Part shown: positions 1-64,000 of the stretch, piece by piece
Layout: every line of letters begins with the position of its first letter
How positions within the stretch are numbered: position 1 is the first letter of the stretch
NCBI GenBank assembly: GCA_964035545.1
Contig: OZ037767.1
Span: 6,898,707 to 6,962,706 of the forward strand
Length of the DNA stretch: 64,000 nt
Reading direction: 5' to 3'
Source of the DNA: Bugula neritina
Taxonomy: Eukaryota > Animalia > Bryozoa
The notes under the pieces: generated by a model
The model's database searches: none
What the model was told of the DNA's origin: nothing
Seen by the model: the letters and a program-made list of their open reading frames with translations, nothing else
Translations under genes and position numbers: made by a program

Positions 1-2269
1 GTATAAAAACAAATTTAAGAGCAACTCAAGTGAATGGCACGAACTTTATCTCAACCAGAAGAAAAAGTTTAATATGAAAAAGTAATGGATTAAAGGAAAT
101 TGAAATAATTTTAATGAAACATGCAAGCTTTGTAAATTTGTGAGTTACTCAATATGAATTTGAAAACTTATCTGAAAGTAAAATAATTGTCAACCCACAT
201 GAAAAGTAAAAAACAGATCCCCTTTTTCCAAGTGACCGAGCACTACTGCAAGAGCTGAAAGAAAAGTCAAGAGGTCAACGTAGCAGTGAAAACCAATGAC
301 AATGTAGAGGACAGCCATAATTAAAACATTCCATACAGCAAGAACAATAGGGACAGTACCAACAGATATCAAACAGATCAGAAACTTCAAGACAAACATT
401 GAACCAGATACAGTGGAGTAACTATATGAATTATCTTTTGAACAAAACCAGATAATCAATTTCTTCAACAGGCAGGTAAAAATTCTGAACCACGAGGCTC
501 GGCCATTGCTACTACAGATACCACGTGGGTAACAGGTGATTCAAATTTGAAATTTAATTCAATTCCTGACATACGAAACTTGACTATGGGAATCACACTT
601 CCAGAAGCTACTAACACTTCAGCAGATATTCCTTTAAGGTTGGATCCTCCGTGTACGGAGTCCAACCAATCTACTATTGACTGGTCTTTACTAGATTCTT
701 TAGAATCTAACTTGGAACCTGAGACCGAGATGGATCTCGGAGACGACCCTGTCCATGACTTCTTGTTAGATCGAGACGTGGGCTCGGTTACTCTGTGACC
801 CATTTCGGCCCCCAGTTTGTAACCTAGCTCCTTACAAGCGCATGCCGAATTTCGGCGATAGCGAGATCGGCTTGCCACAGCCTCTCCTATCTGTTTTAAG
901 GAGACAGTGTGGATGTTGAGGAGGTTGAAGCGAGTTGTATCTACTTCCCTCCCCCACCGGCCCCTGTTCCGGCTCCTAGCAGCCAGCAGGGCGCCACTCT
1001 TCCCGCAGCGCCAATGGCCCTGACTCTAATCCGGTAGAGCTTCAGCTCACCGCCGGGGAGGAGCAAGGCATACTGCTCGGCGAGGACCCCGCAGACAGAG
1101 AGAAGGACAACTCCCCAATACTGGCTCTACCTCTACCTCACTCTAATATTTCTCTTTGTGGATGTATATATATCCACTGACTGAGAAGAGGTAGAAGAGA
1201 GAAGATATAGAAGAGAGCAGCTGAAAAGTGAGACGAAGACTTCCAAACCACACAACCCCAGAATACCTGTTCCTGCAGAAACTTACACAAGAATAAGATA
1301 ATCTATTGATCCTTTATATGTAATATTACATTTAATATCATCAACGCAAAGCCAAGCGAGTAGATAATTATTGTAGGTATAATAAAAATTACTTGAAATA
1401 GTTATAAAAAAATTGAGAAGGCAACTATATTTGGTCCCAACATTCAATCTTACCAATATGTATAGTGGTTTTTACATTGAGATATAAGGTGTTTTTTTAC
1501 GTTTATGAAAATATTTAACAAAGGCTCAGTCAGTTGTATCTACCACCTAGCATAAAAAAGCTATTTTATGTGAAATTATTCAAAAAAATGAGGGGTGTAG
1601 TGAAAAGCAAAACAAAAGAAAAAACAACACTACAACAGGCGGAAGATCAGCCACAGTGTCATCAAAATGTATGCAAGTTTGTACACTACTTTAATAAACA
1701 TGCTCAGGAGTCCCTAGTTGGAAATTCCAATGAAAAAATTCAAGAATATAATTTTACACACCATCAAACTTTGCCACAAGTAATGCTTCTGGGTTGTGCA
1801 ATGCCATGATCAGGAAATATCCAAGGCTAAAAATCAGCAGTATCAAAACTTTGTATGAGTTTACAAGAAATGATGTACGAAATGTCAGAAGAACTTGGAA
1901 TAAAAAATATTTCATTAGATTCTTCAAAAGACGCAATTAGATTCAATTACAATAATTATTAAAAAATGCATACAGTTTACATGATAAAGTGATGAATTTG
2001 ATGAGTCAAGCTATAAAGCAGAAGTTTCAAATAAACAACAGCGAGAATCAGATTTCTAAACTTGACTTTCCAGCAAGGTATGAAGCTGCAGAATCAACAG
2101 AACAACTCTCAAAGATGGGCGCTCACTTGAAGTATTGTAGGGCTAAGCATGCTATTACTGATAAGCAGTGCTTGGCATGTTTGCCTGCCGCTATGGTACA
2201 TAGCGCTATATTGCGCATAGAACTACCCCGAGGAACTAACATAATTAACCATACGCATCATCTTTCTTA

Positions 2270-2298
2270 TAATATATATATATATATATATAAATATA

Positions 2299-2346
<48 letters not shown>

Positions 2347-2372
2347 TATATATGTATATATATATATATAAT
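2270..2372. repeat. (TA)n microsatellite
   Basis: Direct inspection; similar tracts at 21290-21440 and 39640-39761, and (GT)n at 27385-27415. Confidence 0.95.
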
Positions 2373-3834
2373 AAAAATGATTCGTATTGTAAATGATGTT
2401 AGTTCCTAGGGACTTGCAATTAGTCTGATATAAAAATTGGTCAACTTGAAAATAAGTTAACACAAATGCCAAAGCAAAGTTAATCCAGCATAATATTGAT
2501 TAATAGCATGGCTTATCAACAGTTCAATTTGCAGTACATCTTAGTCAGGTTTGTAGGGTCAAAGGTTTCAGCTTTTTTCCAATCTATTAGGATTCATATG
2601 ATATATTTTTAGAGAAAAAAAGGAAGACAAATGGGCCTTTGATTGATTAAATTTTGCCAAAGAAATGCTAGTGTGTTGACCAGCAGACATCTTTTCTGTC
2701 AGCTGTAGCGCCAGGAAATATTTAGCTTTTTTTGTAAGATTTGGAAAAAAAACCAATATATTAACATGTTCATATGTGTCATACCAATAGTTATGCTGGT
2801 GTGTTTATAGCAATCGCAACATCCACCATTGAAAGTGATGGCAGCCGACCTGAACATATCCTTGATCGGAAAAGATGGAGATAGCCTGTGAAAAGTAGCC
2901 CAGATATTAGCTGACATTGGGAGAGCGTAGGAAACTTGAGTCTTACAACATTTGATGCCAGCAACCAGGACCAGTCAAATGAGATGGTAGGCTACTAAAC
3001 CAAACTCCTTAATAAAAATGAGCCAGGAGAGTATTGAAAGGTAGCGAAATAACTTTTTTCATTTAAAATGATGGTAAACTCTGGTGTATGAAATGTTGAA
3101 GTTTATGTAACTTTAATTTTATTATGAAACTTTTACAATATTAGCAAGCACGTTAATAAAAAAGAGCTAAACTTTTAGACTAAGAAATGTCAATTTTCAT
3201 TCATATCTAGGTGCGGATTAAGTAATTATTTAAAAATTGACAAACATATTGACAAAATAACATCTAAAGCAGTTGTGCTAGGAATGCTGACTTGGGTGTT
3301 GAAAACTGCCGACACTAAGGCCAGATTGGTGGCCTATAAGACTCTGGTGTATTCAAAATCTTGAGCATGCATGCAAGGTCTGGGATCCTCACCCGGTGTA
3401 ATAGGGAGCACTGCAAGCTACTCTGCCCATTTTTATGACACTAGACAGCAAAAAGTCCTTTTCACTGCCATCTAAAAGATCATTGAGTTACTTTCACTCA
3501 TTTGGGCCCAAAATCATCACAGAAATAAGGGGTGACTGAATTTTCTTTCAAGAATGAGCAAAAATAAAATACAAAAAAAATTAATTCAACAAAAATGATG
3601 TAGATAAGTTGCAGTGTTTTGAAAAAAGGAAAAAAGAACTAGAAGAGAGGAGAAAAGGAAAGGAGGGGAGCAAAGAAAAAAACAAGTTGTATATACAAAT
3701 ATATTAAATTGAAGAGCTCCTGCACAATATGTCCCTGTTAAGAGGCACTCAACAGGAATAATTATTGATTTAAGCTGATCTGGATGATTAACACGAACAC
3801 TTACTCATTACTTCAACTATTGAAGATGCCCAAT

Positions 3835-4240
3835 GCCAATGCTAATGCAAAAGATCTCAGCACTGGGACTTATAGTTATATCGGTACTACTAAAAGTAAA
3901 TCTAATACACTTACTAGTTACTATTACTATTAGTCTTACAGTTACAGTAATAGTAATACTAATACTTATACTAATAGTAATACTAATATATTTACAATTA
4001 CTATCAGTATCAGTATCACTATTAGTATTACTATTAGTGACTATTACTATTACACTTACAGTATGGTATGTTCTTCCTGTTTCTGTTTGCACACGGAGCT
4101 AATGGAATGATTCATGGAGTTGACTCACAGCCAGTCTGAGTATCAGTATCAATACGAGTATGACTATGAGTATGAGTATTACTCATATTACTATTACTAT
4201 TAGTGTTACCATAAGTAATAAATATAAGTACAACTATTGA
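3835..4240. repeat. Degenerate TAG/TAC/ACT tri/hexanucleotide repeat
   Basis: Cryptic periodic low-complexity tract that produces spurious I/T/V/S-rich ORFs. Confidence 0.75.
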
Positions 4241-4393
4241 TATTAAAAAAATTAAATATGATGATGATCTAAATCACTACCAAGTTATGCGTAAAGCGGA
4301 GCAACAACACTGCAAGTGACAACCTGCAAGCAAAAGAGTGAAAGGAATAAATCATTGAATAATAACCACGCTGCCTCCAAACCACGCTAGCAA

Positions 4394-4554
4394 TTGTTGA
4401 ATAGTTCTATAAGCAGCTTAGAGTTGGTGGTGAGTGAGTGCAGAAGTTTGGGGGTCTCGAGTTTGGAGTTGGTGCGTAACTCCAAACGTTAGACCCCCAA
4501 ACCTCTGCTCTCATTCACCACCAACTTAGAGCTGCTTATAAAATAACTCAACAA
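4394..4554. repeat. ~160-bp hairpin (small foldback MITE-like)
   Basis: TATAAGCAGC..GAGTTGGTGGTGA..GTTTGGGGGTCT..GTTTGGAGTT is mirrored by AACTCCAAAC..AGACCCCCAAAC..TCACCACCAACT..GCTGCTTATA. Confidence 0.8.
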
Positions 4555-4806
4555 ACTCGTGTTACCGCGCACAATTCCGGTCTAGAACAGAATCACCGGC
4601 TTTCCATGTACCGATCTCAGCGAGATCGATCCATGGAAAGACGCCAAAGATCGATCTCCGTCGATCTGAGCTGGTCGGTCTGTGGAGCTCGAACTCAGAT
4701 CGATCTCATGTCAATAAGACCATGGAAAGACGCCAGATCGATCTGAAAAGTAGAAAAAGACTGCGCGCTACAATGTTGTCTGCTAATAAAAATGATAACT
4801 TATTAA

Positions 4807-5244
4807 CAGTGTGGTATATTTAAGAGTGTTGCCATTAGCAAATCTTACGGAATCATATGGGCGCCATTATGCCGAGATTGGTACCGCGAGTTTATATAAG
4901 TTATAAAGGAAAAATTTTGCCACTTTTGTTATTTTATTTTTTTTCTATTTTATGTGTACATTTTTTTAAATTTTGTTTATTGGTAAAGTTTTGAAACACA
5001 TTTTTAATGCACATAAAATTAAAAGAAAAATTAAAACTCAATCATGCACATAAATACAAAGCTATAAAGTTAAAGCTTCGCTGTGATTACAATGTGAATA
5101 TGAATTGAATAATGCTTGCAATAACCATTATACACAAAATACGTTACAGTTGCTATAAATGTAAGACTAGTTAATTGGATGCAAATAGGCACGGTAATAC
5201 TATTTAATTTATGCTATTTTTGAATTTTGTAGTAAATATTTGGC

Positions 5245-5280
<36 letters not shown>

Positions 5281-5322
5281 ATATATTATTATATATATAT
5301 AATAATATAATGTAGTGTGTTC

Positions 5323-5370
<48 letters not shown>

Positions 5371-5415
5371 GAACACACTACATTATATTATTATTATATA
5401 TATATAATAATATAT

Positions 5416-5467
<52 letters not shown>

Positions 5468-5520
5468 ATATATTATTATATATTATTATATATATAATAA
5501 TAATATAATGTAGTGTGTTC

Positions 5521-5556
<36 letters not shown>

Positions 5557-5644
5557 TTACGAGCTAGCAATTTGATTTACTTTACCTAATAAAGTAAAAA
5601 AAAAACAACAATGTTTCTCGTATACCTATTTATATATATATATA

Positions 5645-5729
<85 letters not shown>

Positions 5730-6035
5730 TATATATATATTATTATATATATATAATATATAATATTATTATATGTATATATATATATTATATATAATAT
5801 CATTATATATATATAATATATAATATTATTATATGTATATATATATATATTATATATAATGTCATTATATATATATAATGTATATAATTTAATATATAAT
5901 ATAATAATTTATTATATATGATATTATTATATATATAATATATAATATAATAATATATTTTATATATTATATATGATATTATTATATATATATAATATAT
6001 ATATAATATATATATAATATAATATATAATATAAT

Positions 6036-6101
<66 letters not shown>

Positions 6102-6402
6102 ATTATATATATAATATATAATATTATTATATGTATATATATATATTATATATAATATCATTATATATATATAATATATAATATTATTATATGTATATAT
6201 ATATATATTATATATAATATCATTATATATATATAATGTATATAATTTAATATATAATATAATAATATATTATATATGATATTATTATATATATAATATA
6301 ATATATAATATAATAATATATTTTATATATTATATATGATATTATTATATATATATAATATATATATAATATATATAATATAATATATAATATAATATTA
6401 TA

Positions 6403-6433
<31 letters not shown>

Positions 6434-7392
6434 GATATTATTATATATATATAATATATAATATAATAATGTATAATATATTATTATAATATATATATAT
6501 CATATATAATATAATATATAATATAATAATATATTATATATGATATTATATATATAATATATATATAATATAATATCTAATATAATAATATATAATATAT
6601 TATTATAATATATATATATATATATTATATATAATATTATTATACTTGTATAATATATATATAATATAATATATAATAATATATAATATATTATTATAAT
6701 ATATTTATATTATAAATAGTATAATATAATAATATATTTTATATGATATTATATATTTAATATATATTATATATATATAATATAGTATATAATATAATAA
6801 TATATTATATTATATAATATATTATTATAATATATATATTATATATAATATTATTATACTTATATAATATATATATAATATAACAATATATAATATAAAA
6901 ATATATAATATATTATTATAATATATATATATATATATATGTATGTATATATATATATATATAATACATGCCGAATATTTACTACAAATTTCAAAAATAG
7001 CATAAATTAAATAGTATTACCGTGCCTATTTGCATCCAATTTACTAGTCTTACATTTATAGCAACTGTAACGTATTTTGTGTAAAATGGTTATTGCAAGC
7101 ATTATTCAATTCATATTCACATTGTAATCACAGCGAAGCTTAAACTTTATAGCTTTGTATTTACGTGCATGATTAAGTTTTAATTTTTTTTTAAATTTTA
7201 TATGTATTGAAAATATGTTTAAAAACTTTAGCAATAAACAAAACTAAAAAAAATGCACACATAATATAAAAAAAAAAATAAAATCACAAAAGTGGCAAAA
7301 TTTTTCCTTTATAACTTATATAAACTCGCGGTACCATTGCGACATAATGATTTTTCATGGTTTAAAGTCAACACTCTTAATATACCACACTG
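4807..7392. mobile_element. Large foldback element: ~440-bp inverted arms around a ~1.7-kb (TA)n-rich core
   Basis: 4807-5250 is the diverged reverse complement of ~6965-7392 (CAGTGTGGTATAT...ATATACCACACTG); the interior is low-complexity AT repeat. Confidence 0.85.
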
Positions 7393-8548
7393 CTTATTAA
7401 TAATTACTAAGCAAAGTATTAAATAATTATGATAGCCACCTTTTCAGATGCCAAAATATTGACTTTCAGTACAATGATTAAGAAAACTCAATTATATGCA
7501 GTAGAAAGTAAAAAAAATGGGAGAATTTAAATTGAATTTAAATGACTATTAAAACTTAGTTTCATTAGCTATTTTCTTTGTAATTTTAAGCCCAACAGTC
7601 CGTAAGTTTATTAATAATCTGCAAGGCAGCCATTAATTTTATATAAGCTGTCAAGCTCAAAAATTAAAATTATTTATTTTAAATTGGCCAAATTACCATT
7701 CACTGAAAGCTTTGCTGCGTATAGTTTATAGCTGGGATTAAATTTTAGACTACGACCATCTTGTTTTCAACAGTAGTAGCTTTAATCACTCAACTAGGTG
7801 AACAAATTATACTTGTAAAGTATCCTTCACTTAAGAGGAGGCAACTTCGCGAGATCGATCTGACACTCTCATGGAAAAACGATCAATGTTATATTAACCT
7901 TTGCCCTTTATATTGGATGGCAATGAATCGGATTGTATATAATTTTCTATAATGAACAGCATTAGTTATCCAAAGGGTAAGAGGGCATAATATTATAAAC
8001 ATCATTATTTTTGATCAGTTGATCCAACTAAAGGGCCAAAGGGTTGTACACACTGCACTAGAAATAACGTTATTATTTTCCAGTTCATTGGTTGTAAAAC
8101 TAAACAGTTAATAGCTACGGTATTGATCAACTATTAGTTGATTTTATTATACTTTATTAAAATATTCTTATATTCATATAAAAGAAGGCAACTATGCAAG
8201 ATTGAACTGAAGATGTAAGTATAGCACTGGAAGACGGAAGTGGCAATTGTTTTAAAACCTATTAGTATTATATAAAAACAATATGTATTAGTGCAAAATT
8301 TGTGGAAATTTAGTTCGTAAAATTTATTAGTATTATAGTTTTAGCGGTATGGGGTGATTTCTTTATTAAGTTGAGGTTTTATTCATTTAATGTACTCATG
8401 TGGAGAGCTTCGGATAATTTTCAATGGTGGATTCCTTTAAATGACTTTTCACTAATCCATACTGCTTTTATATACATATATTTATATTTTTTCAACTCTT
8501 ATTTGTTTTTATGCAATAAATTCAGTATAATTTTTACTCATGTAATAT

Positions 8549-8853
8549 TGTGGTGGTTCGTGGAACTACCAGCAGCACAACATGTAGGGTCGCGTAATTG
8601 ACCCGGAACAATGAATAGCCAATTAGCGTAGTTGATAGTTAGCAGCAATTGTAGTTTCCCGCTGCTAACTCAGTCGAAGCTAGAGTGTGAAATAGATTAG
8701 ATGTGTAACTTGTTTGGAAATAATGTATCGTTTTTGTAATGTATAATTGTGTGTAAAATATACTCGTTCACTCGACTTATCCTGGTGCAGTTCTATAGTA
8801 AATAAATAGACTCTCTGGATAGCACATCAACCCCAAATCTGAAAACTATAACA
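8549..8853 (+). repeat. 5' LTR of Gypsy element
   Basis: TGTGGTGG...TATAACA; identical by eye to 15748-16052 except C8846 vs T16045; contains AATAAA near 8801. Confidence 0.97.
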
Positions 8854-8854
8854 G

Positions 8855-8872
8855 TGGTGGCAGCGGTGGGAT
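8855..8872 (+). promoter_or_regulatory. Primer-binding site complementary to the tRNA-Leu 3' end
   Basis: TGGTGGCAGCGGTGGGAT, 1 nt after the LTR, is the reverse complement of ATCCCACCGCTGCCA+CCA, the 3' end of metazoan tRNA-Leu(AAG/TAG). Confidence 0.88.
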
Positions 8873-8884
8873 AGTGCATCCAAG

Positions 8885-9838
8885 ATGGAGACTGAAAATG
8901 CTGGAACTCAACCACCGGCAATCGAAGGTGAGCGTAGAGACAATGCTGTAGAGACAATGCCTGTTAACCATGTAGTAGAAGAGCGAAGGGTTCCGCGAGA
9001 ACTAGCTGAGGACCGCTACAGGTTAAAGGCGCCCACCTTCACGGGTGAAGAGGAGGTGGAACAATTTATCCAAGAGTTTAGCGACGTAATGGACGTCGCT
9101 CAGTGGCCCCCTAGGGTGGCCTTGCTGAAGCTTAGAATGGCATTGATGGACAAAGCCAAGCCCTATGGGCTGGGCGTAGACATTGATAATATCTTTGCTT
9201 CTCTGCGGGCCCGCTTTGGCCTCTCTGCTACAGATGCCAGGGCCCGATTGCAGAGGTTGCGGCGTGATCCCCGCACCCCGCTGCGGGAGCATGCCGCCGC
9301 GGTCATGAAGCTGGCACAGATCGCGTACGGCGACTTGCCCCCAGTCAACCGCGAGAGGTACACCCTCGACGCTTTCATAGCATCTGTCGACGATCTGGGT
9401 CTCCACCACCAGTTTCTAGCTAGGGGAGTCACCACCGTTGAAGATGCTCTGACTGAGGGGGAAGCTTACCTCCTAGCTAATCAAATGCATAAAAGTCGCG
9501 GAAGCTCCCGCCAAGTGGAGATAGACCGCGCAGACACGGCCGCGGGACAAGGGGAGGAAACCCCCGCCGCGGCTGCCGTGTCCCAGTTGGCGACGGCATC
9601 AAAAGTCACTCAACTGACGGACATGCTAGCCAAGCTGATAGCAACACTGACACCACAAAACCCAGTGAGTACCGCCCCTGAGCCCATGCGGCCATCGGCG
9701 CCGCCACAGGGAGAAACAGTCAGTTTTTGCTGGGAGTGCGGAAATCAAGGACATTTCCGCCGTTATTGTCCCTTCCTAAACCAGGGGTTAAACTACCGCG
9801 GCCTGCAGATGTTCCCACCTTCCGCGGGCCGACGATGA
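8885..9838 (+). CDS. gag: Gag (capsid-like domain plus CCHC zinc knuckle)
   Basis: 317-aa ORF after the PBS; LKAPTFTGEEEVEQFI capsid-start motif; CWECGNQGHFRRYC knuckle. Confidence 0.93.
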   Translation: METENAGTQPPAIEGERRDNAVETMPVNHVVEERRVPRELAEDRYRLKAPTFTGEEEVEQFIQEFSDVMDVAQWPPRVALLKLRMALMDKAKPYGLGVDIDNIFASLRARFGLSATDARARLQRLRRDPRTPLREHAAAVMKLAQIAYGDLPPVNRERYTLDAFIASVDDLGLHHQFLARGVTTVEDALTEGEAYLLANQMHKSRGSSRQVEIDRADTAAGQGEETPAAAAVSQLATASKVTQLTDMLAKLIATLTPQNPVSTAPEPMRPSAPPQGETVSFCWECGNQGHFRRYCPFLNQGLNYRGLQMFPPSAGRR

Positions 9839-12800
9839 AACCTCCAGGGAAGAAGAAACGCAGGTCACCCAGACGGGTACCGCGTACTGGCAACCAACAG
9901 TGGCAACAGCCACGACGGACCAGCAAGGGGCTTCGCCCCGCGGCTGCCTTTTCTATGCCCCTTCACAACAGATTCACAGGGCTACAAGTCCAAGAATCTG
10001 GATGGGAGCACACAAAGGTAGCTGAGAATCTAGCCTCGGCACCCCCGAGGCCTACCTACCACCGCCCTAAGAGACCTCCTTCGCGACCCAAAGCGAGGGA
10101 GGTACTCCCTGCGAGAGTAAGGCCTGAAGGGAGAGTTCAGGTGCAGCCCCATGGGAACAGCTATTTCTTGCCCGGTAAACTGGAAGGCAAAGCTGTTACT
10201 TTCCTCATTGATTCGGGCTGTACCACAAACCTCTTAAGCCGCCAACTCTTCGACACCCTCAGTGCTAGGGTCAGGGGCGAGATGGAAGCATACGAAGGGG
10301 AATATGGCACCCTAGCTGACGGGTCGTGCCTTCCCTTCTATGGTATAATTGAGCTGACGGGACAAGTCCGTGATCAAACGATCCAAGAGACGTTCATCGT
10401 CAGTCAGCTCAAGGAGGATGCTATCCTCGGGATGCCGTTCCTTAAACGGCACGGATGTCACATAGATTTTAGCAGATCTGCAATGATGATGTCCGGGCGG
10501 GAACTCGCCTGCGTCGACAAGTTCGGCCGCCCTTTAGTGGGAGGTGTGCAAGTGGTACGCAACCGTATCATACCAGGCCGCTCCCGGGCTACCATTCACT
10601 GCAGGGTGAATAGTAGCCGGATCTCTGGACTCGGTGTGGTTGAAGGCGCGCACGAAAAGATCCAACTTGCCAGCAGTCTGAATCAGCTGACTGAGCAAGG
10701 GGAGATCTTAGTGCAGTGCGTCAACCCCTTTACCGAGCCTATCAAGCTCCCGGCTGGGTCGATGCTGGGCCGTTTTCACTCTGTTCAGGAGGGAGACGTA
10801 GGCCCGTCGCTGGGTGATGCAACAGAGGCACTCCCTCAGTGCCCTATTCAGGGACGAGGGGCAGTCCCAACACATCTCCGGGAGTTATACGAAACAGCCA
10901 GTGGCGGCTGCGCGAGTAACAGAGAACGCCAAGCTATGGCTAAGTTACTACGCGACTACGGTGATGTGTTCAGCAGCGGAGAGCATGACGTGGGACTGAC
11001 TGGAATTGTCAGACACGAAATACCGCTGACTGCAGGGACAGTCCCTGTCCGGCAGCCCACACGCAGGCTGGGGCCGGAGAAAGAGAAGGAGGTTAGCCGA
11101 CAAGTACGGGATCTTTTGGACCGGGGACTGATAGAGCCCGCCCACAGTGCGTGGAGCTCGCCAGTCGTACTGGTCCGGAAGAAAGACGGCAGTTGGCGGT
11201 TCTGTGTGGACTACCGCAAACTCAATAGCGTAATCATACAGGACGCCTACCCTCTACCTCGTATTGACGAGTCATTGGACGCCCTAGCCGGCAGCAAGTA
11301 CTTCAGTACGTTAGACTTGTTAAGCGGCTATTGGCAGGTTCCTCTGAGTCCCGACGCCCAAGAGAAAGCGGCGTTTATCACAAGGGACGGTTTGTGGAAG
11401 TGGAAGGTGCTGCCCTTCGGGTTAACCTCCGCCCCAGCCACCTTCCAGAGGCTGATGGAACAAGTCCTTAGCGGACTCCATTGGAAGACACTGCTGGTCT
11501 ACCTCGATGATGTCATCGTAATCTCTCCAGACTTCGAGACACATGTCAGTCGTCTGCAGGAGGTTTTCGAGAGACTCCGAGGTGCCGGTCTTAAGCTCAA
11601 ACCTTCCAAGTGCGCTCTATTGCAGCCGGAGGTCAAGTACCTGGGGCACGTTGTCGGTCGAAACGGCGTGGCAACGGATCCCGAAAAGGTACGGGCAGTA
11701 GAAGACTGGGTCACCCCCCAAGACTTGACCGGACTCCGGGCTTTCTTGGGGCTGGTAGGGTATTACAGGCAATACATACCAGACTTTGCGGGCATAGCCC
11801 AGCCGTTAAACCGGCTCACCGCAAAGGGAGTGACGTGGCAGTGGACTCCAGTCGAACAAGAAGCGTTCGACCGCCTCAAGGGCTGCCTACTAACGGCGCC
11901 CATCTTGGCCTACCCAGACCCCACTCTGGAGTACATCCTAGACACAGACGCCAGTGACCAGAATGTTGGCGCTGTGCTGTCACAAGTGCAGGAAGGCCGA
12001 GAGGTAGTAGTAGCCTACTACAGCAAGTCTCTCTCACCCGCTGAACGAAATTACTGCACTACCCGCAAGGAGCTGCTGGCAGTAATCAAGTCAGTGAAGC
12101 ACTTCAGACCATACCTATATGGCAGGAAGTTCCGGCTGCGTACGGATCATGCCTCGCTGATCTGGTTGTGCAGGAGAGCAGAGCCCTCTAGTCAGGTCGC
12201 CCGGTGGCTCGAAATCCTAGCTGAATTCTCATACCGGATCGAACATCGACCGGGCAAGAGACACAGCAATGCGGATGGGTTGAGTCGCCGACCTGACAGA
12301 GGTTGCAAACAGTGTCTCAACATCGAGAGGAGGGATGGAGGTCCCCCGCGATGCGAGTTGGAGATGCTGGCTCACCACGGAGCACCGTTTGACTGGGACC
12401 AAGGTCAACTCAGACAAAGAGTTGATGAGTCCCCGGAGGATGTACAAAACCTCCGCGCCAACCCTGTACTGGCCGGTAATGTTCGAGAGCTGAAGAAGCT
12501 CCAAGAAGAGCTGCCTGGAGTCGTGGCAGACATATACCGGGCCAAAAGGGAAGGGCGACGACCCAGCGAGGAACGCATACGACAGGGATGCGCCGAGTTC
12601 CGGCTATACTGTCAGCGTTGGGACTCGCTGCGGATCGGGCAGGATGGGTTACTAACCATCTCTCTAGCTGCCAGCGGCAGACACCCGGAAAGGAAGAGGG
12701 TAGTCTGTCCCACGGCCATCCGCCGTGAGTTGATTTGGGATACTCACAAACAGGCCCACGCAGGGGTCAAGAGAGTGATATCCAAATTACGACTCCGGTG

Positions 12801-14358
12801 GTATTGGCCGCAAATGGAGCGTGACGTCCGGCTCAGAGTCAAACAGTGTGAGATCTGCCAGGCCAGTAAGCATAGCCGCCCCCCTGGTGAAGCAGGACGG
12901 CGGAGGCTATACGCTGGTAGACCCTGGCAAGTAGTCGCTGTAGACCTGGTCGGACCCATGCCCCTGACCCCCAGAGGCAATAATTGGATCCTAGTACTAA
13001 CCGACCACTTTACTAGGTGGGCGGATGCTCTGGCTATCCCAGATGCATCAGCCCCAACAGTGGCCAGGGCACTAGACCAACATGTATTCTGTTATTTTGG
13101 GCTCCCCGAACAGATACACTCTGATCAAGGCGCTCAATTCCAGTCTCAACTGATGAGCGACCTTTGCCGCCTCTGGGGAGTAAATCAGAGCAGGACCACC
13201 CCCTACCACCCTCAAGGTAACGGGGTGGTGGAGCGCAACAACCGGATGCTAGGTGATGCGCTCCGGAGTCTCCTCCTTGGACGAGGTCAAGAGGAATGGG
13301 ATACGGTGTTGCCGCAAGTCATGCGTGCATACCGTAGCACCCCACACACCAGTACTGGTGAGACCCCAAACCTCTTGATGCTCGGGAGAGAGACTCGTGT
13401 CCCCGACCATCTCACCTATCACGTTCCAGAGCAAGATAACTCAGTCCACGAGTATGCCAGTGAACTAGTGGAACGGATGAAGGCCGCACACGATATACTG
13501 CGCCAACAGCAGTGGAAGGTGCGGCACGAAGATTCCGATGAACCACCCCTCTATCAAAGGGGAGATAAGGTGTGGATGGTCAATTACCGTAGGCGCCGCG
13601 GACAGGCTGATAAGCTGAAGCCTAAGTTCGTAGGCCCCTACGTGGTTGTCGAGGCTATGCCCAATCATACGTACAAGATTGAGCGCTCAGGACAGGTATC
13701 TATCCAGAATGAGTCTCGCTTGAAACCGTATTGGGCTAGCCCCGGCGGAGTGGGAGAAGCCCCCCCGTTGTTAGAGCCCAGGAGGCAGACAACAACGCGC
13801 GGGCGACGGCGGCATGGACCTGAATACGAAGTGGTCATACCGCGGGAAGAAAACTTGGTGAGAGAGGAGCGGCAGCTTCTACCAACAGAAGCGTGTCCGC
13901 CACCGCCAAGTCTAATTCCATCACTTCCAGAAACCGAGCCGGTTCCGGAAGTGCAAACCCCCACGGAGGGAGGGGCTCCATCCGGAGAACAAGAAGAGGT
14001 GACCGCTAACGGTGAAGTAGAGACGCCATTAGAGGCCCCTACTAACGAACCGGCAAGCGTGTCACCCCCCCTAGAAAGGGGACAGCGTACGAGGCAACCC
14101 CCCGCATACTTGAAGGACTTCATATGCGACTGCGTTAAAAGCGGCGTGTATGAAAGTCTAGGGGAAAACCGTACGAGAAAAGTATCGAGCAAATGTGGGA
14201 GTTGTCAACACCACGGAAATATCAACTTTTGTATCGGCGGAGATAGAAACAAAATTCATCCGCCGGGTGCACAAAGTCTTAATCACCCACCCCAACCACG
14301 TTGCTCGATCTTTTCATACGCTGATGCAGTCAAGAGTAGACGTGTTCCTAAGCAGTAG
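9727..14358 (+). CDS. pol: Pol polyprotein (aspartic protease, RT, RNase H, integrase), probably expressed as Gag-Pol by -1 frameshift
   Basis: LIDSGC protease; WRFCVDYRKLN, LPFGL and YLDD RT motifs; DTDAS RNase H; H-H-C-C plus VAVDL/HSDQG/VVER integrase. The ORF-track start is a non-ATG codon overlapping gag in the -1 frame. Confidence 0.97.
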   Translation: MLGVRKSRTFPPLLSLPKPGVKLPRPADVPTFRGPTMKPPGKKKRRSPRRVPRTGNQQWQQPRRTSKGLRPAAAFSMPLHNRFTGLQVQESGWEHTKVAENLASAPPRPTYHRPKRPPSRPKAREVLPARVRPEGRVQVQPHGNSYFLPGKLEGKAVTFLIDSGCTTNLLSRQLFDTLSARVRGEMEAYEGEYGTLADGSCLPFYGIIELTGQVRDQTIQETFIVSQLKEDAILGMPFLKRHGCHIDFSRSAMMMSGRELACVDKFGRPLVGGVQVVRNRIIPGRSRATIHCRVNSSRISGLGVVEGAHEKIQLASSLNQLTEQGEILVQCVNPFTEPIKLPAGSMLGRFHSVQEGDVGPSLGDATEALPQCPIQGRGAVPTHLRELYETASGGCASNRERQAMAKLLRDYGDVFSSGEHDVGLTGIVRHEIPLTAGTVPVRQPTRRLGPEKEKEVSRQVRDLLDRGLIEPAHSAWSSPVVLVRKKDGSWRFCVDYRKLNSVIIQDAYPLPRIDESLDALAGSKYFSTLDLLSGYWQVPLSPDAQEKAAFITRDGLWKWKVLPFGLTSAPATFQRLMEQVLSGLHWKTLLVYLDDVIVISPDFETHVSRLQEVFERLRGAGLKLKPSKCALLQPEVKYLGHVVGRNGVATDPEKVRAVEDWVTPQDLTGLRAFLGLVGYYRQYIPDFAGIAQPLNRLTAKGVTWQWTPVEQEAFDRLKGCLLTAPILAYPDPTLEYILDTDASDQNVGAVLSQVQEGREVVVAYYSKSLSPAERNYCTTRKELLAVIKSVKHFRPYLYGRKFRLRTDHASLIWLCRRAEPSSQVARWLEILAEFSYRIEHRPGKRHSNADGLSRRPDRGCKQCLNIERRDGGPPRCELEMLAHHGAPFDWDQGQLRQRVDESPEDVQNLRANPVLAGNVRELKKLQEELPGVVADIYRAKREGRRPSEERIRQGCAEFRLYCQRWDSLRIGQDGLLTISLAASGRHPERKRVVCPTAIRRELIWDTHKQAHAGVKRVISKLRLRWYWPQMERDVRLRVKQCEICQASKHSRPPGEAGRRRLYAGRPWQVVAVDLVGPMPLTPRGNNWILVLTDHFTRWADALAIPDASAPTVARALDQHVFCYFGLPEQIHSDQGAQFQSQLMSDLCRLWGVNQSRTTPYHPQGNGVVERNNRMLGDALRSLLLGRGQEEWDTVLPQVMRAYRSTPHTSTGETPNLLMLGRETRVPDHLTYHVPEQDNSVHEYASELVERMKAAHDILRQQQWKVRHEDSDEPPLYQRGDKVWMVNYRRRRGQADKLKPKFVGPYVVVEAMPNHTYKIERSGQVSIQNESRLKPYWASPGGVGEAPPLLEPRRQTTTRGRRRHGPEYEVVIPREENLVREERQLLPTEACPPPPSLIPSLPETEPVPEVQTPTEGGAPSGEQEEVTANGEVETPLEAPTNEPASVSPPLERGQRTRQPPAYLKDFICDCVKSGVYESLGENRTRKVSSKCGSCQHHGNINFCIGGDRNKIHPPGAQSLNHPPQPRCSIFSYADAVKSRRVPKQ
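9787..9831 (+). promoter_or_regulatory. Putative -1 ribosomal frameshift signal
   Basis: G_TTA_AAC (9787-9793) in gag frame, a 5-nt spacer, then an 8-bp stem CGGCCTGC (9799-9806) / GCGGGCCG (9824-9831, one G-U pair). Confidence 0.7.
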
Positions 14359-14382
14359 TTCAAACCATTTCACACATTCAGT

Positions 14383-15460
14383 ATGTCTTACGACAACAGA
14401 TCGTGGGGTGAGTTAACTATATCTTAATACGAAACTAGATTGCATCGCTCAGCTCTGACTCACTGAGTCAATCGAGCTGGAGATAGGTTAGTGAAATACC
14501 GTAGTAAGAACTCAGTTTGACTTAGAGATTTTTATAATCTCATTGCAATACGTGTTCTATCTGACTATTCACTACCATAAATCTCTACGAGGTAACTGAA
14601 TTAGGAGTTGCCAAGCTATTCAAGCTGACAACACGGCAGTGTACTGTATTAACACTGTTGAAACTTTTTCAGATTACACTCGACCCGCTACAACCAGGGT
14701 ACGGGATAGAACACTTCCCGCTCCGTATCCGGAGGAGTATGCCAGTGGTGACCGGCCTGAGCCACTACGCCGCCGTTGGCGGTGGGTGTCTCCACAAACA
14801 GAGGAAGAAATAGAGACGGCCTGGGGGTCCAGAGGACGGACGAGATGCCAGATCTGTGGTGAAGATTGCGCCTCTCACCGCTCCCTTAAACTACACGTCA
14901 ATGCTCATCTCCTACTGACATTCTGCCCCTGCGGGTACAATGATGTGTATCCCTACCCCGTCACCAGACACAGAGCGGCGGGCTGTTTCCCTGGAGAAAA
15001 CTACGTGGTCGACGCTAAGCTATACCTGGAGTTCCTCACACTTATACGACCTCTGGTGAAGAAGGCCATGCTGTTAGCCGTTCTGTCCTCGGGGTTCCAA
15101 CGTGTGTTAGACAACGCCCGCCAACAATCCCCGTTGGTGTCTGACCGCCCTCAAATTACATACACCCCCGAGGAAATTACATATCCAGAAGAAGGAGAGA
15201 TCTCCCCTACCCCGACGAAGAGACGAACCAGGTCCCCCAGTCCACCCTTGCGCCGCAGACGGACACCGTCCCCAGACCCAGTACGCCTAGCCACAGTAGA
15301 AGAACGCCTTCTGCGATTACAAGAAGAATTCACCCAGCTGGCACCAGATCTACTTAACACTACAACAGGACTCTTCCAGCTGAAGGGATCCGTATGCCGT
15401 ATGAAACGGAAACTGCGTACATGCCAAGCCAAGCACCGGCGTGCCCAACAAGGACTCTAG
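14383..15460 (+). CDS. Third Gypsy ORF, predicted two-exon gene (14383-14407 + 14673-15460, ~270 aa): C2H2-like zinc finger(s), RS/SP basic tract, C-terminal coiled coil
   Basis: ATG TCT TAC GAC AAC AGA TCG TGG G|GTGAGT donor joins in phase to the TTTTTCAG|AT acceptor, giving MSYDNRSWDYTRP...; CQICGEDCASHRSLKLHVNAH; RRTRSPSPPLRRRRTPSP; heptad-like LATVEERLLRLQEEFTQL. Confidence 0.72.
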
Positions 15461-15747
15461 TTGACTACCCGGAGTACTCCAACTCCGCCTCTTGGGAGAA
15501 GCCAAGAGGTCATGTAAATGTTTGACTGCTTAACAGGTTATCCCCTGTCTAACACCACAGCTAGCTAGTATTCCTCGTCTATCTACAGCTGGCCAATTGT
15601 ATGCAACGGATCGTTACGATGACTCTGTATTATTATTATGTCTCTTCCTGTATATTATGTGTTATTTTTGTCCACTGATGTATGTAGTTATTAATGAATG
15701 TTTTTTTTATATATATCAGAAAGATGGCTTTCTGCTGGTGGGGGCGG

Positions 15748-16052
15748 TGTGGTGGTTCGTGGAACTACCAGCAGCACAACATGTAGGGTCGCGTAATTGA
15801 CCCGGAACAATGAATAGCCAATTAGCGTAGTTGATAGTTAGCAGCAATTGTAGTTTCCCGCTGCTAACTCAGTCGAAGCTAGAGTGTGAAATAGATTAGA
15901 TGTGTAACTTGTTTGGAAATAATGTATCGTTTTTGTAATGTATAATTGTGTGTAAAATATACTCGTTCACTCGACTTATCCTGGTGCAGTTCTATAGTAA
16001 ATAAATAGACTCTCTGGATAGCACATCAACCCCAAATCTGAAAATTATAACA
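15748..16052 (+). repeat. 3' LTR of Gypsy element
   Basis: Direct copy of 8549-8853, immediately preceded by the G-rich tract GGTGGGGGCGG (15737-15747, putative PPT). Confidence 0.97.
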
Positions 16053-19000
16053 ATATAAAAAAACAAGATTATCTCCCTTATAAATTTATATAATTTTGAA
16101 ATAACTGCCACTCTTTATACTTTATGTCATGCATAGAGTTTAACGCAACGTCATAACATTTGAATTTTCATCATTCATTGTTACTCTGAAAATGGGGGCA
16201 GTGGTGCTCGAAATATTAGTCAATTACTTTGCTTAATAAAGTAGGTAGTAAAATCACAATTTTTTTGGTATACTTATTCATATATACATAACTATAAGTA
16301 GGCAACAGTGGTGTTTGAAAGATACTATAAGTTTAAGTTATTTACCTTAATCTAAATCTTTAACGATTAATTTATAGGCCTATTCAGTATTCATGTGCGT
16401 AGATAGTTGCAAAAAAGTTGGTTGACATTCGTATTACGTAAAATTTCATTCGCAAATAGAATTTATATTTTACTTACTTAGAAAAGATTAATAGTTGTAC
16501 AGTCACCGGTCTCGATCATCAGCTGATAGAAACTGGTACCAGAGACTTTACCAGGATGTACAGTTGTACAGATGTGAGGTGAGGTTCTGCAGTCACAGAC
16601 TTTTTCATCTTTAATTTTACTTTTTCTTTTGAATATTTGACTATTGGCAGCAGAGGTGCAGAGACAGTATCCTTGCATGTGTATACTTTAAACTCTACAT
16701 GTGTAATCATCATATTAATCTACTTTCTATGAAACCTTTTCCTATTAGCCTGGGATCTAGTTTTCTTCTTTCTTTGAAGTTTGTCTAATTCCTTCCTGAC
16801 AAAAGTTGTTTTGCTGAAACTTAATTGGAAGGCTTGGCTATTAGTTTTTTCTGCTTGTATATTTCAACCCTGATAGTTTTTGCTGCATGTCTGGTGTTGT
16901 GAGACCCTCAACTTAGACATTTTTTTTTATTGTTTGAACATTTTTATTTTAACTCAAAACATATGTTACATGAAATGTATTTTTAAAAATTGCATTTAAG
17001 CAATTTAAAAACTGTTTGTGTGTTTCCATTCTGAGTAGGTGTTGAAAATGCTTGATTGCCAGTCTCGTGTGTCTCAGCTCCTTACCATCTACGTCTTGCA
17101 TGTTGCTTTATTGTCATAAACAAAAGCCATATTTAAATATTTTATTTTCTTAAGAAATTTATATTAACTACACTTGCATAGTTATAATTGCTTAAAAACC
17201 AGTTTTTTATAGTGTGTAGGAGTTTATGTTTATGTGAAATATACAAATTTAATGTTACTCGCTGAAGCTGAAGTAAAAAACTAAAAACTACACTATTACT
17301 ATATTAGATTAACAATTATCAATTTTGCTTTAATTACTACAAACAATTAGAAACTATATTATAGGTATTGTAATTTTACAATACATCCCAGCATCATGAG
17401 CTAGGTGACAAAAACCAGGAAATAATTCTTATCTATTCCTATTGAAAGGGTCGCTAAGTTGAGGCAACTGCTCAATTCCACTTCTAGCTTTGTTGTTTTT
17501 GCTTTAGACTTTAAAGTACATTTGACTCACTGAGACTTTTAGTGGCTCTTAACTTGTTCTGAAAATAACATATATGATTATTACTATAGACAAGTCAAAC
17601 ACTATACTATAAGGTAGAGCAGGCAAAGAAAATAATTTTATTTTATTTTCAAATTTGATCCCTCTTTTAAACATGATTTTAGTAGTAAAAAATCTACAGG
17701 TATATTGTACAGTATATGCTGTTAAGTTACTTCTGCTTTCATGCATGCATAATAGTATATTAGTGCCACAGAAGCACACAAAAGGCCAACATTTTCAAAA
17801 ATGTTAGTGTGATTTTTTTTAAAAAGCTGTATATCTGTAGCAACCAACTACATAACTATAAGTTTATAACTAGAATCTAATTGAATAAAGCCCAAAAAAG
17901 TTTAGAGTTTTTAAAATAGTTCAATAAAACTGCATGGTTATAAGAATATTGTCAAAACTCTACATGTGTAATCATCATATTTTCCCTTGTATTCTTTTAC
18001 TTTATGTATATATATAATGATGAAATAAACAAACAAACAAACAAACATAGATCACTCCATTCCATTTTACTCCAGAATGTTTTAGTTTATTGAGTTTGCA
18101 TGTTCTTTCTATTGGTTTAATATGTCTGGTTAGTTTTTAGTCTGCTCTTGTAGAGCTTATCTCTGTATGAACAGCTTTACCCTGGGCCGCTCTTTGTTAA
18201 AAAAAGTCATCTAGATTAGTTGAGTCTGAATTGGTAGCACATGTAGGGTTTGGTTATCAGCTGATTCTGCTAAATGCCTGTCACTCTTGAAGTTTACACT
18301 ATCTAATGTTTTGTATTCATTCATGTTTTGAACTGTTGAGTAGGCTGGGCTTGTAGCTAAAATTAACACATTACTTTCGTGGAGCATATCTTTGTATATA
18401 GAGCGGCTCACTTTGTGCAGTTCTTTGTTGTAAAAACTCATCAAAGTTGTAGTGTTGTAAATCGTTCTCTGTAGAGTTGGCAGAAGACTAGCTGATCTTA
18501 CTCTTCTAGGTATTTGGAATTGGGCATCATCTGGTGTTTTCAGATCATTATGGTTTTGGACTGCATGTTGAGTAGTCTGAGCTCATGGCTAAAATTAAAC
18601 ACGCTACTTTAATTCTCAACTTTCTTTTAATTTTTTCATTCAAAACAAAACAGATGTTTTAAAGAGTTAAAATAATACTACAAATATGCCATGTTGCAAG
18701 TTTCTCTTCTGCATAAAATGTTTGCATGTTCTTTGATTATGACAATAGGTTTACACTTATGAAGCTTGTTTTTGTATAGAGTCTAGAGATTTATACACAT
18801 ACACTAGCTGTTCCAGCTTCTGCTGAAGAATTAAATTTAAGTTTATTGTAATCTAGCTTTGCTTTTTGTTTTTGTCTTTTCTCTTTTTTTCCCTTTGAAA
18901 GTGCTTTGCTGGTTGAGAAAATTTAATGTTTTTTTCCCATTTATTTTAGTTATTTTCTGAGAGGTCTCTTCTTGTTAGTTAAACCTGAATCAGTGAAACT

Positions 19001-19984
19001 TGATTTGTAGTGTCACTTAGAAACGTGGCTGATTTTTTTTTCTAAAAGTTCATCGTTCTGAGAGTTTTTGTTTTATGGAATGCTTTGGTCTATAATTTAG
19101 CTGACTGTTTGGGCATATCAAAGTATATTGTGTACAATGTATTGTTTATATGTCATTAATTGATTAAACAACTCCGTTGACTAAATTTGGTTTACATATT
19201 TCACTAATCTTGTTGGTTGATTACCAAGTATAATCTTCTATGTTTGATCAATAGCATCATATGTCTAGCTAGTTTTAGGAGCAAAGAAATAGTTTTCTGG
19301 TTTAAAAAGAATTCAGCGAAACCTGCATGAAGCTTGCATGCATCAGTTTTAGTTGGGTTTTAAAGGTTTGAATAGATTTTTTATCTGCATGATAAGGTTT
19401 TAGGGTTAATCTAGTCTTCTGAAGACTTTTTTGCTAGTTATGCCACAATAACCAAAGATCAGATGATTATTTGATGCAAGCCACTTAGAAGTGTTTTGTG
19501 CAGGTTCCGAGGCTCAGATTTTTTTGTGATTGAGTCAATCTTCCCTTTTCTCAAAGATTTTTCAATAAAAAATAGTCAACTCTTATGTAAACTTATTAAG
19601 GCAAATGTTATAACAAATATATATATAATTTTGATAGTGCTATTGAGCCTCTATATAGTGGTAGTTTGAAAATAAATTGGTTAAAATATGTCTATGAAGC
19701 TTGTTAAGTATCCACTTACCAATTCAACTGGAGGTTATCTACAACAGCATTTCCCTGAGACACTGTCTTTACTATCACAGAGAGGCAATAACTCCACCAC
19801 ACCACAAGGTTAGAAATTATAGAGTAAATATTAAAATTTATTTCCCATAGACATGCTGAAATGTGTGCATTATATGAAAACATATAGCTCTGTTGCAACT
19901 CAAGTTTTTCAATAATTTTTATTTAACTATAAGTCTTGTAAATAAGAGATTGTGTTGTAGCCTATTATAGGACAATATCCCACT

Positions 19985-20555
19985 GCAGATTTTTCAATGG
20001 AAGAGAAATTTAATAAGAATCTGTCACCCCGGAGAACGAAATCCTTATTACTACTAAGCAACCAGCTACCCTCAACCTTCTAAATCATTCATTATATTCT
20101 TTTAGGAGAAAGTTGGACTGCATTTCTCTATGCGGCAGAAATTTGTCACAGCGGAGAACTGAACCTTGACTACTGTTTAACGGTTTAACCCACCATCTAC
20201 CCTGCAGATATTATAAGAGTATGTCAGGTAGATGTGAAGTTCTCCGTCAAGGTGGCTGCAATCAGAATGATAATCAGTTCGAGTGAGTTTGTAACATTTG
20301 AGTAGTTTATAATTCATAAGAAGCATTAGTTTCAATATGAAACTTTTTCTTATTGTAACATTAACTCATGATTGTGACTTTTATTTATAGTTATTGTTTC
20401 CTGAATGCAAAAAAGCTTTGTTTTTCAAGTAATTTAAAATGTACTACATCAATGTATTGGTTATCTTGATACTATGGATATTGTAAACTAATCATATGTC
20501 TGTTTATTAACATAGAACACAAGAGTGAAAATTGACCTGCATGTGTACCTGTGAC
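19985..20555 (+). pseudogene. Kunitz gene remnant, convergent to the intact gene
   Basis: 177-nt AG/GT-bounded pseudo-exon 20106-20282 (DCISLC...RYYKSMSGRCEVLRQGGCNQNDNQFE) with an in-frame stop; partial upstream copy ~20015-20072; terminal-exon remnant ~20516-20550 (TQE*KLTC). Confidence 0.7.
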
Positions 20556-21287
20556 ATATCATGAGCTGAAGTGGTCAAGGTCATATGTTAATATTACAAG
20601 TTTATTATGTTATATGGTGTGCTGTGTGACATATGATATGCATGTTTATATTATGATACCTCAGAGTAAATAATTATTTATTATTGTTTCATTTAAAATG
20701 TATAAGTATATGTGCCATTATTTGCAAAGGCAAACAAAATAAATGAAATGATTTCTAAACATAATTAACGCCATTAAATGCTTCACATTACATACTGATA
20801 ACTAGTTCTCGGTCTCTTATCTTCTTGGTAAATATTTCAGTTAAATCAGAAACATTTACATTCGATAAACCTTCCTTCTTTTTATCGATTGGTGGTGGTG
20901 CATAAACAGTGCTATGCTTTTCCTAGTGAAGAAGGCAATCATGTCTTTAACTTTACTAGAACCAGCAGCTGAGGGGTTATAGTAGTATTTGATAGAGAAG
21001 TGAACATTATATGTATGTAGCATGTGCTAAAGCTGTCATCAATTCACTTTGTTGTGTTTTGTGCAATATGCTATTTATAATAAAGCTTTTTATCCTTGCA
21101 TGTTTTACTGCTAGCATCGTGCTATTTTGTTGTTACATAATGAGATGTTTTTTAGAATATTCATTGCATAGACTTAGCAGCATTTACATTATTCTGAGTC
21201 ACAAGATGATTCAGGAAAATTTTTGTTTTTGTTAGTGATATTGTTGGCAAATAAATTTTAATGAATATATCATATTATCTTTATTAA

Positions 21288-21396
<109 letters not shown>

Positions 21397-22935
21397 TATA
21401 ATCTATATATATATATATATAAAATATATATATATATATAATACACTTTAAAACACATCTCTGCTTGAATGAGCTTCTCCAAATCTACACAAAGATTGCT
21501 AGCATTTTGCAACTATAAATTAATGACTACCAACTTGTTTATTGTTGACTGATAATCAACATGGCAGCAACTTGCAGAGTTATTAAATGCTTTATTTTAA
21601 AAAAACAAAATAAAAGCAATTGCCGTCAAAGTTACCTTGCATGCACAGCATTATACATCTATCACTCCTTCTCAACATGATATGTATTGTGATTACAGAA
21701 TCAATTGCTCCCCGTCTCCATTACACAGGTTTTTCAGCTCAAATTAAATTTATATGTTGGATAAACGAATACATAAAATCCAACTACTGCAAAATTTATA
21801 ATCCTTGGTTATAATGCCATTTGTCAGCATAGTTCCCTCGAACAGAATTTTAGAGTTATTCTCTCTCCTAGACTAGTATTTACTAGTTACTGCTGTGTGA
21901 TACTCTCAAAGATTAGTCTACAATATTTGATAATGAATATGGAGTCACATGCAATTTCCCTTTTTAGTTATCTAGCAAGAATAGGGAGAGAGTATATCTT
22001 CACCACCATTTCTTGGTATACCAATTACTTGTGAACCTAGGATAGAGAGTTATTCTCTCCTTGCTACATTAGTTTTCTAGCTTAATTTTAATTTCATGTT
22101 GGAGATCAAATAAATCCTGTACATTATATAACTCGTGTGAGTGTGTTAAGTTAGGTTATATAAGCCTATATAGCCATAGAGAAATAGTAAACATAATCAA
22201 CATAATAATATTATTATGTAGAAATTAGAACTCATATATTTAACATCATATATATAATAAAAAGGGTGATGTCATTACATAATATAAATGTTATTGAAAA
22301 CATATTGCATAATGTAGATGAAGCTTGCAGAGTTTAAAGTAGTCTGTTTTAAACATTATGCAATTGTTAGATTGAAACTATTATAATGCAATACTGGAGA
22401 GCTAATTTATAAATTTTCATCAGTACCAGAGCTTTTCACATGCTTTTTGTGTAAATGGAAGTTGTTTGAGTCTATATAAAGTTTTAAAAGCAGCTTTCAG
22501 CCATTGAATTGAATGTGTAGAGAAAGATGAGATCTATCTATATTCTATGCTAACTATTTATGGGTACAGTACTGAGAAAATTTTAGTATGTTTGTTCTTT
22601 ATTATTTTAAGTAAATTTTGGCTTGAGGTGGATTAAAATTCTCAACAAAAAGCGCTAAATTTCTAATCTAAAGCTTAGGCTTTTCTCCATCTTTCCACTG
22701 CAAAGCCTACCTCAAAATGTTTGTCACTAGCTGTTAGCCAGTTTTATTGTAAAGACATGAAAAGACAGGTGCTTTGTTCAAGCATTATTTGAAATTTATT
22801 TAAGAGTGAAAATGAAATATATTCACTGTACATTACACCTTTTATTATATAAACAGAGTATAAATTTGATAGTTTTATAAGTAATCCCCAGAGCTTTAGT
22901 TTCTGGTGGAAGTTCTTCTCCAGAGATGTAGCAGC

Positions 22936-25900
22936 TCAGTCCTTCACACAGGTATTCTCACATTCTTCCTTTGTCCTGTGAAATCAACACATACGATGAC
23001 TCATTGCTGATATAATTAGCAACAATTAAATGACAGGACCAAGCTATAATTGCGTAGGAATAAAACACTTACTATTAATTATATCATGTATGATGAGAAA
23101 TTGAAAAATAGTATACTGTTGCTTTGGGGTATTGATCAAATGTAAGATTCAATAAAATGGTAGCCATGCATATTGTTCAGCTTAGACACTGGTGGCTATT
23201 GAATTAGTCAGAATGGCTATTAAATATTTTTATTATTTGATTATACCTATCTCGGTTTTTGATCAATTTAGAGATAATGCATAACAATGATTTTTTATCA
23301 GACAGCGTTTTTTTAGTTAAAACATTTGATTCATTTACTATAATAACTGGTCAACAAGTTATTTTCAGCTCCTTGCAAAATTTACAACATGGCTAACAAA
23401 ATTGTGTTACTTTTAAACTTAGACTTTGAATCAGTTTGTCCTTGCAAATTAGACAACCCATCTGAATGTTACAAACCAGGACTGAAAGAGCTGACTTACT
23501 CAAAGCGGTTCTCATTTCCTGCACAACCAGTATAAACAAAGGGTTTACATGTTCTCTGGTGCCTGTCATAGTACCATCTATGAAGGGTGTAGATACAGAG
23601 TCCCACCCGTACTTCTTGCTGTTCACAAGCTAGTCTAACCAGATTCTCACATCTGCTTTCACAATCCATTAGTCGGCTGTATAAAAAAATAGTTATCACT
23701 ATGAGACACTCTAAAAAATGGTTTCTGCATTTCCAAACAATCAACTTGTCAAGGCAAGTAAATAACATTACTAGTGACTGACTGCATGTATATTATATTA
23801 CTAGTATAGTATATGTATGTTATATTAATAGTATATGTATGTTATATTACTGGAACACTTATATTATATAAGGTAGGTGCAGTAACGGAGAAATTAAGAA
23901 ACGCCTGTGTACTATAGATTAGAACTGTAGCTTAAGAAGTTATATTCATGCCAGAACTTCCATTGAACTATTAGTTATAGCTTCAGTTCAGTGAGAAGTT
24001 CAATCTGGTCTGCAAACCAAAATTTAAAAATGAAATTAAAGAACTTATAGGTTATCTCAATTTCTCCACCACTGCTCATAAAGGTATTATATTGTTAGTA
24101 ATGCATTTAGACTCCATCCAGTAATCAGAGGCAAAGAGAAATTAGCAAGTGTCAATATGAATTACACAGCATGACTACAAAATTGCAGGTTAGCCTAGGG
24201 CCACACTGTGCGTATTTTCGCATGCGAAAATTGAAATCACAAGTAGCAAAGGTGTCCACTGTGCGCGTTGAGAAAACCTTCGCACTTGTCGCTCTGCATT
24301 CTCAACGCAAGTGCGAATCGTCTCTGTCGTCGTCACCTAATTGGCTGATAGTTATTCAGCGAGCCCAACTTCTTTATTTTAGTGCTACATTCCAGTAAAT
24401 TGCGTTTTATTGAAAGCGAGTGCGATTTAAAAATGAAAGCTTTATTTATCACGCATCACTGACGCTACAGTGGACACCTTTGCTACTTGTGGTTTCAATT
24501 TTCGCATGCGAAAATACGCACCGTGTGGCCCTAGGCTTAAACTGAATAATTCAAGACTGCAGAATAATACAATCTTGTTGTACCAGTGCATATAGATTAT
24601 CAAGAAAGCATAAAACTCCTAAAACCAACATCAAACAACATGTAATATATTAAAGAGTATACTTTAATATAATCTTAAGCACTTTGCATTGATAAACTAA
24701 CTTATTACCAATTTCTTTCTATATAAGAACTTTACGTTGAAAGAAATTTAAATAAAAAGTATATTGATATAGTACTGGATCAGTAGAAAAAAGGTCAGTG
24801 GTTGAATTCCAGCAAAGTTCATTGTCGGTACTATAGGAAGGGTATTTAGTCAAAATTGTTCCACAATAGTAAATAAGCCCATGGCCTGCTCTATAAGGGG
24901 TTCTCACAGGGAGCCTATACATAAGTTTTTATGTTAAATTAAACTTACATAAACTTATTAGCGTTCCCATGAAACCCTCGATACTGAAAACTTTCACAGT
25001 ACCCAGTCCTTGGATTGAAGAAATATCTGGTGAATGATCCTGATCCAGTGCCTTCAACTTTTGGCATTGCGCAGATATTCGTGGTGGCATCACATGTGTA
25101 GTGACAATCTTCCTCCGTTCTTAAAACAGAGAAATGTAAGTTTTTTTTAAAATTAATCGAACTCACTCCAGCAAACATATAAATTTCAAACTAAATTAAA
25201 TTGAATTAAAATGTTGCTAATTTTAAAATTGTATATTTTTAGACTAAGAGAAAGCAATATGTAGCCTATTGCTTTAATCAATTACTGGTTATTTAATTAT
25301 TGATTATTTATTGAAATATACAAATATAATTTACTTCTTAAAGTAGAAAATGATCTGTTGCAATGTAATTTTGCATACTATATTTTGTAGCAGGGCAGTT
25401 TTATCAATGAGTAAATAACTTCTAATGCTTGAAATTAAGTTACATGGAGCTTATTATTGAAAATGCTGAAGTATTACAACTGATAGACCTATACATTTAC
25501 TTTATATTCAATTTATGCAGCCTGAAAGGGTTAAAATTGCTACTAAAATTATTGAATCCATGCTTCATCTATACAAAGCAGAGACTTACTATTACTTAAC
25601 GTATTATATTCTGTTGACAAGCTTAACACCCTTTGTTTGACAGAAGTGATTATTACTTTTATTGACAATCTAGTTAGAGGTTGTTGAAAGTTATAAACAC
25701 TAGGAGAGAGCTTGTATACTATGGATATGTATAAGTTAGGTACTTTTGAAGGGCTGGGTTACAGTCTCAGTTAGTTACTAAACTTTGATTATCTTACACC
25801 TGAGATTAAAGTTCCAATTGGTGTACCACTTGACAAAAAACCTTGTGTGTTATTCTGTTTTTATGAGAATTTCAACTTACACCCCAGAGCCAACATTTAT

Positions 25901-27160
25901 AACTAAACTTAAACAACTCAGATTATTGAAATTTAACCATTACTGCACTCAAATATCAATATTATTATATGCTATGTAGTTGAAGATGTTTGCAAGACTA
26001 AATTTGAATATACAAACAGTTTTTTCTAAAAGTCATGTAAATTTGTCATCTAAGCTTCTGTTATGTACTTTATAGGATTAAAAGAATTACTCTGCTCCAA
26101 GCGAGGTAGGTGCAGTAATGGAGAAAAACCTGAGTTCTAGATTGAAAATATAGCCAAATAATTTAGAGTTTCACCCTGCACCCTAAACAAAGATTTAACA
26201 ATAAAATTACAGAACTTAAGCTATCTCAGTTTCTCCACTACTGCTCCTAAATGCTACAAAGCAGCTCTGAATTCAGCTTATATAAAATCTAGATTCAACA
26301 CAACTTTATATTTTACTCACTCAAAGTTATTAGCATTACCGCCAGCACCATGATACCAGAATGACTTGCACAGCTTATCAATCGGTGAGTAGTAAAACTT
26401 TCTTGTCCTCAGGTGACTGGCTGACGGGTGGCCAGGGTCCGGCTCTTGCATGCAATTCCGGTCTGCAAAACATTAAACACCATCAAATGGATATATTAAA
26501 CACAGTCGAAACCTTCATCATCTTTACTACAGGTTTGCTCAACTTTGTGTCAACAAAGTGTTTCAACTCTCCAGCCAGCTTAGTGTTCAAGCTGTATGTG
26601 GCAGCAGCTAAGAAGAACATGCAATGACAGTCAGCAATTTAATTATAATAGTAATTTTATAATGCAGCAAACTCCATAGCTGACCGGAAAGGAAATGTCT
26701 GCGCTGAGCAAAATTTATTCTAGCACAAAATTGTTTGAGCACACAACTATCAAGCAGTCTGTAGATATACAGCAATATTTCATTAGGTATTGTATAAATG
26801 AAGCATGTCCGGATTTTCAGGAAATATCTGAATCAACAATACCATCTGCTAGCTAAACATTACGTTAATTCAAGGATAAAGGTTATTGTGAAAAAATAAA
26901 AGTGATTTTGTAACATTTATATTTAAATTTCATTAAATCTTTGTGCCCTGAAAAAAATTTCACAACAGTGAAACAACATAAGTAAGATCAAGCAGCCTAA
27001 TTTAAGTAGCTTAGCAAATTTAATTAAAGTGAAACTTTAGAACAATATACAATGCAGATTATATAGTGAACACAATTAATTGGTAAGAACAATTCATACC
27101 TGATCCAAAAGTTAAAGCAGCAGTAGCAGTTAAAAGTAGCAAGAAAAAGTTCTGAGCCAT
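22936..27160 (-). CDS. Secreted three-domain Kunitz/BPTI protease-inhibitor-like protein (~196 aa)
   Basis: Exons 27160-27100 (signal peptide MAQNFFLLLLTATAALTFGS), 26462-26321, 25119-24949, 23676-23500 and 22975-22936; all GT-AG and phase-compatible, 591 nt including TGA. Motifs FWYHGAGGNANNF, FQYRGFHGNANKF, FVYTGCAGNENRF; AATAAA on the minus strand near 22841. Confidence 0.88.
23875..24078. mobile_element. Diverged MITE family (further copies ~26108-26247 and a left end at ~42231)
   Basis: AGGTGCAGTA..GGAGAAATT left end and AATTTCTCCAC.ACTGCTC right end recur at these sites. Confidence 0.55.
24193..24536. mobile_element. PIF/Harbinger (Tourist-like) MITE in intron 3 of the Kunitz gene
   Basis: ~70-bp near-perfect TIRs starting GCCTAGGGCCACAC; TTA duplicated on both sides (24190-24192, 24537-24539). 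Confidence 0.85.
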
Positions 27161-27258
27161 GTTATGTTACTTTATTATAATTATATTATAGTTAGTTTGT
27201 AATAATGTGAGCGGTCTCAGGTTTTTTTATATATGTACTGCTTTGAGCTAGCTTTACC

Positions 27259-27306
27259 TTTATATACATTCGCATTGACCTAGATCAAACTCTTACTTCT
27301 GATTGG
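27259..27306 (-). promoter_or_regulatory. Putative TATA box and CCAAT box of the Kunitz gene
   Basis: Minus-strand TATATAAA (27266-27259) about 100 bp upstream of the ATG, and CCAATC (27306-27301) about 40 bp further upstream. Confidence 0.45.
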
Positions 27307-27549
27307 TCGAATACTTCATTTACACCCCACCAAATTATATAATATATACATAATATATGCAATTATATAATTGTGTGTTGGGTAGTGTGTGTGGTGTGTG
27401 TGTGTGTGTGTGGTGGACTGTATTAATTAATGAACAGTATAGAATGGAAGAATGAATTATGTTTTAAAGTATGTACTATATTTATTATAATATATTTATA
27501 ATAATTTAACAGCAGATAAATTGACACTGACAAGTCCTACTCAGTGATA

Positions 27550-28070
27550 TGTGGCAGGTACATATTCACACCCTTCTTCTGTTTTACAGTTATAAATAAA
27601 CACACAAACAATATACCCTATGCATACAACTCATGCACATTCTATCAATATAGCCAAAGAATACATAATGCCCAGTTTGCATTAATTGGAAAAAAGGCAG
27701 TTCTTTTACTATCAGGCAAAACGCACAGAACTGTAGAGTATTTGCACTGTCGCAGTCTCTCTCTCTTAGCACTACTGGAAGACAACCTGCACGACACGTG
27801 GTTTCACTTAGAGAGAAGCATGGTCTTGTTATAGTAATACTGCAAAATGGGGTATACAGTTATCTTGGTAAACCCTTCCATCTTCAGGTTGGAGATCTCT
27901 CCTTTCTTCAACTAGAATATAACTAATTGTCTCATAATAAGATTCAGTGAAAGAAATCTTATAATATTTATTCAAACTATTCAAGATGGCGTCACGATAG
28001 TATTTCTCAGCTACAGGATGAGGTTGATAGACTCCTTCATCTTTAGCATGATTACATCTCATTCCTTCAA
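27550..28070 (-). pseudogene. Decayed Kunitz-like exon fragments upstream of the intact gene
   Basis: RCNHAKDEG...EKYYRD and YIDRMCMS fragments, plus a segment (~27550-27585) resembling the terminal exon. Confidence 0.45.
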
Positions 28071-31000
28071 CAATAATATAATTGTCATAAGGTAAAGTTT
28101 AGTCAAGAAAAATCAATTAAAGTAGTTTTACACTTTGAGCTATAATATAAACGCATTAAGATAAAATTAGCATATATTAGCATAGCATAGCTGTCATGTC
28201 TGCGCACATGCTATTGCTAGTGAAGTGATAAAATTTATTAAGTTGGTTTCTTATAAAAAACATTATAACACTAAACTGATATTCAAATGATTTTAGACAG
28301 TAAAGTTTAATATAGTTGCAATAATTTAATAAAAAAACAACTGTAGAACTATAAAGTAGCATGAAAATGAATATATATATAGTAGACCTACCAGTTCCCA
28401 CTGTCATGCCAATTTTTGAACTGCAGTTTTCAAAACTACAAAGAAAAAGAAGAAATTCCATGATGTGAGAATGATATATTTTAAAGCAGTTTGAAGATAG
28501 TAATAAGAGCAAATTTGTAAAGCAGATATTACTACATACAGTGTTATAATAGTTACCTCAGTAATTTTGGTCCTTATATACCCAAACCATATGTAGGCTG
28601 TAACTGCAAGCTGATAGCATCCAATAGAAATCATTACATCATTGTTAATATTTCTATTGTATAACAAAGAGAGGGTCACAATATTCTTCAATAACATAAA
28701 ATTTAACAATCTGACTTTCGAAATCTTATTAAATGGGAGTAATCATCTCTTTAAATCAAGCAAATTTATCACTTTGCATGACAATATAATAAATAAAGTG
28801 GAAGACTTCAAATTTGAAATTGTTAGAAATTACTCTATAGTCTATACTCTATAGGTATTACTTAATTTACCAACTGTTTTTACTTTTGATTAGCATAGAG
28901 AAATTTTTTAACGTTTACTGAAAGCTATAATCTTTCTAAAAACAACTTTTCTCCTGATGGTTTTAAATATTTTCAAATTTTCAGAATAGCTTGTGTTTTT
29001 GTTGAAGGCAAATGTTTTTATGTTTATCTAAAAACCTAATTTTCTAGAAATTAAAAGTTGGGGGTGAAAACCTGGAGTCTCAAACCTAGAAAATAGAGAG
29101 AACAGTTTTATAGAGTTGATGCATATGAACTCTGGTCATTGAAAAAGTTATAGCAACTTCATTTGATAGATATGCAATTGCAAAATAAATTAGAAAAACT
29201 GGGTAAACAAAATTGCGAATTGACACTAATAATAATTGAATAATTTTTATTTAAACTAGCATTGTCTGCTTCGTTGGTAACAAAATACTGATTTTATTAT
29301 ACTTCTGTATATATCAAAGAAATTCAAGAGTTAAAATTTGTTTAGGCTCAAATATTTTATAATAAACAGTACAAATTTAAAAATAAAAGCTACTGTAGAA
29401 TTCTTTAAATCATGTAAATTATTACAAGTTAATGTGTTATCTAAATTCTAATCAATGGCTTCCACAGAAACCTCTACTAAGCAGTTTCATGTGAATGAAC
29501 TGATGGAAGCTGCTAACTACTAATATTCTGCTCATAACAAATTGCAGATTTCTCGAAATAAAAACAAGTCTGGCATATAATTAGGTGTTAGCAGCTTGTC
29601 TCCTGTGTAGTTAATCACTATTATTTCCCAAGCTATATATCAGACACAAAATTTAATTTCAACACGTTGAATAACTGATTTCTTTCAAACTGAAATAATC
29701 GTCTGACACTTTGACCAGACAAAACAGTTTAATTGTTGAAAAGCTTCAACTGTTGAACAGAGTAGAGCAGCTGTTGGCATCAAGTTGTCAATACAATTTG
29801 CTGGCTAAAATGAAGCTATTAAAACCAGAACAAAGCATGGCCAGTAAAGACTTTGTTGTGTATGTTGAAAAGAAAGTTAATAAGTTTGCTATATTATGTA
29901 ACCAAATTTAATCTGCATAACGCCAATTAATTGATTTCTTTCAAACTTCGAATTAATAATTATAAATCTATTATCAATACATCTGCTCACAACTTGAGTT
30001 TAGATGATTACAATAAATTATTGAAAAGCTTCAACCCTTTAAAGCAGATTTTGCAGACGTTACTTTCAAACTTTAAAGTTTCAATTTATGAGCTGAGAAA
30101 AGGCTTTGAAAAAATGAGCTTCATGCAATTACAATCTTGTGTAGGTGGAAAAGTGGGTATTCATGTCTCTTTATATTGCAAAGAATTTCTAAAAAAAAAT
30201 GGCTTACAAGACATTACAAATACTTTGCTGTAATATTAAATGTCTGTATCTACTATAAAACTGCATGAGTATGAACAGGTAGTATAGGAGCTTTTTCCTT
30301 TGAATAGAATTATTGCAACTGTGCAAAAAGAGTTTAATATGCAACTTCTATGTAGTAAGTGAACTCCTTTAACTATAAAAACTGAACAAATATTCAAAAA
30401 CAGTATGGAACATGTTCTAAAAATAGAAACCTAATGGTAGACACCAGTTCATATTGGTATTGTTAAAAAACCATACAGAAAACTTAAAATAAGGGTTATA
30501 AGCGTTCAAGTGAGAATTTGTCATAAATGCATTAAATTTTAGCATTTATAAGTCCATCTACGAGTAATTAGTAATTATGGGTACTGGGTTTACACGAGTT
30601 CTTAATCTAACGACAATGATGCAGCAGAATATTTACTAGCAAGTAGATGTATTTCCCAAATATAGTTGGATGATTATAACCACTGAGCTGAAAATAGGTT
30701 CAAAGAATAAATGCCCAAATGTGGGTTAATAAAATTGGAGTATTTTTCAAAAGGTAAGCAAAAATTTGAAAAAAAGTTCCAGCAACAAAAACAAATAAAA
30801 ACATAGTGTGGTAAGAGAAACTATCAACAGAATTGCGTGAAGGATTTCTCTGCAAGCAATAGCAGAAAGTGCATTGACATAAATGAAGGCATGACTAAAA
30901 ACATAAAACTTCACACTTTTCTATCCATATGAATTAGTCTACACTAGAAATGTGTTATTGTAAGCATTGTGTAACTAAACCTTTATTCAAAACCTCTTCA

Positions 31001-31539
31001 AGCAGGAAAACCGAAGTTATTAGAAAAAAATAGAAGCAAGAGTGATCATAGAAGACTTTTTGGAAAGAAAAACAAAGAAATACACCAAAATTTCAAAACC
31101 ACTAAAAAGCTGTACACTAAAATTGTGATTATTGATATACTGATCTTACAAAAAATGATGCAATTGTTGACAACAAAAAATGTGTGACAACATCATGTAG
31201 ATGAAAGTTGCATGTATGTGAGACTTTGACATCAGTTATTAATTTTTATCTGTTTAGTTGAATATTACTTATTAATTACACATATTATATTGCAAAGTTT
31301 TTTTATGCGTTCTTAAGAATGCATTTTTCTTCAATTTTGTGTTGAAAACGTATAATAAGTTACTTCAGAAGAAAAAACTAATACCATAAACATTTACATT
31401 GGTAAACATCATAACATTGTGAATTGTTACCTAGGATAGTAAATATCTGCTTTATTGCTATACAACTCTTAATATTATTGAAAACAAATGAATGCATATA
31501 TACTCCAGTAGACTGTGCATTCTGCAGAAAGATGGACAC

Positions 31540-31625
31540 TGCACTGACAGACTTCAACACCAACACCAAACTATGTGAAAGGTTCCAATACAGAAGAGTC
31601 AATAGAAATGCAAACAAGTTTCAAC
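31540..31625 (+). pseudogene. Kunitz exon remnant
   Basis: DFNTNTKLCERFQYRRVNRNANKFQ parallels domain 2 of the intact gene (FNPRTGYCESFQYRGFHGNANKF). Confidence 0.7.
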
Positions 31626-32394
31626 TTGAACCTAAATTGAAAAGATGAATTTATTTTTTATAACACATTAAACAGCTTTAAAATCTAATTACTCTGCATA
31701 TGTAAGCCATACAACTGTAAACTTTTAATATGTCTAAGTCCTGTACACTAGAAATTATTATGTTCTTTTAAGAGAATAATAAACAAAATGAATTTCAATA
31801 AAAGTTTTTAATAAAGTGCATGAAAATTGTTATTACAAAAGAAATGCATTATTTCAAAGAAAAAACTTAACAAATACTCCCGGCTACTATGAAAACGTTT
31901 CTAAAATAATGGACTGTAATAATTTATGGGTTGTATGGCATAGAATCTGCCAAGTGAAAAACTACTTATTCTCAAAATGATGAAAAAAAAGAAAAAACTG
32001 ACAACCTTACAACCTTCAAAATATGCTCCTTGCAAGGAGAGTAATTGTGTAGCTAGACAAAGCTTAGCAACAGACAAATCACGACCCATTTTTAAACCTA
32101 CAATTAGATTCATAGATGATCAACTAACTGAATGTTTGAACCAATCAACAGAAACCTCAATATAGCCAGGTGAATAATAATGCATTAAAGCATTGGGATA
32201 AAACAGCAAAGAAAAACATGATGAAGTACATTAACAGTACTAGAAAGGCAAGAAAATCTAACAATTTTGTGTTTTCTATATCTAAGAAATAAAACCAGCT
32301 TACAAAAGCTTGTTAATACAAACATAGAGCTAATTGAAATTTATCTACAAGTTCTTGAAGCAAAAGTATGAGAATAGTCAGACTGAGCAAAATT

Positions 32395-32556
32395 GAGATG
32401 ATGAGTGCAGTTACTCAACAGCTTTGTGTGTTCTCTCTAAAGAGAAGAGAATGGAGTGTTTACCTTATTTGGTTCTTCTACAATCCAAGCACTAGGAACT
32501 GTGAAGCTTTTCAATATAGAGGGTTTCCCTGAAATGCTAACAAGTTTCAAAAAGTG
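32395..32556 (+). pseudogene. Kunitz exon remnant with nonsense codon
   Basis: FFYNPSTRNCEAFQYRGFP*NANKFQ, with TGA in place of the conserved Gly. Confidence 0.75.
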
Positions 32557-35500
32557 AATTTAAAACTGCAAACAATTTTTATCTAAAAGATGTGAGCATC
32601 CTATTATTTGTATGAAACATACAACTGTACCCTTTTGACCCTCAACTTATGTAAACTTATACACATTATGTGTTTAGGATACTTAGATTCAACCTTTGGG
32701 CTAAGAATCTTGATGATAGAAACATTTTTTATTACTATTATATAATGCCTACATGTTAACTGATAAGTATATTTACTCATCAAATTTTGTGAAAAAAGCA
32801 ATAAAAAAGATAAATTGAACGAATGCAAACAAAAATGTGTCAAAATGAAATCAAAATTGTCAGCTTTTGACTGGTTTAGAAAAAATTGTTTCTAAGTAAA
32901 GTTGGAGTTATTATCTTTTGAAATAGGAACTTGTTCAACTATTAACCTTCTTAAAAACAAAGGAAAAAAAAAACTAATAAAACTTGAACAAAGTACAGTT
33001 TGGATTTAAGTCAACTATGACAATAATACGTCGACTTCATTCAATTATATGAAAAAATAGGGATCAATTTGAACCCAGAGAATATAATATTTGTGTTGCG
33101 TAAATTAATTGACAAAGATTGACAAAGAAAAACTTGACAATACATTATAAATAATTTATGATGGCAATAAAAACATTTTATTGCTGACATTGCATAAATC
33201 TAAAAGATGTAATGGCTTTTTTATGTTAGCTTCAGCGCTTATTTTGTTTATTTATATACAGCTATATCAGCTTTTCTGTGCAAGTTAATATATAAGGTGG
33301 TAACACTTCTACTGTTTTCATTGTAAATTATTTTATGATCAATACACCTGTTTGAAACACAACACATTATAAATAATTTATGATGACAATAACAACATTT
33401 TATTGCTGCAAAAATTCAAAATTAATTTCTCTTTTAGTGAAGTCTACTGATGGAATAATATTTAATATACTACTTAATCAATTGAAAGCATTTCAGCGTA
33501 TTACATCTGACCAAGACATTGCTGTACAAACTATAAGCTAACTTTACAATAAGAGAAACGGCTTACCAAAATAGAAAACTTATAAGTTGCATTATTGGCT
33601 GATTTAGTAATTAATAATAACATTCAGACTATCATGGTATAGTATTATGATACTACTATGATGTCATAGGCAGCAAATGATGCCACTCCTTCCTATACTC
33701 TATATCAGAGAAAACAACAATTTTAGTGAGTTTCCATAGTGAGGTTGTAATAATTAATCTTAATGATTTTTTGCATTAGTTATTGTATTGATTGATCTAA
33801 GGCTAAATCAAATTATTCCTAGAAACAAAATAAATAAAAAAATTGACAAAATTAGTTTACAATTTGCTGCTAAAACATGCTCTTTGCAATAGCTGTTGTC
33901 AAAACACAGTAGAAGTTACTTCTTCTGGGAATAAAAAGCGATCAAACTTCGGAAAATTATTCAAAAGCTGAAAAAAGCTAGCATAAGCTTTATGTTAATC
34001 ACACTCCCTCAAAGTGAATTCATGCCGTGATTTCTTTTTCAATAGTTTAGAGAGAGACTGTAAAAAAGAGTGCATCTACTCTAATGCATTATATGCATTC
34101 TGCCTGTTATATGTGGGGGGGGGGAGTGAAAGGCACTGGCAGGCAATAGGTACTTAGGAGATTTTTTTACAACACAGGTTAGTTTATCGTCCAATAGTTC
34201 AAAGAGAGCCTTTGACGAGGAAAGCAGTTACTTTGGAGTCTTATCAACTGTTCAAGAAGACAAAATGTTCTAGCAGCTTAAGGTGTTTGCTATACACCAT
34301 TCACTAGAAACTAAAAAAATGTTTGCCAAAAAGTAAGGAAAAAACTACAATAGCAAGTTTCAATGGGAACCCTGCACTTCAGGTGGTAAAAGCTTTTAAG
34401 AAAAGCTCTCAATACTAAAAAAATGAAAAAAAATAAAATCATAAATGTTCTTATTTTAGCAAATTGAAATATACACCAGTTACTAAAAAAGCCTTAGCTT
34501 TATAATGCGCCAGGGAATACAAGTTCAAAATATACTTGTTAAATTATTTTACCTCAACCAGTAATTATAGCAAATGTTTCTGATGCAGTTTATAACTATG
34601 AACTACACGCATGTATTTTCATGATATATTTTATCATGCGCACACAAACCAATGTTACAATCTATAAAATACTGTTATAAATTCAATCAAAGTAATGGAG
34701 ATAAGAGCTTTTATAAAAAATGTGAAGAGTGCCTAATGGATTACATAATATAATCTATATGTTTAAGAAAGTCACAGACCATCACATGTCCATGGAAACT
34801 ATAGTCGAAGAGAAAGATGACGATGAAGTCGTCTCGCCAGTTGAGTTCAAAACTACAACTTTCAAATCTACATTATACAGTTTACTTCTGAGCATCAGAA
34901 AGAAAACTAGAAGTAGCAGTGACACTAAAGCTATCTCCTATATAGATAAAACAAACTCTGTTGCTCTAATGCACTCAGTATTTTCTATAACTCTATATAT
35001 ATTTTCATTTGTTACTTAATAAAAATTCACGCATATTTTCAAATTTTAATCCTAAATAAGAAAAGTTAAAATATTTCAAACTTCTCTATTTTAGTACCAA
35101 GGATGTGGAATATCAGTAAAATATTTGATATGCTTGTGTAGTAGGCATGTGATATACCGTGAAAACACCGTTTACTACTTTAAAACCATAGAAAAGCTCG
35201 TATAAGAACTTTGATTGTTTGATATACATGTTACAAGAGCAGCGGATCACAAAGCTAGTTGATAGGTTTTAATTATTGATAGAAAAAACTCTTTTCCGTT
35301 TGTTTGTTCAATTATTGTAAACTGAAAAGATGTGTAAATGATTTTGCTTTATTTTACTATTTAGAAGCTTAATATTAAGCTGTGCTGTAAATTCTGGCAA
35401 AGATGACAAATTCAACAAAAAATTGTCGGCTGTTGGAAGCAAAGAGTTTTAAAAAACTACTTTTGTAATTTGAGTAGCCAAGTAATTCTCACATAATGAA

Positions 35501-37849
35501 AAAGATAAATTTCAAACTTAGCAGCATAGCTTACAGGTTTGATTTTGAAAAAAACAATCTGTTGCAATTAAGATAAAGATATAGCATACAAAGAATAAAA
35601 CCTCTGCACATATATCTGAAAAATTATACTTTTGTGGAAAATAAATTAAACTAATTATCTTCTTGTTGCAGAAATCTAATATTGAAGTTAAAGTTATATA
35701 CGCAATAACATTAAATAAGCGCAACCAAAATTGAGTCATAAAATTAAACGTCACTGGGACAGAAAGAATCACTTACCCAAGCCCTGAACCCTGCTACCCA
35801 TGCAGGACAGAGCTGGGATAGGTGAGGCAAACACAAACTTTAAATCAGATCCTCCTGATGTCCTTCACTGAGGACACAACCTACCACAAGGCTGACCAGG
35901 CATCAAATGGAGCTCAGGGTCACAGCATAATCTATAGATTTACCAGCAGTATCCTTTTTGGAAACTTTGCGGTTACATCATCCAAACTCCTCTTGGTTCA
36001 TCGGTAAAGATACACTGAGATCTACGACAGTTGTTGAATAAATTAGAAAAAATTCTAGACCTCATCGCAACATATGATGCATTCTAAAAAAATTAAAGTA
36101 ATTATTTAATATTTTCATTGTTTAAATTTTCAACACTAAAAATTTATTAAAACAAAACAAAATTTAGTTTGAGAAAAATACATATATTACCACGATTAGT
36201 TACATGAGCATCTAATATGAATTTCTTATAGATTATATATTTCAACAACATTGCGCTGATTATTTTTAATTTCAACTTGAGTTTATGATTTAAAAATATT
36301 TTCAAATATTATAAAATTCTATATAACATATATATAGTAGCAAATTATTATTACAAAATATAATATACATCAGCTATTTCATCAGTTAAACAGTGTCTTC
36401 AAAGTTATCTTTTTCTTTTAACTAATTTCTATACTTTGTGGAAAAATTGAAACGTTTTAGTTTTACTTTTTTCTCAATTTGACCAAACAGTTTTTTTAAT
36501 AGATATGTTATAATTAATTTATTCTAATGAAAAAAGTAGGTATGCTTTTTTCAATTATGTTACGCAAACCAAAATATGGTTCAAGTTCAACATTGACTGA
36601 GATATTTTTGATTATTGACTTTAATTATAAAAAAAATCATGTAAGCTAAAACACTATAACTATATATAAATTATCAGTTATATTATATACTATATGTTGT
36701 TTTATTATATTGCCTTTATTTACCATGCATAACATTGATATACAAGCTAGCATAAAAATAAAAAAGTCTATATAAGTTATATGATATAAGAGACCATATT
36801 TACTAAATTCTTCATATAAACTAATTGTGTAACATTTGAAAGGCTGGTTAACACTATTAAACTATTATCACTTACCAATAAGCTAGTTAGAATATCCTAT
36901 TTTTCCACTACATCTACTCCAGCTTCAGTTCATTACACAGTCTCTCAGTTTGACCCAACCATCTCCACATCTGCTGAGTCACCTCTCACAATTCATGTTA
37001 GATCCCTTTCTGGTCATGTGACTCCTTGTTTATCTGGTGGCACCTGTTGGATAATCAAAAGCTGCGTTTAACACATTCATACACATTTTGACTGGTCTTC
37101 ACTTATTTACCACATATAACTTCACATTACCAACTATGTCTACCATAGTTAATGTGTTGATCATTTTGATCACTGTTAAGTCTCCTGATTACTTATTTTG
37201 CACCTAATTTATACTGATTTTAGTTCATCCCCTGACTCTTTCATGTACAACATATGCCAGACACAACAATCTAATGCTTTAGTTTCCTAGCTAGTACTTT
37301 TATGCCTCCCTGTGCCCTGTAAACAAATGTCTTTTTTCTTTCTATAAAAATTTATAGTTTAAAAACCCTGTTCCAGGCAAATTTATACAAGATATTTTTT
37401 GAAACATGGTGCCTGATTTGTCTTGTTGATTATGGGAAATTTTTAAATTGATGCACACCTTTTCTTTGCTGCGGTTCCCATATGGAGTGTGAGAATTTAG
37501 CCCTTATACTGTAATGGTTAGCCTGGTAGCTTGCCAATTGAAGGCCTGCAGTTTGATTCCAGATGAGAACAGAAATTTTTACAACTATAGTATTAACATT
37601 TCTTTTACTGAGTATTACAATGTCTAAATTTGCTAAGTTTAGTTTATTTTAAGCGTATTGTTCCATGTTGTTTAAGTGTCCGGTGTCATTAGCATACGTC
37701 AGAGTGTTGGGTAAAATTTGAAATTCACACCTTCCTTATGATTTTCTGCTCTATTTTTTACTCAATTGTTTTATGTCCACTCTCAATAAAATCTTGTAAA
37801 TTTAACTCTTTAACACTCAAAGAACGAAGCTCATGCATCAATTATGCTA

Positions 37850-38002
37850 GGGAGCAACCGTGGTCTAGGCGTTAGAGCGTTTGCCATGGGTTAAAGCATC
37901 CAGTCATAATTGCTCCTGTGTCCCATCTGAATAAGTCCTTAGCCTGAGTTAACAAAAACCCTTTCTATCAGGGGTTTCTCACAGGAATGGTGACTATAAG
38001 CT
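37850..38002 (+). mobile_element. tRNA-derived SINE-like repeat (other copies 41221-41342 minus, ~45005-45115 plus)
   Basis: Shared core CCAGTCAT.ATTGCTCCTGTG.CCCAT.TGAATAAGTCCTTAGCC; A-box-like TGGTCTAGG here and B-box-like GGTTCAAGCC in the 41.3-kb copy. Confidence 0.65.
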
Positions 38003-39502
38003 TGCGTGAGTTTATTTGTGAATAGGAAGCAAAATAAATTATTAGAATAGGCCGAGAGTTTTCGCTGCAACAAAAATTGTAACCTGCTTTTTATTTCAGC
38101 TATAGAATTCCTGTGTCTCAAGCTCAGACATTTCAATTTTATTACCAGTAGTTGTTCAAATAAAGTTATTATAGAAATTTTTTTACCGCTTATACCCAAC
38201 TTCCTTTTATATGCTTTGAGCCAATCCATTTGCTGAGCTCAAGCTTTTTTGATCTTTTAGCTTTTAGCAATTAAATAACACATATTTTTCCTAGACTACT
38301 CTAGCTGAAAACTAAGAGCATTTCCTGTTCTAATGATGTATTAATCTGTGAACCAACAGAGTTCTGATGTACGAACTAGCTGGAACAAATCGTGTAATAA
38401 GCCAATTATACAACTTCATAGAGTCATCCTTCTTCCAACCTTCAAACTGAGATTTATACGTAGGGAACACAAAAATCTCTCGTCATGACAGTTTGGTTTT
38501 CTTTGTAATTTCAAGCTCTGATAGCATTTTTCAGTTTGTCATATAAACCAGTTTTATGTTTGATTTGCATACTAAAAGCATTTACTGCTAAATATAAATA
38601 GGGAGCTTTTTGTAGTGTCTATACTTAGTGTATTTTAGACCAAAGCTGCTCACTATTTGAAAGTTGCTAAGCAGAGAAAAAGATATCAGTCATAAATAAT
38701 ATCCACAAAACTAGGGATTCACGTTGTATAAATAAGCTTACAAACTTACCTAACCTCTAAACTTATCATCTTTTTAAACTTTTCCAGAGCACCGATGAAA
38801 TGGATATATTTAAGTGAAACTGAAGCTAGGAAGTCAGTTTAGAAAAGCTCAGGTTAAAATTACTCTCCTTACTCAGAAATCTTGCCTCACTTTTAGTCGG
38901 CAGAGCAAACTGTTTAGCAGGAAACTACTTTGATCTCTCACTGCATTTTGTAACTAAATATTAGTTAATTTATGTAGAGACAACTCTCCCTTATTCCTGC
39001 TTTGAGTATCAAATCAGGTTAAAGATTATTTTACCGATATTTATCGCAAGAGCTTTATATTACTAACTTTTGCTATTTCGAGTTTTATGTCAAAATTAAG
39101 TTTATTTCTATTGGCGTCAAGTTTGACTGAAATTTAAAAATTATAATAACTTTTTATTGTAATTGGAAACTAAAAGCTGTTACACCTTAATTTTTCTTAT
39201 TGAGTGCTTTTAACCAAATAATTGGTTTTAACATTTTCAATGCAGCTTTGTAATAAGCTAAATCTTCTGTAGCAGTCAGCTGTAAAATCACATGAACATA
39301 TGTTACAAAATGGATACTTTACCTAATAACTAATAACAAAAATATAAAATGCCAGCCTATATTCTAAATAACTAATGAAAAGCATAAAACCCTCAAGAAA
39401 AATGATAAAAACCTATAATTTTTCTTTTTAAGTTGTCTACTTTTAGAAGTTTTCCTGTCTAAACTCTCGGGTCATAAACTTCTAGTCTCCTCACATGCTA
39501 TT

Positions 39503-39896
<394 letters not shown>

Positions 39897-42800
39897 CTAT
39901 TTTTCCTGTTAGATTTGTGCATTTTTGAGATGAAATTTTCTATAAATCGTCTGCTAGAATCCCTTTTCGACATCATGGTTGAATATTTTATAGGTCAATT
40001 AGTATTGCCAAATCAACTTCAATCATCAACTTTTCCTAGTGTTTTAAATTTTGCAAGAAACATTATGGGTAAAAGTTGTAGGCCTATCACAACAACCAAG
40101 ATACCATGTAACACCTATAGCATTCAGATGCTAAATAAAGCCATAGAATAACTGAAAAATGAGAAAGGTTTTCAGTTTTATAATTACTACCATTATCTAG
40201 TCACTAAAGTCTGTTGGAATTGTGTTGATGCCTATAGCTAAGACTTAACTTTTTCAAAGCACCCAAAGAAAGAGGCAATTAAACTTCCCTGAAATCACCT
40301 GTATGAAACTGATTTGGTTGGCAGAAAAATGTTCAAACAAAACTATAAAATGCTTTATATGAAAGCAGCTGCAGGCAGTGAAAGCAAATAATTTTTCATA
40401 AATTAGTTTCAATTTCTGCAGGAGTGAGTTCAAAGAGTAGCTGTATCCCCATAGTTTCTCTAAACCTTCATTAACAGTTAAACTCATACTGACATGCTCT
40501 TCAGATATTTTGATACGACTTCAAACATGTACTGCAGATTTGGCATGCATATTATTTGATTTTATGTAAAAATGGCACAGGTAGCTACGTACCTATACTT
40601 TGTTATTTAGCCATTATTGCCAGCTAACAAGACTTCAAAAAAATTACTTTGCTATTTATGGAGACATAGCATCGATTAAAGTGTGTAACAGCTTATTTGA
40701 TTGGCCTAATTGTTTAGGTATAATTATTTTTTAGCTTAAAGCGTATTTTTATACAACTGCCTTCGAGGTCAAGTTTAGTGTTAGGATTCATAGACGTTTA
40801 TTTGACTGGGGGTTTTAGAGCAAAGTGATAATAACTAATGTTTTGTTGCTTTCAACCAAACTTGGCTGATTCTCATTACAGATATGACTGCAGAGGTTGT
40901 GAGATTTTAGTGACTCTCTGGAAAAATTGGTATTCATTTCTTTGCTTCAAGATTTGCTATAAATAATGACTAAGTAAACCGTAAGTTGATAGATTATGCT
41001 ATTTCAATTCAATTTCTTATAATTATTATGCATTGATAAAGTATTGGTGAACATTTTATTAAATTAAAAAGTTTATTTTACTTGTTAAACAGAAAAGTTG
41101 CAGGAGATAAAACCAAATTAATGGTAAAGTTATTGTAAACCCTGAATATGCAAGTTTTAAGAATGAATTAAAAATGAAACTGAAGGCAATTTCATCATGA
41201 GTTCTGCTAAAAACAGTTAATTGTTAAAATCGGGCTAAGGACTTATTCAAATGGGGCACAGGAGCAATAATGACTGGAAGCTCTTCCTAACATTACCAAT
41301 GGCCTATACCGGGGCTTGAACCCCTAGACTCTGGCTGCTCCCTATCTCTCCCATTGAATGTTGCTATTTAGTATCAAATTTTAGATTATACCTCCATATA
41401 TTGAAACTTTTTTTATTAGTTGTTAAAGATGCCCTTTTAAGGTGTGAGTTTTTAGGTTGAAAATTAATTTATACTCAATGACAATATTTCTATACATACA
41501 CAATATTTTAGGATTTCAGGTTTCAGGGTATTTTGTATACCACGTATTTTTGGTTTATAATCAACGTCTTTTAAGTTGTTGTTAGTTAGTTTCAGGAATA
41601 CTCGAGCGATGTTGCCTTGTGAATGATATTTTCGCTTATCAATAGAGACTTTATAAATTAGGTTTGTAATTGAATCTGTTGTTGATCCCACAGCGGGATG
41701 TTTGGAAATTTTGAATTGAGTTGTGAATAAAAATAAAACTAAACTATGTTGATGCAAAATTATTTCTGCAGCAACCCTATTTTTGAAATATATACTGTTA
41801 TATTCAGGAACATTACACTAAGCTGTTGTTAAGTGGATTAACTGATGAAGTCTCCAGACTGGTACACAAGCAGTGACATTCACTGAGTTAAATCATTTAA
41901 GGAATTTGGTTTATTCAACTTGGAATAGCTACTTCTTTCAACTAAATCATGCAAAGCCATTCTTTATGAACAAAAGTGCTAAGTTAATACCTATGTGCAG
42001 GTATGCAGCTAGTAAACACTGTGAACTAGTATTATGTAATATATAATTGTATATATTTTATATTCTGCTACTATGCAATAAACACCATTAAAAGTATTAT
42101 TATGTAGATAGTAATAAAACTACTGCAGTTTCCATGCATTCAGTCAACAACTTATATTGAGACACTTATACTTGTCTATATGATATAGAAGAGATCAACA
42201 CTTGACAGTTCTATTATAAGCTAGACATTCAGGTGTAGTAGTGGAGAAATTGAGATAAACTAAGTTCTTTAAATTTACTTATAGGTTTTGGTTTGGGGCA
42301 CCGGTTAAAATTCTGTCAAAACATAACTTCTTTTGTTTCATTACTAATCTAGAACACATGCTAGAACTCACCCTTGCAGTAATATTACACTTGGGAATAT
42401 ATTAGAATACACTTACCTGCACAATGTGTATTTTTACAACTAGTTATTAGTTTACATTAAGAAGCATACTCCTGTCATTAAAAGATGGATTGAGAATTAG
42501 CTCGCTCATGAAGGAAGTTTAATAGCTTCTGTTACTGCAACAAAAGTTATAGCTTTCAGTGAAATAGCCAAAGCAGCTATATGTATGTAAAATAGTGCAC
42601 TGGTAGAATGTTGCCTGTTTGGTGGTTCCATTTCCTGATTTCATATAGATTTTAGGCTATTGTAAAGCAGATGTTTTAACCCTTGATTTGGTATGCAGTA
42701 TTTTATGTCTTCTACAAATTACAGTCGGTGATATATAAGCAGGATAATGGATGGAAAAGGTATATAAGTACATGTGCAGGATGTTAGTGTATCTACTGTA

Positions 42801-43179
42801 GGTAGGACGTTAGTTCAAGTAAGTAGGGAAATAATTCACATGACTTATATAATCTCACAATCTTTTTTCACAATATTATAAGTTTAAACAGTTACATTAT
42901 ACATGCTTAGGGGTTATATGATAAAACTATTTGTTTTTTATTAAGCAAAATAATTTTCAAAACTCTAGAAAGCCCATAATAAGGACAAGATCACACTTTA
43001 AGTTTTGTGGCTAAAATTAATTATTTTCCCTCTCACTAGACTAACAAGCACAAAGGGTATGAAACTTGCTAATATTAAAAGCAGAAGAACTCCAAGTACA
43101 GCTATCAGAGTCATAGACAACAATATACAGTAATTTGCTTTTAGAGAGTTGAAGAGAAGATAACTCTATATTGCTGCAC

Positions 43180-43368
43180 AGGTAGAAATGGCACAGGTAA
43201 TAAGGGCACAAATGGAAAACAAGGAAAAAATGGCACACTGATGTTAAGTTTTCCCAAACTCCTACCCCAAATATCCAACCACAACCCAAACCCTAATATT
43301 GAAATTGTGCCATTTTTATCTACTTTGCCATTTGTGCCATTATTGCCTGCATGTGCCATTTTTACCCT
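43180..43368. mobile_element. Small MITE with subterminal AATGGCAC repeats and AACCCT-like core
   Basis: GGTAGAAATGGCACA at left vs TGTGCCATTTTTACC at right; mirrored internal repeats. Confidence 0.6.
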
Positions 43369-43729
43369 AATATTGTATTGCTACTACATGTATGCATATT
43401 ATAGATTCTATCTAGTAATCGCAAGCAAAGAGAAAATAGCAAGTGTCAATATGAATTACACAACATGAATACAAAATTGCACTCCTACATATAAACTACG
43501 GACAGATAGAGTTAGCCTACTGAATGCAACACTAATTATTATTTTAAAGTTTTAAACTATAAAGGAAACTGTAGCGTGCTATAGTATAGTGTATGTAATC
43601 AAGGCCATCATATTTCTTGTTAACAGTACAATTTGAGATTTCAACTGACAGTGGCTTTAATAGCTCCATGTCTCTTGTAATAATTGATACTTGAAAGTTT
43701 GAAACTAGCATCTGAACCGTCTGTTTTAA

Positions 43730-44498
43730 AGGATTGCTCAATCTTAGTTTATTACAATCACATTATAATTATGAACTATAATTTAATGTGTATGCAAACA
43801 ATTGTGACTTTGCAAAGGGATATGTGCCTAGAAAACAGCTTTTCAAAATTCCAATTTATAGGGCGGTAAAATTTTCAGCCATGAAAAAGAATAGCCTAAT
43901 ACGTGACGTGTGAACGCCAGTAACTATGCTGCACGTGCTAACTATAACGCTAGTATTCAAGGTTGCTGAGCACAACATCAACCAATAACGCTCAAGCAGT
44001 TACAGTGCGCTATATAGGTCAGCTTTGGTGCGCCCGTAATATTGCACAATCTGACCTAGTTTAGATCGATCGCAGGCATTCATCCTAAAGAATGCATGCT
44101 TTTGCAATGCTTTTTTCTAATGGTTACAAGCAAAATATAGCCTAATGTTATTACATACATGTTATTTAAAATGTCAAAAAACTATAGATTAAGATAATTC
44201 ACATTTGCACTTCTATAAATATACAAATTACGAGCTAAAAGATCACATCTCACAGTCATATTTCTATAGTTATTTATTTGTATAGTCACGTGACCAGCAG
44301 GAATGCTGGCGCTGTTACGTCACAGTTCCCAGCTCATTTCAAAATCGGCGTTTTGGCTGTTACCAATCTACACCCTCAACTTCAACTAACTTTTTCTACC
44401 TTTGGTCAAATGCTTTTTGTCAATGCATGCTTAGAAAAACACAATATTATGTGTGTTTGACCTAAATGGCCATTTATTAGACAAGATAGAGCAATCCT
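43730..44498. mobile_element. Non-autonomous DNA transposon with TTAA TSD (Kolobok-like)
   Basis: TIR AGGATTGCTC.ATCTT at both ends; TTAA flanks (43726-43729, 44499-44502); removing it restores a sequence matching the paralogous empty site near 30021-30075 in inverted orientation. Confidence 0.75.
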
Positions 44499-45271
44499 TT
44501 AAAGGATTGACGCTTTCAACAGTTTATTGAAATCTTTCAAACTCAAGATAGAAGCAGCTGTACAGACAATAAATTCATATTCATAATTCAAAATTTGAAA
44601 GAAATCAATTAATTAAGGAGAGTTATAATGCACATTAAAATTAAGTTATGCAATATAACAAACTCTTCAACTTTCGTTTCAATACACATAACAAAATCTA
44701 TACCAGAGATGTTTGTTATAACTGATAGGTTTAGTTTTGCTAATTAAATTAAACTTTTACGTTTGAAGTCAACAGTTGCATTACAAACACAGAGTTTATA
44801 TATAACTTTAGTTTAAATTGATGACTCAAAGTCAAATAAAAATACCAACAGCATGTAAATGTAAATAACCAAAAGTTCACATATGTAACTTAGACAGCAC
44901 AACAGTTTTTATGTAAATCTAATTTTCTTGGAAACTGGTTGACTAATATGCTCTTGGTGTAATACCAAGAACTAGGTTGTTTTCAGGTCACTGGTCATTG
45001 ATGATATTAGGAAGAGCAACCAGCTATAACTGCCCCTGTGCCCCATTTGAATAATTGTACTTAGTCTGATTTAACCTAACCCTTTCCATCAGGGGTTCTT
45101 CACAGGGATGGTGAGTTCTTTTAAAGCATTTAACATAGCATAGTAAATGATAACCCAGTATCTCGGTATCTTGCCCATAAGTGTCATGCAGTGGTTGAAA
45201 TTATTTAACAGTATTTAGTTAGCTCAATAAGCCTAAATTTGAAATCTTTTACTTTATTATAATATAATGCA

Positions 45272-45375
45272 AGTAGTAGCAGGTGGATGGTCCTGGCTCA
45301 CTCTTCTTCCACCGTCGAGTCTTCGACTCGCCAGTGTCAGAAGAGTGATCCAGGACGCATCCACCTGCTACTACT
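45272..45375. repeat. Terminal 104-bp imperfect palindrome at the Polinton left end
   Basis: AGTAGTAGCAGGTGGATG-GTCCTGG-TCACTCTTCT-CGAGTC/GACTCG-AGAAGAGTGA-CCAGGAC-CATCCACCTGCTACTACT. Confidence 0.9.
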
Positions 45376-45567
45376 CTATTAGTAATATTATGAAAAAGTA
45401 GTGTAATATTATAAAAAAGTAGTGTAATATTATAAATTTTATTTAGAAAAATATTTTTTTTAAAATAAGAAAAAAAATATTTTTAGGGTGGATGGTTCTA
45501 GCTCACAATACGATACTATTAGTAAGATAATAAATTATTATACGTTAAGAATATAATAATTTAGTGT

Positions 45568-46344
45568 TTAAACGTCATAACTTGGAAATGTTGGTAAAGA
45601 TTCAGTAGATTCGGTTATATCTCCATCATTCGTTGATAAAACTAATTTATTACCAACTGCTCCTTGTAATTTAGGAATAGCGTAATTATTTATATTATTT
45701 ATTGTAATAAGATCTGAAATATTTATATCCGTTTCTACAATATTACCATCACTCGAAAGCATTAATAATTTACCTCCGATTATTGGTTGTATTTTATTCA
45801 TAGCGAAATTATTTATATTACTAGTCGTAATAATATCGCTAACGCTTAAACTACTATCCACAACATTACCCGAAGTAGTTGAAACGGTTAATTTTTCATT
45901 CGCGGGTTGTATTTTATTTATAGCGAAATTATTTATATTACTAGTCGTAACAATATCGCTAACGCTTAAATTACTATCTACAATATTACCCGTATTAGTT
46001 GATACGGTTAATTTTTCACTCGGGTCTCGTATAAGAGGTACGGCGTAATTAGATACATTAGTTTTTGTAACGACATCATCAACTTTTAAATCGCTATCTA
46101 TAACGCGTCCATCGTCGGTTGATATAGTTAATTGATTAATAGGGTTTTGTATTTTAGGCATACTCGTATCGTCAACGTATTTTTTTGTAGCCGCGTCTTG
46201 ATCGTCAGCCGGATTAATAACTCTAGATATTTTATTTTCACCCATATCTAATGTACCCGTAAGAGTACTACTACCGTTTATTAAAACGAATTTTTTTGTA
46301 TCTATTTTTGTTTTTTCGCTTCCTCCGAATTTATAAACACTCAT
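45568..46344 (-). CDS. Fibre-like repeat protein
   Basis: LTGTLDMGENKISRVINPADDQDAATKKYVD (phage tail-fibre/adhesin-stalk-like motif) followed by ~4.5 repeats of 40-41 aa. Confidence 0.65.
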   Translation of the reverse strand: MSVYKFGGSEKTKIDTKKFVLINGSSTLTGTLDMGENKISRVINPADDQDAATKKYVDDTSMPKIQNPINQLTISTDDGRVIDSDLKVDDVVTKTNVSNYAVPLIRDPSEKLTVSTNTGNIVDSNLSVSDIVTTSNINNFAINKIQPANEKLTVSTTSGNVVDSSLSVSDIITTSNINNFAMNKIQPIIGGKLLMLSSDGNIVETDINISDLITINNINNYAIPKLQGAVGNKLVLSTNDGDITESTESLPTFPSYDV

Positions 46345-46829
46345 TTATAATTGTAGTAAAGTTTTAATGACACTAATTCAAACGGTAAAGCTATAGGCGC
46401 GTTGTCATTAACCGTAATGTCATTGGGTTTACGACTAGTATAATCGTTTGAGCAGTGTAATACTAATCCAATATTTTTATCGCTCTCAATATATTCCAAC
46501 ATAGGTATTTTTACGCGCGCAACGCCTCCTTGAATTATATATTCTTTAGTATTGTGTTCGAGAGGGTTATTAACATTACCGATGATTAAAGTTAAATTTT
46601 TATCTTTCCAATATAAAGAATTATCATTATTAGCTGGAAGATGTTGAAATTCTAATAAAGCGTATTTTAGTTCTATTGGTTTATCCACTATATATCCCAA
46701 TAATATTCCTATATTAATTGTTGTGCTAAAAGATTGTATAAAAACATTATTATTTTTAGTTACGACTCTTTCGATATAATTTTCTTTTTTAGCTTTCGCT
46801 AATGATTTTCCAAATTTATAAACACTCAT
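46341..46829 (-). CDS. Hypothetical protein, possible second spike/fibre-head protein
   Basis: 162 aa, beta-rich looking; the N-terminal MSVYKFG is identical to the neighbouring fibre-like ORF. Confidence 0.55.
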   Translation of the reverse strand: MSVYKFGKSLAKAKKENYIERVVTKNNNVFIQSFSTTINIGILLGYIVDKPIELKYALLEFQHLPANNDNSLYWKDKNLTLIIGNVNNPLEHNTKEYIIQGGVARVKIPMLEYIESDKNIGLVLHCSNDYTSRKPNDITVNDNAPIALPFELVSLKLYYNYK

Positions 46830-46832
46830 TTA

Positions 46833-47591
46833 TTACGGTATATAAAATTCGTCTAACCCGTGTCTATATCTTCCATTATTTTTTGAGGAAGAAAGATCTA
46901 AAGTAATAAAGCCGTGAGGTTTTTGCCATCCTTTATAACAAAAGTTTTTAAATTCGTTTAACGTTAAATCTCCGTTTACGTGATCTTGATATATATGATT
47001 TAAATTTTTTCCGTCTTGAGGAAATAAGTAAATAAAATTAGCGTTTTCTCGAATAGTATTTCTAGGCAGCTTAAAATAATTTTGCGACAAATAAAAACAA
47101 TCGACGTTATTATGTCGTCCTCTTACGTAATAACTTTCGCAAGTTTTTTGTTTTTCCAACATTAAATCATCGAATATTATTAAATTTTTATTACTAGCGT
47201 CTAATTCGCTAGGATCATAAACGTCGTCACTAGATTCGATAAATTCGGCGTCTATATTACCGTTACCCCTACTATTTTTTAAAACACGATTTACGTTTAT
47301 ACCCGAATTTATTATCGCGTCACTATTTTTAAAAAAATTTAAAATTTCTTCTTTAGTTAATTTACGTTCGAAAGCCTTCCTCATATTTATATATTCGGGT
47401 TGAGAAAGACTTTTACCGTAAATCATAAGTTTATCGTAATCGAGCCAATTAGGTTGTAATAGTAAGTTACAAAGTAACGTAGTTTTACCGCATCCAGACT
47501 TTCCAACGATAAGACCTCTTATGCTTTTAGGAAGTAAAGGATTATTATTACGATTAATTTCGTTTTTCCACGAAAGATTTTCTATTTCCAT
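46833..47591 (-). CDS. Genome-packaging ATPase (A32-like, FtsK/HerA superfamily)
   Basis: Walker A GKSGCGKT, Walker B LIIFDD, RGRH arginine motif, LSQNY, IRENAN. Confidence 0.95.
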   Translation of the reverse strand: MEIENLSWKNEINRNNNPLLPKSIRGLIVGKSGCGKTTLLCNLLLQPNWLDYDKLMIYGKSLSQPEYINMRKAFERKLTKEEILNFFKNSDAIINSGINVNRVLKNSRGNGNIDAEFIESSDDVYDPSELDASNKNLIIFDDLMLEKQKTCESYYVRGRHNNVDCFYLSQNYFKLPRNTIRENANFIYLFPQDGKNLNHIYQDHVNGDLTLNEFKNFCYKGWQKPHGFITLDLSSSKNNGRYRHGLDEFYIP

Positions 47592-47603
47592 TTATTATAA
47601 TAA

Positions 47604-48968
47604 ATGTATTGTTGTAAGTGTAAAACTAAAACGAAAACTCTTAATTACGAAAAGAGAGTAAGTAAAAATAATAGACTAATGGGTTACGGTAATTGCGGTC
47701 AATGCGGATGTAAAAAGACTACATTTGTTGGGTCGGGTTTAGCTAATAATTTAATAAATAATTTACCCTTTGAATTGCATTATCCGGGTCACAATTTTTT
47801 AGGACCGGGTACTAAATTAAATAAGCGTTTAAATGACGACATGACTCCTAAAGAATGGAGTAAACCGGTAGATCGAGACGACGCTATAGCCATGAGACAT
47901 GACGTATGTTACGCGCTTAATAAAGATACTAAAACTAGAAACGAAATATGTGATAAAAATATGCTAGACGAACTGAAAGCTATACCTAATCCTACACCCG
48001 CTGAACAGCGACACAGTCGTTTCGCCTCGGCAATAATAGGTGCGAAAAAACGCTTAGGATGGGGATGGACGAACGAGTTAGCCGAAGAACTGCATAAACC
48101 GGTACAAAAAAAATTTCGTAAAAGACGAGTTTGGGTATCGGGTATCGATAATATTTGGGCGGCTGACTTGGTTGATATGACTGAATTCGCTAAATTTAAT
48201 AACGGTTATAAATATTTATTAACGGTAATAGACGTGTTTTCAAAATACGGTTGGATAATACCTTTAAAAAATAAGACTGGAAAAGCCGTTGCTTTAGCTT
48301 TAAAAACGATTTTAACTCGTCGTAAGCCACAACATTTATGGGTTGACAAGGGTAAAGAATTTTATAATAAAGACGTAAAGTCTTTAATAGACTTATATTC
48401 TACGGAAAATGAAGAAAAGTCTAGCGTAGTAGAGAGGTGGAATAGAACTATGAAAGAGCGAATGTTTAAATATTTTTCGGCTAATAATACTTATAAATAT
48501 ATAGACGTACTAAAAGATTTAGTAAAACGGTATAACGAGACTAAACATTCGTCTATTGGAATGACACCGATTGAAGCTAGTGATCTTTCTAATGAAAACA
48601 AAGTACGCGTGAAATTATATCCAAACTTACCAGCGCTTTCTAAACCTAAATTCGCTATAGGTGATAGAGTACGTATACCGCGTAAAAAACGAACGTTTGA
48701 AAAAGGTTATACCGTTAGATGGACGGAGGAAGTGTTTACTATAAGTAAAATATTATATACTAATCTGACTACTTATAAATTAACTGACTCGGGTGGAGAA
48801 GAAATTCAAGGATCTTTTTACGAACAGGAATTACAAAAGACGAGTCAAGAAATGTATAGAATAGAGCGCGTAATTAAAAAGAAAGGTAAAAAGGCTTTAG
48901 TAAAATGGTTAGGTTATCCCGATTCTCAAAACTCTTGGGTAAATTTAAACGTTTTAGAACGATTATAG
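47604..48968 (+). CDS. Zn-ribbon + parvovirus-type phospholipase A2 + retroviral-like integrase + chromodomain fusion
   Basis: CCKC...CGQC; HNFLGPG and DAIAMRHDVCY (PLA2 Ca-loop and HDxxY); WAADL, WVDKGKEF, VVERWNRT (DDE); YRIERVIKK...VKWLGYPDSQNSWV chromodomain. Confidence 0.92.
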   Translation: MYCCKCKTKTKTLNYEKRVSKNNRLMGYGNCGQCGCKKTTFVGSGLANNLINNLPFELHYPGHNFLGPGTKLNKRLNDDMTPKEWSKPVDRDDAIAMRHDVCYALNKDTKTRNEICDKNMLDELKAIPNPTPAEQRHSRFASAIIGAKKRLGWGWTNELAEELHKPVQKKFRKRRVWVSGIDNIWAADLVDMTEFAKFNNGYKYLLTVIDVFSKYGWIIPLKNKTGKAVALALKTILTRRKPQHLWVDKGKEFYNKDVKSLIDLYSTENEEKSSVVERWNRTMKERMFKYFSANNTYKYIDVLKDLVKRYNETKHSSIGMTPIEASDLSNENKVRVKLYPNLPALSKPKFAIGDRVRIPRKKRTFEKGYTVRWTEEVFTISKILYTNLTTYKLTDSGGEEIQGSFYEQELQKTSQEMYRIERVIKKKGKKALVKWLGYPDSQNSWVNLNVLERL

Positions 48969-49160
48969 TGGACACAAATGTAGACACAAATGTGGACACT
49001 AGACACAAAAGTGGACACAAACACATTTGTGTCCATAAAAAGTAGACACAAATGTGTTTGTGTCCATAAAAAGTAGACACAAAAGTGGACACAAATGTGT
49101 TTGTGTCCATAAAAAGTAGACACAAAAGTGGACACAAATTAAACGTAAAGTGGACACAAA
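48968..49160. repeat. Intergenic array of GT(G/A)GACACAAA units in both orientations
   Basis: About 11 forward and 3 reverse (TTTGTGTCCA) copies forming repeated imperfect palindromes. Confidence 0.92.
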
Positions 49161-49174
49161 TTAATATATAATAA

Positions 49175-49981
49175 ATGAGTTACTTAAAGATTCACGACCC
49201 TATAAAAAGAGATAAAACCGTACAAGATTTTATTTCTCGAAAGAATAAATTAAAAGAAAATTTTAAACGAGAACGCGAGCGAGAATTAAATGCCGCGATG
49301 GCTCAAGAAAAATATTTTGAACCCGTAATTGCTTCGCAAGCTCAAACGACTGACGCGTTAAAACAATTGCTTACATTACCCAATTATAATGTTCAACCGG
49401 CTATAACGGATGGAGTTATAAATTTAGACGAATTTACTCAAAACGCTTTAGCTGGCTTAGAACCCGGCGCTTATAACGTAAAGTGGGATGGTAATAGACA
49501 CGTTATTGGTACAAAACCTATAAGCTTTAACGATGGTAAAATAATTTTTGAAAATGAAGAATATCCGGCGACTAGAGGACTTTTAAGTCTTTTAACGCGT
49601 AAAACGCCTATAGGATACGATGATAATGATTTAGCGAATTACGCTAATATACTCGATAATAGCGGCGCTATATATCAAAGTAAACACGGTCCTATAGATA
49701 AAAATAGTGAAAAATGGAAAAATATTGTTAGACCTATTTGGGAACAATTATATCCTCAGAGAGCGAAACTCGCCGATAGTAAAAAAGCTAAAAGGCAAGT
49801 CGGTGATGGAGTAGTATATTTATCGTCTGATCCTAACGCTTTAGTAGAACGACTCGAACTTTTAATTTCTAGCGCTAAAGCCGGAAATACGGGGGTACGA
49901 AACGAAATTGTGTCTATATTAGACGAATTACTTAGAATGAAAATTATTACTCGTGACTATTATAAAAGTATTCTCGTATAA
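49175..49981 (+). CDS. Conserved Polinton/adintovirus virion-associated protein of unknown function
   Basis: 268 aa; the C-terminal GDGVVYLSSDPNALVERLELL...KAGNTG.RNEI..ILDEL motif is one I recognise from Polinton proteins. Confidence 0.7.
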   Translation: MSYLKIHDPIKRDKTVQDFISRKNKLKENFKRERERELNAAMAQEKYFEPVIASQAQTTDALKQLLTLPNYNVQPAITDGVINLDEFTQNALAGLEPGAYNVKWDGNRHVIGTKPISFNDGKIIFENEEYPATRGLLSLLTRKTPIGYDDNDLANYANILDNSGAIYQSKHGPIDKNSEKWKNIVRPIWEQLYPQRAKLADSKKAKRQVGDGVVYLSSDPNALVERLELLISSAKAGNTGVRNEIVSILDELLRMKIITRDYYKSILV

Positions 49982-49984
49982 TAA

Positions 49985-50296
49985 ATGTACGTTTACGATA
50001 AAAGACAACGATTACAAAGACACTACGCCGGTGGTGGAATATTTGATACCATTAGGAATGTAGTAACTAAAATAGCTAGTAATTCCAGCGTAAGAGAATT
50101 AGGTAAAAAGGCTATAGCTAAAGCGGGTACCGCGGCCGGTGAAAAAATTGTTAACGCGATTAAAAAAAGAAGACAAAAAAAGTTAAACGCTAAAAGTCAA
50201 GCTATATTACAAAAACTTAATTTAGCTAAAGATATATTAAATAATAATAATATAAGCAATATTTTAGAAGGTTCTGGACAAGCTATAGCTTATTAA
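49985..50296 (+). CDS. Small basic protein with GGG|IF site and amphipathic helix (adenovirus pVI/core-like)
   Basis: YAGGGIFDTIRNVVTKIAS; lies directly upstream of the major capsid gene, as pVI does in adenoviruses. Confidence 0.6.
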   Translation: MYVYDKRQRLQRHYAGGGIFDTIRNVVTKIASNSSVRELGKKAIAKAGTAAGEKIVNAIKKRRQKKLNAKSQAILQKLNLAKDILNNNNISNILEGSGQAIAY

Positions 50297-50317
50297 GAAA
50301 TTATTTTACTATAATAA

Positions 50318-51592
50318 ATGGACTCTCTAAATATTACACAAAAAATTGTACTCGATACGAGCGTAGAGCGTGATCAGGTACACGAATACGAACCCGTAAC
50401 GGGAACGAATTTAAATACTCCCAGTGAAATTAGAATAGTTATTAATCAACAAGATTTGTACGTTCAACCGAGTAAAAGTTATTTGATTATCGAAGGTCGT
50501 TTAACTAAAGCCGACGGAACCGCATACGCCGACGCCGACTTAGTAACGTTAACGAATAATGGTATGGCTTATTTGTTTAAAAGTATTAGATATCAACTCG
50601 ATGGACACGACTTGGAATATATAAATAATCCCGGACACGCTTCGACCATAATGGGTTTACTAACTTATCCCGACGACTACGGTAAGTCGAGAGGTCTTAA
50701 TCAGTTGTGGTCAAAAGACACTACCGCAGCCGCTGCCGCCGCTAATTTAGGTTTTAATGCGCGTCAAATTTATATTATACAAAAGCCAGATCCTAAAGGT
50801 ACTTTTAGTATTAAAGTGGATCTTAGACATTTGTTCGGATTCGCCGATGATTACGAAAAAGTATTATACGGTATAAAACATCAACTAACGCTAGTACGCG
50901 ATACCAACGATAACGCTATTTATAGAGCTAACGGTGTAGACGCGGGAAAAATAACGTTGAATAAAGTGTCGTGGTGGATGCCTCACGTAACGCCTAGTTT
51001 TGAAATGAAGCATAAACTCTATAAAATTATAGAGAGTAAGGCGCAACTACCCCTAATTTATAGATCTAGATGGTGTGATAGTATCGCGGTGCCGCAGACT
51101 ACTAATTTTACGTGGCGTTTGGGTTCTAGAGGAGATACGGAAAAACCTAAATATATTATCGTAGGTTTTCAAACGGATAAAACTGAAAGTCAAACGGCTA
51201 ATCCGGCCGTATTCGATCACGTTAACGTTAAAAGCGTATACGCGATGCTAAACAGCGAGCGGTATCCCGAAGTTGATTACGATATAGATTTTGCTAAAAT
51301 GAAGTTTAGTAGAGTGTACGGAGACGCTTCTAAATTTTGCGGAGAATATTACGGTATAAACGAGCTAATCGCTTATTCAAACGTATTACCTTCGGAATAT
51401 AAAGATCTTTACGCTTTGTTCGTAATAGACGTTAGTAAGCAAAGCGAGGCTCTTAAAAGTAGCGTAGCCGATATTCAATTGAGAGTTCAGTTTAGTCAAA
51501 ATGTACCGGCTAATACTCAAGCTTACGCGCTAATTTTATCGGATAAAACTATGTCTCTCAGTTCCGATGGAAACAATTTAAAAGTTATATAA
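50318..51592 (+). CDS. Major capsid protein (double jelly-roll, hexon-like)
   Basis: 424 aa beta-rich; HEYEP..GTNLN, PSKSYLIIEG, EKPKYIIVGFQT, LNSERYP, LFVIDVSKQ motifs typical of Polinton MCP. Confidence 0.88.
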   Translation: MDSLNITQKIVLDTSVERDQVHEYEPVTGTNLNTPSEIRIVINQQDLYVQPSKSYLIIEGRLTKADGTAYADADLVTLTNNGMAYLFKSIRYQLDGHDLEYINNPGHASTIMGLLTYPDDYGKSRGLNQLWSKDTTAAAAAANLGFNARQIYIIQKPDPKGTFSIKVDLRHLFGFADDYEKVLYGIKHQLTLVRDTNDNAIYRANGVDAGKITLNKVSWWMPHVTPSFEMKHKLYKIIESKAQLPLIYRSRWCDSIAVPQTTNFTWRLGSRGDTEKPKYIIVGFQTDKTESQTANPAVFDHVNVKSVYAMLNSERYPEVDYDIDFAKMKFSRVYGDASKFCGEYYGINELIAYSNVLPSEYKDLYALFVIDVSKQSEALKSSVADIQLRVQFSQNVPANTQAYALILSDKTMSLSSDGNNLKVI

Positions 51593-52349
51593 ATGGATAA
51601 TAGAATTTTAAGAGAAATTGCTGATAATACGGCCTCTAAACAAACGATGACTATAGGAGTTACCGATACTAAAACGAGAATAATTACTCAACTTAATCCG
51701 CCTATAGAATTAAATAAAAAAAAAATAAGAAATGTGTCTTATTAGTTTAGATACGTTTTATTCTTTTCCAAACATTAGTACCGATAGAAATTCCTATAGA
51801 TGGTCTAAAGACGGTGGTACTACGTGGCATTTAGTTTCGTTACCAGTCGGAGTGTACGAATTAGATCAATTAGAAGAAGCTATTCAAGACGAAATAGTAA
51901 AAGAGGGGGGTAATAGAAACGGTATTACTTTACAAGCTAATAAAGTAACTTTTAGAATTATACTTAAATTAAAACCTAATTACCGAATAGATTTTAACGT
52001 TGAAAATTCTTTAAGAGACGTTTTAGGTTTTGACGCGGCGATATATAATCAACCATATATCGAAGCTACAAACATAGTAAATATTTTAAATATAAACGCT
52101 ATACACGTACAAGTTGATTGTATTAACGGAAGTTATATCGATGGTACTTATAAACCCGTTATCTATTCATTTTTTCCGAGCGTTAGTCCGGGATATAAAA
52201 TAATAGAAAAACCTCATAATTTAATATACCTACCCGTTCACGTTAAATATATTAAGACGTTAACCGTTACGGTAACCGATCAAAAAGGTAATTTATTAGA
52301 TCTTAGCGGTGAACAACTTTCGATAAGATTTCATTTAAGAGAAGTTTAA
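51593..52349 (+). pseudogene. Minor capsid protein (penton), split by a frameshift/stop at ~51716-51728
   Basis: ATG 51593 gives MDNRILREIADNT...LNPPIELNKKK; the EMCLISLDTFYSFPNI... body is in the +1 frame behind an A10 run and a TAA. Confidence 0.78.
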
Positions 52350-52361
52350 TGTATTATATAA

Positions 52362-52931
52362 ATGGGTTATTGCGAAATTATAGGAAACGTGCCGCAGGCG
52401 CAAAAACAAAAAATAATGAACGCTTATAGAAGCGGTAAGGGTTGCGTTATTAAATTGCCTCTCGAAAGCGGAAATGATAAACTAGTCGTTACGAAAACGC
52501 AAAACGATAATATTTTAAAAGCGTTAAACGCGAATAAAAAAAATATAACGCTCGAAATGTCTCCGTCGTTAGTAAAAACTAACGCGTCAATGAGCGGAGG
52601 ATTTTTAGGAGCTCTATTGGGTATAGCCACGAGAGTAATACCTACGTTATTAAAAACTATTATACCGGGTGTACTTTCAGGAGCCGCTAGCGCCGGAGTC
52701 GAAAGAGCTATTAAAGGTAAAGGTCTTTATTTGAAAAAAGGCGGATGCGTATGTTCCGTAGAACCTAATTTAAACGGTTCTATTACTTTAAAACCAGTCG
52801 CGTCGTCTAATTTAATGAAGGGTAACGGTTTATATTTAAAACAAGGTTCTAGCTATATAAAAGGCGAAGGTTTAATTTTAGGTCCGAATAGTCCGTTTAA
52901 AAACATTCCTCTTTTAGGTATGCTATTATAG
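52362..52931 (+). CDS. Putative protease-processed, membrane-active core protein
   Basis: MSGG|FLGALLGIATRVIPTLLKTIIPG amphipathic peptide after an adenain-type MxGG site; repeated KGxG|L motifs; SPFKNIPLLGMLL tail. Confidence 0.68.
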   Translation: MGYCEIIGNVPQAQKQKIMNAYRSGKGCVIKLPLESGNDKLVVTKTQNDNILKALNANKKNITLEMSPSLVKTNASMSGGFLGALLGIATRVIPTLLKTIIPGVLSGAASAGVERAIKGKGLYLKKGGCVCSVEPNLNGSITLKPVASSNLMKGNGLYLKQGSSYIKGEGLILGPNSPFKNIPLLGMLL

Positions 52932-52950
52932 TTTAAGAAAACATATATAA

Positions 52951-53343
52951 ATGTCAACAGTAATTACTTATAAAAGCCTCGACGGCACCCCAATTACCGA
53001 AACGATATATAAAACTTCCGAATACGAAAAACGAATGTACGAAAGCGGTGATTTAAAAGAAATAATTATATATAAAAATTTTAATATATTAGACGAAATG
53101 ACTAATCCGTCTAACGAACGTGATTTACTCGAAGAACGCGTTTATACTAATAAAAGAGAAATTATTTATAAAGAAAATGATGGAAAATTAAAAATAAAAA
53201 CTATTTACAAAACTAAAGAAATAATTCAAGAACTTAACGTAGGTTTAATGAATTACGCGGCGGCTAGAATACCGTCATTCTTTACTAAACTAAAATACGC
53301 CGAAGACGAAATAGAAAAAAGAAGAAATGACGCTTTACATTAA
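52951..53343 (+). CDS. Hypothetical accessory protein
   Basis: 130-aa ORF with TAAATG start and element-like codon usage; no recognised motif. Confidence 0.6.
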   Translation: MSTVITYKSLDGTPITETIYKTSEYEKRMYESGDLKEIIIYKNFNILDEMTNPSNERDLLEERVYTNKREIIYKENDGKLKIKTIYKTKEIIQELNVGLMNYAAARIPSFFTKLKYAEDEIEKRRNDALH

Positions 53344-53431
53344 AATATTATAGTTAAAGAAAACATATATAAATATACGGATAATTTTTATATTGAACTT
53401 CCTTTTTTAATTAATTATAATATATAATTAA

Positions 53432-53911
53432 TTAACAAACGTTGTTACGAGCGATTATTATGTCGCTTTTTTTATTCGATATTACGTTATTAATATTTTT
53501 ATATTTTTCGGTTATAGCGTCGTACTCTCGTTCGTCTATATGAGAGTCGCTTAAAAATTTCGATAACATAGAATTAATTTCTAATTTTGAATCTTTTATA
53601 AAGGTATATATATCTAAATACATTAACGTAGATTTAATTAATTTAGTATCTTGAGAAGAAATAGAAGTAGTAATTACGCTCATTATACTTACTATTATAG
53701 ATAATGGTAATAACGTTTGTTTAGTAACGTTAGCGTTTATTAACGCCGTAATAATAACGCCGCATATTAAATTCGTTGTACCGCATAATCCCGAAATTAT
53801 TTTTAACGATTTCGATAGCCAATTAAAATGATTAAGTTTTTGTTCGTATTCGTTTTCTAATTTAATAATTTCATCGTTTAAGAGTTCTAATTTTTCTCGT
53901 CGAAAGTCCAT
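53432..53911 (-). CDS. Two-transmembrane helical protein
   Basis: 159 aa; coiled N-terminus, two hydrophobic segments, C-terminal SKFLSDSHIDEREY; TAAATG start. Confidence 0.65.
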   Translation of the reverse strand: MDFRREKLELLNDEIIKLENEYEQKLNHFNWLSKSLKIISGLCGTTNLICGVIITALINANVTKQTLLPLSIIVSIMSVITTSISSQDTKLIKSTLMYLDIYTFIKDSKLEINSMLSKFLSDSHIDEREYDAITEKYKNINNVISNKKSDIIIARNNVC

Positions 53912-53953
53912 TTATATAAAAAAATGATTTTTATTATTTTATTATTTTATAAT

Positions 53954-54181
53954 ATGAATCTTACCGTTGAATTACTCGATAAACTAATAGCTGAAACCGA
54001 ACAAAAAAAATATACACCGTTACTCGAATATTTATATATACCAGTAATTAATAATATATCTCTTAAAGAAATTAATTTTAGAACGAGAAAACAAATTCCT
54101 AACATTAATAAATATTTTTATATAAAAAGTATTTTAAAACGCGAAGCTTATAAACGAAAAGAAGAAAATAGAGACGTATAA
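53954..54181 (+). CDS. Small hypothetical protein
   Basis: MNLTVELLDKLIAE...; the start could alternatively be 53924; lacks the TAAATG context. Confidence 0.4.
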   Translation: MNLTVELLDKLIAETEQKKYTPLLEYLYIPVINNISLKEINFRTRKQIPNINKYFYIKSILKREAYKRKEENRDV

Positions 54182-54272
54182 CAGCCCACGTTAGTTTCTC
54201 AGTATTATTACTTATTTTACATAAGTAATAATATTAAAAATTGATATTACTATTAAAGAATATATTATATAA

Positions 54273-56992
54273 ATGGAGTTCAATACAAAAATTACCGTAA
54301 AAGCTTTAAAGGCTTTAGCTAAAGAAAGAGGATTGAAACGATATTCTCGATTAAAAAAAGCCGAACTTATACGGCTATTATCGCCTATGGACGAACCCGT
54401 TCCAAATATAGGACAAGCCCCGTTAATACCTACACCCGTAAAAAAAATTATGCGAGAAATATTTACGCAAACTACGCGTAATATAAAAAAATGGGTTATA
54501 AAGCCAATTACAAAAATTATAAATCCAATTAAGGATAAAATTATGGCTTTATATAATCAGCCTAAACTTAAAGAACAAGCCGCTAACGGTTGGTTTCAAA
54601 CTTATGAAATTAAAGGTTTACCCGGATACGATATAGATTCGTTTTGCAAATTAGTAAAACTAAACGTACTAGAGTTATTAAAACCTACTATAAAAGCTAA
54701 AATATTTTTATATTGCGAAGTGAAAAAGCATAATATAAGTACCGGAGAAATTATTATAGAAACTATGCCATTTACATCAAACGTTGAAATTATATTACCT
54801 TCTACGAATGTTGATGAAATATATGATGAAATAATTGAACGTATAAAAGAAAATTTCGCTTCGTTAAACGCTAAAGGAAGTAGTTGGACGTTTAAAGCCA
54901 TTAAAAAAATGGAAATTAATATTAATAAATATCAACCTCTTAACGGATCATCGTGGATTGATCTTCCAAAAGAAATTAAATTAAAGAAAGCCGTAATAAA
55001 TCCAAAAAATAAAGACGATAAATGCTTTATGTGGGCCATTTTAATGGGAGTTTATCCGGTTAATAAAAATGTTGAAAGAATTAGTAATTATAAAGAGCAC
55101 GTTAATAAATTATCGTGGGAAGGAGTAGAATTTCCGGCTACGAAAGAATCCATTGACGCTTTTGAAAAAGTTAATCCCTCAATAGGAATTAATGTATTTA
55201 TGTGGGACAGTAAAACGATAAATTTATGGAGAAAAACTAGCAGTCAGAATAAAATTATAAATTTACTTTATATAACCGATGGCAAAAAAAATCATTATAC
55301 GTATATTAAAAATTTAAATAAATTACTCGGTTCGCAAATAAATAAACGCGTTAACGCTAAACATATTTGCGTAAATTGTATGAATTCGTTTCGATCTAAC
55401 GAATCATTAAAAAAGCATCAAGATTGGTGTTTAAGAAACGATAGCGTGACTACGACATTTCCAAAATTAAAAGATAAAATAAAATTTCAGTCTAGTCATT
55501 ATTGTCGTGGTATGAGAGTACCGTTTGTAGTATACGCGGACTTTGAATGTTTTACAAAGCCTATACAAGGCTGTAATCCTAATTTTAAAGAAAGTTATAC
55601 TAATCAATATCAACAACACGAACCGTCGGGTTTTGGATATTATATAGTAAGCATTACCGGCGAGTGTAATTATAGAAGTTATACTAAAGAAACTGAAGAC
55701 GAAGATATTGGCGAACAATTTATAAGACTATTAGAATTTGACATTAAAAATATTTATAAAAAACATAAATTCGCTAAAACTATGCAAATTACGACTGACG
55801 AGCAAAACTCTTTCGAGTTGGCCGAAATTTGTTATATATGCGAAGAAGAATTAAGTAATGACAGAGTAAGAGATCACTGTCACTTAACCGGAAATTATAG
55901 AGGAGCCGCGCATAAAAATTGTAATTTAAATTATAAAATTCCAAAATTTTATCCAATATTTATTCATAACTTGTCGGGTTATGACGCCCACTTATTTATT
56001 AAAAATTTAGGCGGTGAACCTTCGTGTATACCTAATACCGAAGAAAAATATATATCTTTTAGTAAAAAATTATTAGTAGACGAATTTACCAATAAAGAAG
56101 GTGAAAAAATTAAAGTTACGCGTGAAATTCGCTTTTTAGACTCATATAAATTTATGAGTTCTAGTTTAGCGAGTTTAGTGGCGAATTTAAAACGCGATGA
56201 CTTTAAACACTTAGGTGAATATTATAAAAAAAAACAATTAGACTTGGTATTAAGAAAAGGAGTATTTCCGTATGACTATTTTAATAATCTAAGCGTGTTG
56301 AATGAAACGTCTTTACCACCTAAAGAAAAGTTTTATTCAAGCTTAACCGAGCAAAATATTTCGGAAGAAGATTATATACACGCTCAAAAAGTTTGGCAAG
56401 AATTTAATATGAGAACATTTAAAGAATATCACAACTTATATATGAAAGTTGATGTATTACATTTAGCCGACGTTTTTGAAAACTTTAGAAACGTGTGTTT
56501 AAAATATTACAAATTAGATCCCGCTTGGTACTATACGGCCCCGGGTTTAAGTTGGGACGCTATGCTTAAAACTACTGAATTAAAGTTGGATCCAATTACC
56601 GACGTTAACCAACTACTTTTCTTTGAAAAGGCTATTAGGGGTGGTGTAAGTATGATCAGTCATAGACACGCTAAAGCCAATAATAAGTATATGGAAAATT
56701 ATAACGCTAGCGAACCTAGCAGTTATATTACTTATTTAGACGCTAATAATTTATACGGTTGGGCTATGTCCAAAAATTTACCTACGGGTAATTTTAAGTG
56801 GCTAACCGAAAAGCGATGTAAAAACTTGGAAAAAAGTTTAAACTTTCCACCTAGCTTTTTAGAAGTGGATTTGGAATATCCTAAAGAGTTACACGACTCG
56901 CATAAAGATTATCCGTTTTGCCCCGAAAGGTTAATAATTAACAAAGTAGAAAAGTTAGTGCCAAACTTAAATAATAAAAAAAATTATATTAT
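54273..56992 (+). CDS. Protein-primed family B DNA polymerase, interrupted by BEL insertion
   Basis: N-terminal helix-extension-helix, NPKN.D.KCF...HY (OTU-like Cys/His), C2H2-like finger, ExoI YADFE, EndoVII-like RDHCHLTG.YRGAAH..CN, ExoII HNLSGYD, motif A YLDANNLYG. Motifs B and C are absent because foreign sequence starts after NKKNYI. Confidence 0.95.
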
Positions 56993-59900
56993 TGTAGTGT
57001 CCTTTATAATAAATAGTAAAATTTCATAAATTTGGTTTTATTTAGTTTGCTTACTGACACTCTGCTGCCAATTTGTTCATAACTGTCATAATATATATCA
57101 ATTAGCAATTTAGCATTTACCGACATTGCCACACTGCGTTTGTGTTGTCACATATTCCAACAGTGATGAATCACCCATCCTTAGTGTACTCTTTAGCACT
57201 TGTTTGTCACTGTTTTTTTATCTTCAAGACCATTTTAGTATCACTCGGTGCATTGCAAGTTTTATTTTGCACTGGCTGCACTCAAAAAACCATGACTAAG
57301 AAACTGAGTGCACTAGCTTTACACATGCCGACAAAAACAGTTAAAATACATTTAGCCAGGACATTATCGTAAGAACCCTCAAGCGTCAAGGTTCCATTCT
57401 CATCTACTCTCACATAATATTATAGCTATTTTTACAAACACACGGTATAAAATGTTGCTTTCTTTATACTACTAACTCTCTCCTAGAAAGGGTGAAAGAG
57501 TTTCATGGTGTAAAAGGTGTAAATGGTGTGAACAGTGTAAATCAATAAACTATCTACACTAAAACATACACCCGTATGGAACTTTCATAGCAAACTAGGA
57601 GGGCAGTTACAGTGAAACTCTTTCCTAAAACTTAAAGTGAAACTCTTCCCACTTGCCTTTGACAAGTGTTAGACTCTTAGCTCTCACGAAGTGGAACTTT
57701 AACCTAAGACAGCAAGTAAAACTTCCCACTTGCTGCTGACAAGCGAAACTGTAACCTGCTTACACTCAAATGATTGAACCTTGATTTTCCACTCTACATC
57801 AAGCTCCCACAACTTTAATCCAAAACAGCACGTAATACTCTAATGTGAAATGCTTCTATCCTCATGCACAGAGTAAATTCTCATTCATCACTTACGATAA
57901 GCACAAGCACACCAAACCCAAGTTAAACAACTCAACCCACAATTCACCCAAATCAGGCATACAGTCTCCGGGGAAAACTGACCAGCAGTCGAACGATAGC
58001 CAAACTATCAGCCTATACAGTCGTACCGAGCCAGCGCCAGTCAGCCAAGAGCCAGAGCTACAAAGCCAGAGCCAAGAGCCAGAGCCAGCAGCCAACAAGA
58101 CTCCAGAGCGATAAGTTTAATTATATCTATACTGTATAAGTTTTTACCCAACTGACACATTGTCCTAGTTAACCACAATTTACTTCTTGTACTACATAGC
58201 TACCAAATTTTACATAGCTCTCAAGCTAATTATAACTTTTCATTCACATATCACAATTACTATTAGTGAGCATCTTTATTTTCATTTGTTCTATCTCTTT
58301 ATTACTGTAACATCGCTGTTGTAATAGTGACAACACAGCGTGCTGCGTTTACATTCCGGGCAATAACTAGGTCAAAGCAATAATTTAACAGTCAACGCAC
58401 TACGATTTTCCTTGCCTACTGTGGTTACGCGTGCTATCTTTGAATTTATTGTGCGCTTTGTGACAGTAAGCCAACTGACCAGAAATTCGATATTTTCAAA
58501 AAACTAATTAGGAGTTGTGTTTTCACGCCAAGATATTCAACACTAAATTCTCACACATTTTGCTATTTCTTTTTGTCAACCATGTATAAACAAAATACTC
58601 AATCAGAAAATGCTGCAATTAGTGACACTTTTCAGTTTGACCAGAATTCGTCAGCCAAAAATTACGAGACATTAGAACAGGAAATTCCACCCACACAAGG
58701 ACATGTTGAGATACATGAAGACAATCCAACTCATGCTAAACGTATTGAAATCAAACTATTGGCAGATAAATTAAAAGAGATACTAAAAAACTGCAGTGTG
58801 TTTCATCAGTTCATAAGTAAGGAATTTTCCTCACATAAAGAGATATCGTTTGAGACTTTAGAAGGTTTAAAGACGCAGCTTATTGAAGAGAAGGCCAATG
58901 TAATCAAGGCCTATGAACAATTGCGCGAAGCTTGTGGCGATCTTGAACCAGATCTAAAAATCAGAAACCAAATTGACCGCGTAGGAGCAGATAATGAAAA
59001 TTGTCTGCAACAAGTCTTAGAGCTGATGCATGTCTATACAACGCGTTCTAAAACTGCTTTATCAAACCAACCAGGCGCATCATCAGCTGCTTTTCTGTCT
59101 AAACCACGTAACCCATCAGGTTCAGTCATTTCAATTCAATCTCGATCCCATCTCACCTCAGCTTCCAAATCATCCCGTGCTAGTTCAAAAATTAAAGCTA
59201 TGCAGTTGGAAGCTAAAGCAAAATCTGCAGCTCTCAAACAGAAACTTGAGTCATCAAAAAGCACTCATGCACTAGAAATGCAAGCCAAACAATTGGCAAT
59301 GGCTATAGAGCAAAGCAAAATTCAAGCAGAACTTGATGCCATTGAAGCTGAAGAACAGGTTCTTTCTGAGGCTATGGAAGAGGAAGGCAGTATTTCACTT
59401 TTTCATCCACTACCCCAGCCTAACTTCACACAATCACATGCTGAACTCGATAATCCAGCCAAGTCTTCCTCTATTGTACTTCCAGCACCTGCACCTAACT
59501 TTAAACATTTACATGTCGAAACCCATAATCCAGTCAAACCTTCTATCATGCCTCCAGTACCTGCACCTAGGACTCAGACTAAACATCCTATTACCAACCC
59601 TCAGCTCTACCAGGCACCAGCTGACTCCACTTCGTACCCTACAAGGAGCCCTGTAGACGTCACTCCACCATGGAACATCAGCTCCGTTTCTGATCAACAA
59701 GCATTTGCTAACACACTAGCACAAGCTATTCACACAATCAAACTAAAACCTGCCGAGCCCACTGTATTTTTTGGTGAACCCCTCGAATATTTGGATTGGA
59801 AGGTGGCATTTGAGGGTCTCATTGAGAGTGGTAGTTACAATCCCCTCCAAAAGATAGCTCTCCTTCAACAATATTTAGGTGGTAAAGCCAAACGAGTAGT

Positions 59901-62900
59901 AGCAAATTTATTCCAAATTGGAACTGAAGAAGCATTTAAAGAAGCAAAACGCAAGCTAAATGATAAATTCGGGAAACCCCACATACTCACTGAAGCATAT
60001 CGGACCCAGTTGGAACAGTGGCCCCTTATCAAAGAACATGACGGGGAGGCACTGGAAGAACTAGTCAATTTTCTAGAATCCTGCCAAACCGCCATGAACA
60101 AGCTTCCTGAACTCAACTGCCTTAATGATCGAAGAGAAAACGAGAAAATTCTCGCTAAATTACCAATATCGGTAGGCAATCGTTGGGTCAAAATAGCAAC
60201 TGAAATAGAATCAGCAACAGATCGGTTTCCATCAATATTTGATTTTGTTCGGTTCTTGTCTAAAGAAGCTGATGTAGCAAGCAACAGTCTAAACAAAGCC
60301 ATAGCCAAAAGAGTTGTATCAAATAGAAACCATGATAACAGCTATAGGCGGAATCAACCTACTCGCAAGTCTGAAAAGCAGGCAACAGCATTTCTCGCTT
60401 CAGAAAATCAAGCTACAACAGCCAACATATCACATGACACCACAAAACCTATGAGTAAGTACCCATGCTTGATGTGTAACATGAACAACCATGGCACTGG
60501 CATCTGTTTCAAACTTGAAAAATTACCTCATTCAGACATAGAGAAATTATTTGACAATAACAACCTTTGTTATTCATGTGCGAAGCCGGGACACAAAATG
60601 GATAAATGTCGCCACCCTGCGACGTGCACTAAAAAAGACTGTAAGCAAAAACATCTTGCTGTGTTCCATAAGTATTACAATAGAGGCAGCGAAAATAAGA
60701 CCTCTCAACCAAATAAAATTTCACATAACAATCAAATTCGAGGCAGCGAAAATAAGTCCTCCACTCAAAACTCAACTTCCAATAAAGGCAACGAAAATAA
60801 TCCAACACAAGCCACCGCACGTAACTGCGCCGGAAATAGGCCAGCAAACCTCGCCTCATGGACTATTCCAGTGTATGTATCATCAATAGAAAATCCTGAC
60901 CATGAAGTCCTAGTCTATGCTCTATTAGACTCTGGTTCTAATCACACGTTCATCACTCACGACACTATTAATGCACTCAATGCCACTACTCATGATACGG
61001 ACATGAGTATCAGCACCCTCACTGATGTACAAGGGTCTACATCCAGCAGACAAGCTGCAACTGGGCTGTTAGTCCGCGGCTACAATAGACAAAAGTATAT
61101 TAAGCTGCCAACTTGTGTTAGTCAGTCACAAATACCCTTCAATCGCAATGAAATTCCTAATTCCATGTCCGTACAGGACTGGCCCCATCTACGTCACCTT
61201 GCTTCTGAATTCATCACTGCCAAAGAAGGCAACCAGCTCACTCTCGGTCTCCTCATTGGTGGCAATCTGCCACAAGTATTCATGTCACGGCAAGAAATTA
61301 CTGCTGGTGACAATGTGCCATTTGCTAGGCTGAGTGATCTTGGTTGGCTACTCATGGGAAATACCACACAAAATAATACTCAAAAGAACCCCCGTAATTT
61401 GCTTACGATAGTAAACCTTGCAGTCTTACAACCCACAACCAGAGAAAATATCTCATTTAAGATACAGGCAGACAGCCACAATGAAGATGCCAACCTGGAA
61501 ACCAAAATCCTTAAGATCCTAAGCTCTGACTTTGATTCAGATCCGTCAAATGAGAATTCAAAGATGTCAATCGATGACATCAACTTCTTGAAACTCATGA
61601 AAGAGCAAACATATAAAGATGTAGAAGGTCACATCACTATGCCTCTTCCACTAAAATCTCAACCCGGTCTGAACAAATCTAAATACATGGCACTCAATCG
61701 ATTCAAAAATCTTCAAAAAAATTTAACTGATCCTACTTTCTCTGAGCACTATCACAAATTTATGAATGACATCATAACACAAGGTGAGGCAGAACTTGTT
61801 CCAGATGACCAGAAAAACAATGAGAGCGCATGGTACATCCCTCACTTTGGTGTTTACCATCCCAAGAAACCTGGAAAAATTCGGATTGTCTTTGATGGAG
61901 CCGCCAAGGTGGGAGGGATGTGTCTCAATGACTATCTGCTCCAGGGTCCTGATCAAATGAATAGCTTGATAGGTATTTTGATGAGATTCAGGAAAGACCT
62001 GGTAGGAGTAACCTGTGACATTGGTAGAATGTTCCATCAGTTTCGGGTTTTTCCTGAACATAGAGATCTCCTCAGGTTTCTTTGGTATGACGAACAGGGA
62101 GAGATAGTTCCTTACAGAATGAAAGTGCATCTCTTTGGCGCAACGTCATCCCCCGCATGCACAACATACGGTTTGCGGTCACTCTGTGACACTAGCATCA
62201 ACCCAAACACACTTGCTAAATCGTTCATCAGAAACAACTTTTATGTAGATGATGGTTTAATGAGTTTCTCTGATACTGACTCTGCAATTAGTGTGGTCCA
62301 AGACGCCATATCCATATGCCAAGAAGGCAATTTACGTCTTCACAAATTCTCATCTAACTCATCTGCTGTTCTCGAATCTATCCCCGCTTCTGAAAGAAAT
62401 GTGCAAGACATCCAAACTCTTGAGCCTGATGATGATTCTCAACCCATTGAAAGAACTCTAGGTCTTCTGTGGTCACTCAAATCTGATGCTTTCACATTCA
62501 GCTCATCCATCAAGTCAAACCCTAACACTCGTTCAGGTGTTCTCTCTACCATTGCATCCATATTTGATCCTTTAGGCTTCCTCTCCCCATTCATTTTGAA
62601 GGGTAAAAATATACTCCAAGATATGTGTAGAATTTCAGCTTCATGGGAGGCAACCCTAGAAGGTGAACTGTTATTACGGTGGGAGAGCTGGAAATCTTCT
62701 CTGTCCGATCTCTCCAACATCCACATCAAGAGATGCTACAAACCACATGATTTCGGTGATATCTCCAAAGCAGAAATTCATCATTTCTCCGATGCCAGTA
62801 CAGATGGCTATGGTGAAGTCAGCTACTTGAGAGTGGTCAATGCCAAGCACCAAGTCAATGTTTCCTTGCTCATGAGTAAAGGTCGAGTAGCTCCAATCAA

Positions 62901-64000
62901 ACCCATCACAATCCCCCGCATGGAACTGCAAGCAGCAGTCACCTCAGCACAAGTATCCGGCATTATTAGGTCAGAACTTGGAATGGATGTCACTGAAACA
63001 TTTTGGACTGATTCTCAAGTTGTACTTGGCTATCTCAAAAACACCTCAAAGAAGTTCCATGTATATGTCACAAACAGAATCCAAAAGGTTAGAGACCAGT
63101 CATGTCCAGAAAGTTGGTTTTACGTACCAACAGACCAGAACCCTGCTGACCATGCCTCAAGAGGTCTGACCATTGATCAGCTAAACAAATCCAACTGGTT
63201 CACGGGACCAGATTTTCTCTGGAATGAACCGATAGTAACCCCTGAGCAGCCAACCCCACAAGTTAGAAATGATGACAAAGAGGTCAAGTCACTTGTTACT
63301 TCAACCCATGATACCTCCACCCATCCAACACTTTATCATTTGCTCCATCGCTTTTCCTCCTGGACGACAGCTGTCAAAGTGACAGGACTATTCATTCAGA
63401 AAGCACGCTCTAAGCACATGAAAAGCACTTCTTATGATATAAAATCTGCCTCTGAATCATACATCATCAAATCTGCACAACAGGAGCATCTTCCTGAAGC
63501 TCAATGCCTGAAAGATGGCAAGAAAATCAGTCAAAGCAGCCCTATCTTCAATCTCAGCCCATTCCTTGATTCAAAGGGTATCATGAGAGTTGGAGGTAGA
63601 CTCGATCATAGCGCATTCATTGAGTTCTCAAACAAACACCCAATCATCCTTCCCAAGGCCGGACATTTTACCCAACTTCTTCTTCAGCACTTCCATAACC
63701 AGGCTAAGCATCAAGGTCGTGGAATGACCCTAGCTCAAATGAGATCAGCTGGTTATTGGGTCATAGGTGCTAGACAGCTAGTTACCTCTCTCATCTATCA
63801 TTGTGTGGACTGCCGTCGTGATCGCGGTAAGCCAATCATTCCAAATATGTCTTCACTTCCTGCAGAAAGAGTTACAGAGTCACCCCCTTTCACTTATTGT
63901 GGAGTCGACTGTTTTGGCCCCTTCCAAGTCAAGGATAGACGCACTGAACTGAAACGTTATGGTCTGATGGTCACTTGCTTGGCCAGTCGAGCGGTCCACA
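56993..64000 (+). mobile_element. BEL/Pao LTR retrotransposon, 5' part (runs off window)
   Basis: Starts TGTAGTG at the point where pPolB homology stops; ~1.6 kb LTR/leader (LTR end not resolved), then a single gag-pol ORF. Confidence 0.92.
58582..64000 (+). CDS. BEL/Pao Gag-Pol polyprotein (partial, no stop in window)
   Basis: Manually read frame, spot-checked: three Cys/His knuckles (CLMCNMNNHGTGIC, CYSCAKPGHKMDKC, CTKKDCKQKH), YALLDSGS (~60916-60939), FYVDD (62239-62253), HHFSDAS RNase H, integrase GVDCFGPF...TCLASRAVH. It is absent from the ORF track, consistent with being open to the window end. Confidence 0.92.
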   Translation, partial: MYKQNTQSENAAISDTFQFDQNSSAKNYETLEQEIPPTQGHVEIHEDNPTHAKRIEIKLLADKLKEILKNCSVFHQFISKEFSSHKEISFETLEGLKTQLIEEKANVIKAYEQLREACGDLEPDLKIRNQIDRVGADNENCLQQVLELMHVYTTRSKTALSNQPGASSAAFLSKPRNPSGSVISIQSRSHLTSASKSSRASSKIKAMQLEAKAKSAALKQKLESSKSTHALEMQAKQLAMAIEQSKIQAELDAIEAEEQVLSEAMEEEGSISLFHPLPQPNFTQSHAELDNPAKSSSIVLPAPAPNFKHLHVETHNPVKPSIMPPVPAPRTQTKHPITNPQLYQAPADSTSYPTRSPVDVTPPWNISSVSDQQAFANTLAQAIHTIKLKPAEPTVFFGEPLEYLDWKVAFEGLIESGSYNPLQKIALLQQYLGGKAKRVVANLFQIGTEEAFKEAKRKLNDKFGKPHILTEAYRTQLEQWPLIKEHDGEALEELVNFLESCQTAMNKLPELNCLNDRRENEKILAKLPISVGNRWVKIATEIESATDRFPSIFDFVRFLSKEADVASNSLNKAIAKRVVSNRNHDNSYRRNQPTRKSEKQATAFLASENQATTANISHDTTKPMSKYPCLMCNMNNHGTGICFKLEKLPHSDIEKLFDNNNLCYSCAKPGHKMDKCRHPATCTKKDCKQKHLAVFHKYYNRGSENKTSQPNKISHNNQIRGSENKSSTQNSTSNKGNENNPTQATARNCAGNRPANLASWTIPVYVSSIENPDHEVLVYALLDSGSNHTFITHDTINALNATTHDTDMSISTLTDVQGSTSSRQAATGLLVRGYNRQKYIKLPTCVSQSQIPFNRNEIPNSMSVQDWPHLRHLASEFITAKEGNQLTLGLLIGGNLPQVFMSRQEITAGDNVPFARLSDLGWLLMGNTTQNNTQKNPRNLLTIVNLAVLQPTTRENISFKIQADSHNEDANLETKILKILSSDFDSDPSNENSKMSIDDINFLKLMKEQTYKDVEGHITMPLPLKSQPGLNKSKYMALNRFKNLQKNLTDPTFSEHYHKFMNDIITQGEAELVPDDQKNNESAWYIPHFGVYHPKKPGKIRIVFDGAAKVGGMCLNDYLLQGPDQMNSLIGILMRFRKDLVGVTCDIGRMFHQFRVFPEHRDLLRFLWYDEQGEIVPYRMKVHLFGATSSPACTTYGLRSLCDTSINPNTLAKSFIRNNFYVDDGLMSFSDTDSAISVVQDAISICQEGNLRLHKFSSNSSAVLESIPASERNVQDIQTLEPDDDSQPIERTLGLLWSLKSDAFTFSSSIKSNPNTRSGVLSTIASIFDPLGFLSPFILKGKNILQDMCRISASWEATLEGELLLRWESWKSSLSDLSNIHIKRCYKPHDFGDISKAEIHHFSDASTDGYGEVSYLRVVNAKHQVNVSLLMSKGRVAPIKPITIPRMELQAAVTSAQVSGIIRSELGMDVTETFWTDSQVVLGYLKNTSKKFHVYVTNRIQKVRDQSCPESWFYVPTDQNPADHASRGLTIDQLNKSNWFTGPDFLWNEPIVTPEQPTPQVRNDDKEVKSLVTSTHDTSTHPTLYHLLHRFSSWTTAVKVTGLFIQKARSKHMKSTSYDIKSASESYIIKSAQQEHLPEAQCLKDGKKISQSSPIFNLSPFLDSKGIMRVGGRLDHSAFIEFSNKHPIILPKAGHFTQLLLQHFHNQAKHQGRGMTLAQMRSAGYWVIGARQLVTSLIYHCVDCRRDRGKPIIPNMSSLPAERVTESPPFTYCGVDCFGPFQVKDRRTELKRYGLMVTCLASRAVH

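Follow-up and report, generated by a model that had tools for sequence, protein, structure and literature searches.

The available text of PMC10309623 describes CERV, a protein of the C. elegans Ty3/Gypsy element Cer1, as having an N-terminus in common with Gag, as being made from a spliced RNA and as being needed for export of the genomic RNA. Five exons encode the 517 residues of CERV, which comprise a G-protein-like domain and possibly a C4 loop, and the same text gives no homologues outside nematodes. In the endogenous retroviruses of the insect idefix subclade, the env splice joins a donor inside gag to an acceptor downstream of pol, according to the accessible part of PMC12992720. Furthermore, the available sections on bdelloid rotifer LTR elements (PMC5408684) and on the additional ORFs of plant elements (PMC7264820) report conserved non-Env ORFs in the env slot, which are presumed to be auxiliary.

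The window, meaning the whole stretch of 64,000 nucleotides of Bugula neritina DNA that was analysed, holds an intact Gypsy element at 8549-16052 with LTRs, a primer-binding site (PBS), a polypurine tract (PPT), a target duplication, and open gag and pol (Table 1). The pol domains follow the Ty3/Gypsy order of protease, RT, RNase H and integrase. The two LTRs of 305 nt differ by 1 mismatch and are flanked by an ATAT duplication, which, together with the open gag and pol, agrees with the original description of a nearly mutation-free element. Judged from its sequence, ORF3 is a conserved third gene of this Gypsy retrotransposon family. The original prediction of a non-Env third gene that needs splicing is borne out by a frame that is selected, conserved, and equipped with zinc fingers and a coiled coil.

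ORF3 resembles CERV in its env position, and a spliced N-terminus shared with Gag is suggested for it, from a single relative (P0020) and from traces of the donor in gag relatives, as in the available account of CERV (PMC10309623). Compared by description only, the ORF3 protein differs from CERV in having a C2H2/C2HC pair, about 276 residues and two exons. The env splice of the idefix subclade, in the accessible part of PMC12992720, has the same donor-in-gag and acceptor-after-pol layout, but its product is an F-type fusion glycoprotein with a signal peptide and a TM helix, both of which the ORF3 protein lacks. The rotifer and plant extra ORFs encode, in the sections available (PMC5408684, PMC7264820), GDSL, DEDDy, TM or unknown proteins unlike the ORF3 fingers, and neither 'zinc' nor 'C2H2' is found in the available text of the rotifer LTR-element paper (PMC5408684). 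Neither zinc fingers nor ORF3 appear in the main text of a survey of env-carrying metazoan elements (PMC13524379), and an annelid LTR survey makes no mention of zinc (PMC8220671). Literature searches, with Repbase, subscription journals and supplements outside their scope, returned no description of the ORF3 family. The arrangement is familiar from nematodes, rotifers and plants, all of which have elements with non-Env third ORFs, but the ORF3 protein family is new.

Table 1. Features of the Gypsy element and of ORF3 (window positions; a slash marks a splice boundary)
Feature	Position	Strand	Remarks
5' LTR, TG...CA	8549..8853	+	305 nt; TATA-like TATAA 8742, AATAAA 8801; ATAT at 8545-8548 adjoins
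Primer-binding site	8855..8872	+	presumably tRNA-Leu
gag start = probable coding exon 1 of ORF3 mRNA	8885..8927	+	43 nt, 14 codons + 1; strong Kozak context
gag, CCHC knuckle	8885..9838	+	weak Pfam match, E 0.15
Probable main intron, GT-AG	8928..14672	+	5,745 nt; donor AAG/GTGAGC; takes out gag-pol
pol frame (protease, RT, RNase H, integrase)	9682..14358	+	-1 relative to gag
Mini-exon, ATG to donor (putative)	14383..14407	+	possible acceptor AG 14380-14381 before ATG
Possible alternative intron	14408..14672	+	265 nt; P0025, a relative, echoes the donor position
Branch-point-like TTAAC and acceptor TTTTTCAG	14649..14672	+	within predicted stable RNA fold
ORF3 main exon to stop	14673..15460	+	
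Compact Trp-helix / two-finger / helical domain	14747..15124	+	residues ~25-150, numbered from 14675
Finger 1, C2H2: C58-x2-C61-x12-H74-x3-H78	14846..14908	+	
Finger 2, C2HC: C84-x-C86-x12-H99-x4-C104	14924..14986	+	
Arg/Ser-Pro tract, subfamily-specific	15218..15274	+	
Coiled coil and basic tail	15287..15448	+	12/13 a/d positions hydrophobic
G-rich polypurine-tract position	15737..15747	+	
3' LTR	15748..16052	+	AATAAA 16000; ATAT 16053-16056 directly after

Other mobile DNA was found in the window. A Polinton/adintovirus-like gene block at 45568-57029 contains an A32-like ATPase (46833-47591, minus strand), an integrase with PLA2-like and chromo domains (47604-48968), a double jelly-roll capsid (50318-51592), and a 918-residue ORF (54273-57029) that appears by eye to be a protein-primed polymerase and for which Pfam gave Rho_N and Endonuclease_7 only. 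A BEL/Pao polyprotein at 58444-64000, with 1852 open codons, runs past the window end. At 4905-7309, inverted repeats of 346 nt (90%) flank a 1.7-kb block of nearly pure A+T simple repeats in a MITE- or foldback-like manner, while a MITE-like structure at 24192-24537 has 71-nt inverted arms, 97% complementary, with 204 nt between them.

As the original prediction held, the 273-codon frame of ORF3 opens with GTG at 14639. Its first in-frame ATG is codon 156 of the stop-to-stop frame. The start codon likely comes from gag, whose first 14 codons would be spliced to the acceptor at 14672. Among the 325 GT sites scored from 8760 to 14672, the donor at 8928 ranks first; it lies 43 nt after the gag ATG, in phase 1 and in frame with the acceptor, and the join gives a product of 276 residues. 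A set-up of this kind was matched in 16 of 5000 shuffles, scored with a donor matrix. The gag ATG stands in a strong context, and no ATG occurs between the TATA-like sequence at 8742 and the gag start. Proteins of relatives point to the same junction. Residues 1-14 of P0020 are identical to the N-terminus of the gag record P0243; beyond residue 14 the gag protein continues with Gly-Glu and P0020 with Asp-His-Thr-Arg, the start of the ORF3 exon, in which Asp is the residue expected from a phase-1 join. When 193 ORF3 relatives were compared with 131 gag records, P0020 was the sole full-score match to a gag N-terminus. Of the 47 of 120 gag relatives with the N-terminus present, 42 retain Glu14, 41 retain Gly15 and all 47 retain Glu16; the residues on either side vary, and 18 have a shorter in-frame leader. 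A trace of the acceptor was observed as well: Ser or Leu precedes Asp or Gly in 20 of the 21 relatives with a locatable motif, as expected from read-through of YAG/RN, and the 21st is P0020. Alignments of ORF3 to metagenome, viral and genome contigs gave no confirmed locus of a relative, viral contigs yielded no hit to a pol query, and the 2 and 13 loci picked out by PBS patterns had no gag or ORF3 matches, so that the conservation of the splice sites rests on protein read-through.

The main intron is thus likely, on this comparison of proteins, the 5,745-nt gag-pol intron at 8928-14672, removed by an env-type subgenomic splice, and not the intron of 265 nt. Against this stands that a single protein record carries the junction, that of the relative P0020, which is 53% identical and whose contig measures 5.3 kb. 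The same arrangement could also result from deletion at the shared AG. No reads span this junction or that of the mini-exon: the 8927-14673 joint is absent among the 15 of 63 joints listed, and the RNA run is without cover at 14352-14810, the region of the mini-exon and the acceptor, the 3 joints listed alongside lying elsewhere. The contig that encodes P0020 is 5,320 nt, longer than the spliced RNA of about 1.5 kb that would be expected, and P0020 hints at an integrated copy of spliced RNA. The gag relatives P0204, P0215 and P0257 have read-through N-termini that suggest a PBS core either tandemly repeated or shared. A stable fold was predicted at 14575-14700 (z -3.8, 0 of 200 shuffles), holding the branch point and the acceptor, which could damp splicing. 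The strongest local RNA fold of the element is at 10620-10739 (z -6.2, 30 shuffles), between the protease and RT coding regions.

A protein of 276 residues is predicted, in which a rigid C2H2/C2HC domain is followed by a flexible linker and then by the coiled coil with its basic tail. Modelling with an alignment of 130 rows gave a compact C2H2 and C2HC pair with pLDDT 89 and pTM 0.82; this alignment was used instead of the 36 close rows, which reached pLDDT 52. The model runs from a Trp-containing lead-in and helix through finger 1, finger 2 and a Val-Asp strand to three helices. Finger 1 has the classical C2H2 pattern in a beta-hairpin/helix, and across the 130 rows C84 is invariant, while H78, C86, G87 and H99 are kept in at least 90%. 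The C2H2-like finger and the second Cys/His cluster noticed at the outset are therefore both real, the second being C2HC, and the coiled coil is real by its a/d positions. The Pfam scan of the window's ORF3 protein gave no family above cut-off; zf-C2H2_4 matched 18 of 56 family members weakly (best E 1e-4), and the family profile matches classical C2H2 fingers, with E 7.7e-8 to HIC2 for finger 1. Foldseek of the domain against PDB and BFVD returned no match at E 0.001, and VIA-align no Z of at least 5, neither of which implies a novel fold. The two-finger core aligns weakly to tandem pairs of Kaiso/ZBTB33, SALL4, ZBTB38 and CTCF (Z 3.2-3.7, rmsd 2.6-3.0) over 50-57 of 146 residues, about one third of the domain. 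The likeness lies in the finger 1 pattern and the rough two-finger arrangement, but Z stays below 4, the second finger is C-x-C...H...C, and the Trp helix and C-terminal helices are unmatched.

The two fingers, which are the only ones, are joined by a hydrophobic linker of five residues that is not TGEKP-like, unlike a tandem DNA-reading C2H2 array with its TGEKP-type linkers and at least three fingers. The helix of finger 1 has Arg residues common to distant families. Helix position 6 is taken by a hydrophobic residue. The shared Arg residues and the hydrophobic linker would fit a general nucleic-acid surface better than base reading specific to each family. The best 19-residue hydropathy of the protein is 1.5, and a value above 1.8 occurs in 4 of 72 relatives. 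By hydropathy and Pfam scans there is neither a signal peptide nor a TM helix, in agreement with the original prediction, and an Env identity was rejected on these grounds. The basic tail is present in 53 of 55 close relatives. The Arg/Ser-Pro tract, initially likened to SRPK-phosphorylated domains such as the hepadnavirus core tail, occurs in 3 of 66 close relatives, with shorter basic runs in 14 of the 22 distant relatives, in one case within the tail. It is no family feature, so that an SR or hepadnavirus-core-like RS domain family was discarded. A leucine-rich export-signal pattern was found inside the folded domain only, most relatives have a Pro/Thr/acidic linker, and a homodimer prediction, run without use of the alignment, scored 0.02, which speaks neither for nor against a dimer.

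The function placed first, with a little under an even chance, is that ORF3 is expressed from a gag-spliced subgenomic RNA and that its product, likely nuclear, enables export of the intron-retaining genomic RNA in a CERV- or Rev-like manner. With a strong donor so soon after the gag ATG, a 5.7-kb intron has to stay in the genomic RNA. Cer1 faces the same difficulty and overcomes it through CERV, and an export factor is favoured for this reason. The original proposal that the genomic RNA must keep an intron is supported in this form, but not with the 265-nt intron as the main one, the gag-pol intron being likelier. In the proposed mechanism, the strong donor would make spliced RNA the default early product, and the protein would reach the nucleus via its basic patch, bind the element's RNA, self-associate through the coiled coil and shift output toward unspliced gag-pol RNA. 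The mini-exon would have a minor, alternative use, either as a brake through a frame shift or as a second start. The proposed logic is like that of HIV Rev and HTLV Rex, in which a spliced early product frees unspliced RNA, with a basic patch and self-association. Rev has no zinc finger, and the ORF3 protein is without a clear export signal. Against an export role, the finger sequence and fold matches are all to classical C2H2 proteins, mostly DNA binders, which favours a role in transcription, and the export-signal pattern is confined to the folded domain. No RNA response element was singled out either; a sliding fold scan of the element gave no single RRE-like standout, and many windows fold well.

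It is possible, if somewhat unlikely, that the product of the same spliced gene binds DNA and regulates the LTR of its own element, either as a transactivator or as an anti-silencing factor, acting as a coiled-coil dimer. The HIC2 match of finger 1, the alignment of the core to the tandem pairs of Kaiso, SALL4, ZBTB38 and CTCF, and the Pro/Thr/acidic linker speak for such a regulator, and the plant extra ORFs reportedly include a nuclear one. The structural matches, however, are weak and limited to a third of the domain, and base-reading C2H2 arrays differ in linker type, in finger number and in helix position 6, where ORF3 has its hydrophobic linker, two fingers and a hydrophobic residue. A cofactor of the particle or of integration, that is, a nucleic-acid chaperone riding with Gag or an integration tether, is improbable. 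It would draw on the first 14 residues likely common to Gag, on the basic tail and coiled coil, and on P0175 and P0080, two distant relatives in which a pol-tail motif precedes the domain in frame. However, the stretch in common with gag is short and, the donor apart, variable, and read-through by the gene caller in broken copies may account for the in-frame pol tails.

Returning to the export reading and its gag-derived start, the competing source of the ATG is the mini-exon, on which the original prediction had relied. Its ATG at 14383, donor G/GTGAGT at 14408, acceptor TTTTTCAG ending at 14672, phase 1 and open product of 270 codons are all present; the signals and the phase stand, but the supply of the ATG is better explained by the gag donor at 8928 and the P0020 junction. 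That an internal promoter or upstream acceptor makes the mini-exon at 14383-14407 the main source of the ATG, via the 265-nt intron, is given a slight chance. Donor 14408 ranks second of the 325 GT sites and its phase fits; shuffling the region 5000 times and scoring with the donor matrix gave an equally strong donor and an open ATG in phase 52 times, which puts the set-up above chance, though not strongly. P0025 starts with Val-Ser 88 codons before the acceptor Asp, the same distance of 265 nt, but this one matching donor is weak evidence since both P0025 and P0027 show moderate conservation throughout the spacer. On the other side, the N-termini of 188 relatives' records include no mini-exon-like peptide joined to ORF3, and one relative has the gag junction. 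TTCAGT as an Inr-like start is weak because TCAGT occurs 13 times in the element and TATA is missing before 14378; an Inr at 14378 would also leave 3 nt upstream of the ATG. Bounded by the AG at 14381, the mini-exon is 26 nt, and its inclusion after the gag donor shifts the frame to a stop 46 codons into the main exon. Its ATG is in the pol frame, 24 nt past the pol stop (14359-14424); read-through of that stop into the mini-exon found no support. The mini-exon may be a real alternative.

Relatives of the ORF3 protein numbered 72 at 44-98% identity in a protein search and 101 in the cluster library. In P0080 and P0175 the pol-tail motif lies in frame upstream of the domain (E 2e-4 and 0.22), so other subfamilies probably also sit behind pol. 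Among copies, 19 of the 25 listed ORF3 variants are silent against about 26-33% expected (p ~1e-5 or lower), with a rough pN/pS of 0.11-0.15 from the same 25. These come from run X2 (25 of 27 listed ORF3 rows, 2 X1-only rows being dropped), in which the 40 of 78 rows listed are biased to common variants. Of the 7 listed indels, none falls in ORF3 and 2 fall in the 265-nt intron. The RNA run, which like the other run consists of contigs, made one contact with ORF3, at 14821-15039 with 7 differences, which is not proof of transcription. A quick tree of 112 of the 130 rows and 119 columns, which gives no direction of transfer, grouped the window protein with P0020 in a 45-row set (support 99) and placed three bryozoan-linked rows far off with weak support. 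The named ORF3 relatives are all bryozoan, from 3 of 30 clusters looked up. The finger domain is present twice in the distant P0079, P0112 and P0130, and P0079, annotated as a gene in Watersipora, has isoforms and a C-terminus that resembles a coiled coil. That ORF3 is host sequence captured recently and carried along neutrally, as the related domains of annotated genes in two bryozoans, Watersipora subatra and Bugula neritina, might suggest, is scarcely credible and largely refuted, as those domains are about 30% identical and far off in the tree, while the frame is kept in all 72 relatives, silent variants are in excess and no listed indel touches ORF3.

On a wider view, held as doubtful though possible, an old and widespread invertebrate Gypsy lineage would consist of complex retroelements in which the env splice was re-used for a Rev-like switch, built on an undescribed double-zinc-finger domain and evolved separately from Rev and CERV; the spliced RNA, with its PBS and PPT retained, would be reverse-transcribed into short non-autonomous copies, as P0020 may be. 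The means by which unspliced RNA exits the nucleus have been shown for few LTR retrotransposons, with CERV the one protein example found in these literature searches. The ORF3 family is a second candidate, apparently unrelated to CERV, that comes with precisely placed splice sites, numerous natural variants and a domain model of high confidence. The env slot and an env-type splice can apparently hold a nuclear-type protein, and the zinc-finger domain common to annotated bryozoan genes points to possible capture or domestication.

Follow-up and report, generated by a model that had tools for sequence, protein, structure and literature searches.

A gene-start signal resembling those of large DNA viruses in a Polinton and its relatives, with a co-infecting virus as its possible reader

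Intermediate promoters of vaccinia virus consist of an AT-rich core at -26 to -13, a 12-bp spacer and TAAA at -1 to +3, as outlined in PMC12917281; the late class carries a TAAAT(G/A) initiator with a T-containing core 5-7 bp from TAAAT. Slippage at TAAAT and TAAAN initiators rewrites the 5' end of the RNA, according to an account in PMC6211774. The yeast pGKL1/2, cytoplasmic linear virus-like DNAs that are pPolB-based, also use a TAAAN initiator with slippage, and have stem-loops before their termination sites. In systems of the Sputnik, mavirus and PLV Gezel-14T type, one signal stands ahead of all genes and hairpins lie behind genes; the CroV late promoter, for example, is described as heading all mavirus genes (PMC6723459). 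These, like the entomopoxvirus-associated PLVs, are small integrating DNA viruses without an RNA polymerase, and PLVs of the mavpol2 capsid clade have been found in entomopoxvirus occlusion bodies (PMC11296320). Most transcripts of Mimiviridae, and those of IIV-6, end at hairpins.

For Polintons, no expression signals are described in the texts searched for 'promoter' or 'motif', no earlier report of a gene-start signal of the present kind was found in the open literature searched, and no virions have been seen to date. Such a signal bears on how animal Polintons express their genes and on whether they are autonomous nuclear viruses. The window (the whole stretch of DNA analysed, 64,000 nt) contains a Polinton/Maverick copy with the following features.

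45272 to 56990, unstranded: Polinton/Maverick copy with an intact left end; its right part is lost from within pPolB
45272 to 45375, unstranded: left terminus, starting 5'-AGTAGTAG; long imperfect hairpin, presumed start of the terminal inverted repeat, partner end missing
45529 to 45565, unstranded: AT-only hairpin, 13 pairs, loop 9, just past the ORF258 stop (RNAfold z -1.4, 100-nt folding window)
45568 to 46344, minus: ORF258, repeat protein with a weak tail-fibre-like N-terminus; TAAATG start
46341 to 46829, minus: ORF162, no assigned function; TAAATG start
46833 to 47591, minus: A32-like packaging ATPase (PF04665, E=2e-7); TAAATG start
47589 to 47606, unstranded: perfect 18-nt palindrome with two back-to-back TAAATG starts inside, ATGs 12 nt apart
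47604 to 48968, plus: PLA2-like domain, rve integrase and chromodomain (PF08398, PF00665, PF00385); TAAATG start
48967 to 49160, unstranded: short tandem repeats with inverted copies, giving hairpins after the integrase stop (z -6.0)
49175 to 49981, plus: ORF268, conserved Polinton protein (DUF8207-like); TAAATG start
49985 to 50296, plus: ORF103, small basic conserved protein; TAAATG start
50318 to 51592, plus: double jelly-roll (DJR) major capsid protein (MCP; PF21738, E=3e-58); TAAATG start
51593 to 52349, plus: presumed minor capsid protein, named from size and position, no Pfam match; TAAATG start, its TAA being the MCP stop
52362 to 52931, plus: ORF189, conserved; TAAATG start
52924 to 52953, plus: header block ending in TAAATG, preceding ORF130
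52951 to 53343, plus: ORF130, accessory, header copies on both sides; TAAATG start
53346 to 53374, plus: second header copy, 1 mismatch in 29 nt, no ATG behind it here; in other copies a different sequence comes after it
53403 to 53439, unstranded: AT-only hairpin of 16 pairs with loop 3, where ORF130 and ORF159 converge (z -1.5, -1.1)
53432 to 53911, minus: ORF159, accessory; TAAATG start
53924 to 54181, plus: ORF85, accessory; T-A6-ATG start, 12 nt from that of its back-to-back neighbour ORF159
54201 to 54235, unstranded: hairpin, 14 pairs, loop 5, after ORF85 (z -3.2)
54273 to 56990, plus: DNA polymerase B of the protein-primed type (pPolB) with endonuclease VII-like insert, cut short; TAAATG start

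As in described Polintons, pPolB, rve integrase (above cut-off in the Pfam scan), A32 ATPase, DJR MCP, a PLA2 domain and a 5'-AG terminus are all present. From its PLA2 and endonuclease domains, the copy likely belongs to group 2 of the Polintons/Mavericks (adintovirus, Polintoviricetes), and the genome carrying it is likely that of an animal. Its capsid matches PF21738 only, with animal Polinton capsids as relatives (the nearest named ones, at 55-57% identity, from a scallop and a bryozoan); a virophage-type MCP is absent. Because the right end is missing, the inverted repeat and the 6-bp target duplication are unpaired, and of pPolB only a 918-aa 5' part is left, with 43-47% identity to full-length homologues of 1240-1320 aa in related loci. 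An adenovirus-like cysteine protease was not matched by Pfam in the retained part; one related element has a weak PF00770 match directly after pPolB, in the region lost here. The minor capsid candidate has a genuine start and a frame broken at an A-run near 51710-51725. No RNA polymerase is encoded by the copy.

The earlier note had reported TAAATG at 12 of the 13 Polinton gene starts, and all 12 coordinates indeed read TAA-ATG; all extend to ATAAATG and ten to TATA(A)TAAATG. Enrichment was confirmed over the element's remaining ATGs, both strands counted (12/13 starts against 9/219; Fisher p=9.7e-14) and over a composition-matched null built from each start's own upstream 20 nt (1.3 expected; probability of at least 12, 1.1e-11). 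Since the 13th gene (53924+) opens with T-A6-ATG, a T, at least two As and ATG are found at 13/13 starts compared with 16/219 other ATGs. TAAA itself carries low information in AT-rich DNA. Inside the genes of the window TAAATG occurs 4 times against 13.5 expected, a depletion that is lost when TpG avoidance is allowed for (p=0.08). The upstream word TT(A/T)AAGA, also proposed earlier, is present before 52951 and 54273, as well as 52362, but 50318 has TTAAGA only; the whole element holds 18 copies. A less strict word, TAARR, precedes 9/13 starts at a spacing that varies from 14 to 30 nt.

Across 50 related loci, which are non-independent samples, 111 non-redundant, homology-anchored starts were compared. 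TAAA lies within the last 9 nt at 96 of them, against 41.6±4.9 in 2000 shuffles. Strict TAAATG is seen at 17/111 and does not extend beyond the window and one sister lineage; T-A(2-6)-ATG is the family-wide form, the strict one marking a single lineage. In one lineage the signal has changed in concert across genes. The sister lineage, whose copies are heavily decayed, has T at -3 in 24/29 starts (12/13 in the window).

Could the signal be translation-start context only, that is, an A-rich invertebrate Kozak context plus coupling of starts to upstream stops, on RNAs that are long and polycistronic or arise by read-through in a compact AT-rich genome? A at -3 to -1 is the usual invertebrate start context and is found in most relatives (79-88%), and a single contig from a run guessed to be RNA covers three starts, although such a contig cannot show a transcript. 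Gaps are short, as noted before (at most 21 nt at 8/12 junctions), and an upstream stop adjoins 4/12 starts of the window. The caveat that some instances double as stop-start overlaps is minor, however, as only at 51593 is the TAA the upstream gene's stop; the TAA at 46829 and 49985 comes second, behind that stop, the ATG at 46344 is overlapped by the preceding gene's stop, and no stop adjoins the other eight TAAATG starts. A T at -3, as in the window and sister lineage, is a poor animal translation context. T also precedes the A-run in 77/84 starts of relatives against a background of 63-71%, beyond what an A-rich Kozak context alone predicts. The signal is likewise found at divergent starts without an upstream gene, and stays with each gene start while gene order varies among relatives. 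Together with the fixed upstream spacing described below, these points make a purely translational role unlikely.

The divergent starts bear equally on the possibility that the hexamer is the upstream gene's polyadenylation signal overlapping the next ATG. AATAAA is read in six window starts and TATAAA in six, but the four divergent starts (two gene pairs in the window, with ATGs 12 nt apart), which have no upstream gene, carry the hexamer just as well, and this largely refutes the proposal. AATAAA is also missing from 18/18 convergent gene ends (2.7 expected), and a polyadenylation origin is highly improbable.

When the relatives' starts are anchored on the T, positions -21 to -13 are almost GC-free (6-12%) compared with 29-36% GC at -8 to -4 (paired test of core against spacer, n=100, p=3e-9). 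This pattern holds in all three tandem junction classes, even inside upstream coding sequence, which speaks against translation context; it is weak at divergent junctions and absent from the window (GC 0.20 vs 0.17). Vaccinia promoters likewise have TAAA(T)G joined to the start codon, and the AT-only block of the relatives, about 12 nt or one helical turn upstream, resembles the intermediate class. The T-containing core of the late class, which lies closer by, is not seen here; the Polinton block is A-rich. The Polinton family differs from vaccinia in its variable A-run and in encoding no polymerase. The designation as a poxvirus late initiator was too specific: the family form is T-A(2-6)-ATG, the spacing is intermediate-like, and hairpin 3' ends are reported for mimiviruses, Sputnik and invertebrate iridoviruses. 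To our knowledge, no poxvirus is known from marine invertebrates. The IIV-6 promoter word, AAAAT, differs in not being fused to the ATG, and the mavirus word TCTA is not enriched (11/111 starts vs 16.2 shuffled).

Alternatively, each gene may have a real promoter for nuclear host Pol II (possibly with an element factor, or for a nuclear virus polymerase); the mRNAs would then be ultra-short or lack a leader, and the element would be autonomous. The encoded integrase means that the element must reach the nucleus, and it has no RNA polymerase of its own. A TATAWAW-like word lies at -7 to -10 in 6/13 window starts, A-tracts are enriched upstream of starts in relatives, and the family is covered by contigs from runs guessed to be RNA. 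Pol II starts 28-34 nt from the TATA box, however, so a TATA at -7 to -24 would place the start inside coding sequence. If RNA starts in TAAA, TATAWAW is at the correct distance in only 4/100 starts of relatives; in the window 1/13 has it at -40 from the ATG. Among 46 proteins scanned by Pfam none was recognised as transcription-factor-like, and ORF268, its fold included, resembles no transcription factor. AATAAA is not avoided in coding strands (window 32 vs 28.8 expected; relatives 171 vs 144.7), as judged against expected counts rather than a Pol II-transcribed positive control; in relatives, ATTAAA is depleted (o/e 0.75). Splice acceptor-like YAG in the last 12 nt is rare (9/111 starts). 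In yeast, nuclear polyadenylation is described as fragmenting AT-rich cytoplasmic genes (PMC4431711), which also argues against transcription by host Pol II. In corals, polintovirus hallmark genes are reported with detectable expression in both control and heat-stressed colonies (PMC11131425), which favours Pol II and counts against dependence on a helper. Overall, host Pol II seems a somewhat unlikely reader.

The 3' ends provide a second comparison. Hairpins follow 26/93 free gene ends, against 6/109 tight junctions and 0/106 coding windows. In the window they occur at 5/5 intact run ends, three of them not significant by folding z-score; that at 45529 to 45565 closes the minus-strand run of ATPase, ORF162 and ORF258. 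AT-rich stems of 10-17 bp soon after stops, with no AATAAA at convergent ends, are shared with Mimiviridae and IIV-6, but the mimivirus rule covers most transcripts, while the Polinton hairpins stand at a minority of free ends and were identified from DNA sequence. Mismatched pairs in the stems do not favour G-U on the sense strand (3 G-U vs 6 A-C), so the hairpins may act in DNA.

Given a start signal and hairpin layout common to the relatives and large DNA viruses, with no Pol II-spaced TATA and no AATAAA avoidance, a co-infecting virus's polymerase would be the likely reader. The earlier note's broader proposal thus stands in part: T-A(2-6)-ATG, including TAAATG, may be the initiator for the RNA polymerase of a Nucleocytoviricota helper, which need not be a poxvirus, and the element an integrated virophage-like satellite. 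We put the probability of this at about one half. Polymerase, integrase and capsid genes all share one signal, as in the virophage-type systems above; the capsid type, the likely animal host and the lack of TCTA enrichment set the element apart from virophages. An uncultured giant-virus bin with its own Rpb2, picked by motif and with no link to the Polinton's host, has a T, at least two As and ATG at 21/33 starts and hairpins at 9/33. No helper virus was found. The pGKL1/2 elements differ in that they encode an RNA polymerase and a capping enzyme and carry an upstream conserved sequence; the Polinton copy shows neither.

Under helper transcription, we infer that each gene would have its own promoter of about 25 nt, in which a spacer of about 12 nt separates the AT-only block from TAAA. 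Transcripts would begin at the first A of TAAA, and slippage over the three template Ts would add a poly(A) leader that is non-templated. T at -3 would be tolerable if the 5' end is rewritten in this way, the leader replacing it with a short A-rich stretch for the ribosome. Tightly packed genes would be read through to the shared hairpin ending each run, with no AATAAA-directed cleavage. A single-base prediction follows for every gene, namely that RNA starts within the three As of TAAA, carries additional 5' As and ends at the mapped hairpins.

The signals might instead be inherited from a virophage-like ancestor or a past helper and no longer be so used, any present expression being host read-through. 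The truncation and frameshift of the copy and the decay of the sister-lineage copies would fit. Yet the signal is exact in 13/13 genes, including accessory genes without a homologue in relatives, and this, with the concerted change in one lineage, points to recent selection. CpG o/e is 2.08 in the copy against 0.35 in the left flank, which indicates recent arrival. A relic is accordingly quite unlikely.

More tentatively, a widespread group of animal Polintons may be provirophages, possibly forming an inherited antiviral system: large DNA viruses of marine invertebrates would supply the RNA polymerase that turns their genes on, and the form of the promoter would follow the lineage of the helper, being strict TAAATG in one clade and T-A(3-6)-ATG elsewhere. 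If so, animals would carry virophage-like proviruses, like protists, and promoter form would be a barcode for tracing the helper viruses of Polintons.

The Polinton/Maverick copy in the window, in which 13 genes were considered, is placed as follows:

45272 to about 56990: Polinton/Maverick copy, recognized by an A32 ATPase, a PLA2-integrase-chromodomain protein, a double jelly-roll capsid and a shortened protein-primed polymerase

Its left end starts with AGTAGTAG plus a terminal hairpin, and the right end is missing. The CpG observed/expected ratio (o/e) is 2.08 inside the element compared with 0.35 in the left flank, the flanks being CpG-poor; across the relatives it varies from 0.14 (L001) up to 1.77 (L035). 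An invertebrate host is likely, as the closest named capsid relatives are those of a scallop and a bryozoan. In one sequencing run the family has many copies (2362 contigs placed). Because the element carries a PLA2 domain, reported as frequent in group 2 Polintons (10.64898/2026.06.19.733378), its sequence suggests a probable assignment to that group. The element encodes no RNA polymerase of its own, and no recognizable transcription factor was found among its proteins with Pfam profiles and the fold of ORF268 (49175..49981, +), whose sole fold match is a DUF8207 protein, not a transcription factor.

The start signal is a real feature of this element. All 12 TAAATG starts listed in the earlier note read as claimed in the window sequence, and the enrichment that it proposed checking was borne out, with the hexamer at 12/13 starts vs 9/219 other ATGs (p = 9.7e-14), or P = 1.1e-11 given each start's own upstream composition. 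Two ORFs, 48874-49110 and 54602-54901, are nested or repeat-derived and do not count among the 13 genes. The thirteenth gene (start at 53924) opens with T-A6-ATG; thus the looser form T-A(>=2)-ATG fits 13/13 starts vs 16/219 other ATGs. Chance in AT-rich DNA is ruled out by the enrichment test. The note's own caveat of stop-start overlaps is correct in that the TAA does double as an upstream stop, but in one start alone (1/12), which rules out general stop-start coupling. Depletion of internal TAAATG was not significant once TpG was controlled. In two divergent gene pairs the ATGs are separated by 12 nt, and a TAARR word lies 14-30 nt upstream of 9/13 window starts. The word TT(A/T)AAGA, also described as recurring upstream, does precede three starts, but it is absent at 50318, one of those named, and its position is not fixed.

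Alignment of the major capsid protein (MCP) gave 81 loci: one viral contig and, out of 503 confirmed metagenome stretches, the best 80. A start counted only where its homology with one of the window's proteins extended to the N-terminus; this gave 168 starts, and 111 in 50 loci were left once near-identical upstream regions had been removed. TAAA falls within the last 9 nt at 96/111 starts (shuffles 41.6+-4.9, maximum 59), with T-A(>=2)-ATG at 77/111 and strict TAAATG at 17/111, and the base preceding the A-run is T in 77/84 starts (background 63-71%). Baculovirus-type TAAG (10/111 vs 14.1) and mavirus TCTA (11/111 vs 16.2) were not enriched. Lineages were grouped with a quick tree built from 58 MCP rows, in which the window joins a lineage of 17 loci with an SH-aLRT of 94, just under the tool's mark of 95. 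Strict TAAATG opens 24/29 starts across six different genes in this sister lineage vs 2/103 in the other 33 loci; the strict hexamer is thus a form to which one whole lineage has shifted a signal that the family shares. Viral contigs searched with the window MCP alone gave no match, and integrase and pPolB (the B-type, protein-primed DNA polymerase) scans found few distant Polintons, below the number needed for a group-1 comparison. Another invertebrate Maverick is noted as having the start word TTAAAGAAA and hairpins. L091, a PLV-like element that is distantly related (26% identity in ATPase and integrase) and has a Tet/JBP-like oxygenase gene, shows AT-rich TATA/TAAA words at several starts.

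With upstream positions counted from the T of TAAA, the relatives are A-rich and almost without GC at -21..-13 and tolerate GC at -8..-4 (paired difference 0.17, n=100, p=3e-9; p-values overstate independence because the compared loci are related). In 11 largely intact elements, using ORFs >=75 aa with some false starts among them, the contrast of block and spacer was seen for tandem gaps of <16 nt, 16-44 nt and >44 nt alike (GC 0.06-0.12 vs 0.29-0.36) and divergent junctions showed it only weakly (0.09 vs 0.16). It is absent from the window's own 12 starts (GC 0.20 vs 0.17). The layout reported for vaccinia intermediate promoters is an AT-rich core at -26..-13, then a 12-bp spacer, then a TAAA that the polymerase reads directly (PMC12917281); in the late promoters TAAAT(G/A) goes with a core that contains T and lies closer (PMC5294985). 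In vaccinia and in the linear elements of yeast, slippage at TAAAT/TAAAN initiators yields 5' poly(A) leaders (PMC6211774), while TATA and poly(T) are used instead in ASFV (PMC7163114). That the motif is a translation context only is quite improbable. Host Pol II may read these promoters and produce ultra-short leaders, which we consider unlikely. TATA boxes with Pol II spacing occur at 4/100 starts. A YAG acceptor lies near the ATG at 9/111 starts, and splice acceptors were rejected as an explanation.

Hairpins, perfect or with one mismatch, were found at 33/200 junctions, where shuffled sequence gave about 1; the coding interior, 162 kb in all, had 5. When scored in a second way, they occur at 26/93 free gene ends, 6/109 tight junctions and 0/106 coding windows. 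Within the window, all intact run ends bear one (5/5), three of them AT-only and with a folding z-score that is not significant; the mapped hairpins lie at 45529-45565, 49012-49109, 53403-53439 and 54201-54235. No G-U bias was found in the hairpins, and T-run terminators were rejected, T7 being depleted (1 vs 11.3) yet A7 too. Hairpin 3' ends have been reported for Mimiviridae (PMC4402537), 16 Sputnik genes (PMC6723459) and the invertebrate iridovirus IIV-6, and iridovirus-like particles have been observed in marine invertebrates (PMC5923455). AATAAA appears not to be avoided in coding strands, with an o/e of 1.11 across 10.8 kb of the element and of 1.18 over 169 kb in relatives, and the pPolB part has 12 copies; ATTAAA is avoided in the relatives' coding strands (o/e 0.75). 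The reading of the motif as the upstream gene's poly(A) signal was entered among those rejected and is highly improbable.

The most likely reading, at a probability of roughly one half, is that each gene has a compact promoter of viral type, on which the polymerase of a putative co-infecting Nucleocytoviricota helper acts in trans. RNA would start in the AAA of TAAA and the transcript would run to the hairpin shared by a gene run; expression would be in trans, as it is in virophages that have the late promoter of their helper before every gene (PMC6723459). There are precedents: entomopoxvirus occlusion bodies contained PLVs of the mavpol2 capsid clade (PMC11296320), and the PLV Gezel-14T depends on a helper (PMC10120064). 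Against a helper, polintovirus genes were expressed in control coral colonies (PMC11131425), and one model has the common ancestor of such viruses autonomous (PMC10328495). Survival of the motif as an ancestral relic appears very doubtful. That animal Polintons of the wider group are provirophages is possible, although we hold it only tentatively. No description of promoter, start-motif or terminator signals in animal Polintons was found among the matches listed from open-access main texts; Repbase or subscription papers may have one. Term look-up in the text available for Polinton papers (including PMC11296320, PMC11131425, PMC10120064 and 10.64898/2026.06.19.733378) found no discussion of promoters or upstream motifs.

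Viral contigs were also scanned for the back-to-back start layout. At least 120 loci were listed and 80 of them analysed; in no analysed locus did both ATGs open ORFs >=100 aa, and strict starts accounted for 15/104 ORFs in 17 giant-virus loci vs 22/378 in the others. One uncultured giant-virus bin, G001 (L138, L212, L213; 419 kb), has an NCLDV capsid and its own Rpb2, and no named relatives of it were found. TAAA is fused to most of its start codons, with back-to-back starts and hairpins behind genes; a further contig has T-A(>=2)-ATG at 21/33 starts, 12 of them strict, and 9 hairpins. Because this bin was picked by the motif itself, is unclassified and has no link to the element's host, all that it shows is that such a TAAA-start/hairpin grammar exists outside poxviruses.

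The PLA2-like protein and the integrase form a single ORF in the window (47604-48968) and two nearby ORFs in most intact relatives. A short tandem-repeat array at 48967-49160 lies ahead of ORF268, and arrays with different repeat units precede its homologues in L083, L031, L035 and L032. Two copies of a 29-nt header, with the start motif at its end, flank ORF130 (52951..53343, +) at 52924-52953 and 53346-53374. When copies from four runs were compared as contigs over 49145-53340, a span with six of the 13 starts, copies in 3/4 runs had a different sequence directly behind the header's ATG, which suggests that the element acquires accessory genes as cassettes placed after a header that has been duplicated. 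The 22 loose contig ends seen among those from these runs included no poly(A) end at a TAAATG, which weighs neither for nor against transcription starts there. Elsewhere in the window, an intact-looking Gypsy-type LTR retrotransposon (8549-16047; 53% GC) has LTRs identical across the 300 nt compared, and a structure resembling a foldback element (4905-7309) has 346-nt inverted arms (90%) flanking a 1.7-kb TA-rich core.
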